NCBI GenBank assembly: GCA_016180645.1
Contig: JACPAV010000015.1
Location: forward strand, 1 to 64,000
Length of the DNA stretch: 64,000 nucleotides
Reading direction: 5' to 3'
DNA from: Nitrospirota bacterium
Lineage (GTDB): Bacteria; JACPQY01
Of this stretch, positions 1 to 64,000 are shown piece by piece; the stretch's first letter is position 1, and the number at the start of each line of letters is the position of its first letter. The position numbers and the translations under genes are program-made. The notes under the pieces were generated by a model. It was not told the origin of the DNA. It saw only the letters and a list, made by a program, of their open reading frames with translations, and ran no database searches.

Positions 1-161
1 TCAGACCCTCCCGACAAGAGGGAGCATCTGAAGATGCTCCCCTACGAATCGCTTGAGCGGTGTCTGAAGATACCTTCCCATCCGAGCGAGATTCTGAGCA
101 TGGAAAAATGGCAAAAGTCGAGCTAAGAGGGAAGTGAACATTTCGGCCGCCGTGTGCCATA

Positions 162-347
162 ATGACAGGCGCCATGGAGCGGAAAACGATTTGGAGAAAA
201 TCAGGGCCTGACTGGGAATCATACATTACGGCTTGGAGAGAACGGTTCCGGAGGCGGGCCATCGAAAACGAGAAACATCGGAAAGCCACACTGGGCTCGG
301 CGCGGGCCATCGCAAGACATCTCGCCCGCCATCGGGCGGTCAAATAG
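162..347 (+). pseudogene. Probable truncated N-terminus of an MNT-type nucleotidyltransferase antitoxin
   Basis: YITAWRERFRRRAIENEKHRKATLGSARAIARHLARHRAVK* resembles the helical lead-in of MNT proteins but stops just before the expected LFGS motif. Confidence 0.4.
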
Positions 348-366
348 GCCCGAAGGCAGTGGCCCG

Positions 367-456
367 ATGACGATTCGCTTCCAAGAATGGATGCGTCAGC
401 CTCATGCTGACGTCAACCGTCACATCATCGGTATCGGTCATGAATCTGCCCCCTGA
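367..456 (+). pseudogene. Relic of a HEPN gene 5' end
   Basis: MTIRFQEWMRQPHADV aligns with MGNRYKDWMRQAEADL of the intact HEPN gene at 4097, then diverges and stops. Confidence 0.4.
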
Positions 457-679
457 AGGCCGTTTCTCACCCCGGAAAGACCGGAGTTTAGGGCGACTCT
501 GGACATGGAGGAACCCAGTACCATGTTGCTCAAGTTCTTGAGCAGTTCTTTCATCAGTTGGTGCACGGCAACATGGTACATACGCCCCGCCTCCATTCAG
601 AATTTCGGGATGAGAGCGGGTCTACCGTACCGCGCATTCGCGGGTATCCGCTCAAAGACTTTCTCAACGCGGTACTAGG

Positions 680-1645
680 GTGAACATCCCAGGGAAGCAA
701 GTGACGGCGCTTCATCTGAAGGGAGGCAATGACTTCGATGACATGAGGGTAGACATAGCCGGGAGTCACCGCCGTCTGGATCACTTGGCTCTCGAACCCA
801 AGAGCATCAAGAGGTCGAGACTCCGAAATATCATCCGGCTTCGCCTCACACGAATATTGATGCGGCTTCGGATCTACGAGCTCCTGGTCGTGAGCGGGAT
901 CGTCCATAGGTGGTTTGACGATTTTTCGCGCTATTGGTCGAACGTGCTGCACGGGAGGCCCTTCTGGAGCGTTCTCGATTTTTTCCTGCTGCTTCACGAC
1001 TATAGAAAACGTCAACAACATGTCGCGCCTCTCGAATGGGGTGATCCTGCGCGACACCTCGCGAACTGGCAACACCCCAGTCAGATCTACGCCACGCTGC
1101 ACGGCGTAAGGCACTTGGCACTGCATCCGGTAGAGTGCCTGGAGCTTTGGCACAGGGTAGCCCCGGGCACACGCATTCTGGAATATGGTTGCTCGTTCGC
1201 GCCCTTCTACTCCTGCTATATTGAATTCTTCTCTCATTTGGATTGCCATTGGGTCCTCGCCGATATTCCAGGGTTTCCATTTCACTATGCAAAATATCTC
1301 TACAGAAATGATGCTCAGGTCGATTTCATTACGATTAACGAAGGCGATTTTCAAAATCCGTTGGGGGGGGGTGATTTTGACGTCATCATTCTGACAACGG
1401 TCCTCGAGCATTTGGACAATCCCCTCTTCGTCTCAAGATACTTGCTGAAGAAATTGAAACCGGGGGGATTGTTCATTTTCGACTATATCAAGTCGGATGG
1501 GATTGGGCTCGATCATCCCAAGGCTCTCGAGCTTAGAGAGGATTGTCTGAACGCAATTCTTGAGGAGACACGAATTGTTTTCGGAAGGATCGACGATATC
1601 AACAAGAGTGTGGGCTTATGCATTGCTGAGAAGAACAAACACTGA
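680..1645 (+). CDS. Class I SAM-dependent methyltransferase
   Basis: ILEYGCS motif I, FDVIILTTVLEHL and LKPGGLF motifs; GTG start. Confidence 0.85.
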   Translation: MNIPGKQVTALHLKGGNDFDDMRVDIAGSHRRLDHLALEPKSIKRSRLRNIIRLRLTRILMRLRIYELLVVSGIVHRWFDDFSRYWSNVLHGRPFWSVLDFFLLLHDYRKRQQHVAPLEWGDPARHLANWQHPSQIYATLHGVRHLALHPVECLELWHRVAPGTRILEYGCSFAPFYSCYIEFFSHLDCHWVLADIPGFPFHYAKYLYRNDAQVDFITINEGDFQNPLGGGDFDVIILTTVLEHLDNPLFVSRYLLKKLKPGGLFIFDYIKSDGIGLDHPKALELREDCLNAILEETRIVFGRIDDINKSVGLCIAEKNKH

Positions 1646-1775
1646 CACGACGTGGGTCGCTCTTGTCGGAGAACTTCGCGGCCGGGGTTGGGACGGACAT
1701 CGCCGGAAGTGATATGCTCTGGAGCATGGTCGAGTTGCAAGCGCGAGGGATCATGCCATATCTCCGCATGGGGGT

Positions 1776-1895
1776 GATGAAACGCACGACATCGAATACA
1801 CCTTGGAAGGTTTCGCTCACGAGCCGCGAACGGCAGGACTGAAAGTCCAGCACCGCGAAATCCAATGGGGTGAAACTTGGGTACAAGCGCAATGA
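1776..1895 (+). pseudogene. Orphan 3' end of a methyltransferase homologous to 4812-5567
   Basis: DETHDIEYTLEGFAHEPRTAGLKVQHREIQWGETW vs DETHETEYTPESFVKEIEAAGLKIAHHEIRWGEIW: 21 of 35 residues identical; its TGA overlaps the ATG at 1892. Confidence 0.8.
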
Positions 1896-3943
1896 GCGAA
1901 CGGGGTTTGAGCGCAACGGCGACCCCTGCGGAGCCAACGGACAGAGCAGGGAAAGCTCGGATAGAAAGCTCGATTTGGCCGGACCTCTGGCCGGTTTGTA
2001 TTTTGCTGATCGCCTATTCACTCGTGCTCGCAATAATCACTGGGAATATTGGATTTTTCGGAGATGACTGGTCTGACCTCGGTAGGATTTACCGCCACGA
2101 CTTTCTTGATGCTTTTGCAAAACAGATGTCCGCATCGCCCCGCCCTGTATACAGCCTTTATATCATCCTGATGTTCAGAACTTTTGGGTTCGACAGCGTC
2201 GCGTTCCACTTTGGATCGTTGATCCTCCTAGGCGCCGGAAGCGTGCTCATGGGTTGGGCATTGTTGAATGCCTTTCCATCGAGACGTTCTTTCGCGCGGG
2301 CAAGCGTTCTATTCGCTTTTTTGCTTCCCACAATTTCCACGATCACTTACACCAAGCACACCGACCCCGGCCGCCTGTGCAATGTCTTCTTTTGGCTCTC
2401 CGTCGTCGGCTTTCAAAAATGGGCGTTGGGCCGTAGGACAGCCGGCGGTCTCATCTTTCCTGTCGTGGCCTATGTTCTTTGCAATCTTGCCTACGAATCG
2501 GCCAGCCTGCTTATCGTCGCTGTCCCCTTGTTGGTCTACCCCGTGCTGGTCAGGGGCATCAAGAAAGACCAAGGGAGCTGGAATACGTCTTTCAAATCAG
2601 GCAGGGACGCTCTGGGTTGGGGAACCGTTGGTTGTTTCGCCCTGGGTGTGATCTTGTGGATATCAACTCCTACGCTGGCCACCGAGATCACAGAGTATGT
2701 GTATTACAGCGACTCCGGCATCTGGAAATCCATGTTCGATGGACTAGGCACCTGGCCTATTGAACAGTATCAGTGGAAGGGAGAGAAGGTCCTTCGCAAT
2801 CTAGTCGGCCTCGGCATCTTCCTGCTCATTTTCATCTTCACCATGCAGTGGGCGCGCAGGCTACCGCGAGATTCCGCGCATCACTCCTTGTTGCGGTTGA
2901 TGTCATCCGGCACCTTGGCATTCGTTCTTCTTCTACTGGCGCGGCTTGTCGGTTTTGGTGGCGGTCATCCTAGCATCAACGGGACTCTGCGCACGGTTGT
3001 CCGTTTCTACACAGACCTATCCGCGCCGGCATACTTTCTTGCAGCGCCTTTCCTGGATATCCATAAGGGCGATGTCTGGGCGTATACGTTAGGCATTGGA
3101 ATGTTCGCGCTGAGCTGGATCTTGATGATGGACAAGAGGCGCGGTCATTCAACAGGAGGAAATTACGAAGGGGTCTCGTATGTTCTCCTCATCGGCATCC
3201 TCATTTATGTTTTGGGCATGCTGCCCTTCGCGATGGCGAGCTACGGTATCGGGCAAAACTTCTATCTGTCAGGGCGCATATTCACAACTTCCAGTTATGG
3301 CCTTGCCATAGTCTTGGGTCTTGGGTCTTGGGCCTTGGGGCAGAAGATCAAGCACCCCCTCACCCATGTGGCCGCTGCGGTTGTTCTGGGCTGTTTCTCG
3401 TGCTTTCAGGTGGGGCTGCGGCGAGACTGGCAGGAGGCAACCCGGAAGAACTGTGAGATATGGACCTCTTTCCTGAGCAGCGTTCCGAACATTGCACCGG
3501 GAACGACATTGCTTTTCCTTGACCTGGAACATTCGATCGGCAACCGTGCGGTTGTTTTCAGCGGGGCGGGCGCGGTGGTTGATTTTGTCCGCCTCCTCTA
3601 TGGTCAAACCAACGTCAATGGCTTATTTCTTTATCCTCATCAAGTTGCTCCTCCGGGAACGAAGGAAAGCAGGATGCTAGTATCGCCAAGAGGCATTTTT
3701 CATCCAGGATGGGAGTCCCATCCCAGTCCGATTCTTCTCGATAGGCTTTTGATTGCAGAAAGGCGGGGTTCAAGGCTTGTCGTACTCGACCAACTCTCGG
3801 CTGAGGAGCGGAAGGCCGATCTCCGTTGGGAAGGCGTCTCTAGTCTTCATTCGAACATGGATCTAATCAGACCTTCGCCTCAACCCGGCGCGGAGAGGCT
3901 GCGGGAACTGGGATTCTCCTGCCCTCAGGGGTCCATCTCATGA
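1892..3943 (+). CDS. Multi-pass membrane protein, GT-C-like glycosyltransferase/modifier
   Basis: Many hydrophobic segments, GFFGDDW acidic motif in first loop, RP and YES motifs; ATG at 1892 chosen from ATGA overlap. Confidence 0.7.
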   Translation: MSERGLSATATPAEPTDRAGKARIESSIWPDLWPVCILLIAYSLVLAIITGNIGFFGDDWSDLGRIYRHDFLDAFAKQMSASPRPVYSLYIILMFRTFGFDSVAFHFGSLILLGAGSVLMGWALLNAFPSRRSFARASVLFAFLLPTISTITYTKHTDPGRLCNVFFWLSVVGFQKWALGRRTAGGLIFPVVAYVLCNLAYESASLLIVAVPLLVYPVLVRGIKKDQGSWNTSFKSGRDALGWGTVGCFALGVILWISTPTLATEITEYVYYSDSGIWKSMFDGLGTWPIEQYQWKGEKVLRNLVGLGIFLLIFIFTMQWARRLPRDSAHHSLLRLMSSGTLAFVLLLLARLVGFGGGHPSINGTLRTVVRFYTDLSAPAYFLAAPFLDIHKGDVWAYTLGIGMFALSWILMMDKRRGHSTGGNYEGVSYVLLIGILIYVLGMLPFAMASYGIGQNFYLSGRIFTTSSYGLAIVLGLGSWALGQKIKHPLTHVAAAVVLGCFSCFQVGLRRDWQEATRKNCEIWTSFLSSVPNIAPGTTLLFLDLEHSIGNRAVVFSGAGAVVDFVRLLYGQTNVNGLFLYPHQVAPPGTKESRMLVSPRGIFHPGWESHPSPILLDRLLIAERRGSRLVVLDQLSAEERKADLRWEGVSSLHSNMDLIRPSPQPGAERLRELGFSCPQGSIS

Positions 3944-4053
3944 AATCTTTACGACGAACCGAGCTTGGACGCGCTGCGCGTGAACGGGCGGTCGAAAAGT
4001 TCAATCTGTAAGAAGTGGGCGGATGCCCATCGACGGATCTTCCAAGGCCTACC
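3940..4053 (+). pseudogene. Decayed 3' end of a GT4 glycosyltransferase
   Basis: LRRTELGRAARERAVEKFNL* then, after a frameshift, ADAHRRIFQGL; matches the typical GT4 C-terminal helices. Confidence 0.5.
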
Positions 4054-4096
4054 CACTCCGTGTGATCTCCTCCGAGGGATCGTGTAACATTCCCAG

Positions 4097-4486
4097 ATGG
4101 GCAACCGCTACAAAGACTGGATGAGGCAGGCCGAAGCGGATCTGGGCCACGCGCGGCATTCTTTGAAGGATGGAGATTTCGAGTGGAGCTGCTTCGCCGC
4201 ACATCAGGCAGCGGAAAAGGCCCTGAAGGCGCTGTTTTGTATACTGGGAGGCGAGGCGTGGGGCCACACGCTCAAGGATCTGGTTGAACACTTGCCGACG
4301 AAGGTGAAGACGCCGTCTACCGTCGTGAAGGCGGCGAAACACCTCGACCGGCACTACATCCCGGCGCGTTATCCCAACGGATACGAGTCCGGCGCCCCCG
4401 TGGATTATTACGAAAAGGAGGATGCCCAAGGTGCAATCCAAGAGGCGGAAATCGTCCTTGAATTCTGTCGTCGTCAAGTGGGCTGA
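4097..4486 (+). CDS. HEPN domain protein (HEPN/MNT toxin-antitoxin module)
   Basis: WMRQAEADL, CFAAHQAAEKALKA, GHTL and YIPARYP motifs. Confidence 0.9.
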   Translation: MGNRYKDWMRQAEADLGHARHSLKDGDFEWSCFAAHQAAEKALKALFCILGGEAWGHTLKDLVEHLPTKVKTPSTVVKAAKHLDRHYIPARYPNGYESGAPVDYYEKEDAQGAIQEAEIVLEFCRRQVG

Positions 4487-4793
4487 CCGAGCGGGAGTTG
4501 AGCGGGCCGTCCTCGAGTACGCGGCTCGGATTCGACAATCGCATCCGGAGGTCACTCGCATCGTCTGGTTCGGCTCATGGGTAAATGGAATTCCCATGCC
4601 CCACAGCGATGTGGACCTCTGCATCATCCTCCGCGATTCGAACAAGTCTTTTCGGGACAGGATTCCGGACTATCTGGGCGGCCGCTTCCCCGGAGGAATG
4701 GACCTATTCCCTTACACCGAAGCGGAATTCAGGAAGTTGGAGGCCGGCAGTCCCTCCTTCTACGCCGCCATCCGGTCCGGAAGGGAACTCTGA
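4458..4793 (+). CDS. Minimal nucleotidyltransferase (MNT)
   Basis: FGS-x10-DVD motif; overlaps HEPN gene; start uncertain (TTG 4458 or ATG 4422). Confidence 0.88.
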   Translation: MNSVVVKWADRAGVERAVLEYAARIRQSHPEVTRIVWFGSWVNGIPMPHSDVDLCIILRDSNKSFRDRIPDYLGGRFPGGMDLFPYTEAEFRKLEAGSPSFYAAIRSGREL

Positions 4794-4811
4794 TACTCCA
4801 GGACGATCCGG

Positions 4812-5567
4812 TTGCACATTCTTCGAAATCTCATCCATCGACTGATCCACGCGCTTCCGGCCGCATGGGCGGAACGGATGGCCGTCCGGCTGCTGCGGCG
4901 CCTGACTGAAGAAAGGGAGCCTCCGGCCGTCCTTCGCTCCTTGTTCCGGGTGAACCTCGCGTTGGACCGCCTTCAGGACCTGGCCGCGATCGAATATGGG
5001 TCGGGCATCCATCCCAAGCACCGGCTCATGAGATACCACGACTTCTTTATTCAGCGAATCAGGGAGGACGATCGCATTCTGGACATCGGGTGCGGCGATG
5101 GGACCGTGGACTTCGACATCGTGCAGAAGACCGGGGCGCGCGTGGTCGGACTGGACTCGAATCCGGACAACGTGAGCAAGGCGACGGCGCGATATCAACA
5201 TGAGCGGCTGGAATTTCGACTCGGAGAAGCGAAGGGCGATCTTCCCGACGGTCCCTTCACGGCGGTTATTCTTTCCAACGTGCTCGAGCACCTTGCCGAG
5301 AGGGTGGATTTCCTCAAGCGGCTCTCGGACACGGTCCACCCCAATCGTATTCTGATCCGCGTCCCCTTGTTCGAGCGAGATTGGAGAGTGCCCCTCCGGA
5401 TGGAACTTCAGCTTGATTGGCGGATGGACGAGACGCACGAGACGGAATACACTCCTGAATCCTTTGTGAAAGAAATCGAGGCGGCGGGGTTGAAGATCGC
5501 GCACCACGAAATCCGCTGGGGTGAAATTTGGGCGGAGGTCGAACGACCGGCGCCCGTCCGGGAATGA
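4812..5567 (+). CDS. Class I SAM-dependent methyltransferase
   Basis: ILDIGCGDG, VVGLD, LSNVLEHL. Confidence 0.9.
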   Translation: MHILRNLIHRLIHALPAAWAERMAVRLLRRLTEEREPPAVLRSLFRVNLALDRLQDLAAIEYGSGIHPKHRLMRYHDFFIQRIREDDRILDIGCGDGTVDFDIVQKTGARVVGLDSNPDNVSKATARYQHERLEFRLGEAKGDLPDGPFTAVILSNVLEHLAERVDFLKRLSDTVHPNRILIRVPLFERDWRVPLRMELQLDWRMDETHETEYTPESFVKEIEAAGLKIAHHEIRWGEIWAEVERPAPVRE

Positions 5568-6895
5568 ACAGCACTGTCCAAAAGACCGGACTGGTAGCGG
5601 GGATCACCGCCCTGTTCACAATTCCGATCGCATACGCGTCGTATCATCTCTGGGTCCGTAGCGGCCAATTCCTCTTCCATGATCACCTGACCGGGCTTTC
5701 CATCGCCCGATCATGGATGGAGGGGAAGGGATTTTTCCTCTCGACGGCCTACTACGAGCCGATCCCACCGCTCTTTCTGGCGGTTTTCCTCCGTTTTTCC
5801 GATCTTCAACTCGCCGGCACGGTGCTCCCGTATGTCTTCCTCCATGTATTGACCACCGCGGCGGCGTATTTCCTTGCCCGGCGGTTCTTGGCTCCAACGC
5901 CGAGTACGTGGGTCGGTTTTCTGGTCGGTTTCGATCCCGTTCTCACGGCCATTTCCGGCCGAATGTATGCCGAGAATTCATCCGTGCTTCTGACCACGGC
6001 GACTTTGTTGGTGCTCGCAAAGACTTACCCTGTGGTGCGGATTCGGCATACCTGTCTGCTGGGAGTCTTGTTCGCGATATGCCTGCTCGCGCGAGTCCAG
6101 TCCCTGGCCGTCACCTTCGGGTTGCTTCTCGCTCTGGTCCTGTTTCCCTGGAGGCGCCTTCCCATTGTGCGACGGTGCACCTTGACCGCCCTATTTCTTC
6201 TTAGCTGGGGGCTGGCCCTTCTGCCGCTGGCCTACTGGAACCACAGAACAACCGGTGAAGCCCGCATCACTCCTACCAGGACCATGCACACGCTCTGCGG
6301 AGGAGCGCTGGCGACACGCTATTCCGCGCAGGAACTTGTTGTCGCCGCCATTTCCCGATTCTCCACCGGTTTGGTGCGGAGAATGCTGGAAGCCGACCGA
6401 CCGCTCCTGACGCAAGATGCGTATTGTGGGGAGCGATGGGGCCGCTTGCTGGCCGAGGCGAACGGGAACGAGAGCGTTGCGGATCGCGCCATGGGGAAGG
6501 AGGTTATCGGGTTGATTCGGGAGGCTCCATTGAAGTACATGCTTTGGATCGCCCTCTCCCCCATACCGTTCCTTGCTTTCGAGCACGAGGCCATCAACTA
6601 CCTACGGCCGGGTTTGGACCGATACCTCCCTGTTAGGGTCATCGACGCCCTAAGCCTGGGACTGTGGCTGTACTCGATTTCAATCGTGGCCTTCGCACTG
6701 ATCGGGACATGGATTCTCGTCAAACGGAGGAACCCCACAGGCATGATTCTGGCGCTGGTGACGTGGGTGTATCTGGCTGTCCACGCCCCCTCCACCGGCC
6801 AATACCGGTTCGCCGCAACCGTGATCCCTGCTCTCATTGTGCTGGCCGTGATAGGGGCCTCCGGGAAGCTGACCGTCGCGGAGGCCGGTCGTTGA
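5564..6895 (+). CDS. GT-C fold (ArnT/PMT-like) membrane glycosyltransferase
   Basis: About 10 TM segments, EPIPPLFL, AEN and C-terminal RF motif; ATGA overlap with upstream stop. Confidence 0.75.
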   Translation: MNSTVQKTGLVAGITALFTIPIAYASYHLWVRSGQFLFHDHLTGLSIARSWMEGKGFFLSTAYYEPIPPLFLAVFLRFSDLQLAGTVLPYVFLHVLTTAAAYFLARRFLAPTPSTWVGFLVGFDPVLTAISGRMYAENSSVLLTTATLLVLAKTYPVVRIRHTCLLGVLFAICLLARVQSLAVTFGLLLALVLFPWRRLPIVRRCTLTALFLLSWGLALLPLAYWNHRTTGEARITPTRTMHTLCGGALATRYSAQELVVAAISRFSTGLVRRMLEADRPLLTQDAYCGERWGRLLAEANGNESVADRAMGKEVIGLIREAPLKYMLWIALSPIPFLAFEHEAINYLRPGLDRYLPVRVIDALSLGLWLYSISIVAFALIGTWILVKRRNPTGMILALVTWVYLAVHAPSTGQYRFAATVIPALIVLAVIGASGKLTVAEAGR

Positions 6896-7872
6896 AGAGC
6901 CGTTTGGTCGCCCTGCTCGATGACGTCGACGCCGCGCTCTCCGGAGCCTACCTTCGTGCCTTCGGGGAGCGGGCGGCCCTGCTGACGTTCCTGTTCCACG
7001 GAATCTTTCGCAATGAAAAAGAGATGAAAGAGAACCTCGTGGATCCCCAGCAAGGCACTACCCTGGAACATTTTCGGGATTTCATCGACTATTTTCTCAG
7101 CAGGGGATACAGCTTCGTGGGAGAAAAGAATTTGGCCGAAGCGCCACTGCCATCCGGAAAGCTCGCGCTGATCACGCTGGACGACGGATACTTCAGCAGC
7201 CGCCACGCGCAGGACCCCATGAATGAATTCAAAGTCCCGGCTATTTTCTACCTGGCCACGGGGTTCGTCGAGGAAAACCGCTGCTTCTGGTGGGATGTCG
7301 TCTACCGCGAGCGGATTCGAAGAGGATCGTCCCTTTCGACCATCAGACAAGAACAGGCCCAGCTCAAGGAGTCCTCTCCGGAGAAGATCAGGATTTATTT
7401 ATCGGAGCAATTCGGGGAAAAAGCGTCCCATCCGATCGGCGAAATCGACCGTCCTCTTACCCCCCGAGAAGTACGCTCCATGGCCGACGACCCTCTCGTG
7501 GCCTTCGGGAACCACACGCGTGACCACGCCATCCTCACCCGGTTGCTTTCCGACCAGGCTGAGCACCAGATCCGGATCGCGCAGGAGCAAATCGAGCAGT
7601 GGACCGGAAGAGCACCCCAATCCGTTTCATACCCCAACGGCGACTACTCGCAAGAACACATCGCCCTCGCCCGAAAATTGGGCTTCCGGTTTGGGCTGAC
7701 CGTGGAGCCGAGAAAGAACTACCTTCCGCTGGACGAAAGCAACCATAATCGGATGAAGCTGGGCCGGTTCTACTTTTTCGGCGGGCAACGGATGCGCGCG
7801 TCTTGGGATCTCATGCGCTCCGAATTCAGGCTGCGAACCTTCCTGCGAAAGGCCAAGGACCGACTTGGGTAG
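6892..7872 (+). CDS. Polysaccharide deacetylase (CE4/NodB-like)
   Basis: ITLDDGY, GNHTRDH, SYPNG motifs; TTG start overlapping upstream TGA. Confidence 0.9.
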   Translation: MKSRLVALLDDVDAALSGAYLRAFGERAALLTFLFHGIFRNEKEMKENLVDPQQGTTLEHFRDFIDYFLSRGYSFVGEKNLAEAPLPSGKLALITLDDGYFSSRHAQDPMNEFKVPAIFYLATGFVEENRCFWWDVVYRERIRRGSSLSTIRQEQAQLKESSPEKIRIYLSEQFGEKASHPIGEIDRPLTPREVRSMADDPLVAFGNHTRDHAILTRLLSDQAEHQIRIAQEQIEQWTGRAPQSVSYPNGDYSQEHIALARKLGFRFGLTVEPRKNYLPLDESNHNRMKLGRFYFFGGQRMRASWDLMRSEFRLRTFLRKAKDRLG

Positions 7873-8734
7873 CCGACTCTGCATTGTCTGCCTCATCCGG
7901 TGGGGGACGCCCCTCATCTTTTTCGCCAACCGGCTGCACAGAGCACATGGACTTTCTCTCGTGGTGGTGGAATCCCCGCCGCCACCTGATACATCCGTGG
8001 CAAGACGGCTAGCCGCACTCGGACGGCGGGTCCGAGATGAAGGTCCGGCTGCCGCGATAAGAATCCTCCGGTCGAAGTGGTCCCACCACCAGATTGAAAA
8101 ACAGCATGACCAGGACTACCATCGCTACTTCGGCATCCTCGGCCGGCAGCTCAACCCCGGCATTCCCCTGTTAAGGACCGAAGACATCAATTCACCGGAA
8201 GTGCGCGATCGCTTGAAAAAGATCCGTCCGTCGCTGCTCGTCGATCACGGCACATCCATCGTCAAACCTCACATCCTGCGCACGGCCCGATTGGCGCTTA
8301 ACGTCCACTGGGGACTCTCGCCCTACTACCGAGGAACGCATTGCACGGAGTGGGCGGTATTGAACGGCGATCTTCACAATATCGGCGTCACGATCCATCG
8401 ATTGGCCGACACAGTCGACGGGGGTGACATTGTCGCGCAGGAGAGAGCCTTTGTCCGGCTGACCGATACGGCCCACTCGATCGACATGCAACTGACACGC
8501 AAGGGATCCAAGATCATGTCAAAGGCGATCGATGCGATGCAAAAAGGCCGCACGCTGCATTTTGTGAAGCAGGACCTCACCCGGGGGCGGCTCTACCTCA
8601 ACAGGGAGTGGACTCCACGTCATGAGGATCGGGTACGTGCTTTGGAACGCAACGGAGGAATCGGCCGCATGCTTCGGATTCCGATGACGGGTCGAAAGCT
8701 CCCGATTGTTTCATTTCGGTCTCTTCCCCGATGA
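7865..8734 (+). CDS. Formyltransferase family protein
   Basis: LNVHWGLSPYYRG, GVTIH, VDGGDIVAQ motifs. Confidence 0.88.
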   Translation: MGSRLCIVCLIRWGTPLIFFANRLHRAHGLSLVVVESPPPPDTSVARRLAALGRRVRDEGPAAAIRILRSKWSHHQIEKQHDQDYHRYFGILGRQLNPGIPLLRTEDINSPEVRDRLKKIRPSLLVDHGTSIVKPHILRTARLALNVHWGLSPYYRGTHCTEWAVLNGDLHNIGVTIHRLADTVDGGDIVAQERAFVRLTDTAHSIDMQLTRKGSKIMSKAIDAMQKGRTLHFVKQDLTRGRLYLNREWTPRHEDRVRALERNGGIGRMLRIPMTGRKLPIVSFRSLPR

Positions 8735-10938
8735 CCATGCCCCTCGTCACCGTGCTCATGGGCGTCCACAACGGGGAGAAATTCCTGGTTGAATCCATCG
8801 AAAGCCTGTTCCGGCAAACCTTATCCGACTTCGAGATCGTCATTGTGGATGACGGGTCGACGGATTCCACACCCCGCCTCCTGGAAACGCTGGCGCGGCA
8901 GGATGATCGTGTGAAACTTTTGCAAAACAGCCGCAAGATGGGTTTGGCCGCGTCGCTCAATAAGGGACTGTCCGTCGCGCGGGGCGAATTCGTAGCCCGG
9001 CAGGATGTCGACGATCTCTCCCTCCCCGAGAGAATCGGCGTCCAGGTGTCCTATTTGAAAAGTCACCCCGAGATCGGAGTGGCAGGATGCGACCACTACT
9101 TGATCGATGAAACGGGCGCCATTCTCGAATTGGTCCGGCCATTCAGGACCGACACGGAAATCCGCTGGGGAATGTTGTTTGCCAATACGATGAGCCATCC
9201 AACGGTCATGTACAGGCGACACTTGGCGCCGGTCGGGGCGCCCTTCTACAACGAAGCCGTCCGATACTGCGATGATTATGAGCTCTGGTTCCGCCTGCTC
9301 CGAAAAACAAGATTCGCCAACGTTTCCGTTCCACTCTGCCTCTGCCGGGTGCATTGCGGCCAACTCTCGGAATTTCATGCCCGGGGGGGGGGGAGGAATC
9401 TCGAAGCCGCAGGAGTGGCCCTGGCCGCCTGGCAGGAACTCGTCCCCGGGTCGAACGTCACCCGGGAAGACCTCTCGACGATCAGGCGATGGCATGGACA
9501 CCTGCCCCGCAGGCTTGCCCCCCGTGACCGCCCCCGGGCGGAGATCATGCTCCGGGCGTTCGAGAGTTTCCTCCACCGTGAAACCGTTGATCCCGACGCG
9601 GCCGCGGGAATCAGAGAGAAATGGATTACGCCCCTTGTTGGCCTCATGTGCCGCGGGGAGACCCTGCCGCATCCATCGAATGGGTTGCCGTGTCAGGAGG
9701 ATCCCTGGTCTCGCACTCTCAGGGTTCGCCGACTCCGTCAAATGGCACGGGACCGACTTGGGCGCGTCAAGCGACATGTCCTCGGGCGGCTGGGGGCGGG
9801 GACTCCGTCACGGCCCATTCTCGGCTACCGCGCGGCCTGCGCAGGCTCGCCGGGCCGGAGGGCACTGATGACGTTTCTGACGGAGCCTTTTCGGCAAAGC
9901 CCGGAGCAGGTTCGCGCCTCCAGCCACACTTTCACCGTTCAGGCCCTTGAAATCGCGCGGGCGTTTAACCGGCTGGGTTACAGTGTGGACGTGGCCGACT
10001 GGCTGGATGGGACTTTCGTCCCTCAAGTCCCATACGACGCCTACTTCGGCATGCACGTCAATTTTGAGCGCATGCTGCCATACCTCCCGCCTCGATGCGT
10101 CAAGATCTATTACGGCACGGGGGAGTACTGGGCCGATGAAAAAGCAGCCATTCAGGAGCGTGCCCGTGGCTTGATGTCCAGACGGGGAATATTGATTCCC
10201 CATCGGATACCGCTCGATTTTAACACCTGGGTGGAGCAAGCCGATGCGGTCGTGGTCCTCGGAAATGAAACGACCTCTTCGGGCTACCGATCGCACCACC
10301 CCCACGTACACCTACTCGACAACAATACGATTGTGGAGAGAGAATCCAGTCTCTCGGAGAAGAACTTTCACGCGGCCCGAAAACATTTCCTCATGCTCTG
10401 CGGCAATGGCCTTCTGAGGCGCGGGGTTGATCTCGCCCTTGAAGCATTTGCGGCCCAACCCGAACACCATCTGTGGGTGTGCGGCATGTTTCAAGTCGAT
10501 CACGATATCCCGTTTGTCAAGGCATTCAGAAGGGAACTTTTCCACACGCCCAACATCCATCCGGTTGGATGGGTGGACATACATTCTGAAACATTCTTGG
10601 AACTGACCCGCCGTTGCGCGTTCGTTCTCTATCCTACCGCCACCGAAGGAATTTCCGGCGCGGTGCTTTCGGCCATGGGGAAGGGGCTTATTCCCATTGT
10701 CAGCCCCAAGACGGGCGTGGATGTGAATCCCTTCGGAATCGTGATGAACGAATGCAGCGTGGCGGAGATCGAAGAACAAGTGCGGACCCTGGCGGGCACC
10801 GATCCCGAACGACTTCGTGACCGCGCCCGTGAGGCGCATGAAAGGGCGCACACCCGCTACTCTTTGGCCTCGTTCAGGAAGAACATTGAATCGATCTTGA
10901 AAACCATACTCGCGCGCCATGGGCAAACGACCGGATAG
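8731..10938 (+). CDS. Fused GT2 + GT4-like glycosyltransferase
   Basis: N-terminal VDDGSTD and RQDVDD (GT2); C-terminal EGISGAVLSAMGKG (GT-B). Confidence 0.9.
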   Translation: MTMPLVTVLMGVHNGEKFLVESIESLFRQTLSDFEIVIVDDGSTDSTPRLLETLARQDDRVKLLQNSRKMGLAASLNKGLSVARGEFVARQDVDDLSLPERIGVQVSYLKSHPEIGVAGCDHYLIDETGAILELVRPFRTDTEIRWGMLFANTMSHPTVMYRRHLAPVGAPFYNEAVRYCDDYELWFRLLRKTRFANVSVPLCLCRVHCGQLSEFHARGGGRNLEAAGVALAAWQELVPGSNVTREDLSTIRRWHGHLPRRLAPRDRPRAEIMLRAFESFLHRETVDPDAAAGIREKWITPLVGLMCRGETLPHPSNGLPCQEDPWSRTLRVRRLRQMARDRLGRVKRHVLGRLGAGTPSRPILGYRAACAGSPGRRALMTFLTEPFRQSPEQVRASSHTFTVQALEIARAFNRLGYSVDVADWLDGTFVPQVPYDAYFGMHVNFERMLPYLPPRCVKIYYGTGEYWADEKAAIQERARGLMSRRGILIPHRIPLDFNTWVEQADAVVVLGNETTSSGYRSHHPHVHLLDNNTIVERESSLSEKNFHAARKHFLMLCGNGLLRRGVDLALEAFAAQPEHHLWVCGMFQVDHDIPFVKAFRRELFHTPNIHPVGWVDIHSETFLELTRRCAFVLYPTATEGISGAVLSAMGKGLIPIVSPKTGVDVNPFGIVMNECSVAEIEEQVRTLAGTDPERLRDRAREAHERAHTRYSLASFRKNIESILKTILARHGQTTG

Positions 10939-12325
10939 GTCTCTACGCATCCTCTCGTTAAGCCCGGAAGATGGCCGGGGGGGGGCGGAGCAGATAGCCC
11001 TCCTGCTCCACAGGGCGTACAAGGCTGAGGGCTATGATGCCCGGCTTGCCGTAGGGCGCAAAACCTCCTCCGCGGAAGATACTCTCGCCCTGCCCCACGA
11101 TCCATATCGCACGCCGTGGGCGCGATTTCTGCTCCACGCAGCCGCGCGAATGAGGCGCGTCAACGGGGCTGGGGGATTCCCACGCCGCGCCGTAAAGGCG
11201 ATGGCGGAACCGATCCGGACCGCGCGTATGCTCCTGGGACATGAAGATTTCCAGTATCCGGCATCGGGCGGCCTGCTTGATCTTTTTCCCGACAGGCCCT
11301 CCATCCTTCACGCGCACAATTTACACGGCAGCTACTTCGACCTGAGGGCGCTTCCCTTACTCTCGTCACGCATCCCCACTGTGGTCACGCTCCACGACGC
11401 CTGGCTCCTAAGCGGACATTGCGCCCACTCGTTCGACTGTGAACGATGGAAGACGGGTTGCGGGAAATGTCCGGACCTCAACATCTATCCCTCCATCCGC
11501 CGCGATGCCACGGCCTACAACTGGCGGCGCAAGAGCAGGCTATTCGAGACATGTCGATTGTTCGTTGCAACCCCCTGCCGGTGGCTGATGGATAAAGTTG
11601 AACATTCCATGCTTCAGCAGGCGGTTGCCGAAAAACTCGTCATCCCGAATGGGATCGATCTGGACGTCTTCCGTCCGGGAGACAAACAGCAGGCCAGACA
11701 CGTGCTGGGACTGAGCCGGGACGCCGTCATCGTGCTCTACACGGGGCGCGGAATCCGCGACAGCGTTTGGAGGGACTATGCGATGCTGGTCGAATCGCTT
11801 CGAGCCTTCTCCGGCAGGCACGAAAAAGATGTCCTGTTTCTTGCCGTCGGCGAAGAACGTCCCGATGAGTCGGTGGGACGCATACGGATGCGATTCCCGC
11901 CCTTTGAACCCGACCCGGTGAAGCTGGTCCACTACTATCGGGCGGCGGATGTCTACGTGCAACCGAGTCGGGCCGACACCTTCCCGACCTCCGTGCTTGA
12001 GGCGTTGGCTTGCGGCACCCCGGTCATCGCAACGGCCGTGGGTGGAATCCCCGAACAGGTCAGATCGCTAGGGGTCGGATCGAACCCATCGAATCTGAAA
12101 CTGAACACCCAGAACTCCGCCACCGGCATTTTGACGGAAAAGAACGATGCGGAAGCGTTCGCCGGTGCGATGAACACATTGGTTGGGAACCGGGAGCTGC
12201 GCCTGGCACTCTCGGAGAACGCCCACCGGGATGCGGCCGATCGATTCGACATCCGAAAACAGGCCGGGGCCTACGTAACATGGTTCAGAGAAATTCTCTC
12301 TTCGCCACACGCCGGGCATGAATAA
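10919..12325 (+). CDS. GT4 glycosyltransferase (WcaC-like)
   Basis: GGAE, TLHDAWLLSGHC, Cys cluster, DTFPTSVLEALACGTP. Confidence 0.9.
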   Translation: MGKRPDRSLRILSLSPEDGRGGAEQIALLLHRAYKAEGYDARLAVGRKTSSAEDTLALPHDPYRTPWARFLLHAAARMRRVNGAGGFPRRAVKAMAEPIRTARMLLGHEDFQYPASGGLLDLFPDRPSILHAHNLHGSYFDLRALPLLSSRIPTVVTLHDAWLLSGHCAHSFDCERWKTGCGKCPDLNIYPSIRRDATAYNWRRKSRLFETCRLFVATPCRWLMDKVEHSMLQQAVAEKLVIPNGIDLDVFRPGDKQQARHVLGLSRDAVIVLYTGRGIRDSVWRDYAMLVESLRAFSGRHEKDVLFLAVGEERPDESVGRIRMRFPPFEPDPVKLVHYYRAADVYVQPSRADTFPTSVLEALACGTPVIATAVGGIPEQVRSLGVGSNPSNLKLNTQNSATGILTEKNDAEAFAGAMNTLVGNRELRLALSENAHRDAADRFDIRKQAGAYVTWFREILSSPHAGHE

Positions 12326-13967
12326 GCCCGATAGCAAATTCACCGGGGTGGTGGCCCTTGCGGGCGGGCTCCTTCTTTATGCGCCGGTCATGGGCTATCT
12401 TGCCGCCGGCAACTACGCCGGTGAGGAGGCCAAGGATCTCATCTTCGTCCGGGGCGTCCTGCTGGGGAAAGGAATCTATCGGGAGATGGACTGGATGTAC
12501 GGACCCCTCTACCCGCACCTCATGGCATTTTTCTTCAAGGTGACGGGGCTCCCTCTCGAGGTTCTGACACTTCGGTACCTGGCGGTCGCCTCGGGGTGCA
12601 TCGGTTTCATCGGGGCGTACCTCATCGCGAGGCGTTTCCTGCGGCCCGCCTGGAGCAGCCTTGCCGCCTTCATGAGTTGCACGGTCTTCCTTCCTCCCAG
12701 CTACACCTACAATCATCATTGGGCCGCGGCGGCCGCGCTGCTCGGTCTGGGGGTTCTTATGGGTCAGATGGAATTCCCCCGGCGCTCCCGAGTGGTTCTT
12801 CTTGCCCTGACCACCTGCGCAGCGCTCCTGTCCAAGCCGCTCCCCATCGGGGTAGCCCTGATGGGCGTCATCCTCGTTGTTCTCCTCCGGCTGGGAATTC
12901 GGGGGAAGGGCGCGCATCGACTACGGGCGCCGGCCGAGTTCACCCTGGTCGTTCTGGCCCTGACGGGCGCCGTCTACTCACTCTTCTTCGCGCGCGAGGG
13001 TTTCCACAGGGTTCTCGAAAGAATGTATCCGGTCACGGTCGAAGGTGAGAACCTTTCCTTCCACCTCGTCACGCCATTCCTGCATCCGGAGCGAATCCTG
13101 CAAGCCTGGGGTTGGATTCTGGAAGGACCCTGGTCCGGAGCGGGGAGTCTGGTGGCCTTCGACCATGTATCCTACACCCTCGATTTTCTTGCGGTTCTCG
13201 CGGGGGCAGGGGCCGCTTTACAGCTCCACCGTGAAGGACGCCGCGGACCCTCACGGTTCATGGCCGTGCTTGCCCTGGCGGCCTACGCCATCGATTCAGA
13301 GGTGATCGCTTTTGGAAGGGAACTGCTTTTCAGCGGGGTGCGCGCTCCCGCCATTCTTCTCCTTGTCGTCCTCGCTTTTCGCTTCGCGGGCGTGGGATAC
13401 TCTGATTCAAGAGAGCGGCATGGGCGACGGTGGGGGCGGATTGGGGTTTCGGCCGCGCTGGTCGGAATCACGCAACTACGGTGGGTTCTTCTGCGCGCCA
13501 TCCCCATGTTTGCCGCTCTCGTCGCGCCCCACACGGCCGGACCGTTGCCGAGCCGATTCTCCGCCGAAATCGACATACCGGGGTTTCGCGGTATTCGCGT
13601 CATGCCGGAAACGAAAGCGCACTTCGACGCCGTGGCACTGGAGGTCGAACGGCGCCTTACGGCGGGAAGAACCGCCGCTTCGTGGGGTGTGCCGGGCCTG
13701 GTCACTTTCTTGATTGGAGACAGAAATATCCTCTGGCTGGGAGTGAACAACCCTTCGCCGGGAGTGCTGCCGGGTCTCGAATCCGGGGCGCGGCCCGACG
13801 ATGTCTTTCTCCAGGAAATCCTGCCTTTGTCGACTCCCGGAGGGTGCGGTCACGACCTCTGGCCGCGACGTTCGGAGCTGGGATACAGGATGGTTGACGA
13901 GCAGTGTGGGAAGGTGTCGCGCACTTACTTCAGTCTTTTTGCGGCCTACGAACGGGCCGCGCCCTGA
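12318..13967 (+). CDS. Multi-pass membrane protein, GT-C-like
   Basis: GEE..., IYREMDWMYGPL loop, many TM helices. Confidence 0.65.
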   Translation: MNKPDSKFTGVVALAGGLLLYAPVMGYLAAGNYAGEEAKDLIFVRGVLLGKGIYREMDWMYGPLYPHLMAFFFKVTGLPLEVLTLRYLAVASGCIGFIGAYLIARRFLRPAWSSLAAFMSCTVFLPPSYTYNHHWAAAAALLGLGVLMGQMEFPRRSRVVLLALTTCAALLSKPLPIGVALMGVILVVLLRLGIRGKGAHRLRAPAEFTLVVLALTGAVYSLFFAREGFHRVLERMYPVTVEGENLSFHLVTPFLHPERILQAWGWILEGPWSGAGSLVAFDHVSYTLDFLAVLAGAGAALQLHREGRRGPSRFMAVLALAAYAIDSEVIAFGRELLFSGVRAPAILLLVVLAFRFAGVGYSDSRERHGRRWGRIGVSAALVGITQLRWVLLRAIPMFAALVAPHTAGPLPSRFSAEIDIPGFRGIRVMPETKAHFDAVALEVERRLTAGRTAASWGVPGLVTFLIGDRNILWLGVNNPSPGVLPGLESGARPDDVFLQEILPLSTPGGCGHDLWPRRSELGYRMVDEQCGKVSRTYFSLFAAYERAAP

Positions 13968-15193
13968 GCCGAGCCTTCGGGCTCCCCCTTGGTTCGTGAC
14001 GCAAAGTCGTCGCGGCCTGACTTTCGAATCGATCCTGCGAACCAACATGCAGCATAGGCCGCGAGCGCAATCCAAAGAACGTGGATCGGCACTCGGGTCC
14101 GGTCCAGGGACGTGAAAGCTACCATGGGAGCGGCGTAGCCCAGGAACATGAGGAGAAGCCAAAGCGGCGATCTCCCTGATGCCGGATCGCGAAGAAGAAT
14201 TCCGTAACCGACCGCGGCCAGAATGAGCAGGGCCAAAAGGGGAATCGTGTAGGAGATGTTTTCGAGCGGACTCTGGATCATTGCGCCGTCCCGTTTCACG
14301 TCGAAGATTTTCGCTATTTTCATGGCCACCGCTTCAGCCAGGAGACCCGGGTAGTTACGGACGAAGCGAGAGACTCTCATCTTGTGGAATTCATTGCCGG
14401 CCAACGGCCCCGTACGCTCTTCGGGAGGTATGTCGTCCGACATGGCCGATTCTGTCGTCCATCGCTCCGGCCCGTACCCGATAAGGGCGTCCCTCACCAA
14501 GCGATGGTAGTTGCTATCCAGGTTTTCCCACATGCTCCCGCTCCAAGGGAGGGAGGTTCTCGCGATGACGGTGTTGTGAACGAGCAGGAGTAGAATCGGA
14601 AAGATGACGGTCGCTATCCTGTGTCGCCATGAAACCTTTCGGGCCAGAGCTACGAATGCTCCGGCAAGGTAGTAGTCGGGCCGGGTTAAGAGGAGAAGCC
14701 ATCCGGCAACGCTGGAGGCGGCCGACCATCGCCACGGCCGCTCCACCACCCCCAGCACGGTGATCAGGTGAACGAGGACGAGGATGACCGGAATCAACGT
14801 GTGCCACCACGTCGCGGAAAGCATGAGAAGCGGGGGCAGGAAGACGGCCATCCAAGCGGCAAGAGCCGGGGCACCCCGGGCCGACGGTGGAAGGAGCCGT
14901 TGAGCCAGGAGAAGGATCAGCAGCGGTATCATCGCACCCACAACGCACAGCAGAATCCTGTAACGCTTCTCGCTCAGGCCCGAAATCCGGAACAGGGTTG
15001 CATTTGCGTATTGATTTCCAAAACCGTGGGCGGTGGTGTGATGCGGAATCCAATCTGGAACGACACCCTCATCCAAGTGGATATAGTAGTTCCTCGGGTT
15101 GGAGGTCAACGTTCCAGAAAGCGCCGAGACGCCGATCCGAAGAGCGAACCCCACCAGGAAGAGCGCGCACAGTTGAACGGCCTGCCTTTTCAT
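13946..15193 (-). CDS. Multi-pass membrane protein, GT-C-like
   Basis: ALRIG first helix, LDEG, LTRP and R.R.P motifs; convergent with and overlapping previous gene. Confidence 0.65.
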   Translation of the reverse strand: MKRQAVQLCALFLVGFALRIGVSALSGTLTSNPRNYYIHLDEGVVPDWIPHHTTAHGFGNQYANATLFRISGLSEKRYRILLCVVGAMIPLLILLLAQRLLPPSARGAPALAAWMAVFLPPLLMLSATWWHTLIPVILVLVHLITVLGVVERPWRWSAASSVAGWLLLLTRPDYYLAGAFVALARKVSWRHRIATVIFPILLLLVHNTVIARTSLPWSGSMWENLDSNYHRLVRDALIGYGPERWTTESAMSDDIPPEERTGPLAGNEFHKMRVSRFVRNYPGLLAEAVAMKIAKIFDVKRDGAMIQSPLENISYTIPLLALLILAAVGYGILLRDPASGRSPLWLLLMFLGYAAPMVAFTSLDRTRVPIHVLWIALAAYAACWFAGSIRKSGRDDFASRTKGEPEGSAQGAARS

Positions 15194-15289
15194 TGTCGGG
15201 CGAGAGTCGGTGGTGCCATAGCGCCAATCTATATCAGGAAACCGGGAGGGCAGGCCAGTTCTGTTTCGCTGACTCCACAGGGGGTCGGC

Positions 15290-16795
15290 TCAGAATTTCG
15301 GTGGTGAGACGGCGCGCCGCTTGGATTCGAAGTCGCTCAGAAGTCCTCTGAGGCGGCGAGCCGCAAATGGGAAGCGCCATTCGATGATCGTCTTGAGCCG
15401 GTTCAAGTAGTCCTGCGCGTCCTCCCACTTGCCTCTGCGGATGAGTTCCTCAGACACTTCGGCGTAGAGATCCAGCTGATAGGGCGAACGGGTGAGACTG
15501 TGCTCGATCATCTGCATGTACTGGGCGAGATCGTTCGACTGTTTTGCGAGTGCCGCGCGTGCGTTGGCTACAAAGAGGCTCGTGGGGAAGAATCCGTGGG
15601 CCTTGGTGAGGGCCTTCCTGGCAGTGACCGAATCCCCCACGGCCGCTGCGGCGACGCCCTGGAAGAGGCTCGTCGCGAAACATTCGAAGGATGTATCCAA
15701 CTCCTTCAACGTCTCCGCAGCGGGAGCGTGGCGGCCGCTGAAATGATCGTCCATGGCGGAGGCAAAGGCGGTTTCATAGAGGACGGGATCGCAGCGGACA
15801 GGTGGGGAGGCCAGGACTTCCAAGTAGAGTTCGGAGTGCTTCTGAACGGCCTCCGCGATTCCGAATCGCTCGGTCGCACGTTCTCGCGCCTGGCGCCGCA
15901 TCTTCTGGAAACGGTCCGGATCTGATCGGCGCATCTCAAGAGCCGCATCGACGCATCGGACGGCCTCGTCGAGCGAGTCTTGACGGAGGAAGAAACCGTT
16001 CTTGCCCTCTTCGATGATTTCCAAGATGCCACCCACGCCGGTGGCCATCGGCACTGTGCCTTGGGCCATCGCTTCGATGACGACCAGGCCCAGACCTTCT
16101 TCCCATGGGAAATGGACGAGGAAATCAGACTCGCGGAGGGCCCCATTAACATCCGGTGTGAACTCCACGCATCTCAAGTTCGGCGGTCCGGATACAACGT
16201 GGCCCAGGATCAGGCCCTCCACGTTCGGCGCGTGCAGCCGCGGCAGAATGTCGGCCAGGGAAAAAAGGAACTTCTCGGGCCGACCGATTTGGATCAGCTG
16301 GACGCGATCTGTCAGGGACCGTTCCAGGGGCTCGGCCGGGATGGGGGCCGCGTTGTAGATGACCCGACAGCGATCGGGGTCGGGCTGAAGGTCGAGGATG
16401 TCGTTCGAAACGCAGACCGAGTGCAAGTCCGGGAAGAAGGCCTTTCCGAGTTGAGTGGTTTGGAGGGATTCGACGATACGGGGACAGGCGGCGCGGGCGG
16501 CAAAATAGACGAGCAGATTCACGGGGGAGTCCTGGACGTGGATGAGGTCGCAATCCTCCATGAGATCGACGAGGGAAGAAAACGGCTTGGCAGGGTCAGG
16601 GTGGTGGAGGGGGATGCCTGCTTTGGGCAGAGTTTCTTCGAGAAGCGCGCAGGGCTTGACCGTAATGACGTGGGGATCGAATCGATTGCGATCCAGATGA
16701 GTGGCAAGGTTCAGGACGGTCTTGACGATGCCGTCCGCGGCGCGACCGCCGGAAGTCAGATAGGCGATGGTGCGCCGGGGGGAGGATGAATTCAC
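15290..16795 (-). CDS. GT4 glycosyltransferase with C-terminal TPR-like region
   Basis: EGLGLVVIEAMAQG, VGGILEII; helical C-terminus. Confidence 0.85.
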   Translation of the reverse strand: MNSSSPRRTIAYLTSGGRAADGIVKTVLNLATHLDRNRFDPHVITVKPCALLEETLPKAGIPLHHPDPAKPFSSLVDLMEDCDLIHVQDSPVNLLVYFAARAACPRIVESLQTTQLGKAFFPDLHSVCVSNDILDLQPDPDRCRVIYNAAPIPAEPLERSLTDRVQLIQIGRPEKFLFSLADILPRLHAPNVEGLILGHVVSGPPNLRCVEFTPDVNGALRESDFLVHFPWEEGLGLVVIEAMAQGTVPMATGVGGILEIIEEGKNGFFLRQDSLDEAVRCVDAALEMRRSDPDRFQKMRRQARERATERFGIAEAVQKHSELYLEVLASPPVRCDPVLYETAFASAMDDHFSGRHAPAAETLKELDTSFECFATSLFQGVAAAAVGDSVTARKALTKAHGFFPTSLFVANARAALAKQSNDLAQYMQMIEHSLTRSPYQLDLYAEVSEELIRRGKWEDAQDYLNRLKTIIEWRFPFAARRLRGLLSDFESKRRAVSPPKF

Positions 16796-17622
16796 GCGAA
16801 AAGCCGTACGCCGTTTGTGACGACGGTCTTGGAAAAACGCGTTCGGACGAATTCGATTGCTCGCGGAATGGCGCGGTCCGGTGGGAGTCCACGAGCGATG
16901 AAGGCCGCCACGGCGCTGGCCAGCGTGCAGCCCGATCCTCGGACCTCATAGGGACGCGGCCGGCGATTCTCATGCTCGACGTACTGGCTGCCGTTGAAGT
17001 GGAGGTCGATTTTGGACCGTCGACTCGCAGGGAGCTTCAGGAGGATGTGGGCGGCCCCCAAGCGGTGGAGAAGGAGAGCCGCCCCCTCCGCTTCGCTTCG
17101 AGGACGGCGAGAGGACCGGTCATGGAATGCCGGCGCCGCTACTCGGGGCCCCGTCCGCGCCCGACGGTTCTCCGGAGTCACCAGCGATCTCGCCTCCGCC
17201 AGATTCGGCGTGAGAACGGTGGCTTGGCGGATCAATCGCGGGTAGGCGGCGACGGCGTCCCGCGTCGCCAATTTCAATCCGCCCTTGGATTCGAGGACGG
17301 GATCGAGAACCACCGCAACCGGTTTGTGCCGATCGATCCAGGCGGCCAGCGCCTCGATGTTGGCTCGGCTGTACACCATGCCGATCTTGAGGACGAACGG
17401 CCCTTTGGAATGGGACGCCGAATTGAGCTGATCGAGTACCACGTGGCTCGACACCGGCTCGACGCGCCCCCGCCCGGAGGCGTCTTGCGTAGTGAGTGCT
17501 GCAACCACACCCGAGGCGTGGACCTTCAGATCACGTAGCGTCCTGAGGTCCCGAATCAGCCCCCCTCCACCCGAGGGGTCCCAGCCGGCGACTACGACGA
17601 CGTGATGGACCACCAATCCCAT
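16792..17622 (-). CDS. thiD: Hydroxymethylpyrimidine/phosphomethylpyrimidine kinase
   Basis: AGWDPSGGGGL, KIGM, VLDPV, LTPNLAEA, GSGCTLASA; start ATG 17622. Confidence 0.85.
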   Translation of the reverse strand: MGLVVHHVVVVAGWDPSGGGGLIRDLRTLRDLKVHASGVVAALTTQDASGRGRVEPVSSHVVLDQLNSASHSKGPFVLKIGMVYSRANIEALAAWIDRHKPVAVVLDPVLESKGGLKLATRDAVAAYPRLIRQATVLTPNLAEARSLVTPENRRARTGPRVAAPAFHDRSSRRPRSEAEGAALLLHRLGAAHILLKLPASRRSKIDLHFNGSQYVEHENRRPRPYEVRGSGCTLASAVAAFIARGLPPDRAIPRAIEFVRTRFSKTVVTNGVRLFA

Positions 17623-18443
17623 GCCTCGATGAAATAGTATGCCAGTGGCCCAGTGAAAACGAGACTGTCCAGCCGGTCGAGAACTCCTCCATGCCCGGGA
17701 AAGAACGCGCCTGCATCTTTGACCTGTGCGGATCGTTTGAGTTGGGATTCCGCGAGATCTCCCAGCATGCCGGAGACGTGAACGATGAGGGCGATACATA
17801 CGAAGGGAGCAACGGACGTTTGGACTTGAAATGCCCATCGCATGATGAGCGCCGTGGCGAGGGAGGCGATAGCCCCGCCGACGGCTCCTTCCCACGTCTT
17901 CTTCGGGCTGATGCCGGGGGCGAGTTGGTGCTCGCCGAAATACTTGCCGCCGAAGTAGGAGCCGGTGTCGTTAAGGAAAGTCACCCCGACGACGAGCATG
18001 AGAAAGATGAATCCATCCGTGATCGGCAGCGGCGTGAGATCAAAGGACATTTGTTTTTGTCGAAGGAAATAGAAGTGGCTCATGAGGAGGACCACATAGC
18101 CCTGGGGAAACAGCGTGCCCGCGATGCGCTGGAGGGCGGTTTCCTGATACGGACCGAGAATCGTGCTCAGCACGAGCAGGATCGAAAGGATGGCGATGAA
18201 CATGGCGGCCCCTTCGAGGCCATACGTGTACGCGACCAGGTTGAGACCGAGCGCGGCGACTACCCCGATGCCCTTGAAGGCGGGGATGCCCTTCTTCTCC
18301 TGAAGGTTGAAGAATTCGAGCACGCCGAACATGGTGACGGGGGCGATCAGCAGGATGAGGCTCCACGTTCCCTGCCAGAAGGCGAAAATGAGGTAGGGCA
18401 CGGCGACCACGGCCGTGAGGAGGCGCTTCGTCAACTCGGACAT
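17592..18443 (-). CDS. cdsA: Phosphatidate cytidylyltransferase
   Basis: ISPKKTWEG, GDLAESQLKR, PGHGGVLDRLDS; start 18443 or 18452. Confidence 0.95.
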   Translation of the reverse strand: MSELTKRLLTAVVAVPYLIFAFWQGTWSLILLIAPVTMFGVLEFFNLQEKKGIPAFKGIGVVAALGLNLVAYTYGLEGAAMFIAILSILLVLSTILGPYQETALQRIAGTLFPQGYVVLLMSHFYFLRQKQMSFDLTPLPITDGFIFLMLVVGVTFLNDTGSYFGGKYFGEHQLAPGISPKKTWEGAVGGAIASLATALIMRWAFQVQTSVAPFVCIALIVHVSGMLGDLAESQLKRSAQVKDAGAFFPGHGGVLDRLDSLVFTGPLAYYFIEAWDWWSITSS

Positions 18444-18532
18444 GCCCGCCATGCCGGAACCTATGCCACAAAGCCGAAGGGACTGCACTCTTTTCTTGCA
18501 CGCTTCCCGCTGCCTGATACACTCGTGCGGCT

Positions 18533-19999
18533 GTGAATATCCGAACTCGATTCGCTCCCAGTCCGACGGGGTTCCTCCACATCGGAGGCGCCCGGACGGC
18601 CCTTTATAGTTGGCTGTTCGCGCGAAAGCATGGGGGAAAGTTCGTCCTTCGCATTGAGGATACGGACCGCGAGCGAAGCAAGCCGGAGTTTGAGCATGAC
18701 ATCATTGAGAGCCTCAAATGGCTCGGGCTCGATTGGGACGAGGGGCCGTTCCGCCAAACGGAGCGGTTCGATGTGTATCGTGAGTTTGCGAAAAAGCTGG
18801 AGCAGGCCGGTGCGTTGTACCGCTGCACCTGCTCCGCGGCTGAACTGGACGAGCGGCGCAAGCAGGCCATGAAAGAAGGACGGCCGCCGCAGTATGACGG
18901 CCGGTGCCGGTCTCGAACCGATCAGACCGACAAACCGTACGCGCTCCGGTTCAAGATGCCGAAAGAGGGAGAGACCGTCGTCAAAGATCTTGTGCTCGGA
19001 GAGGTGCGGTTTGCCAACAGGGAGCTTGAAGACCTGATCATCCTGAGAAGCAACGGTATCCCAACGTACAATTTCACCGTGGTGGTGGATGACGCCGAGC
19101 ACGGGATATCCCACGTGATCCGAGGAAACGATCATCTCAACAACACTCCGAAGCAGATCCACATGTTCAAGGCGCTCGGGCTGGAATCGCCGCAATTCGC
19201 CCATCTTCCGTTGATCCTGGGCACCGATCGTTCCCGGTTGTCGAAACGGCACGGGGCGGTTTCGGTTACGGCTTACAAGGAGGAGGGTTTTCTTCCCGAA
19301 CCGTTCCTGAATTTTCTGGCGCGGATCGGCTGGTCGCACGGCGATCAGGAAGAATTCACTCTGGAAGAGCTGAAGGAGAAGTTCGGCTTGGATGGAGTGG
19401 GAAAGACATCGGGAGCGTTCAACGAGGACAAGTTGATCTGGCTCAACTCCCAGTACATCAACCGGATGAACGGCTCCGTGGAGGGTAAAGAGAAGTTGCG
19501 AGCCGCCCTCCAGCCCTTTCTCGCCAAGGCGGTGGGGGAGGCGGGCAATCCGGCCGGAATCCCCGGAGATCAGGCGGCTTGGTGGACGCAGGCGCTTGGA
19601 GCCTTCGGTCAGAGAGCGGATACGCTGAAAGTCTTGGCCGACAGCATGGCGTTCCTCTTCCAGGAAGAAGTCCGGTGGGACGACAAGGCGAAGAAGAAGT
19701 TCCTTCAGCCGGGGGTGCTGGAGGTACTTGAGCGGCTATGCCGAAAATTGGATGAGATGGAATCCTTTTCCGACCTTGCGTTGTTGGAATCGCTCTTCAA
19801 AGGCATCTGTTCGGACAACGACCCGCCGCTTCAGATGGGCCAGCTTGCACAACCGGTCCGCGTGGCCCTCACGGGAAAATCCGTCAGCCCCGGCATCTTC
19901 GACGTCCTCCAGCTTCTCGGCAAGGAGAAATCCCTGGCCCGCCTCCGCGCCGCCCTCTCCGAAATCCGCGCGGGCGTTGCCGACCGCTCACTTGAATAG
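18533..19999 (+). CDS. gltX: Glutamate--tRNA ligase
   Basis: RFAPSPTG.LHIGG, RIEDTD, LSKRHG, anticodon-binding C-terminus. Confidence 0.97.
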   Translation: MNIRTRFAPSPTGFLHIGGARTALYSWLFARKHGGKFVLRIEDTDRERSKPEFEHDIIESLKWLGLDWDEGPFRQTERFDVYREFAKKLEQAGALYRCTCSAAELDERRKQAMKEGRPPQYDGRCRSRTDQTDKPYALRFKMPKEGETVVKDLVLGEVRFANRELEDLIILRSNGIPTYNFTVVVDDAEHGISHVIRGNDHLNNTPKQIHMFKALGLESPQFAHLPLILGTDRSRLSKRHGAVSVTAYKEEGFLPEPFLNFLARIGWSHGDQEEFTLEELKEKFGLDGVGKTSGAFNEDKLIWLNSQYINRMNGSVEGKEKLRAALQPFLAKAVGEAGNPAGIPGDQAAWWTQALGAFGQRADTLKVLADSMAFLFQEEVRWDDKAKKKFLQPGVLEVLERLCRKLDEMESFSDLALLESLFKGICSDNDPPLQMGQLAQPVRVALTGKSVSPGIFDVLQLLGKEKSLARLRAALSEIRAGVADRSLE

Positions 20000-20041
20000 A
20001 GAGTCCGGCTCTGCGTTTGCAATTGGAGGCCTGTGAAACGC

Positions 20042-20050
20042 TGGTATAAT
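20042..20050 (+). promoter_or_regulatory. Extended -10 promoter for radC-hsd operon
   Basis: TGgTATAAT ending 14 nt upstream of radC ATG. Confidence 0.55.
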
Positions 20051-20064
20051 GCCCCCCAGCCAAA

Positions 20065-20757
20065 ATGGGAGCATCATCCAGTGTGGGCCATAGAAAGCGT
20101 CTTCGCCAACGCTTCCTCCGTGTCGGTTTGGCGGGCCTCGCCGACTATGAGTTGCTTGAACTGGTGCTCACCTTTGCGATTCCCCGACGGGATGTGAAGC
20201 CGACCGCGAAGGAGTTGCTTCACCGGTTCGGATCGCTGAAGTCCGTTCTCGACGCATCACCCGATCAATTGGCGGGAATAGAGGGAGTCGGTTCCAGAAC
20301 CGGAGACTACCTTCAGGTGCTTCGCGCCGCGATGCGCCGCTACCACGAGCTTGGAGTGGCGGAGAGCAAAGTGCTCAATTCGCCCAAGGCGGTACTTGAG
20401 CTTTGCCGGTCAAGCCTCGAAGCGGAAAAGAACGAAGTGTTTGAGGTCATCTATGTGTCTTCCAAGAATCGCTACCTTGGCACCGAACGATTTTCCGAGG
20501 GAACCATCGATCGGGCCACCGTCCACCCAAGGAGGATCTTGGAGAGCGCCTTTTCGAGAAAGGCCGCTGCCCTGATCCTGGTCCACAACCACCCGTCCGG
20601 CGATCCGGCGCCCTCCGAGGCGGACAAGCGGTTGACGAAAGCGGTCCTCGATGCGGCTGAGCCGATCGGATTGACCGTTCACGATCACCTCATTATCGGG
20701 AACGGACGCCATTTCAGTTTCCGCTCGGAAGGTCTTCTCGCGGAGATGCGCGGATGA
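20065..20757 (+). CDS. radC: RadC family JAB-domain protein
   Basis: GHRKRLR, HhH region, HNHPSGDPAPSEAD, HDHLII. Confidence 0.95.
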   Translation: MGASSSVGHRKRLRQRFLRVGLAGLADYELLELVLTFAIPRRDVKPTAKELLHRFGSLKSVLDASPDQLAGIEGVGSRTGDYLQVLRAAMRRYHELGVAESKVLNSPKAVLELCRSSLEAEKNEVFEVIYVSSKNRYLGTERFSEGTIDRATVHPRRILESAFSRKAAALILVHNHPSGDPAPSEADKRLTKAVLDAAEPIGLTVHDHLIIGNGRHFSFRSEGLLAEMRG

Positions 20758-23153
20758 GCATGAGAGCCGTCGATTCGGAGGCCGACACCTGCCGGAAATA
20801 CATCGTCCCGAAACTTCACGACGCCGGATGGAACGACGATCTGATCAACGAACAGAGGACGATCACGGACGGGCGAATTGTGGTCGCGGGCGACAAGGTG
20901 CGGCGGAAGAAGTCGGGTCGGGTCGATTATCTCCTCCGCATTGCGCGTGATTTCTCAATGGCCGTCGTTGAGGCCAAAGCATCCTACAAAAAGCCGGCGG
21001 ACGGTCTTCAGCAGGCGAAGGACTACGCCCAAATGCTGGGTCTGAAGTTCGCCTTTTCCAGCAATGGACTGGGCATCGTTGAATTCGATTTCCTCACGGG
21101 CCAGATCGCGGAGCGGGCCGACTTCCCCTCGCCGACGGAACTGTGGACCCGACTGCGCAAGAGTCAGGGGCCGACGGACGACGCAGCCGCAACGCGGCTT
21201 CTAACTCCCGGATCGCGCGTTCAAGGCAAGCAGCCCCGATACTACCAGGAGATCGCGGTGAATCGGGTAGTGCAGGCGATGCTCCAAGGCCAACGTCGGG
21301 TCCTTCTCACCATGGCGACCGGCACGGGAAAAACCTTCGTGGCCTTCCAGATCATTTGGAAACTCTGGAACAGTCGATGGAATGCGCGGGGCGATCACCG
21401 AAAGCCGAGGGTCCTGTATCTCGCGGATCGGAATTTCCTCGTGGATGTGCCCAAAGACCGGGAGTTCGCGGTGTTCGAGGATGCTCGACACAAGATTGAA
21501 TCGGGACAGATCGTGAAATCCCGGGAAATCTACTTTGCGATCTACCAAGCCATCGCCCAAGACGAGCGTCGATCGGGACTATACAAGGAATTCACGCGAG
21601 ATTTCTTCGACCTGATCGTGGTTGACGAGTGCCACCGGGGCAGCGCAAAGGACGAAAGCAACTGGCGCGATATTCTTGAGCACTTCCAGCCGGCTTATCA
21701 GCTTGGAATGACCGCCACTCCGCTCCGGGACGACAACGTGGACACGTATGGATATTTCGAAAATCCGGTCTACACCTACAGCCTCAAACAGGGGATCGAG
21801 GACGGCTTTCTCGCCCCGTACAAGGTTCGACGCATCGTGACCACGGCGGACGCGGTCGGCTGGCGTCCCAAGCCCGGAGAGATCGACCGGGATGGTCGCC
21901 CGATCCCGGACCAAGTCTACCAGACCCCGGAATTCGATAGGCTCCTGGCTCTGAAGCCCCGAACGGAGGCCATCGCCCGCCATCTCACGGATCACCTCCG
22001 GCAGACCAATCGATACGACAAGACCATCGTGTTCTGTGTCGACCAGGAGCACGCGCTGGAAATGATGAAGGCACTGACCAATCTGAACGCCGATTTGGCG
22101 CAAAGGCACGCGGACTACGTTGTGCGAATTACGTCCGACGAGGAGGAAATCGGGCGGGGGCACCTGGATCGATTCAGCGACGTGGAGAAGACAACCCCCG
22201 TGATCGTTACCACTTCCAAATTACTCACCACGGGCGTGGACGTTCCGACGTGCAAGAACATCGTTATCGCCCGGGTCGTGAATTCCATGACCGAGTTCAA
22301 GCAAATCATCGGTCGGGGCACGCGGGTGCGGGACGACTATGGGAAGTACTACTTCACGATTCTTGACTATACGGGGAGCGCGACGCGGCTGTTTGCCGAC
22401 CCGGTTTTCGACGGTGAGCCGGCGCTGCTGACTGAAGAAGGGATCGATGGGCAGGGTCGGGTTACATCCCCGCCGCGTGAGCCGGAACCGGCAGAAGAGT
22501 ACGAATCCCGCGAATCACAAGATGAATTCGTGGATGACTCCCCAACCGACTGCTCCTTTCCGGGACCGGCCGGAGGGGAAAGGCGCAAGTTCCATGTGGA
22601 CCAGGGTTATGTTGAGATCGCAGCCGATGTGGCCTACGAGATGGACGAGCATGGAAATCAACTGAAGGCGACCAAGTACACCGACTACACGATGGAGCAG
22701 GTGAGGTCGATGTTTTCCAGCGCGGCGGAGCTTCGAAGCAAGTGGACCCGCGCGGAGGAGCGGTCGCGGATCATCGACGCGCTGGCGGAGCGCGGAATCA
22801 CAATCGAACGTCTGGCCGAGGTCGCGGGTCAGCACGACGCCGACCCGTTCGATCTGCTATGCAACGTAGCTTACAGCCTTCCACTCCGAAGTCGACGTGA
22901 GCGAGCGGAACAAGTGCGCAAAGGGAATACGGACTTCCTGGGTCGATACACTAAGGAAGCGAGAGAGATACTGAACCTGCTTCTGGACAAGTACATTGAG
23001 CACGGGGTAGCAGAATTCAGAATCCCGGACATCTTGAAAGTCTCGCCCCTTTCGAGCCATGGCAACATCATCGAAATCGCGGCGCGATTTGGGGGGACCG
23101 ACAAACTCCGCGAGGCGGTGGCCGAACTCCAGTCGCTCCTCTACGCCGCCTGA
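20754..23153 (+). CDS. hsdR: Type I restriction enzyme R subunit (EcoEI/EcoAI-like)
   Basis: VEAK nuclease motif, ATGTGKT, DECHRGS, TATP, QIIGRGTR. Confidence 0.95.
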   Translation: MSMRAVDSEADTCRKYIVPKLHDAGWNDDLINEQRTITDGRIVVAGDKVRRKKSGRVDYLLRIARDFSMAVVEAKASYKKPADGLQQAKDYAQMLGLKFAFSSNGLGIVEFDFLTGQIAERADFPSPTELWTRLRKSQGPTDDAAATRLLTPGSRVQGKQPRYYQEIAVNRVVQAMLQGQRRVLLTMATGTGKTFVAFQIIWKLWNSRWNARGDHRKPRVLYLADRNFLVDVPKDREFAVFEDARHKIESGQIVKSREIYFAIYQAIAQDERRSGLYKEFTRDFFDLIVVDECHRGSAKDESNWRDILEHFQPAYQLGMTATPLRDDNVDTYGYFENPVYTYSLKQGIEDGFLAPYKVRRIVTTADAVGWRPKPGEIDRDGRPIPDQVYQTPEFDRLLALKPRTEAIARHLTDHLRQTNRYDKTIVFCVDQEHALEMMKALTNLNADLAQRHADYVVRITSDEEEIGRGHLDRFSDVEKTTPVIVTTSKLLTTGVDVPTCKNIVIARVVNSMTEFKQIIGRGTRVRDDYGKYYFTILDYTGSATRLFADPVFDGEPALLTEEGIDGQGRVTSPPREPEPAEEYESRESQDEFVDDSPTDCSFPGPAGGERRKFHVDQGYVEIAADVAYEMDEHGNQLKATKYTDYTMEQVRSMFSSAAELRSKWTRAEERSRIIDALAERGITIERLAEVAGQHDADPFDLLCNVAYSLPLRSRRERAEQVRKGNTDFLGRYTKEAREILNLLLDKYIEHGVAEFRIPDILKVSPLSSHGNIIEIAARFGGTDKLREAVAELQSLLYAA

Positions 23154-23202
23154 GAAGAGTAATGCACACACCTTACATCTTGTGAAAGGTTCACGTTCAC
23201 TG

Positions 23203-24759
23203 ATGGGCAAACCGAGAGCGACACCTCCCACACCCGTCACCACAGCTCAGCAGCTTGCCTCCATCGTCAAGTCGGCGCGGGACATCATGCGCAAAGACAA
23301 GGGTCTCAACGGCGACCTGGACCGGCTGCCCATGCTCACGTGGATCATGTTCCTGAAATTCCTGGACGACAGCGAGCAGATCCGGGAGGCGGAGGCGAAA
23401 ATGGCGGGCAAACGTTTTCGCCCGGCCGTCGAGCCGCCGTACCGCTGGCGGGATTGGGCGGCCAGGGAAGACGGCGTCACCGGGCAGGAAATGATGGATT
23501 TCATCAACAACGAAGAGCCGATTCGACCCGATGGAACCCGAGGTCCGGGTTTGTTCGCGTATCTTCGCGGACTCCAGGGCGCCAACGGGGGCGACCGGCG
23601 GGACGTGATCGCGACGATCTTCCGCGGAGTGATCAACCGCATGATCAACGGCTATCTCCTTCGGGACATCCTGAACAAGGTGAATCAGATCCATTTCACC
23701 TCCAGCGAGGAAATGCACACTCTCAGTCGCCTGTACGAGTCCTTGCTCAAGGAGATGCGCGACGCGGCGGGCGATTCCGGCGAGTTCTACACTCCGAGGG
23801 CCGTGGTGAAATTCATCGTCCAGGCCGTGAATCCGCGGATGGGGGAGGTGGCGCTCGATCCGGCCGCAGGCACCGGCGGATTCCTCGTGGAATCCTTCGA
23901 GCATCTCAAGACGCAGTGCCGGAAAACGGAGGACTACCGGGTCCTCCAACGAGAAAGCATCTTCGGCATCGAAGCCAAGCCCCTGCCGTATCTGCTCTGC
24001 CAGATGAATCTGCTGCTGCACGGTCTGGAATATCCTCAAATCGACCCCCTGAACGCGCTCCGGTTCCCACTCAGAGAAATGGGGGATCGAGAACGAGTGG
24101 ACGTGATCGTGACGAATCCGCCGTTCGGTGGGGAGGAGGAAAAGGGCATTCTCTCGAACTTTCCGGAGGACCGGAAGACGAGCGAGACGGCGCTCTTGTT
24201 TCTCCAGCTCATCATGAGAAAACTTCGAAGATTGGGGACCGGCTTCAAGGGGGAGGGCGGACGATGCGGAATGATCGTTCCGAACGGGATCCTGTTCGGC
24301 GACGGCGTCTGCGCCCGGATCAAGGAGGAACTGCTCAAGGAGTTCAACCTTCACACGATTGTGCGCCTTCCAAACGGCGTCTTCGCGCCGTACACGAGCA
24401 TTCCCACGAACATTTTGTTTTTCGACCGTTCCGGGCCGACCGAGGATGTTTGGTACTACGAACATCCGCTGCCGGAAGGAAAGAAGAACTACACCAAGAC
24501 GCGGCCCATCCAGTTCGATGAGTTCAAGTCCTGCCTGGAGTGGTGGAGCAAGCGCGAGGAGAGCGACCGCGCATGGAAGGTGTCCGCCGACGAGATCCGA
24601 AAGACCGGATTCAACCTCGACCGAAAGAACCCCCGCGCCCGGCAGGACATCTCCCATCTTCCTCCCGAACAGATTGCCGAAAGCATCCTGGCCAAAGAAC
24701 ACCGCATCGTGCAGATCATGGCGAACATCAAAGGACTTCTCGGAAAACGCGAGGCATGA
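23203..24759 (+). CDS. hsdM: Type I R-M methyltransferase subunit (m6A)
   Basis: GEFYTP, DPAAGTGGF, NPPF; start ATG 23203. Confidence 0.95.
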   Translation: MGKPRATPPTPVTTAQQLASIVKSARDIMRKDKGLNGDLDRLPMLTWIMFLKFLDDSEQIREAEAKMAGKRFRPAVEPPYRWRDWAAREDGVTGQEMMDFINNEEPIRPDGTRGPGLFAYLRGLQGANGGDRRDVIATIFRGVINRMINGYLLRDILNKVNQIHFTSSEEMHTLSRLYESLLKEMRDAAGDSGEFYTPRAVVKFIVQAVNPRMGEVALDPAAGTGGFLVESFEHLKTQCRKTEDYRVLQRESIFGIEAKPLPYLLCQMNLLLHGLEYPQIDPLNALRFPLREMGDRERVDVIVTNPPFGGEEEKGILSNFPEDRKTSETALLFLQLIMRKLRRLGTGFKGEGGRCGMIVPNGILFGDGVCARIKEELLKEFNLHTIVRLPNGVFAPYTSIPTNILFFDRSGPTEDVWYYEHPLPEGKKNYTKTRPIQFDEFKSCLEWWSKREESDRAWKVSADEIRKTGFNLDRKNPRARQDISHLPPEQIAESILAKEHRIVQIMANIKGLLGKREA

Positions 24760-25904
24760 GCGCGGAGTGGCCGGAGATCCCATTGGGGGAGGTTCTGCGA
24801 AGAAGCACGGAGACCATTTCACTACAGCCAGAGAGCGAGTATCGGGAAATTACCGTCAAACTTTGGGGAAAGGGTGTTTGCCAACGGGGGATTATTAGCG
24901 GAGCAAGGTTGGCCGGCGCACGCCGGTTCATCGCCAGAACAGGGCAGTTCATCTTTTCCCGAATCGATGCTCGAAATGGCGCACTCGGCGTCGTGCCGCC
25001 GGAGCTTGATGGCGCGGTGGTTACCAATGACTTTCCAGTGTTTGAGGTCGACCAAGATCATCTATCGACGGCATACATTGGGTGGATGTGTCGGACGGCC
25101 TGGTTTGTCGAGCAATGCCGACGGGCGAGTGAGGGGACAACCAACCGAGTGCGGTTGCAGGAAGACAAGCTCCTTTCCACCGAGATTCCGCTTCCGGCCT
25201 TGCCCGAGCAGCGGTGGATCGTGGCCCGCCTCGACGCCCTCGCCTCCCAAATCTCCGAAGCCCGGGGGCTCCGGCAGCAGGTGGCCGAAGAGGCGGAGGA
25301 GCTTTGCCGCTCAATCCTCAGCCACGACCCGGATGCGCATCAGACGCGCATGGCTGAGCTGGTGCGACTACGGCCCCCCGACGTAACGGTCAGACCGGAT
25401 GGAACGTATCGCTTTGCTGGTGTTTATTGCTTCGGGCGAGGTGTTTTTCCTGGAGGGTGGAAGTCCGGCTCGGAGTTCTCGTACAAGAAACTCACGAGAC
25501 TCAACGTGGGTGATTTCGTATATCCGAAACTGATGGCTTGGGAGGGGGCCTTGGGCATCGTCCCACCAGAATGTGAAGGCTGCGTCGTCTCCACGGAGTT
25601 TCCGGTGTTTGAGGTTCTTGAAGAGCGGGTCCTGCCGGTGGTCTTGGACACGTATTTCAGAACTCCATCCGTTTGGCCGAATCTCTCCGGCGCGAGTACC
25701 GGCACCAATGTGCGGCGCCGCCGCCTCAACCCGGCTGACTTCCTTGACTATTCGATTCCCCTCCCTTCACGGGGGACGCAAGAGCGCCTTCGTGAAGTAC
25801 GGAAGGGGGTCGATTCGCTCAAGCGCCTCCAATCCGAAACCGCCGCCGAGTTGGACGCCCTCCTCCCCTCCCTCCTCGACAAAGCCTTCAAGGGTGAACT
25901 ATAG
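24756..25904 (+). CDS. hsdS: Type I R-M specificity subunit
   Basis: Two TRDs each followed by IPLP..EQ conserved region; ends LLDKAFKGEL; ATGA overlap with hsdM. Confidence 0.93.
   Translation: MSAEWPEIPLGEVLRRSTETISLQPESEYREITVKLWGKGVCQRGIISGARLAGARRFIARTGQFIFSRIDARNGALGVVPPELDGAVVTNDFPVFEVDQDHLSTAYIGWMCRTAWFVEQCRRASEGTTNRVRLQEDKLLSTEIPLPALPEQRWIVARLDALASQISEARGLRQQVAEEAEELCRSILSHDPDAHQTRMAELVRLRPPDVTVRPDGTYRFAGVYCFGRGVFPGGWKSGSEFSYKKLTRLNVGDFVYPKLMAWEGALGIVPPECEGCVVSTEFPVFEVLEERVLPVVLDTYFRTPSVWPNLSGASTGTNVRRRRLNPADFLDYSIPLPSRGTQERLREVRKGVDSLKRLQSETAAELDALLPSLLDKAFKGEL
25830..25904 (+). repeat. hsdS 3'-end repeat, copy R1 (within intact hsdS)
   Basis: caatccgaaacc...aaagccttcaagggtgaactatag; recurs at 28008 and 29855. 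Confidence 0.95.
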
Positions 25905-25954
25905 AGAATCGATTCCCACCAATTGGATTCTGTGATACTTCGACTGGGTAGGCG

Positions 25955-27670
25955 ATGCTGACGAAACTTACGATCTCCAACTTCAAACTCTTCGACAGGG
26001 TGGAGATTGATCTTGCAGAACGGGTGGTCTTTGTCGGACCGAACAACGCCGGCAAGACCTCGGCGTTGCAGGCCCTCGCGCTTTGGAGCATCGGTCTGCG
26101 TCGCTGGGTGGAAAAGCGCGGACGAGGAAACGTTCCGAAGGAGCGCGCGGGTGTGACCATCAACCGGCGAGATCTCATTGCCCTTCCGGTCCCTTCCGCG
26201 AATCTCCTCTGGCGTGATCTTCATGTGCGCGAAAGCGTTCACGAGACGGAGAAGCCCAAAACACGCAACGTTCTGATCGAGATCAGCGTTGCAGGTGTGG
26301 ATGAAGGGAAGGAGTGGACGACGAGTTTCGAATTTGACTACGCGAACGAGGAGTCTTTCTATTGCCGATCGAAGCTGGGTCCGGGGGGATCCAGACTGGA
26401 GATATCGGAAGCGGCGGCAAACGTGGTCTTGGCGTACCTCCCGCCCATGTCAGGCCTGGCCTCCAACGAAACCCGGCTTGACGAAGGTGCAATCGCCGTC
26501 AGGATCGGGGAAGGAAGGACCGCGGAAGTCCTCAGGAACCTCTGCTGGCAGGCACTCCAGGGGAAAGGGGATCAATGGAGAAAGATTGTGGACAGGATGA
26601 AGGCTCTGTTCGGGGTCAGACTGGATGAACCGAAATACGTTAAGGAACGGGGTGAAGTAGTCATGTCTTTCGTAGGGCAAGGGGGAGTGCGTCTGGATTT
26701 GTCCTCCAGTGGTCGAGGCCAGCAACAGACGCTGCTTCTGCTCGCTCATATGGCGGCAAATCCTGGAGCGGTTCTCCTATTGGACGAGCCGGATGCCCAT
26801 CTTGAAATACTCCGGCAGCGTCAGATCTACCAAGTCCTGACGGATACGGCCGCGGAAACGGGCAGCCAAATAATCGCCGCCAGCCACTCGGAAGTCATCT
26901 TGAATGAAGCCGCGGACCGAGATTCTGTCGTCGCATTTGTGGGGGCCCCGCATCGAATCGACGGTCAGGGAAGTCAGGTTTTGAAGGCTCTGAAGGAAAT
27001 CGGCTTCGAGCAGTACGTTCAGGCCGAAGAGACCGGTTGGGTGCTCTACCTGGAAGGGTCTACGGATCTCGCCATTCTCCGCGCATTTGCGGCAAAGCTC
27101 ACTCACCCCGCCAGCGCGATGCTTGAGCGTCCGTTCGTTCACTATGTAGCGAATCAGCCGGGAAAGGCCCGGGACCATTTCTATGGTCTTCGTGAGGCAA
27201 AGCCCGATCTCGTCGGAATAGCATTATACGATCGATTGGATCAAACGCTCTCCAACGACCCCAACCTCGTCCAAACCCAGTGGCGCAGACGCGAGATCGA
27301 GAACTATCTTTGCCAACGCGACACCCTGCTGGCTTGGGCTGAAGCTCAGGGCCGGCCCCAAGGCGATCTGTTCGCGTCCGCTTGGCGATCAAGGATGAAC
27401 GAGTCCATTGATGAGATTGCCTCGGCACTGGCCGCGCTTCGCAAGCCGGCGCCGTGGAGTCCGGATATCAAAGCGAGTGACGACTTTCTTGACCCATTGT
27501 TCAAGAGATTTTACGAAGCTTTGAGCCTGCCCGGTCTCCTGAGGAAAACCGACTACCACACACTCGCGCCCTTCGTGCCCATTGACCAGATTGACAAGGA
27601 AGTTCGGGAAAAGCTCGATACTATTGTCGCGACCGCATTGATAGCTCACCCGCGTGGGGGTCCGGCATAG
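25955..27670 (+). CDS. ABC-type ATPase fused to TOPRIM-like domain (OLD/PARIS-like putative defence nuclease)
   Basis: GPNNAGKTS, SSSGRGQQQ, LLLDEPDAHL, SHS; then YLEGSTD and RREIENYL. Confidence 0.8.
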   Translation: MLTKLTISNFKLFDRVEIDLAERVVFVGPNNAGKTSALQALALWSIGLRRWVEKRGRGNVPKERAGVTINRRDLIALPVPSANLLWRDLHVRESVHETEKPKTRNVLIEISVAGVDEGKEWTTSFEFDYANEESFYCRSKLGPGGSRLEISEAAANVVLAYLPPMSGLASNETRLDEGAIAVRIGEGRTAEVLRNLCWQALQGKGDQWRKIVDRMKALFGVRLDEPKYVKERGEVVMSFVGQGGVRLDLSSSGRGQQQTLLLLAHMAANPGAVLLLDEPDAHLEILRQRQIYQVLTDTAAETGSQIIAASHSEVILNEAADRDSVVAFVGAPHRIDGQGSQVLKALKEIGFEQYVQAEETGWVLYLEGSTDLAILRAFAAKLTHPASAMLERPFVHYVANQPGKARDHFYGLREAKPDLVGIALYDRLDQTLSNDPNLVQTQWRRREIENYLCQRDTLLAWAEAQGRPQGDLFASAWRSRMNESIDEIASALAALRKPAPWSPDIKASDDFLDPLFKRFYEALSLPGLLRKTDYHTLAPFVPIDQIDKEVREKLDTIVATALIAHPRGGPA

Positions 27671-27762
27671 GCGACGCGGTTTAAGACTGGCCGCGAGCAA
27701 GACGTTTGGGGCTTCGCTGGCAGTAGATCCCGCAGGCGAAAAGGCACGGGCGAGAGGACAGG

Positions 27763-27797
27763 AAAAGAAAAAGCCCCGTGATTAACCGGCTCACGGG
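27763..27797 (-). terminator. Intrinsic terminator
   Basis: CCCGTGA-9nt-TCACGGG stem followed on minus strand by GCTTTTTCTTTT. Confidence 0.7.
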
Positions 27798-27856
27798 ACC
27801 AGAAGCCATGTCCAGCGCCATGAGGCGTGGAGTAGCTGCTTGGTTTCCCAAGCATC
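27763..27856 (-). ncRNA. Candidate ~94-nt small RNA
   Basis: Upstream TTGACA-N17-TAGGAT; 5' hairpin UGCUUGG-GAAA-CCAAGCA; middle hairpin; 3' hairpin plus U tract. Confidence 0.55.
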
Positions 27857-27862
27857 AGTACC

Positions 27863-27891
27863 ATCCTAAATGAATTGTCATGACATGTCAA
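27863..27891 (-). promoter_or_regulatory. Sigma70-type promoter overlapped by palindromes
   Basis: TTGACA (27891-27886), 17-nt spacer, TAGGAT (27868-27863); TGTCATGACA and TGACATGTCA palindromes overlap it. Confidence 0.65.
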
Positions 27892-28007
27892 TCATTTCCG
27901 GTCATTTACCGTCATCGCATGCCGGCATGTACCGTGATTGTTTGGGAATCGCAAGCATGACGGGAAGTTCCAGACGGGAACGTAGCACGTGAGGCAGTGG
28001 AATACCT

Positions 28008-28082
28008 CAATCGGAAATCGCAGCCGAACTCGACGCCCTCCTTCCCTCCCTCCTCGACAAAGCCTTCAAAGGTGAATTATAG
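28008..28082 (+). repeat. hsdS 3'-end repeat, copy R2 (orphan)
   Basis: Encodes QSEIAAELDALLPSLLDKAFKGEL*; 66/75 nt identical to R1. Confidence 0.95.
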
Positions 28083-28091
28083 TTTGGTGAA

Positions 28092-29246
28092 ATGAGATTC
28101 ACGGCGCTTCAAATCGGGAACTGGCGAAACTTTGAGAAGGCGGAAGTCGAGCTTCAGGACCGCGTGTTCCTGGAGGGGCCGAACGCCTCCGGAAAATCCA
28201 ATCTTCTCGACGTGTTTCGATTTCTGCATGATGTGGTGGCGGTGGGCGGCGGTTTTCAAGAAGCGGTGAGGCGGCGTGGCGGAGTGTCAAGCTTGAGATC
28301 GCTGGCTGCCAGGCGTTACTCGGACATTGTGATCAAGGCATCCCTGGGAACTGACCGGGACAGAACCGCCTGGGAGTACGAGGTGTGCTTTAATCAGGAC
28401 AATACGGCTCAGCCCGGTACCCCTCGGCCACTGATCAAGAAGGAAACGGTGACGCATCACGGCAAAATTCTGCGGAATCGACCCGACGAATCGGACGCTC
28501 AGGACCCGGAGCGACTGACCCAGACGTATCTTGAGCAGGTTCATGCCAACAAAGACTTCCGGGAAGTAGCCGAGTTTTTCAGCACTGTTCGCTACCTGCA
28601 CATCGTTCCCCAATTGGTCCGTGACCCGGATCGTTCGAAGGGAATGAAAGACGACCCCTACGGAGGTGATTTCATCGAACAGATCGCCCGAACTCAGAAA
28701 CGAACTCGCGAAGCATGGCTCCGGCGCATCCAAGACGCATTGCGCGTCGCGGTGCCGCAACTTAAGGAGTTGACACTCCAGCAGGACTCTCGGGGCGTTC
28801 CGCATCTCCAAGGCAGATACGAGCACTGGCGCCCACAGGGCGCGTGGCAGACGGAAGAGTTGTTCTCTGATGGCACATTGAGGCTCATGGGCCTGCTGTG
28901 GGCCGCTTTGGACGGCAGCGGACCTTTGTTGCTGGAAGAACCTGAAATCTCACTCCATCCTGAGGTCGTCCGATACATTCCACAGATGTTTTTCCGACTA
29001 CAGCGAAAATCCGGACGGCAATTTGTCGTAAGTACGCATTCACTCGAGGTGGTGGGAGACGAGGGTGTCGGTGTGGACGAGGTTCTGCTTCTTCAGCCCG
29101 GATCAGAGGGAACGGTCTTGCTCCCGGCGAGTCGCCTGAAAGATGTCAAGTCGCTCCTCGAAGGCGGACTCTCATTGGCCGAGGCAGTGATGCCTCACAC
29201 ACGCCCTGAAAGAGCGGAGCAGCTCCCTCTTCTTGCCGACGAATAA
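28092..29246 (+). CDS. AAA_21-like ABC-family ATPase
   Basis: GPNASGKSN, SDGTLR, LLEEPEISLHP, STHS. Confidence 0.9.
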   Translation: MRFTALQIGNWRNFEKAEVELQDRVFLEGPNASGKSNLLDVFRFLHDVVAVGGGFQEAVRRRGGVSSLRSLAARRYSDIVIKASLGTDRDRTAWEYEVCFNQDNTAQPGTPRPLIKKETVTHHGKILRNRPDESDAQDPERLTQTYLEQVHANKDFREVAEFFSTVRYLHIVPQLVRDPDRSKGMKDDPYGGDFIEQIARTQKRTREAWLRRIQDALRVAVPQLKELTLQQDSRGVPHLQGRYEHWRPQGAWQTEELFSDGTLRLMGLLWAALDGSGPLLLEEPEISLHPEVVRYIPQMFFRLQRKSGRQFVVSTHSLEVVGDEGVGVDEVLLLQPGSEGTVLLPASRLKDVKSLLEGGLSLAEAVMPHTRPERAEQLPLLADE

Positions 29247-29255
29247 CCTTCTCCC

Positions 29256-29858
29256 TTGCCGGTCGTTTTCTCAGGTGCAGTAGAAGGTGTGTTGGACGAA
29301 GCGGTTCTCCGCCGACTTCTCCTGCATATCGGGGCAGGAATTGGACCCATCCATCGAAGGAACGGCAAGGACTCATTGAGACGCAGGGTATCCGCCTTCA
29401 ACAATGCCGCACGGCACTCCCCCTGGATCGTAGTCGTAGACCTGAACCATGAGGCGCACTGCGCTCCGCCGCTGCGAGCATCTTGGCTGCCAAGCCCGGC
29501 TCCAGGAATGTGTTTCCGTGTCGCCGTTCGAGAAATCGAGTCCTGGATCATGGCGGACCGAGCAAGGCTCGCCCGTTACTTGCGGGTCCAGCAGGCTCGG
29601 GTTCCCTCGGACCCGGAGGCGCTCGATGATCCAAAAACAGCGCTGGTTAACCTGGCTCGTACTTCGACCAAGAAAGCCGTCCGGGAAGACATGGTTCCGA
29701 GGCTGGGAAGCGGCAGGAAGATCGGTCCCGCCTATACATCTCGACTGATCGAATTCGTGTCGGACCAGGAACGCGGATGGCGCCCGGACGTGGCAGCGGC
29801 GGGGTCCGACAGCCTGGGAAGATGTCTCAGGTCACTCAGGAATCTTGTCCATTCGTGA
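29256..29858 (+). CDS. DUF4276-like TOPRIM-fold partner of the ATPase
   Basis: AVEGVLDE, VVVDL, AVREIESWIMAD, DPK motifs; directly follows ATPase. Confidence 0.75.
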   Translation: MPVVFSGAVEGVLDEAVLRRLLLHIGAGIGPIHRRNGKDSLRRRVSAFNNAARHSPWIVVVDLNHEAHCAPPLRASWLPSPAPGMCFRVAVREIESWIMADRARLARYLRVQQARVPSDPEALDDPKTALVNLARTSTKKAVREDMVPRLGSGRKIGPAYTSRLIEFVSDQERGWRPDVAAAGSDSLGRCLRSLRNLVHS

Positions 29859-29923
29859 TCGCCGCCGAACTGGACGCCCTCCTCCCCACCCTCCTCGACA
29901 AGGCCTTCCGGGGTGAATTGTGA
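29855..29923 (+). repeat. hsdS 3'-end repeat, copy R3 (orphan; possible 22-aa ORF)
   Basis: GTG-IAAELDALLPTLLDKAFRGEL-TGA; GTGA overlaps the upstream stop. Confidence 0.93.
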
Positions 29924-29952
29924 TTCTCGAGTCCGTCCGCTAGGATGACCCG

Positions 29953-30705
29953 GTGGCAGTCGAAAGAGAAATCTTCCCCAATGCGCCGATTACAGAAGCA
30001 CTGCTGGATGTTCGCGCCAATCTGCCGACCGGCACATCCATCGAGACTCTCGCCGCCTATCACGATTCCATCAGGGCCCGTTACCCGCTCAAACGGGAAA
30101 GGCAGCGGTGGCAAGTCGGTCATGAATTCAGGCCTGCCGGCCCGCCTTCAATTTTGGGGCCGACGGGGGGGCCGGACGGCTACATCTTTGAATCTCAGGA
30201 CAAGAAACAGGCGGTTCAGGCGCGATTGGATGGTTTCACGTTCAACAGGCTGAAACCGTATCATCAATGGGAATCGCTTCGGGAGGAGGCGATGGATCTC
30301 TGGGGTCAATATGTAGAACTTGCGAAACCCACTGCGATCACGCGGCTTGCGCTACGGTACATCAATCGGATCGAAATTCCCTTGCCCGCAGTTGATCTGA
30401 AAGAATACATCCTTACCGGGCCGGAAGTGGCAAGAGGATTGCCTCAGGGGTTGGCCAATTTCTTCATGCGCGTAATGATCCCCAGCCCGGATTCGAGGGC
30501 GACGGCCCTGGTAACGCTGACGATGGAAGTCCCGACAACGGTGGAAGGTCCTTTGCCTTTCATTTTCGATATCGACGTTTTCCATGAGGAGTCCATGGTA
30601 CCGGGAAGCGGTGGAATGCCGAAAGTGCTTGAAAATCTTCACGAATTCAAGAATAATATCTTCTTCGGAAGCATTACGGATAAGTGCAAGAAGCTTTTTA
30701 GATGA
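29953..30705 (+). CDS. TIGR04255-like protein
   Basis: NAPITEALLDVR, Y..WE, RLALRYINRI, FDID, LHEFKNNIFFGSIT. Confidence 0.8.
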   Translation: MAVEREIFPNAPITEALLDVRANLPTGTSIETLAAYHDSIRARYPLKRERQRWQVGHEFRPAGPPSILGPTGGPDGYIFESQDKKQAVQARLDGFTFNRLKPYHQWESLREEAMDLWGQYVELAKPTAITRLALRYINRIEIPLPAVDLKEYILTGPEVARGLPQGLANFFMRVMIPSPDSRATALVTLTMEVPTTVEGPLPFIFDIDVFHEESMVPGSGGMPKVLENLHEFKNNIFFGSITDKCKKLFR

Positions 30706-31187
30706 ACCTGCAGATTGTGGATTCCTCAGGCCACGCTGGGCGTTCTTGGTACGCCCAACCTCCACATGCCATTCTTGTCCATGATTTCTACAATGCCGGC
30801 GGCGCCACCAGCCTCGAGGCGGGGGCCGTCTCTCTGGCCTTGGAGAGAATCGTCGAACACTATGCCGAACCCATTACGAGGAAGCAGAATCCGATTGAGC
30901 AGCGGTTCCGAACCCTTGCCTCAAAATGGAAAGCTGAGACGAAACATCTCTCCTTCATTTCGGCCATGGCTGTTCATCCAGCTTATCAAGGCATAATCGG
31001 CATGGGACCCGCCGTGGTTCCGTACTTGCTGGATGAGTTGGCCCGAGAGCCTGATCACTGGTTTTGGGCGCTCCGGTCCATCACTGGAGTCGATCCCGTT
31101 CCCCCATCCATGCGCGGGCGAGTCCGGGAGATGGCGGCTGCCTGGCTCGATTGGGGCAAACTTCAGGGATATGGCCAGCCGAGGTGA
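30702..31187 (+). CDS. Conserved hypothetical protein
   Basis: HPAYQGIIGMG, PDHWFWALRSITG; ATGA overlap with upstream gene. Confidence 0.75.
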   Translation: MNLQIVDSSGHAGRSWYAQPPHAILVHDFYNAGGATSLEAGAVSLALERIVEHYAEPITRKQNPIEQRFRTLASKWKAETKHLSFISAMAVHPAYQGIIGMGPAVVPYLLDELAREPDHWFWALRSITGVDPVPPSMRGRVREMAAAWLDWGKLQGYGQPR

Positions 31188-31608
31188 CATCGAACAAATC
31201 TTTCCACGCCTGAGGTCCTCCCGGTACGACGTAACGAGTCCGAGGACGATTGAATACAACTGCGTTGCGTGGGCCGCGGGAGACACTCAGCGACGCTGGG
31301 ACCCCGACCCAGATTACTATTGGCCTGAGGGAATTCCGAGGGAATCAACCCTCGTTGCAGTCCAAGCCGTCTTCCTGAATTTGGGGTTTGAAGCCTGTGA
31401 GTCCCCCGACCTGGAATCGGGCTTCGACAAAGTCGCCATCTTCTCCATGCCTCCAAGAATTCCCACCCATGTGGCACGGCAATTGCCCAATGGGAACTGG
31501 ACAAGCAAGTTGGGGGATCTCGAGGACATTGAACATGAATTGAACGGCGTGGAGGGTGAAGAGTACGGGTCAATTAGCCTCATTCTGAAGCGGCCGAAAT
31601 CCAAGTAG
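31171..31608 (+). CDS. Hypothetical protein with papain-like Cys/His signature
   Basis: YNCVAWA...THVAR...WTSKLG; start ATG 31171. Confidence 0.7.
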   Translation: MASRGDIEQIFPRLRSSRYDVTSPRTIEYNCVAWAAGDTQRRWDPDPDYYWPEGIPRESTLVAVQAVFLNLGFEACESPDLESGFDKVAIFSMPPRIPTHVARQLPNGNWTSKLGDLEDIEHELNGVEGEEYGSISLILKRPKSK

Positions 31609-31715
31609 TTTCCCACTCCCGCCCCTCCTGGCTGTAGCGGCATGAGGCATCGCATGGCGCAGCCGATCGGGCGATGGACTAGCCGAAGCTGTCGCGGTAC
31701 GGGTGACGGGTGGAG

Positions 31716-34700
31716 TCAGTTTTCAGGGGCTGGAGGTTTTTCCGGGAGGAGAGTCCGTCTAATGTTCTTGAGGATTTCGGCGGCTGACTCAGCGGGTTGT
31801 TTGCCTTTGGGAAGCGAAGTGACGAGTTCCAAGGGCGGGGCAAGCTTGAACTCCGCAGGCCGGCTCCGGACCAGTCGAACAAGGCTGTCGGGCGGAACCG
31901 GCGAGGTCGGATCAAAATGCAATGTAAGCGTTGATCCCTTCACCACGAGGCGGACGATTCCGAGACGCTTGAGTTCCAGGCGAAGAATCAGCTCATGAAA
32001 GAATCGCGTCGTGTCCTCCGGGAGGGAGCCGAAGCGGTCGATCATCTCCGACCGGATTTCGTCGAGGACCGACTCGTCCCCGGCCCGGGCGCATTTCCGA
32101 TAGAAGTAGATTCGAAGAGGCATATCCTCCACGTAAAATTCCGGGATGGAGCCGCGGTGGGGCAGGCGGATCTCCGGCTCCATTTCGGGCGTCGTGGGCT
32201 GACCCTTCAGCTCCCGCACGGCCTCCTCGATCAGGCGCAGGTAGGTGTGGAATCCCATTCGGGCGATATGGCCTGACTGGTTCTTCCCCAGGACGTCCCC
32301 CCCCCCGCGGATTTCGAGGTCCCGCTTGGCGAGCCGGTATCCCGATCCGAGGCCGCTCTCCTGAACGGCCTCCAGCCGTTTCACGGCTTCGGGTGTCATC
32401 TGGCCCTCGGGAACGATCAAGTAGGCCTTCGCCTGGATGCCGGAACGGCCGACGCGGCCCCGGAGTTGATAGAGCTGGGCGAGACCGAAGTGATCGGCGT
32501 CGAAAACGATGATCGTGTTGGCATTCGGGATATCGAGGCCCGCCTCGATGATCGACGTGGAGAGGAGCACGTCGATGTCTTTCCGAACGAAATCCATCAG
32601 GACTTTTTCCAGTTCGTCCTCCTTCATTTTTCCGTGGGCCACGCCCAGGCGGGCGGAAGGAACCAGCTTTTCCAGATATTCCGCCGTGGCCCAGATGCCT
32701 CGGATGCGCGGGTGGACGCAGAAGACCTGTCCTTCGCGGTCGAGTTCCTCCTCGATCGCGTGGCGGAGGATGGAATCGTCGTGCGGAGCCACGTAGGTCA
32801 TGATGTCTTTCCGCTCCTGGGGCGGTGTGGCGATGGTGGTGAGGTCGCGAATGCCCAGGAGGGCGAGGTGGAGCGTTCGGGGAATCGGCGTGGCGGTCAG
32901 CGTGAGCACGTCGACCTTCTCGCGGATTTTCTTGATTTTCTCCTTGTGGAGCACGCCGAACCGGTGCTCTTCGTCCACGACGAGCAGGCCCAGATCCGGA
33001 AAGGCGATGTCCGCGCTCAGGAGGCGGTGCGTGCCGATGACCATGTCCACCGCCCCTCCGGAGATCTCGCGAACAATGCGTTTCTGCTCCGCCGGAGGTA
33101 CGAATCGGGACAGCATGCGCACCTTGAGCGGGTAGTCCTTGAGGCGTCGCTCGAACGTTTGGAAATGCTGATAGGCGAGGAGGGTGGTGGGCACGAGAAC
33201 GGCCACTTGTTTCCCGTTCATGGCGACATGGAATGCGGCCCGCAAGGCCACTTCGGTCTTGCCGTAGCCTACGTCGCCGCAAACCAGCCGATCCATGGGT
33301 TGTTGGCGGGATAAGTCCTGGTAGACGGCTTCAATGGCTTCTCTCTGATCCGGTGTTTCCTCGTGCGGGAAGGCGGCCTCGAATTCGCGGAGGTAGTCGT
33401 CGGGGGGCGGGAAGGCGTGGCCGGGGAGACTCTCACGCCGGGCGTAGAGAGCGGCCAGTTCCTTGGCGAGGGCCTTCACCTCTTCTTTAAGTTTCTCTTT
33501 CGAGTTGCGCCAGAACGCGGTGCCGAGCCGGTCCAACTTCGGGGTGATCCCCTCGGAGCCTACGTATTTCTCAAGGAGGCTGATCCGGTCCACCGGCAGG
33601 TAGACGATCGCTTCTTCCGCATACTCGATCTTCAGGTACTGAGCTTCCACGCCGTGGATCGTCAATTCGGCGGCGCCGCGAAAGAGGCCGACTCCGTAGT
33701 CCACGTGGACGACAAAGTCGCCCTCTCGCAGGTCTTCGACGGAGATCTCTTCCCGGGGCTTCTTCGACTTGACCTGTTTTAGTCTCGGTACTGGTGCGCC
33801 GAAGACTTCGTGGTCGGGCACCAAGGCGAGGCGAGCCTCTTCCCAGATGAAGCCTTCGTGGAGGCGACGTCGGATCAGGGTGACGGATGCGGGCTCTTCA
33901 CCGGGGCCGGTCAGGGTGGGCAGAACCTCGAAGGGAATCGATTCCCGCGCGAGGATGCTGCGGAGCCTTTCCTCGCGGGCGTCGTCTTCGACGAAGAAAA
34001 CGCATCGCGTTCCGGAGGCGAGAAGATCCCGGACAAATGGGCCAATGGGGTTCGTGGTCCCTTCCGCTCTGCTCCACGGACGATCCCCTTCGCTACGCTT
34101 CGGGGACGACGACAGGAATCGACAAGAGATCTTCGCGTCGCGAGTTGAGGAATCATGAGGCCTCTGCGTCGTTCCTGCCGGTGAAGCGATCCGGGTCCTG
34201 AACGTTTCGACGGCGTGGCGAAGTTCCAGAAGATCCGAGCAGGTGGTGTGCCACTCGCGGCCCGGATCGGCTCCCGGCCTCAGAACTCGCAGGGGTTCAA
34301 AAATCAGCCGGGTGAATCGGTGGAGGGGCTTGTCCAAATCATTTCCGCGCAATTCGTCTTGCTGTGCATCCTCCCCTGCGCTCCGCTTCGGGGACGACGA
34401 ATGGAATGGCCATGAATGAGTTGCGTCGAATCCATCGATCAGCAGCAGCGTGTTCCCCGGAAGGAGATCCACCACGCGCGCTCCGGCGGGGGATTCCTCG
34501 ACTTGCGGTGGGAAGAGGCTGACCTCATCGAGCTTGCGGATGGATCTCTGAGTTTCCGAGTCGAATTCGCGGAGATCGTCCACGGCGTCGCCCGCCAGTT
34601 CGACCCGGACCGGCTGTGAGGAGAGCGGGGGAAAGATATCCACGACGAACCCGCGAACCGCGTAGTCACCACGACGCTCCACGAGCGTTTTCCGGACATA

Positions 34701-35189
34701 GCCGTGGTCTTCCAGGAAGCGCGCGAGTTCTTCGCGATCGGCCACTCCGCCGCGCCGGATGAGGTAGGTGTTTCGGATGAACCAGGAGGGTTCGGGAGGA
34801 CGCCAGGCGAGGGCTTCTTTCGACAGGACCCAAAGGGGAGGAGGATCCGAGGGTTGGACGAGAAGGCGGAGACCCAGTAGATCGAGGCCCGTTCGGTCGC
34901 CGATATCCGAGAGCCGGCGACTGACTCGGGCGGGCGATTCTTCTTCATGGCCCGGAAATGTGGCCAGCGGTGTGGACGAGCCGGCCAGGAGAGTTTGAAG
35001 GTCTCCCAGCCAGCGGGAGACCAGTGGCGGATTCGCCACCAGCACGGCGATCGGTCGTCCAGCCAGTTGCGCCAGGCGGGCAGTAAGGTACGCGCCGGCG
35101 CTTCCCTTGAGTCCGGTGAGGCGGCCATGGCGACCTTTGTCGAATTCCCCTGCGCGGAGCGCGGCGATGAGTTCATCCAGTACCGGCAT
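31716..35189 (-). CDS. mfd: Transcription-repair coupling factor
   Basis: GDYAVRG, VVHVDYGVG, GDVGYGKTE, DEEHRFG, TATPIPRT, QLRGRVGRS, TRCF C-terminus. Confidence 0.96.
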   Translation of the reverse strand: MPVLDELIAALRAGEFDKGRHGRLTGLKGSAGAYLTARLAQLAGRPIAVLVANPPLVSRWLGDLQTLLAGSSTPLATFPGHEEESPARVSRRLSDIGDRTGLDLLGLRLLVQPSDPPPLWVLSKEALAWRPPEPSWFIRNTYLIRRGGVADREELARFLEDHGYVRKTLVERRGDYAVRGFVVDIFPPLSSQPVRVELAGDAVDDLREFDSETQRSIRKLDEVSLFPPQVEESPAGARVVDLLPGNTLLLIDGFDATHSWPFHSSSPKRSAGEDAQQDELRGNDLDKPLHRFTRLIFEPLRVLRPGADPGREWHTTCSDLLELRHAVETFRTRIASPAGTTQRPHDSSTRDAKISCRFLSSSPKRSEGDRPWSRAEGTTNPIGPFVRDLLASGTRCVFFVEDDAREERLRSILARESIPFEVLPTLTGPGEEPASVTLIRRRLHEGFIWEEARLALVPDHEVFGAPVPRLKQVKSKKPREEISVEDLREGDFVVHVDYGVGLFRGAAELTIHGVEAQYLKIEYAEEAIVYLPVDRISLLEKYVGSEGITPKLDRLGTAFWRNSKEKLKEEVKALAKELAALYARRESLPGHAFPPPDDYLREFEAAFPHEETPDQREAIEAVYQDLSRQQPMDRLVCGDVGYGKTEVALRAAFHVAMNGKQVAVLVPTTLLAYQHFQTFERRLKDYPLKVRMLSRFVPPAEQKRIVREISGGAVDMVIGTHRLLSADIAFPDLGLLVVDEEHRFGVLHKEKIKKIREKVDVLTLTATPIPRTLHLALLGIRDLTTIATPPQERKDIMTYVAPHDDSILRHAIEEELDREGQVFCVHPRIRGIWATAEYLEKLVPSARLGVAHGKMKEDELEKVLMDFVRKDIDVLLSTSIIEAGLDIPNANTIIVFDADHFGLAQLYQLRGRVGRSGIQAKAYLIVPEGQMTPEAVKRLEAVQESGLGSGYRLAKRDLEIRGGGDVLGKNQSGHIARMGFHTYLRLIEEAVRELKGQPTTPEMEPEIRLPHRGSIPEFYVEDMPLRIYFYRKCARAGDESVLDEIRSEMIDRFGSLPEDTTRFFHELILRLELKRLGIVRLVVKGSTLTLHFDPTSPVPPDSLVRLVRSRPAEFKLAPPLELVTSLPKGKQPAESAAEILKNIRRTLLPEKPPAPEN
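34085..34400. repeat. Two copies (34085-34112, 34373-34400) of a 28-bp element also at 17083-17110 in thiD
   Basis: Consensus ccccTNcgctNcgcttcgRggacgRcga. Confidence 0.8.
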
Positions 35190-35280
35190 GCGCGGGATTG
35201 TATCGGAGCGGATCGAAGAAACCAGAGGCGGCGGATCCTCACACATTCGTGACTTGACAAGTCCACATTAAGGCGGTATT

Positions 35281-35304
35281 TGTCTACCGATCGGTCGGTA
35301 GGCA
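35281..35304. promoter_or_regulatory. Palindromic TetR-type operator
   Basis: TGTCTACCGA-TCGG-TCGGTAGGCA just upstream of the TetR start; TTGACA at 35254. Confidence 0.7.
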
Positions 35305-35960
35305 TGATCTCGAAGAGGAATTACCGTGAAAGCAAGACCCGCGAGCGGATCATGGAGGTGGCCGAGGCGCTCTTCGCCGACAAAGGGTACTATGGAGCGA
35401 GCCTCGGCAACATGGCGAAGAAAGTGGGCATCGCCAAGGCGTCGCTTCTCCATCATTTCCCGTCGAAAAAAGCATTGTACGAGGCCATTCTCACACGCGG
35501 ATTTGGCGAGTTGGCGAGGGTTCTGGGGGCCACTCTGGAGGGTGAGGGGGACGGGTTCGAAAAACTATCCTCCATGCTGGCGGGCTATTCGCGGTGGCTC
35601 AGGGCGAATCCCCATCGCTGCCGGCTGCTGATGCGCGAGCAACTCGACAATCCGAGGCAGTCGAGGGAGGGCGCTCGAAAGTATGTGGCGCCCATGGTGG
35701 CCAAAGTCGAAGCCTTCGTCGATGAGGCGCAGCGCCGGGGCGAGTTTTCTGGGGTTGACGCCCGCCTGTTGCTGTTCCAAGTCGCGGGTTCGATGACGCA
35801 CTTCGCCCTCGTCCTGCCTTCGATTTCGTTCTTGATGGACGATGGGGGGCGCCGCTCGAACGATGAGATTTGGTCCAACTTTCAATCCCACGTTTTCGAA
35901 ATGGCCCGCAGGGCGCTGACGGCGCCATCGCAAGTTCACGAAGGAGGTTCACATGCCTGA
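35304..35960 (+). CDS. TetR/AcrR family regulator
   Basis: TRERIMEVAEALFADKGY...KASLLHHFPSKKALY. Confidence 0.93.
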   Translation: MISKRNYRESKTRERIMEVAEALFADKGYYGASLGNMAKKVGIAKASLLHHFPSKKALYEAILTRGFGELARVLGATLEGEGDGFEKLSSMLAGYSRWLRANPHRCRLLMREQLDNPRQSREGARKYVAPMVAKVEAFVDEAQRRGEFSGVDARLLLFQVAGSMTHFALVLPSISFLMDDGGRRSNDEIWSNFQSHVFEMARRALTAPSQVHEGGSHA

Positions 35961-36984
35961 ACTGAATCGGCAGGGATCGAATGGGTTCGGCCATCCGAGT
36001 CCCGCGACCGAATCGCTCTTTGCAGAACTCGAAACGATCTACACTTGGAATTACGAGACGGAGAAGCAGGACCTATACAACCTCTACGAGAAAGCCAAGA
36101 AGGAGCAGTGGAACGCCACGACGCAACTGGCGTGGGAGACCGAGGTGATTCCCGGCGAGGAGTACGTGCCGGACATCAACATCCCCATCTATGGCACCCA
36201 TCTGTGGGACAAGCTCACGAAGCAGGAGATACGAAAGCTCAGGAAGGAACAGTTGGCGTGGACGCTGAGCCAGTTCCTTCACGGCGAGCAAGGGGCGCTG
36301 CTCGTCACCGCTCAGATCGTGAACAGTGTTCCGTGGGTCGATGGGAAACTGTATGGATCAACGCAGGTGGTCGATGAGGGCCGCCATGTGGAGGTCTTCA
36401 AGAGGTATCTGACCGAAAAGGTGAGACACCAATACCCAGTCAACGTTCATCTGAAGACGCTGCTCGACACGATCCTCAAGGATACCCGGTGGGATATGAA
36501 GTACCTGGGCATGCAGGTTCTGGTGGAGGGCTTGGCGCTCGCGGCCTTTGCGCTGATTCGCGACTACACCTCCGAGCCTCTCATGAAAGAGATGCTCGCC
36601 TACGTGATGCAGGATGAGGCGAGGCACGTGGCCTTTGGGGTCCTCTCATTGCGCCTGGCCTACGAGGGAATGTCCGACTCAGATCGCAAGATCCGGGAGG
36701 AGTTTGCTTTCGAGGGGTGCCAGCTTATGTACCATCGGTTCCTGGCCGAGGAAGTGGCGGAGTCCATGGGCATGCCGAAAAACGAGTGGATCGAGATTCA
36801 AAAGAATTCGGATGTGATGAAGGAGTTCCGGAAACTGTTATTCTCCCGCGTTGTGCCGATCCTCAAGCGGCTCGATCTTCTGACCGACCGGATGAGGCCG
36901 CACTACGCCGAACTCGGCATTCTCCGCTGGGAAAACGAAAAGACGGGATTGCCCGTCGTAGAGCCGGCGGCGCAGGCTCAGTAG
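35953..36984 (+). CDS. Ferritin-like diiron oxygenase (AurF-like)
   Basis: Paired E...DEGRH and E...DEARH motifs; AGGAGG RBS. Confidence 0.85.
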   Translation: MPELNRQGSNGFGHPSPATESLFAELETIYTWNYETEKQDLYNLYEKAKKEQWNATTQLAWETEVIPGEEYVPDINIPIYGTHLWDKLTKQEIRKLRKEQLAWTLSQFLHGEQGALLVTAQIVNSVPWVDGKLYGSTQVVDEGRHVEVFKRYLTEKVRHQYPVNVHLKTLLDTILKDTRWDMKYLGMQVLVEGLALAAFALIRDYTSEPLMKEMLAYVMQDEARHVAFGVLSLRLAYEGMSDSDRKIREEFAFEGCQLMYHRFLAEEVAESMGMPKNEWIEIQKNSDVMKEFRKLLFSRVVPILKRLDLLTDRMRPHYAELGILRWENEKTGLPVVEPAAQAQ

Positions 36985-37334
36985 TGGTGGATCGCCGGAA
37001 GGGGGAACAGCTTCCGGTCAATCGGATCCACGGAGAGTCCGCAAGCTTCGAGCGTCAGCAATCCGATGAGGACCGCATCCCCCTCCTGGCCTAGAATGAT
37101 GGGGTTGGCGGCGCGTATCCCTTCAAGTTCTACGAGGACATTCGCCACGTGCCGCCGGATCACCCGCCCATCCGCCAGTTCCAACGTAATTTCCCGTTCA
37201 GGCCTGATGCCGGCCGGGAGCGATTTCTTGGGAAGAGTGGTGTAGGTCGCCCCCGTATCGACCAAAGTTTCGATTTCGACGCTTCCGTTTGGGATGAAGC
37301 CGGTGACCTTGATTCTCGCTCGCGTTTCCCCCAT
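36978..37334 (-). CDS. Clan AA retropepsin-like aspartic protease
   Basis: LVDTGAT, LADG, LIGLLTLE. Confidence 0.85.
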   Translation of the reverse strand: MGETRARIKVTGFIPNGSVEIETLVDTGATYTTLPKKSLPAGIRPEREITLELADGRVIRRHVANVLVELEGIRAANPIILGQEGDAVLIGLLTLEACGLSVDPIDRKLFPLPAIHHY

Positions 37335-37715
37335 GTTCGGAGTCCAACACCGGTTGGACGCATGCTCAAGCCTCGCTTACGATCAGGTACGCACGGAGGG
37401 CAGAGGCACACGCTGGGTGTGTGCGTAGACTGGGAGGGATGAGCGTAGTGGTGTCAAGTGACCCCGGCGGCCGGCAGGAGGCCGAAATCGTTGACCCTTC
37501 AAGGTTGCGCCCCCAACCCGATGGTTTCTATCACCCCGGGGAACGCTGCTCCGGGAGATACGGTAGATCGACGGATCCTCGAGCGAACTCGGAAGATGCT
37601 ACGCTCGCCAATCGGCCGCTGGTGTTACCGGAGGGCCACGGATGGCTGCGCAGGGTGACCGCTGATGGCTGAATGCTTACCTCCAGTGTACGCCCACCCC
37701 GGGGGTTTCATGCCC

Positions 37716-40700
37716 TCACTTGTTGGCGGTCCGCAGCCCGTAGACCCTGGCCCAGCGCGTGAGCAGATTGCGGTCCACCTTGAGTGACCGCGCGGCGGCG
37801 CTGATGTTGCCGCCGGACTCGCGCAGCGCCTCCTCGATGAGGTGTTTACGCAGTTCCAGCTCCGCCTCCCGCAATGACTGTCCTTCCTTTCGCTGCACGG
37901 CGGGCGCTCCCGCAAAGAGATCCTCGTTGTCGCGAAGACTCTCGATGCCGATGGTGTCCCCGTCCGACAGGGCATACGCGTTCTGGATTGCGTTCTCCAA
38001 CTCCCGCACGTTGCCGGGCCAATGGTGGCGGGTCAGGAGGCGGAGAGCCGCCTCGGAGACTTCCTTGGGCGGCCTGCCGTCGCGTCGGGCGATCTCGGAG
38101 AGGAAATGCCGGGCGAGCTGCGGGATGTCCTCGCGCCTCTCCCTCAACGGCGGGATGGAGACCCGGAACACCCGCAGGCGGTAGTACAAATCTTCCCTGA
38201 ACTTTTTCAGCCGGATCATCTCTTTCAGGTCCAGGTTGGTTGCGGCGATGAGACGGACGTCCACCTTGATTTCTCTCGAATCCCCGACGCGCCGGATCGA
38301 TCCCTCCTGAACCGCCCGTAGGAGTTTGGGCTGCAAGGGCGGGGGAAGGTCTCCAATCTCGTCCAGGAAGAGCGTTCCACCGTCAGCCGCTTCGAACAAC
38401 CCCGGCCGTTCCCGATCCGCCCCCGTGAACGCCCCCTTGGCGTGGCCGAAGAGTTCGGATTCAAACAGATCGTGCGGCACTGCGGCGCAGTTCACGGGCA
38501 CGAAGGCCCGCTGTTTCCGGATCGAGTTGAAATGGACGGCCCGGGCGACAAGCTCCTTGCCCGTGCCGCTTTCCCCGAAAATGAGAACGGGCAGACTGCT
38601 TTCGACCGCCCGGTCGACCATCGGGAGAATCCGCCTCATGGCGGGACTCGATCCCACGATCCGGTCATATGGATACCTGGGTTTTTCCTGCCGGACCAGG
38701 AATTCCACTCGCTGCTGGGTGGCCTCCAGTTCCTTTTCCTGGTGGGCGACCTTCTCCCGGAGTGACCTGTTCGATTCCTCGAGTTCCGCGTTCAATTGTT
38801 CGATCCTCTCCTTGGCCTGCCTCAATTCCCGCATGACCCGACGAATCTCCCGCTGGTCCTTCACGGTCTGTGCAATGAGTTGTGCCTTGTAGAGGGCCAC
38901 GGCGGCCAGATCGGTCAATGCCTGGAGGGCGGGAAGATGGTGTTCGCCGAAACGACCGGACTGCAGCCGGCTGTCCAGATAAAGCGCGCCTACCGCTTCC
39001 CCCCTCAGCAAGAGGGGAACGCACATCACGGAGCGAAGCTGGAGTTGGTGAACGCTATGCGATTCCTTGAAGCGGGGATCGCTCATGGCATCCAAGGTGA
39101 TGACCGGCTTCCCCGCTTCCAGGGTTTCCTCGGCCACGGTTTGACTGAAGCTGTCGATGGTTCCGGAGTCGCCCCCGGGTTCATCAGTCCGCGCCACGCG
39201 CACGGTCAATGCCTTTCCTTGCTTCTGGAGCAGGAAACCCCGCTCGGCCCCGGTAAACGCCACCAGGGAACTGACGATTTCGGATAGAACGTCCTGAACA
39301 TCAACAGCCGAATTGATCTTCCGGGCGATGGCCAGCCACGCCAGACCCTCCGGATTCCGCGGAGGCACGGCCGGGGGCGGCGTCCACGCCTCCGTCGCGC
39401 TCATCCCGTCATCGGCGGAACAGGCGCTACCCTGTTCGGGTCGCGTTACGGTGGATGCCGGAGGCGGAAGCTGGGAGAGGAGCGACAGTACTTTTCTTTT
39501 CAGGCTGAAGTCCACCTCCACCTGACTTTGCATCCTGCTCAGGGCCGCCTCGACGCACTTGCGCGCTTCGGCCGGTTTCTTCCCCCGAAGAAGAAGTCCC
39601 CTGACGTAGAAGCACCACACCTCGACGTGGGGGTTGTTTTTTCCCTCCAGGGCCTTCTCGCATTTCTCCACTTCAATGGCCGCGAGTTCCGGCGCGTCCC
39701 GGCCCACCCCGATTTCGATCCTTCTCAGCCTGGCGAGCAGGATGTCCTCTTGGGCGCCCACTTTCCGGAAGAGGGCTTCCGCCTGCTCGGACTCCCTCAG
39801 CGCGTCGTCCACGGTCCCGGCGCGGAGGTGGCACTCCGCAAGCTGCAACCGAGCTTTGCCCTCGATGTGCGTCATCGCGAGATCCCGGGCGAGACGCACC
39901 GTCTCGTCCATGACGTCCCGGGCTTGATTCAGATCGTCGTTCACCAGGTGGAGCGCGCCCAGGTTGAATAGTGTCCGAGCCTCCGTGGCCCTGTCGGAAA
40001 TCTTTCGAAACGTCGCGATGGCTTTCTCGTAGTTCTGTGCCGCAAGGTCCATCTTTTCCTCACGAAAATGCGCCAGGGCAAGGTTGGAGTGGGCCAGGCC
40101 CATGGTTCGCAGATCGCCGATCTCGCGGCTGATGGCGGAGCATGATTGCAGGCACGCCAGGGCCTCGGTGAGGTTTCCCCGGCAGATGTGAGCGGCCCCG
40201 AGGGAGTTGAGGGAGAGGGCATGACGGGCCGGCCGACCCGTTCTTTCGGTCTCGGCGCAGTTCTGTTCAAAAAGCGGGATCGCCCGCTCGTAGTCGTGCT
40301 TGTAGAAGTGGACCTTGGCCATGACGTGTCGAAAAGCGATGACCTCGTCCAGGCCGCATGGACGCCCTCCCGAGAGGTAAGGTTGGGCGATCTGCGCGGC
40401 TCCCTCATAGTCGGCCTGTTCGAGGAGAACGTCCGCCAAGAGGGCGTCAAGCGAGGGCTCTTCCGGCGATCCGCGGCCGACGAGGAGTTTGGCTGCGCGG
40501 ATCGCTTCCGAGGCCTCGCTCAGGCGACCTCCGTAGCGGTACGCCTGCGCCAGCAGCGTCTTGACGTCCACACGTTGCGCCGTCTCACCCGTCCCCGTCA
40601 CGAGCGTCTTCAGTATTTGGATGGCCTTGGGGAAATCCGCAACCCGGAGGTATGCCTCGCCCAGAAGACGGTGGTAGGCCCGGTTGCGCGCGGGAGGGAG

Positions 40701-43010
40701 ACCGGCCGCGGACTCGATATGAGTTTCCAGGAAAGGGAGGATTCTCTCGGCTTGGTTCAGTCGCAGGACCGTGCGCAACTCCTGTTCGGCCAGAGCGAAA
40801 CCTTGAAGAGGATCCCCGCCGCGGAAAAACGCATCAGCCGTTTCGAGAACCGAGCCTGTTTCCCCGCCCTGCATCTTTTCGGCCAGGCGACGATGCATAG
40901 ACCGTCGAACCTCGACGGGAACCTCCCGAAGAACGGTCTCCCGTCTCGGTTCGTTTGCCGGCCGCAAACCCAGGAGGCCGGCCCGTATCCATCCCTGTTC
41001 CTGGAGTCGGCGCAATGCAAATCCGAGTCCCGGACTCAGACTCGGATCCACCTCTGCAATCTCCCGTGCTCCCAGTTCCTTGGGACTGAGCGACAGCCAC
41101 TCCAGGACCCTCCGTTCCGGAAGGGCCGGATCCGGAAGCAATTCCCGGTAGCGAGCCGGCAGATCCCGCGCGGACAAGAAATCGCTCGGGGAAAGGTTTT
41201 CGATTTGCGCATCGACGTTCTCGCCGGGCTGAAACACCCGGCCGACGAGAAGCCGCAGCCGTTCCACCACCAGCCCGGGGACACCATCGGATTGCTCATG
41301 GAACGCGCGAACGATTCGGGCCGGGATCGCGTCGAGAGCCAGAAGGTTTTGCAGGACCCGGCCGACCTCCTCGCTCGTCCATGGACGGAGTTCCACCCAC
41401 CCGTCGGGCGGCAATTCCGAAGGGATTTCGCTTCGGGTTCGGACGGTCAGGACGGCAAACAGCTTGTGCCGTCCAGCCGCGCCGACGCCCTGCGTCTCGG
41501 GAAAGCGGTGCCGCGCACAGTACGCAAGAAGATCCAGGAGTCCTGCGCGGTCCAGCGCATCGTCGAGCAGGAGGACGACCGGACGACACGCCAGGATGAC
41601 GGCGAGGACCTCGGCGAGCTTTTCCCTTGTGCGGATCTGCTCGGCCATGGGGCCCCCATCCAGGGGTTCCGGGTCGCGGGCGTGGGCAAATCGGCTAGGC
41701 AGGATGCTCTTGAGAAAGGGCAGGTGGGGATCCAACAGCTTCTCATCCTCGGCGAGGATCAGGCGATCGAAGAGTTCCGGGACCCCGTCGCCCGGACGGC
41801 AGAGGTCGACGACTTGATGGTCCCTCACTTGGACCCGCCTCTTGAATTCCAGCAAGACGGCCGTTTTCCCGAAATCACGATCTCCCACCATGGCGATGGT
41901 GCGGACCTCCTTGTCGTTTTCCAAGAACTCATCAAAGAGACGCTCCAGTTCCGCAAGCTCCGCCTGGCGGCCGAGCAGGACTGCGCCGGCCAGATCGGGC
42001 AACCGCAGTCGCCCCGGTTCCAACGGATGGTCGGAACCCAGCCTCTTGTTGATGCGCCGGATGGCGTGGTTGGCCGAATGAAAACGGTTCTGAGGGTGGG
42101 GCTGAAGGAGAGTCGTCAAGATCTCTCGAAAGTCCGCCGGGGTGCCATCGGGGAAATCGTCCGCCGGCGGAGCTTTCCATTCGAGCGAGCTCTTGACCTC
42201 CTTTTGAAGCGACCCGCCGGAGGGTGGGCGCCAGGAAGAGCGCCCGTACTCGCAACCTGTTGACGCGGCCGGGAGGGCCGCATTGGGGGGCGAGTACGTG
42301 ATGGACCTGCCTTTTCCACCGCCTCGAACAGCCTCCCAGAAAAACATGCCAAGGGAAAAGAGATCGGCACGGCCGTCAACGGCGTCGCCCCAGACGACCT
42401 CGGGGGCGACGTAAGGGAACGTGCCCGATACGACCCCCTTCTCGCGATAACGGCCGATTTCGGAAGCGATCCCGAAATCCAGGATCCGAACCTGAAGCTC
42501 TTCGGGCCCCCGGCCAAGGTCATGCACGAGCACGTTGGACGGCTTGATGTCCAAATGAATGACGCCGTTCTGATGGAGATATTCCAGTCCTCGAAGGAGC
42601 TGGACCAATACTTGCCGGCGCTCGTCCCAGGAGGCGTTCCGAACATAGCGGCCCGCGTCCTCTCCCCGCGCCAGTTCCTGAACGAGGTAATGCCGGCCGC
42701 TCGGCTCATCGACAAGGAGATCGAAGACTTTCACGAGGCTGGGATGGTTCAGGCGCGAAAGAAATCTCAACTCGTGCCTGAACGTGACGTCGCCTCCTTC
42801 CAACCACTTCTCGGAAAACTCCTTGACGGCAACCTCCGTCTTGAGAACACGGTCGTAGGCTTGGTAGACCCTCCCTGTCTGGCCTTCCCCAAGGAGTTCC
42901 AGAATCTCCAACCGACCAAGAACCACCCTGCCGGAGTCCACAGCGGGCACATTGTAGCCCAAAAGGCAGTTTTCCACTACCCGAACGGAATATCGGATAC
43001 TTGGTGACAA
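37716..43010 (-). CDS. Ser/Thr kinase-ATPase-TPR-GAF-sigma54 activator-Fis HTH fusion
   Basis: HLDIKPSN, DFG, APE; GRQAEL and GKT; TPRs; GAF; GESGTGKE, GAFTGA, WPGNVREL; start uncertain. Confidence 0.92.
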   Translation of the reverse strand: MSPSIRYSVRVVENCLLGYNVPAVDSGRVVLGRLEILELLGEGQTGRVYQAYDRVLKTEVAVKEFSEKWLEGGDVTFRHELRFLSRLNHPSLVKVFDLLVDEPSGRHYLVQELARGEDAGRYVRNASWDERRQVLVQLLRGLEYLHQNGVIHLDIKPSNVLVHDLGRGPEELQVRILDFGIASEIGRYREKGVVSGTFPYVAPEVVWGDAVDGRADLFSLGMFFWEAVRGGGKGRSITYSPPNAALPAASTGCEYGRSSWRPPSGGSLQKEVKSSLEWKAPPADDFPDGTPADFREILTTLLQPHPQNRFHSANHAIRRINKRLGSDHPLEPGRLRLPDLAGAVLLGRQAELAELERLFDEFLENDKEVRTIAMVGDRDFGKTAVLLEFKRRVQVRDHQVVDLCRPGDGVPELFDRLILAEDEKLLDPHLPFLKSILPSRFAHARDPEPLDGGPMAEQIRTREKLAEVLAVILACRPVVLLLDDALDRAGLLDLLAYCARHRFPETQGVGAAGRHKLFAVLTVRTRSEIPSELPPDGWVELRPWTSEEVGRVLQNLLALDAIPARIVRAFHEQSDGVPGLVVERLRLLVGRVFQPGENVDAQIENLSPSDFLSARDLPARYRELLPDPALPERRVLEWLSLSPKELGAREIAEVDPSLSPGLGFALRRLQEQGWIRAGLLGLRPANEPRRETVLREVPVEVRRSMHRRLAEKMQGGETGSVLETADAFFRGGDPLQGFALAEQELRTVLRLNQAERILPFLETHIESAAGLPPARNRAYHRLLGEAYLRVADFPKAIQILKTLVTGTGETAQRVDVKTLLAQAYRYGGRLSEASEAIRAAKLLVGRGSPEEPSLDALLADVLLEQADYEGAAQIAQPYLSGGRPCGLDEVIAFRHVMAKVHFYKHDYERAIPLFEQNCAETERTGRPARHALSLNSLGAAHICRGNLTEALACLQSCSAISREIGDLRTMGLAHSNLALAHFREEKMDLAAQNYEKAIATFRKISDRATEARTLFNLGALHLVNDDLNQARDVMDETVRLARDLAMTHIEGKARLQLAECHLRAGTVDDALRESEQAEALFRKVGAQEDILLARLRRIEIGVGRDAPELAAIEVEKCEKALEGKNNPHVEVWCFYVRGLLLRGKKPAEARKCVEAALSRMQSQVEVDFSLKRKVLSLLSQLPPPASTVTRPEQGSACSADDGMSATEAWTPPPAVPPRNPEGLAWLAIARKINSAVDVQDVLSEIVSSLVAFTGAERGFLLQKQGKALTVRVARTDEPGGDSGTIDSFSQTVAEETLEAGKPVITLDAMSDPRFKESHSVHQLQLRSVMCVPLLLRGEAVGALYLDSRLQSGRFGEHHLPALQALTDLAAVALYKAQLIAQTVKDQREIRRVMRELRQAKERIEQLNAELEESNRSLREKVAHQEKELEATQQRVEFLVRQEKPRYPYDRIVGSSPAMRRILPMVDRAVESSLPVLIFGESGTGKELVARAVHFNSIRKQRAFVPVNCAAVPHDLFESELFGHAKGAFTGADRERPGLFEAADGGTLFLDEIGDLPPPLQPKLLRAVQEGSIRRVGDSREIKVDVRLIAATNLDLKEMIRLKKFREDLYYRLRVFRVSIPPLRERREDIPQLARHFLSEIARRDGRPPKEVSEAALRLLTRHHWPGNVRELENAIQNAYALSDGDTIGIESLRDNEDLFAGAPAVQRKEGQSLREAELELRKHLIEEALRESGGNISAAARSLKVDRNLLTRWARVYGLRTANK

Positions 43011-43151
43011 GAGTCACAATTCACGAAATTCTGCTGCTACTGAATACTGCTGCTCCGATACTAAACGCAGCATCATTACCAGTCAAGCCTGTGGCGTGTT
43101 AGGAATCTTGTTGTATATTAGACTGTTACGCTGAACAATCAAATATTGGGT

Positions 43152-43168
43152 CTGGCCTTTCCCTTGCT
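43152..43168 (+). promoter_or_regulatory. Sigma54 (-24/-12) promoter
   Basis: CTGGCCTTTCCCTTGCT with exact GG-N10-GC spacing in an AT-rich intergenic region. Confidence 0.7.
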
Positions 43169-43204
43169 CTTGCTATGCTTGTGACCGGAAAGGAGGAGAA
43201 GAAA

Positions 43205-44890
43205 ATGACCCATAAAGTTGCACATATTCGTGCTGTTTCGGTTTTGGTTGGGGGCATGGTTTTCCTTCCACAAATTCTTCTCGGCTATGAGCAAAACCAA
43301 GTGATGTTCCCGGAGCGACCGAACGCCCCTTTCATCTCGAATGAAATCATTGTGAAGTACAAACCCCACGCCAAGTCGGATCCCAAGTCGAAAAAAATCT
43401 TTCATGGAAGGGGAACTCCCGGAAACCTGGCCGACATCCGTCGAGTCGAGGTCCCGAAGGGGAAAAACGTCGAGACCTTTGTCGAGGAGCAAAGGATGAA
43501 TCCCGACGTGGAATACGCCGAGATGAATTACGTTCTGGAGATTTCCGGGACCCTGGGGACGGCAGCCGTTCCAAACGACCCCCTCTATTCGCAGCAGTGG
43601 GCCCTCCCGAAAATCCAGGCTCCCCAGGCTTGGGATCTGGAAACGGGAAAACCGCGGGTCGTCGTCGCGGTGGTGGACACGGGGGTGGACTACCGCCACC
43701 CGGATCTGTCCGCGAACATCTGGACCAACGAGAAGGAGATTCCGGAGAACGGCATGGATGACGATGGAAACGGGTTTGTCGATGACTATTGCGGCTACGA
43801 TTTTGTGAGCATCGATCCTCGCGTGGTCTACCCAGGAGAGGATGCCGGTCCGCGTGACAACGATCCCATGGATGTTCATGGCCATGGCACCCATGTGTCG
43901 GGAATTGTAGGGGCGGTTCCCAACAACGCAATCGGAATATCAGGAGTGAATTGGGGTTCGAGAATCATGGCCTTGCGCGCCGGATTCAAGAATATGTGGG
44001 GCGGAGGAAGTTTGCTCGCTTCGGATATAGCAGCGGCTATGGTCTATGCCGCGGATAACGGCGCAAAGGTGATCAACATGAGCTGGGGTGCGTATGGGCT
44101 TTCAAAGCTTCTAACGGATGCTATCAACTATGCCCATGATTCGGGAGTGGTTCTGGTAGCTGCCGCCGGCAACTATAATCGGAGCGATAAATTCTATCCC
44201 GCGGCTTTCCCCAACGTGATCGCCGTTTCGGCAACGGATCCCAGTGATAACAAAGCTTACTTTTCCAATTATGGAGATTGGATAGAACTGGCCGCCCCCG
44301 GTACTTACATTTATAGTACGCTGCCGGGGGGCCGCTATGCGGCGTGGAGCGGGACCAGCATGGCTGCTCCCTTCGTCGCAGGGCTGGCGGGGTTGGTTCT
44401 ATCGCAAACGCCAGGTTATACGAACGAGGAAGTCAGACAAGTCCTGGCCGACGGCGCGGATGATTTGGGCGCGCCCGGTCGAGATCCTTACTTCGGTTTC
44501 GGAAGGATCAACGTCTTCAACTCCCTCAGGATCGTCCCGGTCACTCCCATCTTGATCGACATCAAGCCGGGAAGTTTTCCCAATTCCATCAACCTGCGAA
44601 GCTCAGGCGTTATCCCCGTGGCCATTCCGAGCACGGAGGAATTCCAAGCGGCCTCGGTGGATGTTGAAACGGTCCGTTTCGGTCCCGCGGGCGCCGGGAT
44701 GGACCATTCGGCTTTTGAAGACGTAGACCAAGACGGCGACCTCGACCTCGTCCTGCATTTCAGAACGCAGGAGACGGGACTGGAGCCCGGTGACACACAA
44801 GCGGCCTTGACCGGCAAGACCCTCAAGGAACATGGCAGCCGGCCCATCGTGGGTGTCGATTCGGTCCGAATCGTGCCCGTCACGAGGTAG
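43205..44890 (+). CDS. Secreted subtilisin-like S8 protease with C-terminal extension
   Basis: Signal peptide, prodomain, triad VDTG / HGTH / GTSMAAP; AGGAG RBS; C-terminal IDIKPG...DVDQDGDLD domain. Confidence 0.93.
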   Translation: MTHKVAHIRAVSVLVGGMVFLPQILLGYEQNQVMFPERPNAPFISNEIIVKYKPHAKSDPKSKKIFHGRGTPGNLADIRRVEVPKGKNVETFVEEQRMNPDVEYAEMNYVLEISGTLGTAAVPNDPLYSQQWALPKIQAPQAWDLETGKPRVVVAVVDTGVDYRHPDLSANIWTNEKEIPENGMDDDGNGFVDDYCGYDFVSIDPRVVYPGEDAGPRDNDPMDVHGHGTHVSGIVGAVPNNAIGISGVNWGSRIMALRAGFKNMWGGGSLLASDIAAAMVYAADNGAKVINMSWGAYGLSKLLTDAINYAHDSGVVLVAAAGNYNRSDKFYPAAFPNVIAVSATDPSDNKAYFSNYGDWIELAAPGTYIYSTLPGGRYAAWSGTSMAAPFVAGLAGLVLSQTPGYTNEEVRQVLADGADDLGAPGRDPYFGFGRINVFNSLRIVPVTPILIDIKPGSFPNSINLRSSGVIPVAIPSTEEFQAASVDVETVRFGPAGAGMDHSAFEDVDQDGDLDLVLHFRTQETGLEPGDTQAALTGKTLKEHGSRPIVGVDSVRIVPVTR

Positions 44891-44891
44891 C

Positions 44892-45359
44892 ATGGTCGCG
44901 CAAGAGGGAAGCCATGCACTCGTTGCCAAGGTCGGTCGGCGGATTACCCTGGCCCGCAAACAGACCGGGCTTACGCAGGAACGTCTCGCGGAGCGGGCCG
45001 GGATCACGCAACAGATGCTGGGCCGGACCGAGAAGGCACGCCACCCGGGCGTCTCCCTCGCGACGATATTCCGGATCGCGTCCGGTCTGGGGTGGACCGT
45101 GGCCGATCTCCTCGATGTGGCGGCGCCCGAGCCGGTTCTATGTCCCTGCCGAACCCGTTTCCTGGGTTCGATGGAGGCAATCGACCTGAAACTTCGGCGG
45201 TTGCCGCCGCTCGACAGGCGACGGACGGAAAAGATCCTGCACGAGATCGTGACTCATGTCGTTCGGGCCAAGCCGGATATTCGACCCGGAATGCTGGGTC
45301 ACCTTTCAGCCGCCTGCCGACAAACCTCGCGCACAAGCCGGACAATGAATGAAGACTGA
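44892..45359 (+). CDS. XRE/Cro-type HTH regulator
   Basis: ARKQTGLTQERLAERAGITQQMLGRTEK. Confidence 0.8.
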   Translation: MVAQEGSHALVAKVGRRITLARKQTGLTQERLAERAGITQQMLGRTEKARHPGVSLATIFRIASGLGWTVADLLDVAAPEPVLCPCRTRFLGSMEAIDLKLRRLPPLDRRRTEKILHEIVTHVVRAKPDIRPGMLGHLSAACRQTSRTSRTMNED

Positions 45360-45538
45360 ATCGGTGCACAATGGTAACCCTTACGCCTTATAGGTTGTTG
45401 ACCGACCGTTTGGATTGGGCAAGCATGGATCAACAATTAGTGTCACTTGTGCCACGGGGCTTCGACAGGGGAATGAAAACGAAAAGGGAGGATGGATGTG
45501 TCGGTTCTTGCTTTCCCGCGAGGCCATCGGGTAACCCC

Positions 45539-48500
45539 ATGACTCGCCTGTCCCTGCCTCGATCCTGGATCCGATCTCTCCGGCTTTCTCTCCCTTTTTA
45601 CCTTTTACTTTTGACTTTTTCCTTGCCTCTGGCCGCCTGCTATCGCAAAACCAAGCACACGGAGTCGAACAAGATCCCGTCCGACAGTCTCCCACTCGAC
45701 GTATCTCTCCCGCTGTCCACCGAGGTGGCCGCGGCCCTCAACGGCGTGGCCGATCAGGATGAGCTCGTTGTGGATGTCCTGGTGAACGACGAACTCGTGG
45801 CGGAGGGCGTTCGCGGCGGCATCCGCGCGGGGGTTCGCGCCTCGGAGCAGTCGGGTGTTCGGGGAGGAATACGCGCCTCCCAAGCGGGAGGTGTTCGCGG
45901 GGGTGTGCGCGGCGGCGTGCGAGGCGCGGGAGGAACCGAACCCATACCCGGCGCTCCCGCGCGTGAACCCGTAAATCGTGACCCCGTGAACCAGATCGGA
46001 ACTTCTGGCTCACGGGGTCACGGGATCACGGGATCACGGAAGCAGGCGAGCGAGAGCGAGCTTGCGTTTGCGTTCGAGGTAACCTCCTTCCTGCCCAGGA
46101 AGTCCGCCCGGGACGGAGAGAACAACTTCCACACGCGAGTGCGTCCCGGCCGGCATCCCGACGTGTCTCTCGTCGAAGTTAAAACAACCGTCAAAATGTC
46201 TGTCCCTTCTTCTGTAGCGGCCGGTTTTACACCGGACGGATCTTCCACCGGCGACGGGCGACCGACGACCGACGACTTTGAGTTCGAAATAGAGATCGAA
46301 GACACCGACATCGACCTTTCCGAGGTGGACCTTCCCGATCTCGACGGCAACGGGATCGCCACGATCACCGAGGTTGCCGCTCTCATTGGAAGCGAGGCCG
46401 TAGGGGCGGGCTTGCCCGCCCGTTCGTTGGATGACGCCATCGCCATCGCCTCGGATGCCACCAGCACGCAGAAGCCCACGCAGGAGCAGGCGCAGGCGGC
46501 CTTCCAATCTCTCGCCGCCAAGCTGGAGAAAAAAGTCGTCGCGGACTTCAAAGCCGCAGGGGTCACGCCTCCGGCCGAGGTCAAGATCGAGATCAAGGAA
46601 ATCGATCTGACGCCGCCGGAGACGACGGTCGACGGTCGACGGACGACGGTCGACGGTTCTTGGACCTTCACCTTCACGTGCAATGAAACATTCTGCACGT
46701 TCCGTTGCTCTGTGGACGGGGCCGAGTTTGCGCCGTGTTCCTCTCCGGTCACCCTGAGTTGCGCCGCGGTAGTCGCGGGCTTCACGCCTGCGCGTCCCGT
46801 ACCGGTAGCCGCAGGCTTTAGCCTGCGTCCGAAAGACGCACCCGTAAAGGGTGCGCCTACCTCGTGTACACCTGGCGAACATGAGCTCGCCGTCTTCGCC
46901 CTCGACGCCCTCGGCAACCGCGACACGACCCCCGCCGAGATCACATTCACCGTTCTCCCCTCCTGCATCCCCTCCGCCGAAATCTGCGACGGCCTCGACA
47001 ACGACTGCGATCAATTGGTCGATGAAGACTGGGTAGCCGCACCCTTTACGGGTGCGTCTTCAGACGCAGGCATAAAGCCTGCGGCTACCGTTGCTTCGCT
47101 CGGCCAATCCTGCACCGTGGGCGTCGGCGCCTGCCAGACCACGGGCGCGTTTATCTGCAAGTCGGACGGGACGGGGACGGTTTGCGATGCCGTGGCCGGT
47201 TCGCCTTCCGCCGAGATCTGCGACGGCAAGGACAACGACTGCGACGGGAAAACCGATGAAGACATCCCTTCCGCCTCGTGCTCAACCGGCTCCCCGGGAA
47301 TCTGTAGCGCAGGCCTTCAGGCCTGCGTGAACGGTTCCCTCACCTGCGCCCAACGCCTATCGCCCATCGCCGAAATCTGCGACGGCCTCGACAACGACTG
47401 CGACGGCCAGACGGACGAGGACTTCGTAGCGTCCGGTTTTACACCGGACGGTCCCTTGGGCCAGACTTGCTCGACCGGCGTGGGTGAGTGCGCGAGGGCG
47501 GGCACGTTCGTGTGCAAGGCGGATGGCACGGGGACATCGTGCAATACGGTCGCCGGATCGCCTGCCGCCGAGACCTGCGACTCAAAGGACAACGATTGCG
47601 ACGGTTTGACGGACGAAAACTTCGTGTGCGATACAACCGCGCCCACCTTCTCCGGCCTCACCTCCGCCACCGCCATCTCCGCCTCCCAGATCAACCTCTC
47701 CTGGACCGCCGCGTCCGACGCCGTGAGTCCCGCGTCCTCCCTGATCTACGACATCTGCCAGACCACCACCTCCGGCGGTTGCTCCGCGTTCACGCCTACC
47801 TACACCACTGCCGCGGGAGCCACTTCCTATTCGCCAGGAACTCTGTCACCAGGAACCAGGTACTTCTATGTTGTTCGGGCAAGAGATGAGGTGGGAAATG
47901 CAGATACGAACAACATAGAACGGTCGGCCCGCACGTGGTCCACCATCGGCGTGGCCCAAGCCGTCACCACCCACCTCGGCTATCACACCTGCTCGCTCCA
48001 ATCCGATGGAACGGTGAAATGCTGGGGGCTCAATGACTTCGGTCAGCTCGGGGATGGAACGACGGTGAACAAGTCCACGCCCGTTGCCGTCAGCACGCTC
48101 TCGGGCGCCATCGCCGTCGCGGGAGGGACCAGCCACACTTGCTCGCTTCTTTCAAATGGTACAGTAGCGTGCTGGGGGAACAATGGTGATGGCCGGCTTG
48201 GGGACGGGACGGTCGTCAATAAATCCACGCCGGTTATGGTCAGCACGCTGACGAATGCCGTGGCCGTCGCGGTAGGGGGCGGCCACAATTGTTCGCTCCA
48301 TTCGGACGGCACGGCCAAGTGCTGGGGGTACAACCGCAACAATATCGCGACCGGAACCGGCCAGCTTGGAGATGGGACAACGACCGATAAGTCCACCCCG
48401 GTGGCCGTGAGTTCCTTGTCGAACGGCGTGGCCGTCGCGGCAGGGACCTATCACACGTGTTTCCTTCTTTCGGACGGTGCGGTCCGGTGTTGCGGGGACA

Positions 48501-50146
48501 ACCAATACGGCCAGCTTGGGGATGGAACGCTCGCCAGCAAATCCACTCCGGTGGCCGTCAGCACGCTCACGAATGTTGTGGCCATCGCGGGAGCGTGGTG
48601 GCACGTCTGTTCGCTTCTTTCGGACGGTACGGTGAAGTGCTGGGGACAGAATACCTACGGTGGGCTTGGGGACGGGACAGTTGCCAGCAAATCCACTCCG
48701 GTGGCCGTCAGTACGCTCACGAATGTTGTGGCCATCGCGGGAGGATCGAATCACACCTGTTCCCTACTTTCCGACGGCACGGTGAAATGCTGGGGGTGGA
48801 ATCCCTACGGTCAGCTTGGGGATGGGGCGACGGTGCAAAAGACGACTCCCGTGGCCGTCGCCACGCTTTCCGGTGCGATCTCCGTTGCGGGAGGGAGCGG
48901 CCACTCATGCTCGCTTCTTTGGGACGGCACGGTCAAATGCTGGGGGTACAATCTCTACGGCCAGCTAGGAGACGGGACGACGGTGAACAGATGGGCCCCC
49001 GTGGCCGTCTCGATGCCCCCCGCCGCAGGCGGGGTGAAACTTCCGCGCCTCCACGAATCCACCGCCTCCGGCGCCCCCGCCCGCCCCTTCCGCGAAGGGA
49101 TCTCCGCCCACCGCGGCAACCATTCTTGCGCGCTCGTTTCAAACGGAACGGTCAGATGCTGGGGATGGAACACTAATGGTCAGGTTGGGGATGGGACCAC
49201 CGCCAACCGCCTAACGCCCACCGCCGTTTCTTCTTTGACGAACGTCGTGGCCGTAGCGGATGGGGGCATTCACACCTGCGCGTTGGCATCGGATGGAACG
49301 GTAAAATGCTGGGGAGACAATGCTTACGGCCAGTTGGGGGACGGCACGACGGTCGACAAATCGACGCCTGTTTTCGTCTCCACACTCACGAACACCGTGG
49401 CGGTGACGGGTGGGAACGCTCACACCTGCGCGCTCACCTCGGACGGCTCGGCCACATGTTGGGGATACAATTTGTTCGGGCAGTTGGGGGACGGCACGGG
49501 GGCCGGCAAATCGACGCCTGTTTTCGTCTCCACACTCACGAACACCGTGGCGGTGACGGGTGGGGACAACTACACCTGCGCGCTCGCATCGGACGGAACG
49601 GTAAAATGCTGGGGACGCAACAATTACGGCCAATTGGGCGACGGGACGACAGCGGGCAAGTCGACGCCCGTGGCTGTCTCGACGCTTTCGGGCGCCGTTG
49701 CCGTCGCGGCAGGGGCCGATCACACCTGCGCCCTGGCTGCCGACGGAACAGTCAAATGCTGGGGCGCCAATGCCGATGGCCGGTTGGGGGACGGCACCAC
49801 AGTTGACAAGTGGACGCCCGTTTCCGTCTCAACGCTCACGAACGTCGTGGCCGTAACGGGCGGCGGGACCGCTCACAGCTGCGCCTTGGCTGCCGACGGA
49901 ACAGTCAAATGCTGGGGAGCCAATGGACAGGGCCAACTGGGCGACGGGACGACGGTGAACAAGTCCACCCCGGTCGCCGTCTCCATGCTCACGAACGCCG
50001 TAGCGATAGCGGGTGGGGACGTTCACACCTGCGCCCTGGCTGCCGACGGAACAGTCAAATGCTGGGGATCTAACAATGTCGGCCAACTCGGCGACGGGAC
50101 GACGGTGAATCGGTTGACCCCCGTCCCGGTAATCAACTTGCCATGA
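45539..50146 (+). CDS. Giant lipoprotein A: shared N-module, Ig-like domain, DGxDNDCDG repeats, FN3, two 7-blade RCC1/BLIP-II propellers
   Basis: Lipobox LAAC after MTRLSL; four E.CD..DNDCD repeats; 14 CWG.N..GQLGDG-type blades. Confidence 0.9.
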   Translation: MTRLSLPRSWIRSLRLSLPFYLLLLTFSLPLAACYRKTKHTESNKIPSDSLPLDVSLPLSTEVAAALNGVADQDELVVDVLVNDELVAEGVRGGIRAGVRASEQSGVRGGIRASQAGGVRGGVRGGVRGAGGTEPIPGAPAREPVNRDPVNQIGTSGSRGHGITGSRKQASESELAFAFEVTSFLPRKSARDGENNFHTRVRPGRHPDVSLVEVKTTVKMSVPSSVAAGFTPDGSSTGDGRPTTDDFEFEIEIEDTDIDLSEVDLPDLDGNGIATITEVAALIGSEAVGAGLPARSLDDAIAIASDATSTQKPTQEQAQAAFQSLAAKLEKKVVADFKAAGVTPPAEVKIEIKEIDLTPPETTVDGRRTTVDGSWTFTFTCNETFCTFRCSVDGAEFAPCSSPVTLSCAAVVAGFTPARPVPVAAGFSLRPKDAPVKGAPTSCTPGEHELAVFALDALGNRDTTPAEITFTVLPSCIPSAEICDGLDNDCDQLVDEDWVAAPFTGASSDAGIKPAATVASLGQSCTVGVGACQTTGAFICKSDGTGTVCDAVAGSPSAEICDGKDNDCDGKTDEDIPSASCSTGSPGICSAGLQACVNGSLTCAQRLSPIAEICDGLDNDCDGQTDEDFVASGFTPDGPLGQTCSTGVGECARAGTFVCKADGTGTSCNTVAGSPAAETCDSKDNDCDGLTDENFVCDTTAPTFSGLTSATAISASQINLSWTAASDAVSPASSLIYDICQTTTSGGCSAFTPTYTTAAGATSYSPGTLSPGTRYFYVVRARDEVGNADTNNIERSARTWSTIGVAQAVTTHLGYHTCSLQSDGTVKCWGLNDFGQLGDGTTVNKSTPVAVSTLSGAIAVAGGTSHTCSLLSNGTVACWGNNGDGRLGDGTVVNKSTPVMVSTLTNAVAVAVGGGHNCSLHSDGTAKCWGYNRNNIATGTGQLGDGTTTDKSTPVAVSSLSNGVAVAAGTYHTCFLLSDGAVRCCGDNQYGQLGDGTLASKSTPVAVSTLTNVVAIAGAWWHVCSLLSDGTVKCWGQNTYGGLGDGTVASKSTPVAVSTLTNVVAIAGGSNHTCSLLSDGTVKCWGWNPYGQLGDGATVQKTTPVAVATLSGAISVAGGSGHSCSLLWDGTVKCWGYNLYGQLGDGTTVNRWAPVAVSMPPAAGGVKLPRLHESTASGAPARPFREGISAHRGNHSCALVSNGTVRCWGWNTNGQVGDGTTANRLTPTAVSSLTNVVAVADGGIHTCALASDGTVKCWGDNAYGQLGDGTTVDKSTPVFVSTLTNTVAVTGGNAHTCALTSDGSATCWGYNLFGQLGDGTGAGKSTPVFVSTLTNTVAVTGGDNYTCALASDGTVKCWGRNNYGQLGDGTTAGKSTPVAVSTLSGAVAVAAGADHTCALAADGTVKCWGANADGRLGDGTTVDKWTPVSVSTLTNVVAVTGGGTAHSCALAADGTVKCWGANGQGQLGDGTTVNKSTPVAVSMLTNAVAIAGGDVHTCALAADGTVKCWGSNNVGQLGDGTTVNRLTPVPVINLP
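46805..47088. repeat. Inverted pair of GTAG-type REP doublets (46805-46860 and 47033-47088) inside gene A
   Basis: gtagccgcaggcttta..gcctgcgt--acgcacccgtaaagggtgcg.ctac and its near-exact reverse complement. Confidence 0.85.
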
Positions 50147-50179
50147 GAATACGGATGAGCGGTCAGGCCGCCCCCGAGG

Positions 50180-50299
50180 CTAGGACCCCGATGCTTCCTT
50201 GCGCTGACGCTCGTACTGGTGGCCCATGATGAACGCAAAAACGAGGATGCCGGCCATGACCGCCAGAAACACATATCCAACGATTTCCGCGTTGCTCAT
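50180..50299 (-). CDS. 39-aa single-TM peptide (not in ORF track)
   Basis: MSNAEIVGYVFLAVMAGILVFAFIMGHQYERQRKEASGS; ATGA overlap with upstream stop. Confidence 0.6.
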   Translation of the reverse strand: MSNAEIVGYVFLAVMAGILVFAFIMGHQYERQRKEASGS

Positions 50300-50514
50300 G
50301 GTCCCATCCTATCGCCATCCAGCTTTCCCGTCAACCAGAACCCGGCCGCCAAACAGCCGACACCAATTGCCATCCCCAGGAAATCCACACCCAGCCTGGT
50401 TCCATCGACAAAAGCGTCCGCCACGCTGCCCGAAAGAACAACGAGACTTGCACTCTTCAAAAAATCCGCCATCCACTCAACCTGCCGCCTCGTCCACTTC
50501 ATCAAGCCGTTCAT
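50296..50514 (-). CDS. Small two-TM membrane protein
   Basis: WMADFLKSASLVVLSG...FLGMAIGVGCLAAGFWL; GAGG upstream. Confidence 0.65.
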   Translation of the reverse strand: MNGLMKWTRRQVEWMADFLKSASLVVLSGSVADAFVDGTRLGVDFLGMAIGVGCLAAGFWLTGKLDGDRMGP

Positions 50515-50626
50515 ACGCCTCTTTCACCACCTACTCAAGTATCTTCTTGGCGGCCAGTTCGCCCGCCTCCTACCATCAGAAACTTGCCTCCCTCACTTTG
50601 GCCGTGCCAAGGGGAGAAAACGGTCG

Positions 50627-53600
50627 ATGAGACGACATCCAGCAATCCTACTCCTTGTTGTCCTCCTTACCTTCTCTTGCAGCGGTTCCAGGAAGTCTGA
50701 GAGGGGTCCATCTGCTCCAGTCGGCGGCGTCGAAGTGACCTTGGCCATTCCGCTCACGCCGGAGCAGGCGGCGGCTTTGGAGGGGGTCCGCGCGGGCCGG
50801 CGGGGTATCACCCGACCGGATGAAATCACGCGAGTGGATGATATTTCGAGAGTAGATGACCTTGTGCGCGTTGACGAGGTGGTGGCGGACATCGCCGTCA
50901 ACGAAGAGGTGGTGGCCGAAGGCGTCCGCGGCGGCATCCGCGCGGGCGTCCGCGGGGGGATTCGCGCCGCGGAGGCCGGAGGAGTCCGGGGAGGCGTGCG
51001 CGGCGCAAGCGCCCGTTTCCCGTCTACTGTCTACCGTCTACTGTCTACCCGCCGCCAGATCGCCGAACCGCCTGCGCTGGCCTTCGAAGTCGTCTTCGCT
51101 CTGCCCGGGCAATACGCCGTGGCGGGGGAGTACCCTCTCATGGCGCGCCTGCGGTCCGCCGCCCAACCCGACGTCGGTTACGTCCAAGTCAAGACGACCC
51201 TCAAGGTCAAGGGGACGCAAGACGCAGGGCGCACGACGCAGGGTGAAGGCGAGGAGGGAGCCGACCAGGAACGAGGAACCAGGAACGAGGAACTTGGCTT
51301 TGTCATCGCAATCGAAGAGACCCCCATCGAGGTGAGGGATGTGGAGTTGCCGGATGACGACCAGGACGGCATCGCCACCCTTGTGGAGGTGGCTACGGTG
51401 CTCGCCCTGAGCGATGCGGAGGGGCCTGCGGCATTGGAGCAAGCTCTATCGGCAGCCACGAACCGCGAGTCACGCGTCACGAGTAACGACGTGCAAATCG
51501 CCTTCGGCCGGCTCACCGAGGCGTTGGACTCGACCTTGCAGAAGCAGGGGGTGGAGACGCCGATAACGCTGGCCGCGATCGACCTCACACCACCGGACAC
51601 CGCGCTGAGCGCGGTCAGTGGCGCGTTGCCAGTGGCGAGTGGCGCGTCCATCAAGAGCGGACAAGAAATCACCCTCACGTTTTCCTGCTCCGATACGAGC
51701 AACGAGCTATGCTTCTTCCGTTGTTCCCTTGACGGCGCTCCGTTCTCTCCCTGTTCCTCGCCTGCCGCCTATCGCCCACCGCACGGCGACCACGTGCTCG
51801 CCGTGCGGGCCGTGGACGCCATGGGCAACACCGATCCCACGCCGGCCTCCTTCACCTTCAAGGTTGTTTCGACCTTTGGTCCCAACGATCATCTCCCTCG
51901 CGGCCAGATGATGGAGGCCAAGGTGTCTTCCAAGGGCGCCGCCGTGGCCGCCGATGCGGGCAAGGCGAAGCTGGTGTTTCCTCCCGGCGCGGTGACGCAG
52001 GAGTTGAGCGTCAAGATCAAGAAGCTGGACCCGGTTTCGACGCCGGTGCCGCCCGGGTCCCACGGCGAGGTTTATGAGTTCGGCCCGGAAGGCACGGTGT
52101 TCAAAGCGCCGGTCGAGATGACGCTGGCGTATCAGGAGACGGACGTTCCCAAAGACTCGCTGGAGGGCCAATTGACCTTGGCGACGGAGGTGAGCGGATC
52201 GTGGCAGGTGATTCCCGGATCGGGTGTGGATGTCGCCCTGAACGAAGTGAAGGGTCCCGCCACGCATTTCTCCCGGTTCACCATCATCACAGACACGACC
52301 CCACCCCTTGCGCCGGATCCTGCGAAGCTCACGGTTGCCATGAATCCTCCCGGTACAGCCGATACCATCCAAGGCTCCTCCGGTTCCGTCGAAGCCGGCA
52401 GTAGCGTCCGAATTTATTCGGACGGTCTTGTCACCTCCCTCATTGCTCAAACCTCATCGCTCGCTGACGGCAGTTTCCCTGCCGTCAGCGTGGGCGATAA
52501 CGCAAACGCCACGGTCTACATCACCGCCACGGACGGAGCCGGCAACCAGAGCGCGGTGACGATCATGACCAACGACATCACCCCTCCCGACACAACGCTC
52601 GTAGGGGCGGGCTTGCCCGCCCTCCTGACGAACCAAACCTCGGCTTCATTCTCGTTTTCCTGCTCCGACGTAGGGGCGACGTCCACGTCCCCCGCGTGCT
52701 CCTTCGAATGTTCCCTCGATTCCGCGTCTTTTTCTTCCTGCTCATCACCCACAACCCTCAACTCACAACTTGGCGGCGCCCACACCTTCTCCGTCCGCGC
52801 CCTCGACGCCGCCAGCAACCCCGATCCCACCCCGGCTTCCTACACATGGACCGTCGAGACGACTCCTCCCTCGGCCGGTGCGGTCACCCCCTCCAACGCC
52901 GCCACGGCCACTCACGTGGACAGCCCCTTCGACCTCTCGGCCACGTTCGCGGATACCGCGGGTGTCATCTCCTGCGAGCACTGCAAATCCACCGACGGGA
53001 CGTGCGACACCGAATGGGCTGCCGGGACGTGGGGTGCCGGAACCTGTTCGGTTACGGCTCTTGCATGTACGGACGGCCAAACCCTCACGCTCAACATGAG
53101 AGCAACGGATGGGGTCGGCAACGTCGGGACGGCCTCGACCGTGACACGCACCTGCGACACGGCCGGCTCTACCTGCTCCGTCTCGTCCATCACCGAGGGT
53201 ACGAATCCGGGTGACCAGCATGTTTCGGGTGCAACGCTTTACTATCGCAACGCGGGGGCTGGGAACTTCACGGTCAATGTGACCGCGAGCGACGGGGGCT
53301 CCGGCGTGCAGAAGCTGGTATTCCCCACCACGGTTTCGGCGGGGGGAGAGGATACGTCTTCTCCGTACTCGCTCGCGTATTCCTGGACGACCTCTTCCAC
53401 GTTCGACGGTTCCGCGGCGATTACGGCCCACGACAACGTGGGAAACACAGGGACCTGCTCGTTTACGGTTACGCTGGACACGATGGCGCCTTCGGGCGGG
53501 TCGGTGAGCATCACGGACGGCTGGTACAACACGGCGAGCGTGCCGGTCACGTTTGTCAACGGGACGGATGCTTCATCGGGGTTGGGGCAGAGGCTGTTGC

Positions 53601-56143
53601 AGCGGCGTTCCGCAACGCTTTCAAGCGGGGCGTGCGGCACCTATGGGTCCTACACTACGATTGCAACCGATCCATCGTCTTCGCCCTACAACGACACCAC
53701 GGTGGCCAATGGCAACTGCTACCAGTATCAGTTCGTCGTCAACGACAACGTTGGAAACGCAAATACGTACAGTTCGGCCTCCACGGCAAGGGTGGATACC
53801 GCGGCACCGACGTTCGGCGGTGTTACGAGCGCCACGGCGGTTTCGGCGAGCCAGATTGATCTCAGTTGGACGGCAGCCACGGATACCGTAAGCGTACAGG
53901 CGAACATCGTCTACGAAATCTGCCAGACGACAACCTCCGGTGGTTGTTTGACCTTCACGGCAACTTACACGACCACTGCCGGTGCCACTTCTTATCCCGT
54001 TGTTACCTTGTCCCCTGGTACCCGTTATTATTTTGTCGTTCGTGCGAAAGATGAAGCGAACAATGTGGACGCCAACACCGTCGAAAACTCCACCGTCACG
54101 TGGGGACAGAACATTATTCAGGCCGTAGCAGTTGGAGGGACTCTTACATGTGCCCTTATCGCCAATGGGACCGTCAAGTGCTGGGGACGCAATGACTACG
54201 GTCAACTCGGCGACGGGACGACGGTGGACAAGAGCACCCCCGTGGCCGTCTCCACGCTCACCAGTGCCGTCGCCATCACGGGAGGGAACTTGCACACCTG
54301 CGCGCTGGTCTCGGGCGGGACGGTCAAATGCTGGGGATACAATAACAACGGTCAGCTCGGCGACGGGACGAAAGGGCCGACGGCGGACAAGAGCACCCCT
54401 GTGGCGGTCTCCACGCTCACCGGCGCCATCGCGATCACGGGAGGGTGGGGGCACACCTGCGCGCTGGTCTCGGACGGGACGGTCAAGTGCTGGGGAGCCA
54501 ATTACTACGGTCAACTCGGCGACGGGACGACCGGGCCGACGGCAGACAAGAGCACCCCTGTGGCGGTCTCCACACTCACCGGCGCCATCGCGATCACGGG
54601 AGGCGACTACCACACTTGCGCGCTGGTCTCGGACGGGACAGGCAAATGCTGGGGAGACAATGTCTACGGTGAACTCGGCGACGGGACGCTGGTGGACAAG
54701 AGCACCCCTGTGGCGGTCTCCACGTTCACCGGTGCCGTCGCGATCACGGGAGGGAACGGCCACACTTGCGCGCTGGTCTCGGACGGGACAGGCAAATGCT
54801 GGGGGAAAAATCTCAACGGTCAGCTTGGGGACGGGACGACCGCCAACCGCCTAGCGCCCATCGCCGTGTCTTTCCTTTCCAGCGCCGCGGCCATCGCGGG
54901 GGGTAGCGCTCACACCTGTTCCCTCCTATCCGACGGCACGGTGAAATGCTGGGGCTACAATGCCTACGGCGAACTCGGCGACGGGACGACGGCGGATAAG
55001 ACCACCCCCGTTGCCGTCTCCATGCCCGCCGGCCCAATGGGCATAAAACTCCCCCGCCTCCACGAATCCACCGCCTCCGGCGCCCCCGCCCGCCCCTTCC
55101 GCGAAGGGCTTACCGCCCACCTCGGCTCTCACACCTGTTCCCTTCTTTCGGACGGAACGGTGAAGTGCTGGGGGTCGAATTGGCAGAATCAGCTTGGGGA
55201 TGGGACGGCCGCTGATAGATCCACGCCGGTCGCCGTGAGCACGCTCACGAATGCCGTGGCCGTGACGGGAGGGGAGTATCACACTTGCTCGCTGCTTTCC
55301 AATGGGACGGTCAAGTGCTGGGGGCCCAATGGTTACGGCCAACTGGGCGACGGGACAGTGGCTAACAAGTCCACCCCGGTGGCCGTCAGCACGCTCACGA
55401 GCGCCGTGGCCATCGCGGGCGGATTCTATCACACCTGTTCACTCCTCGCGGACGGCTCGGTCAACTGCTGGGGCTACAATGCTAACGGCCAGCTTGGGGA
55501 CGGGTCGAACGCCGGCAAGTCCACGCCGGTGGCCGTGAGTACGCTCACGAATGCTGTGGCCATAGCGACAGGGGGTAGGCACACCTGCTCGCTGCTTTCG
55601 GATGGGACGGTCAAGTGCTGGGGGTACGCGGTGCTCGGGGACGGGACGTGGGTCGATAAGACCACGCCGGTCGCTGTCAGCACGCTCACGAATGCCGTGG
55701 CCGTGGCGGGAGGGAGCAATCACACCTGTTCGCTTTCCGCTGATGGTGGAATCAAGTGCTGGGGGTTCAATGACTTCGGCCAACTCGGGGATGGGACGAC
55801 CACCGATAAATCCACACCGGTCGCTGTCAGCACGCTCACGAACGCCGTGGCCGTGACGGGAGGGAACCTTCACACCTGTTCGCTCCTTTCCGATGGTTCG
55901 GTTAGATGCTGGGGAAACAATCCATTCGGTCAGCTTGGGGATGGGACGACCACCGATAAATGGGCCCCTGTCGTTGTGAGCACAGTCACGGCTGCCGTGG
56001 CCGTTGCAGGAGGGCAGGTTCACACCTGTGTGCTCCTTTCGGACGGCTCGGTCAAGTGCTGGGGGAACAATGCCAACGGCCGGCTCGGCGACGGAACGAC
56101 GGCCAGCAAATCAACGCCTGTTCAGGTGTTGTATTTGCCGTGA
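50627..56143 (+). CDS. Giant lipoprotein B: shared N-module, Ig-like/ZU5-like/FN3 stalk, RCC1 propellers (6+7 blades)
   Basis: MRRHPAILLLVVLLTFSC lipoprotein signal with GGGGAG RBS; 13 CWG blades. Confidence 0.9.
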   Translation: MRRHPAILLLVVLLTFSCSGSRKSERGPSAPVGGVEVTLAIPLTPEQAAALEGVRAGRRGITRPDEITRVDDISRVDDLVRVDEVVADIAVNEEVVAEGVRGGIRAGVRGGIRAAEAGGVRGGVRGASARFPSTVYRLLSTRRQIAEPPALAFEVVFALPGQYAVAGEYPLMARLRSAAQPDVGYVQVKTTLKVKGTQDAGRTTQGEGEEGADQERGTRNEELGFVIAIEETPIEVRDVELPDDDQDGIATLVEVATVLALSDAEGPAALEQALSAATNRESRVTSNDVQIAFGRLTEALDSTLQKQGVETPITLAAIDLTPPDTALSAVSGALPVASGASIKSGQEITLTFSCSDTSNELCFFRCSLDGAPFSPCSSPAAYRPPHGDHVLAVRAVDAMGNTDPTPASFTFKVVSTFGPNDHLPRGQMMEAKVSSKGAAVAADAGKAKLVFPPGAVTQELSVKIKKLDPVSTPVPPGSHGEVYEFGPEGTVFKAPVEMTLAYQETDVPKDSLEGQLTLATEVSGSWQVIPGSGVDVALNEVKGPATHFSRFTIITDTTPPLAPDPAKLTVAMNPPGTADTIQGSSGSVEAGSSVRIYSDGLVTSLIAQTSSLADGSFPAVSVGDNANATVYITATDGAGNQSAVTIMTNDITPPDTTLVGAGLPALLTNQTSASFSFSCSDVGATSTSPACSFECSLDSASFSSCSSPTTLNSQLGGAHTFSVRALDAASNPDPTPASYTWTVETTPPSAGAVTPSNAATATHVDSPFDLSATFADTAGVISCEHCKSTDGTCDTEWAAGTWGAGTCSVTALACTDGQTLTLNMRATDGVGNVGTASTVTRTCDTAGSTCSVSSITEGTNPGDQHVSGATLYYRNAGAGNFTVNVTASDGGSGVQKLVFPTTVSAGGEDTSSPYSLAYSWTTSSTFDGSAAITAHDNVGNTGTCSFTVTLDTMAPSGGSVSITDGWYNTASVPVTFVNGTDASSGLGQRLLQRRSATLSSGACGTYGSYTTIATDPSSSPYNDTTVANGNCYQYQFVVNDNVGNANTYSSASTARVDTAAPTFGGVTSATAVSASQIDLSWTAATDTVSVQANIVYEICQTTTSGGCLTFTATYTTTAGATSYPVVTLSPGTRYYFVVRAKDEANNVDANTVENSTVTWGQNIIQAVAVGGTLTCALIANGTVKCWGRNDYGQLGDGTTVDKSTPVAVSTLTSAVAITGGNLHTCALVSGGTVKCWGYNNNGQLGDGTKGPTADKSTPVAVSTLTGAIAITGGWGHTCALVSDGTVKCWGANYYGQLGDGTTGPTADKSTPVAVSTLTGAIAITGGDYHTCALVSDGTGKCWGDNVYGELGDGTLVDKSTPVAVSTFTGAVAITGGNGHTCALVSDGTGKCWGKNLNGQLGDGTTANRLAPIAVSFLSSAAAIAGGSAHTCSLLSDGTVKCWGYNAYGELGDGTTADKTTPVAVSMPAGPMGIKLPRLHESTASGAPARPFREGLTAHLGSHTCSLLSDGTVKCWGSNWQNQLGDGTAADRSTPVAVSTLTNAVAVTGGEYHTCSLLSNGTVKCWGPNGYGQLGDGTVANKSTPVAVSTLTSAVAIAGGFYHTCSLLADGSVNCWGYNANGQLGDGSNAGKSTPVAVSTLTNAVAIATGGRHTCSLLSDGTVKCWGYAVLGDGTWVDKTTPVAVSTLTNAVAVAGGSNHTCSLSADGGIKCWGFNDFGQLGDGTTTDKSTPVAVSTLTNAVAVTGGNLHTCSLLSDGSVRCWGNNPFGQLGDGTTTDKWAPVVVSTVTAAVAVAGGQVHTCVLLSDGSVKCWGNNANGRLGDGTTASKSTPVQVLYLP

Positions 56144-56459
56144 CGAGTGGCGAGTGATGAGTGGCACGTTGAAAAACAGGTTGCGGACAACGATCCACGG
56201 GCCACGGAAAACGGACCTGTCTGCCGTGCCGGGCACGGCACAGGCAGGTCGGACGCCCGTCCCGGTCGCCAACGTCCCATGACCCATCTATATCAAATGC
56301 GTGCGCGTCTTGGGCTTGGGAATGGTAGCCGACCCGTTGCGAGGAATCGGCCGGATGTCGTATCTCTCCATCGTCACAATCGGGTAGGCAAGATCGTCCA
56401 CGACGTAGGTATCGGTCGATGGATTGCGCGGCATTGGCCATGCATAGGTCAGTAGGGTA

Positions 56460-64000: not shown

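Follow-up and report, generated by a model that had tools for sequence, protein, structure and literature searches.

The described systems closest to the locus analysed here include the "C-terminal displacement" arrays of rhs genes and related orphan CDI/Rhs modules. As Jackson et al. 2009 describe them (PMC2935791), an intact gene is followed by a string of co-oriented fragments of its own clade, each of which repeats a conserved segment at variable length and still carries an older variable module; the proposed mechanism is homologous recombination, possibly via circles, with no dedicated recombinase taking part. Our locus resembles the rhs arrays, as described there, in each of these respects. 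It differs in that what is repeated here is the very 3' end of a gene, that displacement affects a separate gene or operon downstream (the defence cargo) and not an alternative C-terminal domain of the same protein, and that the old variable part, the recognition domains, is lost and not archived. "Guilt by embedding", as presented by Payne et al. (bioRxiv 10.1101/2024.01.29.577857), concerns defence genes embedded in other defence systems, HEC-01 included. There, as here, small defence modules travel with restriction-type operons, and one of our cargo blocks is HEC-01; unlike the embedded genes described there, our cargo follows the final operon gene and is not nested inside the operon. The passages of that preprint that we found explain neither repeated gene ends nor how insertion would occur. 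They call HEC-01B TOPRIM-like and report no protection by HEC-01 against the phages tested.

Phase-variable type I systems with silent hsdS copies (e.g., SpnD39III/ivr), as far as we found them described, likewise hold partial hsdS genes beside a live one, with conserved regions in common. Those copies carry recognition domains, are inverted, switch specificity and often come with a recombinase, whereas ours are direct repeats with no recognition domain and stand between unrelated genes. Integrons share with our locus the one-directional, promoter-less, co-oriented small cassettes with a repeat between them, the richness in defence genes and the newest cassette probably nearest the anchor gene. 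In contrast to integrons, there is no intI on the contig, repeat boundaries are variable, and what repeats is the end of a coding gene, where integrons have an attC hairpin (the repeat search found no inverted repeat in the window tails). Copies of the 3' end of a target gene also punctuate the tandem elements of pseudo-SCC arrays at rlmH/orfX and of CIMEs at fda, some of which lack a recombinase. This is the likeness to our locus; in those arrays a known site-specific recombinase generates the repeats, which are short, fixed att cores, whereas here repeat length varies and recombinases are unlinked. We found no paper describing defence genes stacked behind hsdS tails.

The window, a 64,000-nt stretch of contig JACPAV010000015.1 (Nitrospirota bacterium, assembly GCA_016180645.1), carries an 11.6-kb island between gltX and mfd. 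The features are:
18533-19999, forward strand: gltX (glutamyl-tRNA synthetase), left core flank of the island (Pfam tRNA-synt_1c, 7e-101)
20065-20757, forward: radC-like JAB-domain gene, first gene of the island (Pfam RadC, 5e-40)
20754-23153, forward: hsdR, type I restriction subunit, EcoEI/type IB-like (PADLOC REase_I, 3e-224, full length; Pfam ResIII and EcoEI_R_C)
23059-24759 (longest ORF), forward: hsdM (PADLOC MTase_I, 1e-191; Pfam N6_Mtase and HsdM_N)
24756-25904, forward: intact hsdS (PADLOC Specificity_I, 1e-85, profile positions 3-380 of 382)
25830-25904, forward: R1, the live 3' end of hsdS (last 24 codons and TAG)
25955-27670, forward: block 1, a 571-aa ABC-type ATPase, C-terminal region resembling fused PARIS AriA-AriB (Pfam AAA_21, AAA_15; PADLOC NsnB, AriA, AriAB)
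27671-28007, no strand: 337-nt spacer from block 1 to R2
27760-27860, reverse: candidate small RNA of about 95 nt (promoter-like site 27891-27863; three hairpins, U-run after the last)
28008-28082, forward: R2, orphan hsdS tail (24 codons and TAG)
28092-29246, forward: block 2a, HEC-01A, ABC-type ATPase (PADLOC PDLC04180, 1.9e-156, full length)
29256-29858, forward: block 2b, HEC-01B, DUF4276-like partner (PADLOC PDLC04194, 2.4e-61)
29849-29923, forward: R3, orphan hsdS tail (clear homology from 29858 on, 21 codons and TGA)
29953-30705, forward: block 3a, TIGR04255-family protein (NCBIfam TIGR04255, 3.4e-41)
30702-31187, forward: block 3b, 161-aa ORF with no Pfam, PADLOC or NCBIfam match
31033-31608 (longest ORF), forward: block 3c, DUF7689 protein (Pfam DUF7689, 2.7e-38)
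31716-35246, reverse: mfd, right core flank (Pfam TRCF, CarD_TRCF_RID, UvrB_inter)

The operon is tightly packed: the stop of the radC-like gene overlaps the hsdR start, and the hsdS ATG overlaps the hsdM stop (ATGA). The true hsdM start is probably later than 23059, because the profile match starts only at residue 65; that of block 3c is probably near 31189, because DUF7689 covers residues 67-185 of the longest ORF. In G001, the only same-family genome, gltX and mfd are about 230 nt apart and the entire island, radC-like gene included, is absent between them; the two mfd genes, which in the window is convergent with the island, share 72% nucleotide identity. The phylum is represented by only two genomes in the set compared, with no close relative for reconstructing the history of this lineage. 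GC3 of the cargo is 0.61-0.65, compared with 0.73-0.78 for gltX, hsdM and mfd. The initial annotation had seen no integrase, and profile searches agree that the window's contig has no tyrosine or serine recombinase; the 16 Phage_integrase and two Resolvase matches in the genome all lie off this contig.

The three-copy repeat of the hsdS 3' end is confirmed. The repeat search returns one family of three direct 75-nt copies, spaced by 2178 and 1841 nt, with 88% (R2) and 80% (R3) identity to R1. Across the 4.7-Mb genome, BLAST with R1 matches only R1, R2 and R3 (E 4e-33, 5e-21 and 7e-16), the next-best match having an E of 0.025. A degenerate pattern for the last eight codons and stop has three forward and no reverse matches, and the reversed-pattern control has none. 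On their right side the tails sit tight against the next gene, with 50, 9 and 29 nt from stop to start for R1, R2 and R3, within the 9-50 nt first noted; the left side is irregular, with a gap of 337 nt ahead of R2 and none (0 nt) ahead of R3. For R3, clear homology begins only at 29858, where the HEC-01B stop codon ends; the preceding three codons are doubtful. Comparison with homologues indicates that the C-terminus of HEC-01B is native to within about one codon.

The codon comparison reproduces the initial counts. R1 and R2 differ at eight codons, seven synonymous and one T>I, while R3 differs from R1 by I, S>T and K>R and keeps a stop (TGA where R1 has TAG). The tails diverged while coding, since the R1/R2 changes are 7 synonymous to 1 non-synonymous, those of R3 are conservative and the stop is kept; their origin from different, once-functional hsdS alleles is thereby upheld. 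R2 is not translated, because an in-frame stop lies upstream at 27990 and there is no start codon. By their sequence, R2 and R3 are untranslated leftovers of two other hsdS alleles. Blastn and tblastx comparisons of the spacer before R2 with the window and with every locus retrieved reveal no hsdR, hsdM or hsdS remnant, and the spacer has no second copy in the genome. It does hold the candidate small RNA, whose promoter-like site matches at 10/12 positions and whose fold (-43.6 kcal/mol, z -4.1) is equalled in stability by 0 of 200 shuffles; it matches no Rfam family, and a 95%-alike copy of 27768-27843 abuts a different tail in a metagenome contig.

Annotation of the cargo changes the first description in part. 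Block 1, initially called an ATPase-TOPRIM protein, is an ABC-type ATPase (AAA_15/AAA_21) with PDB matches to the ATPase only, and its C-terminal 241 aa match no Pfam or PADLOC family. The TOPRIM domain is an unconfirmed candidate, suggested by the PADLOC AriAB match (1.4e-16, residues 266-454) and an EG.TD-like motif read by eye. The ATPase and DUF4276-like pair of block 2 is borne out as HEC-01A and HEC-01B. In block 3, described as a TIGR04255-like triplet, only the first gene belongs to that family; the third is DUF7689 and the middle one has no match. Cargo of this kind had been expected to lie normally directly downstream of hsdS. One TIGR04255 locus agrees, a gene 38% identical to block 3a lying 233 nt downstream of a same-family intact hsdS in the Nitrospirales genome G112; in G092 the TIGR04255 gene is on the strand opposite hsdS, and no counterparts of the block 3 companion genes adjoin it. 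It fails for block 2. The tail motif is absent upstream and downstream of the best 80 HEC-01A loci in metagenomes (59-69% identity), none of which offers a donor with hsdS adjoining HEC-01. Of 27 long loci, eight place the HEC-01 relative between an Hma-type helicase and a DUF1156 methylase, and the neighbours are otherwise housekeeping genes; neither Methylase_S nor an HsdM-type N6_Mtase was matched among the 89 neighbour ORFs scanned of 165 listed.

The tail-plus-cargo layout is found again in many bacterial phyla, and the expectation of multi-tail loci with variable cargo elsewhere was well founded. Among the matches listed, the pattern scan gave 81 tails in 80 loci: 47 in ORFs of at least 300 aa, eight cut by the locus end and 26 in ORFs of <300 aa, 20 of the latter in ORFs of at most 75 aa. 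Two to eight same-strand tails within 5 kb occur in 11 of the 79 tail-bearing genomes among these matches, and the reversed-pattern control has one match across all 79. Among 401 evenly drawn Chloroflexota genomes, eight have a tail and three of these have clusters (one is the centre genome; 2 of 7 without it). The cargo between tails is defence-like: TIR, STAND NTPase, PIN-HNH, DUF559, GajA/Old, KwaB, PDC-S02 and HEPN (PDC-S64 and PD-Lambda-3_B-like). The clearest example, G075, has hsdR, hsdM and an intact hsdS followed by six further tails with cargo between them. The protein motif of the tail is kept across phyla with different codons (GACAAAGCC types versus GATAGGGCG types). Orphan homology begins at variable points, 8 to 58 residues ahead of the stop, which fits recombination inside a conserved stretch and not a fixed att core.

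Three Nitrospirales loci (G041, G098 and G112), with a common hsdR-hsdM at 82-88% nucleotide identity, can be compared directly. G112 has a single tail. In G041, an OLD/GajA gene lies between a diverged live tail and an orphan tail; the orphan is closer to the live tail of G112 (94.5%) than to G041's own, and the two live tails are 74.7% identical. G098 has a KwaB-like gene and a shorter, decayed orphan tail. Together these loci show that one ancestral tail was displaced twice, independently, by different cargo and at different breakpoints.

We interpret the locus, with a probability of about 0.58, as an array formed by 3' end displacement downstream of a type I restriction-modification operon. 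In this reading R1 is the working end, and R2 and R3 are dead leftovers of two other same-family hsdS alleles; each of the two is still followed, at an operon-like distance (9 and 29 nt), by the defence genes formerly behind that allele. The incoming DNA would carry the 3' end of a foreign hsdS, in the simplest case the entire gene, plus the defence gene that followed it; this DNA would recombine into the operon, anchored in conserved type I genes, by host homologous or illegitimate recombination functions and not by an integrase. Because its right-hand breakpoint would lie within the final ~55 codons of the resident hsdS, a conserved stretch, such an event would shift the previous tail together with its cargo downstream and not delete them. 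Repeats of this event would give hsdS-R1-block 1, R2-block 2 and R3-block 3, the newest unit adjoining hsdS, and the co-oriented repeats, once in place, would permit loss or re-mobilisation of blocks by homologous recombination. We infer the recombination step and the order of arrival; the incoming DNA may have been linear or circular. If right-hand breakpoints fell at random in a 1.2-kb hsdS, long remnants should be frequent, and most leftover tails are <60 codons, which speaks against displacement. Such short leftovers need either selection against recognition-domain fragments, which we infer, or a real role for tail homology.

The initial annotation, partly supported overall, favored integron-like capture without an integrase. 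A cassette of tail and cargo would loop out through homologous recombination of two tails, move between cells as a circle and re-insert by a single crossover in the resident hsdS tail, the tails being working docking sites. This is possible but doubtful. The final architecture would be identical to that left by displacement, exactly this two-step circular model was given for rhs tips (PMC2935791, in the part found), and short leftovers limited to the conserved region fit homology-guided events. Orphan-only arrays without an adjoining hsdS (G312 and G085) favor it too, as do the Anaerolineae arrays. These have four to eight near-identical tails (about 90-97%), gene-free "empty" units of 140-200 nt between tails, and a tail-to-tail unit common to G044, G064 and G075 at 70-87% amid unrelated cargo; they look more active than passive scarring, which also counts against displacement. 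In the window, however, the longest identical runs between tails (26, 17 and 13 nt) now make a poor RecA-type substrate, the G041 live tail differs from the ancestral type over its full length and is not a 5'/3' hybrid, and the origin of the first duplication is left unexplained. That tails are never beside the best 80 HEC-01A relatives weighs against capture and displacement alike. The contigs of four metagenome runs from one study (three possibly the source sample), which give assembled order only, contain neither an R1/R2 or R2/R3 hybrid joint nor any junction expected of a deletion or a circle; this counts weakly against capture and neither supports nor refutes the displacement model, because contigs drop rare variants.

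Accretion by a site-specific recombinase, in which small non-autonomous elements would insert at the hsdS 3' end through an integrase acting in trans and the tails would be their att sites, has parallels in SCC/pseudo-SCC arrays at rlmH and in ICE/CIME accretion at the fda 3' end. Co-oriented copies of a gene 3' end in an array are a hallmark of integrases that target gene ends, the recombinase matches elsewhere in the genome could act in trans, and a 13-nt run is common to all three window tails. We consider it quite unlikely nonetheless. The contig is recombinase-free, and among the Pfam-scanned ORFs beside other genomes' arrays there is no integrase or resolvase family; the mobile-element matches are only IS families (IS21 in G042, IS110 in G045, IS200 in G089), by single orphan tails or within an operon. 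The "empty" units are gene-free, homology has no constant left edge, the repeat search finds no inverted repeat in the window tails, and the change of codons under a constant protein motif argues against one DNA-specific site. Three stacked type I operons, each with a downstream defence gene, of which later deletions left only the hsdS ends of the second and third, are very unlikely: restriction-modification systems do stack in defence islands and G053 keeps hsdM fragments near degraded tails, but hsdR, hsdM and the hsdS body have left no trace between the window blocks, R3 begins on the HEC-01B stop, the starts of R2 and R3 are within about three codons of each other, and it would take a coincidence for two independent ~5 kb deletions to stop at one position. 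The direct, co-oriented repeats at one locus only would also suit local tandem duplication of the hsdS end with neutral decay and later insertion of cargo. This we regard as highly improbable, since the synonymous share of the R1/R2 changes has an estimated probability of about 1e-3 under neutral decay (assuming that roughly 1/4 to 1/3 of random changes are synonymous), and the G041 orphan matches the live tail of another genome better than its own.

A 3' end displacement array thus remains our preferred reading. As the layout occurs in many phyla, it probably records how type I restriction-modification operons gain defence genes without a dedicated integrase.

The three repeats lie at the end of, and behind, a type I restriction operon which, together with the genes that follow it, occupies the interval between gltX and mfd.

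Genes of the island and its flanks, with profile matches in brackets.
18533-19999, plus strand: gltX, left of the island
20065-20757, plus strand: radC-like JAB gene, the island's first gene
20754-23153, plus strand: hsdR (ResIII 6e-38, EcoEI_R_C 4e-33, PADLOC REase_I 3e-224)
ending at 24759, plus strand: hsdM (MTase_I 1e-191)
24756-25904, plus strand: hsdS, full-length and two-domain (PADLOC Specificity_I 1e-85, profile positions 3-380 of 382)
25955-27670, plus strand: block 1, 571-aa ABC-type ATPase (AAA_21 4e-20, AAA_15 1e-18)
28092-29246, plus strand: block 2, HEC-01A, ABC-type ATPase (PADLOC PDLC04180, E 1.9e-156)
29256-29858, plus strand: block 2, HEC-01B, DUF4276/TOPRIM-like partner (PADLOC PDLC04194, E 2.4e-61)
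29953-30705, plus strand: block 3, TIGR04255 protein (NCBIfam match)
30702-31187, plus strand: block 3, unmatched 161-aa ORF
31189-31608, plus strand: block 3, DUF7689 protein (Pfam)
31716-35246, minus strand: mfd, convergent with the island

Profile matches identify the system as EcoEI/type IB-like: HsdR carries the family-specific C-terminal domain, and the HsdM N6-adenine methyltransferase and the full-length HsdS are encoded in one operon with overlapping stop and start codons. The radC-like gene is co-operonic with hsdR through an ATGA overlap. In G001, the only genome of the same family, the entire radC-hsdRMS-cargo island is absent and gltX and mfd lie only about 230 nt apart, which indicates that the 11.6 kb from radC to the DUF7689 gene are an accessory insert. 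GC3 is lower in the cargo (0.61-0.65) than in gltX, hsdM and mfd (0.73-0.78). Comparison of the radC-mfd interval among relatives is informative in part: it is empty in G001, the only genome close enough to show anything. The phylum is represented by two genomes in the collection, the other 39 "relatives" being related at domain level only. The intact reading frame of mfd contains ten consecutive C, which are G on the coding strand (32290-32314, repeat search).

Repeat search of the window returned a single family of three direct 75-nt copies, all on the plus strand, at 25830 (R1), 28008 (R2) and 29849 (R3), the second 88% and the third 80% identical to the first. The live hsdS terminates in R1; R2 and R3 are orphans, hsdS ends without a full-length gene. 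In the whole 4.7-Mb genome these tails are the only matches (next best E 0.025), and a degenerate pattern built on the stop and the eight codons before it gave three matches, all forward; a control pattern gave none. The three repeated hsdS ends recognized in the initial annotation are thus borne out by repeat search, genome-wide match and pattern count, and its description holds overall, with small corrections to the edge of R3 and to the cargo labels. R2 lacks a start codon and is preceded by an in-frame stop at 27990. The start of R3 is the last base of the HEC-01B stop codon, and HEC-01B, judged from its homologues, is complete up to that point. R1 and R2 differ in eight codons, seven of them synonymous; R3, compared with the other tails, further shows I, S>T and K>R and still ends in a stop codon. 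Changes so largely synonymous or conservative argue against neutral decay of an untranslated duplicate. In agreement with the initial proposal of different functional hsdS alleles, these codons indicate that R1, R2 and R3 diverged at a time when each still terminated a working hsdS.

Two of the tails show further local features. In R2 (28054-28083) the L-D-K codons read TCGACA and the stop region, 18 nt later, reads TATAGT, which ends 8 nt ahead of the HEC-01A ATG; this -35/-10-like pair is a match to consensus only. At 29855-29923, a GTG overlaps the HEC-01B stop (GTGA); the 22-codon frame that begins there encodes precisely the R3 peptide, so that translation of R3 into a free HsdS C-terminal helix is conceivable.

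The cargo is heterogeneous. Residues 1-43 of the block 1 ATPase match an OLD-family PDB chain, and its C-terminal part has a weak likeness to the fused PARIS AriAB model (1.4e-16 over residues 266-454); residues 331-571 match no Pfam or PADLOC family, and EG.TD-like and D.LD motifs, read by eye in the C-terminal region, may be the acidic motifs of a putative TOPRIM (or DUF4435) nuclease domain. The gene was considered as the same cassette as an OLD gene in G041, a Nitrospirales genome, and this was rejected as only the ATPase motifs align. In block 2, HEC-01A and HEC-01B are separated by 9 nt and form the adjacent pair by which PADLOC calls HEC-01. The passages found of the preprint describing HEC-01 state that its authors saw no anti-phage activity in their own assay (bioRxiv 10.1101/2024.01.29.577857). 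The initial expectation that cargo homologues lie directly behind hsdS fails for block 2: no tail motif stands beside any of the 80 closest metagenome loci of HEC-01A (59-69% identity), and no donor context, HEC-01 beside hsdS, was found among them. Where long flanks were available, HEC-01A lies behind an Hma-type helicase in 8 of 27 loci and among housekeeping genes in the others, with no HsdS or HsdM among the 89 neighbouring ORFs scanned (of 165 listed, 27 loci). These tail-free, varied neighbourhoods argue that block 2 is a module occurring in many settings. Across the metagenome loci (L164-L243) HEC-01AB is seen as a tight two-gene module beside FtsZ, EF-G, UvrC and transporters, and also inside Hma systems. 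Block 3 was considered as a conserved triplet and rejected, both companions of the TIGR04255 gene in G092, another genome, being unrelated to 30702-31187 and 31189-31608; the TIGR04255 protein itself had no match in a PDB sequence search.

The 337-nt spacer between block 1 and R2 has no similarity to hsdR, hsdM, hsdS or any fetched locus and no second copy in the genome, and against Rfam it gave at E <=1 only two chance-level matches, both under gathering scores. Between block 1 and R2, on the minus strand (27760-27891), lies a candidate small RNA of about 95 nt with no Rfam family: a promoter-like site (TTGACA-17-TAGGAT at 27891-27863) is followed by three hairpins, the last a 10-bp stem with a U-run, and the fold z-score is -4.1.

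Tails of this kind recur widely. A tail-pattern scan of one genome per species found at least 123 stretches, and 80 loci were examined. Among the matches listed, 81 tails in these 80 loci were sorted by in-frame ORF: for 47 it has at least 300 aa (live hsdS), for 26 it has under 300 aa (75 aa or less for 20 of them), and 8 are cut by the locus end. All listed orphans end in ...LP.(I/L/V)LDKAF(K/R)GEL. When the 79 genomes behind the listed loci were re-scanned with one mismatch allowed, 11 carried two to eight same-strand tails within 5 kb (G041, G044, G053, G064, G075, G082, G085, G088, G089, G091 and G098); the reversed-pattern control gave one match across all 79. Multi-tail loci with variable cargo therefore exist elsewhere, as the reading in the initial annotation required. 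The layout was seen under the labels Chloroflexota/Anaerolineae, Nitrospirales, Acidobacteriota, Planctomycetales and Verrucomicrobiota as well as in this candidate phylum. In an even sample of 401 Chloroflexota genomes the tail occurs in eight, and three of these eight have clusters, G075 as the sample's chosen centre, G312 and G162 independently. G096 enters the counts as one single-tail row. Single short orphan tails were also seen just behind genes other than an hsdS of this family: an hsdR, with an adjoining IS21, in a type I system of different gene order (L150, G042), an 857-aa methylase (L151, G043) and an AbiEii gene with IS110 nearby (L152, G045). In L158 (G089) hsdR and hsdM are separated by an IS200-type Y1 transposase.

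A natural experiment is provided by three Nitrospirales genomes, G041, G098 and G112, which have hsdR, two embedded genes (one AbiEii) and hsdM in common at 82-88% nucleotide identity and carry unrelated hsdS recognition domains. G112 has a single tail, and 233 nt further on a TIGR04255 gene 38% identical to that of block 3. In G041 the order is live tail, OLD gene and an orphan of about 21 codons. The live tail is uniformly foreign and only 74.7% like the G112 tail, and the orphan is 94.5% identical to the G112 live tail; its stop overlaps the ATG (ATGA) of a DUF6883 gene also present in G098. In G098 the cargo is another one, and the orphan, decayed and shorter at about 33 nt, precedes remnants of the same DUF6883/DUF4926 genes. 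This comparison shows that one ancestral tail was displaced twice, independently: cargo and breakpoints differ between the two events, and the old tail is still joined to the old downstream gene. In the three loci (L149, L157 and L163) a 205-aa ORF and AbiEii are nested between hsdR and hsdM. In L149 of G041 (10732-10761) the K-G-E codons of the orphan read AAAGGAGAG, placing AAGGAG ahead of the overlapping ATG; this too is a match to consensus only.

Arrays of many tails occur in Anaerolineae. On one long contig of G075, an intact hsdS stands behind hsdR, an unknown gene and hsdM, and six further tails come after it; a REC-LuxR-TIR protein is among the ORFs between tails, and a DUF559 nuclease follows the last. 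The cargo of G064, whose eight or nine tails fall within 8 kb, includes two pentapeptide-TIR proteins and a STAND NTPase; in G044, two four-tail arrays at contig ends carry PIN-HNH and HEPN-like (PDC-S64) cargo. Near-identical tails and "empty" units of 140-200 nt are found in these arrays. No cargo is common to them, only the tails and tail-to-tail units, one of which is common to three genomes with unrelated cargo around it. In other genomes, the gene between live tail and orphan encodes a GajA/Old nuclease (G041), a KwaB-like protein (G098) or a Hypoth_Ymh/PD-Lambda-3_B-like protein (G089), and G085 has two tails, both orphan and with no live hsdS in view, the second after a PDC-S02 nuclease. 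The cargo of all these arrays is oriented as the tails throughout, and many ORFs between tails match no Pfam or PADLOC family. A mini-ORF of about 45-50 codons, in which an Arg/Pro-rich start (..NRPRI.PRI.E.L) is joined to the HsdS tail, occurs at differing array positions in four Anaerolineae-type genomes (L153 of G075, L154 and L155 of G064, L148 of G044, L244 of G312); its DNA has three ACGAAT repeats, and in G075 its ATG overlaps the hsdS stop. Several orphan tails of L153 (tails 4-7) are broken by small GC-rich palindrome-like insertions (CCCCCTACG...GGGG type), at two different positions and in pairs of neighbouring tails.

Phase-variable hsdS loci carry inverted partial copies with recognition domains, whereas the repeats of the window are direct, 22-25 codons long and without recognition domain, unlike a shufflon. 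The logic of the array is that of integrons and of SCC/CIME-type accretion, with differences from both. The initial annotation had noted the absence of an integrase, and indeed none of the 16 Phage_integrase (PF00589) and two Resolvase (PF00239) matches in the genome is on the window's contig: an integron would have an intI tyrosine recombinase next to the array, and SCC/CIME-like accretion differs also in that the start of the repeat is variable here. As for attC sites, which are imperfect palindromes that fold into hairpins, a general repeat search (seed 9, minimum length 20) reported no inverted repeat inside the tails. The closest likeness is to rhs loci, where, in the passages found, incoming modules push the resident downstream with a conserved piece of variable length ("C-terminal displacement"), and homologous recombination via circles was proposed by Jackson et al. 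(PMC2935791). As in rhs, copies of the conserved segment of an intact gene follow that gene in the same orientation, in the window and in 11 of the 79 other genomes, and these fragments vary in length and belong to the same clade as the intact gene. The full displacement pattern, a new module by the intact gene and the old fragment with the old module, was read from the Nitrospirales trio. Defence genes embedded in restriction-type systems are already known, HEC-01 coming from that work, in which the passages found say nothing on repeated gene ends (bioRxiv 10.1101/2024.01.29.577857). Unlike the embedded systems of Payne et al., all three window blocks follow hsdS, the operon's last gene, and are not nested. 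A full-text literature search found no paper describing hsdS-tail arrays. In our classification this is a displacement array: stacked defence cassettes are set apart by repeated ends of a gene for restriction specificity.

As to how such arrays form, we favour recombination within the conserved stretch as the probable route over a site-specific enzyme, because the homology of the orphans starts anywhere from 8 to 58 residues before the stop (approximate local-alignment starts, with three low-scoring rows probably chance motif matches), because the phenomenon keeps to the protein motif across phyla with different codons, and because no recombinase is linked to the arrays and the tails lack inverted repeats. 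The same spread of starts led us to reject a fixed crossover point. On its right each tail is closely spaced to the next gene, and on its left the joints are irregular, which indicates that a tail and the cargo after it are the old unit and the left joint is new. Entry could be by a linear piece bearing a whole foreign hsdS and its neighbour, which would explain why recognition domains and cargo differ together between close relatives, or by a circle crossing over within the tail. Short leftovers, "empty" units, near-identical tails and the common tail-to-tail unit make us lean towards tail homology taking an active part; the live tail of G041, foreign along its whole length, and the longest identical runs between window tails of only 13-26 nt, make us lean towards past events, now frozen.

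Metagenome contigs were taken from four runs of one study, three of them possibly the source sample. They repeat the assembled order, single contigs spanning 25961-30261 and 26434-32000, and no tail-to-tail joint (R1/R2 or R2/R3) occurs in the contigs of the four runs, contigs being assemblies that drop rare variants. One apparent "goes back" joint, 27843 to 25825, was considered as a block 1 circle and rejected: the 552-nt contig is only 95% alike over 76 nt and thus comes from another strain or organism. The piece in question (27768-27843) has other DNA upstream in that contig, where it directly precedes another hsdS-tail start.

A bolder reading is that the conserved last ~50 codons of one widespread hsdS family would serve as an integrase-free docking site: through homologous recombination a tail and its defence gene(s) would leave and re-enter as one unit, and such units would be exchanged across phyla, giving integron-like banks with as many as eight or nine cassettes in Anaerolineae. 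We hold this only tentatively, at roughly three chances in ten. On the docking-site reading the tail might also supply the expression signals of the cargo, and orphan tails would be the boundaries of defence cassettes, many encoding proteins of no known family.

If the displacement reading holds, type I operons would grow their own defence islands, each new specificity gene bringing its neighbour and pushing the old neighbour downstream. Certain blocks are predicted to be unstable as they are flanked by direct repeats. Dead hsdS tails would be both a fossil record of past alleles and the punctuation between cassettes. The process would provide a mechanism for the clustering of defence genes without any mobile-element enzyme, and the tails would be a cheap sequence marker for new defence genes.
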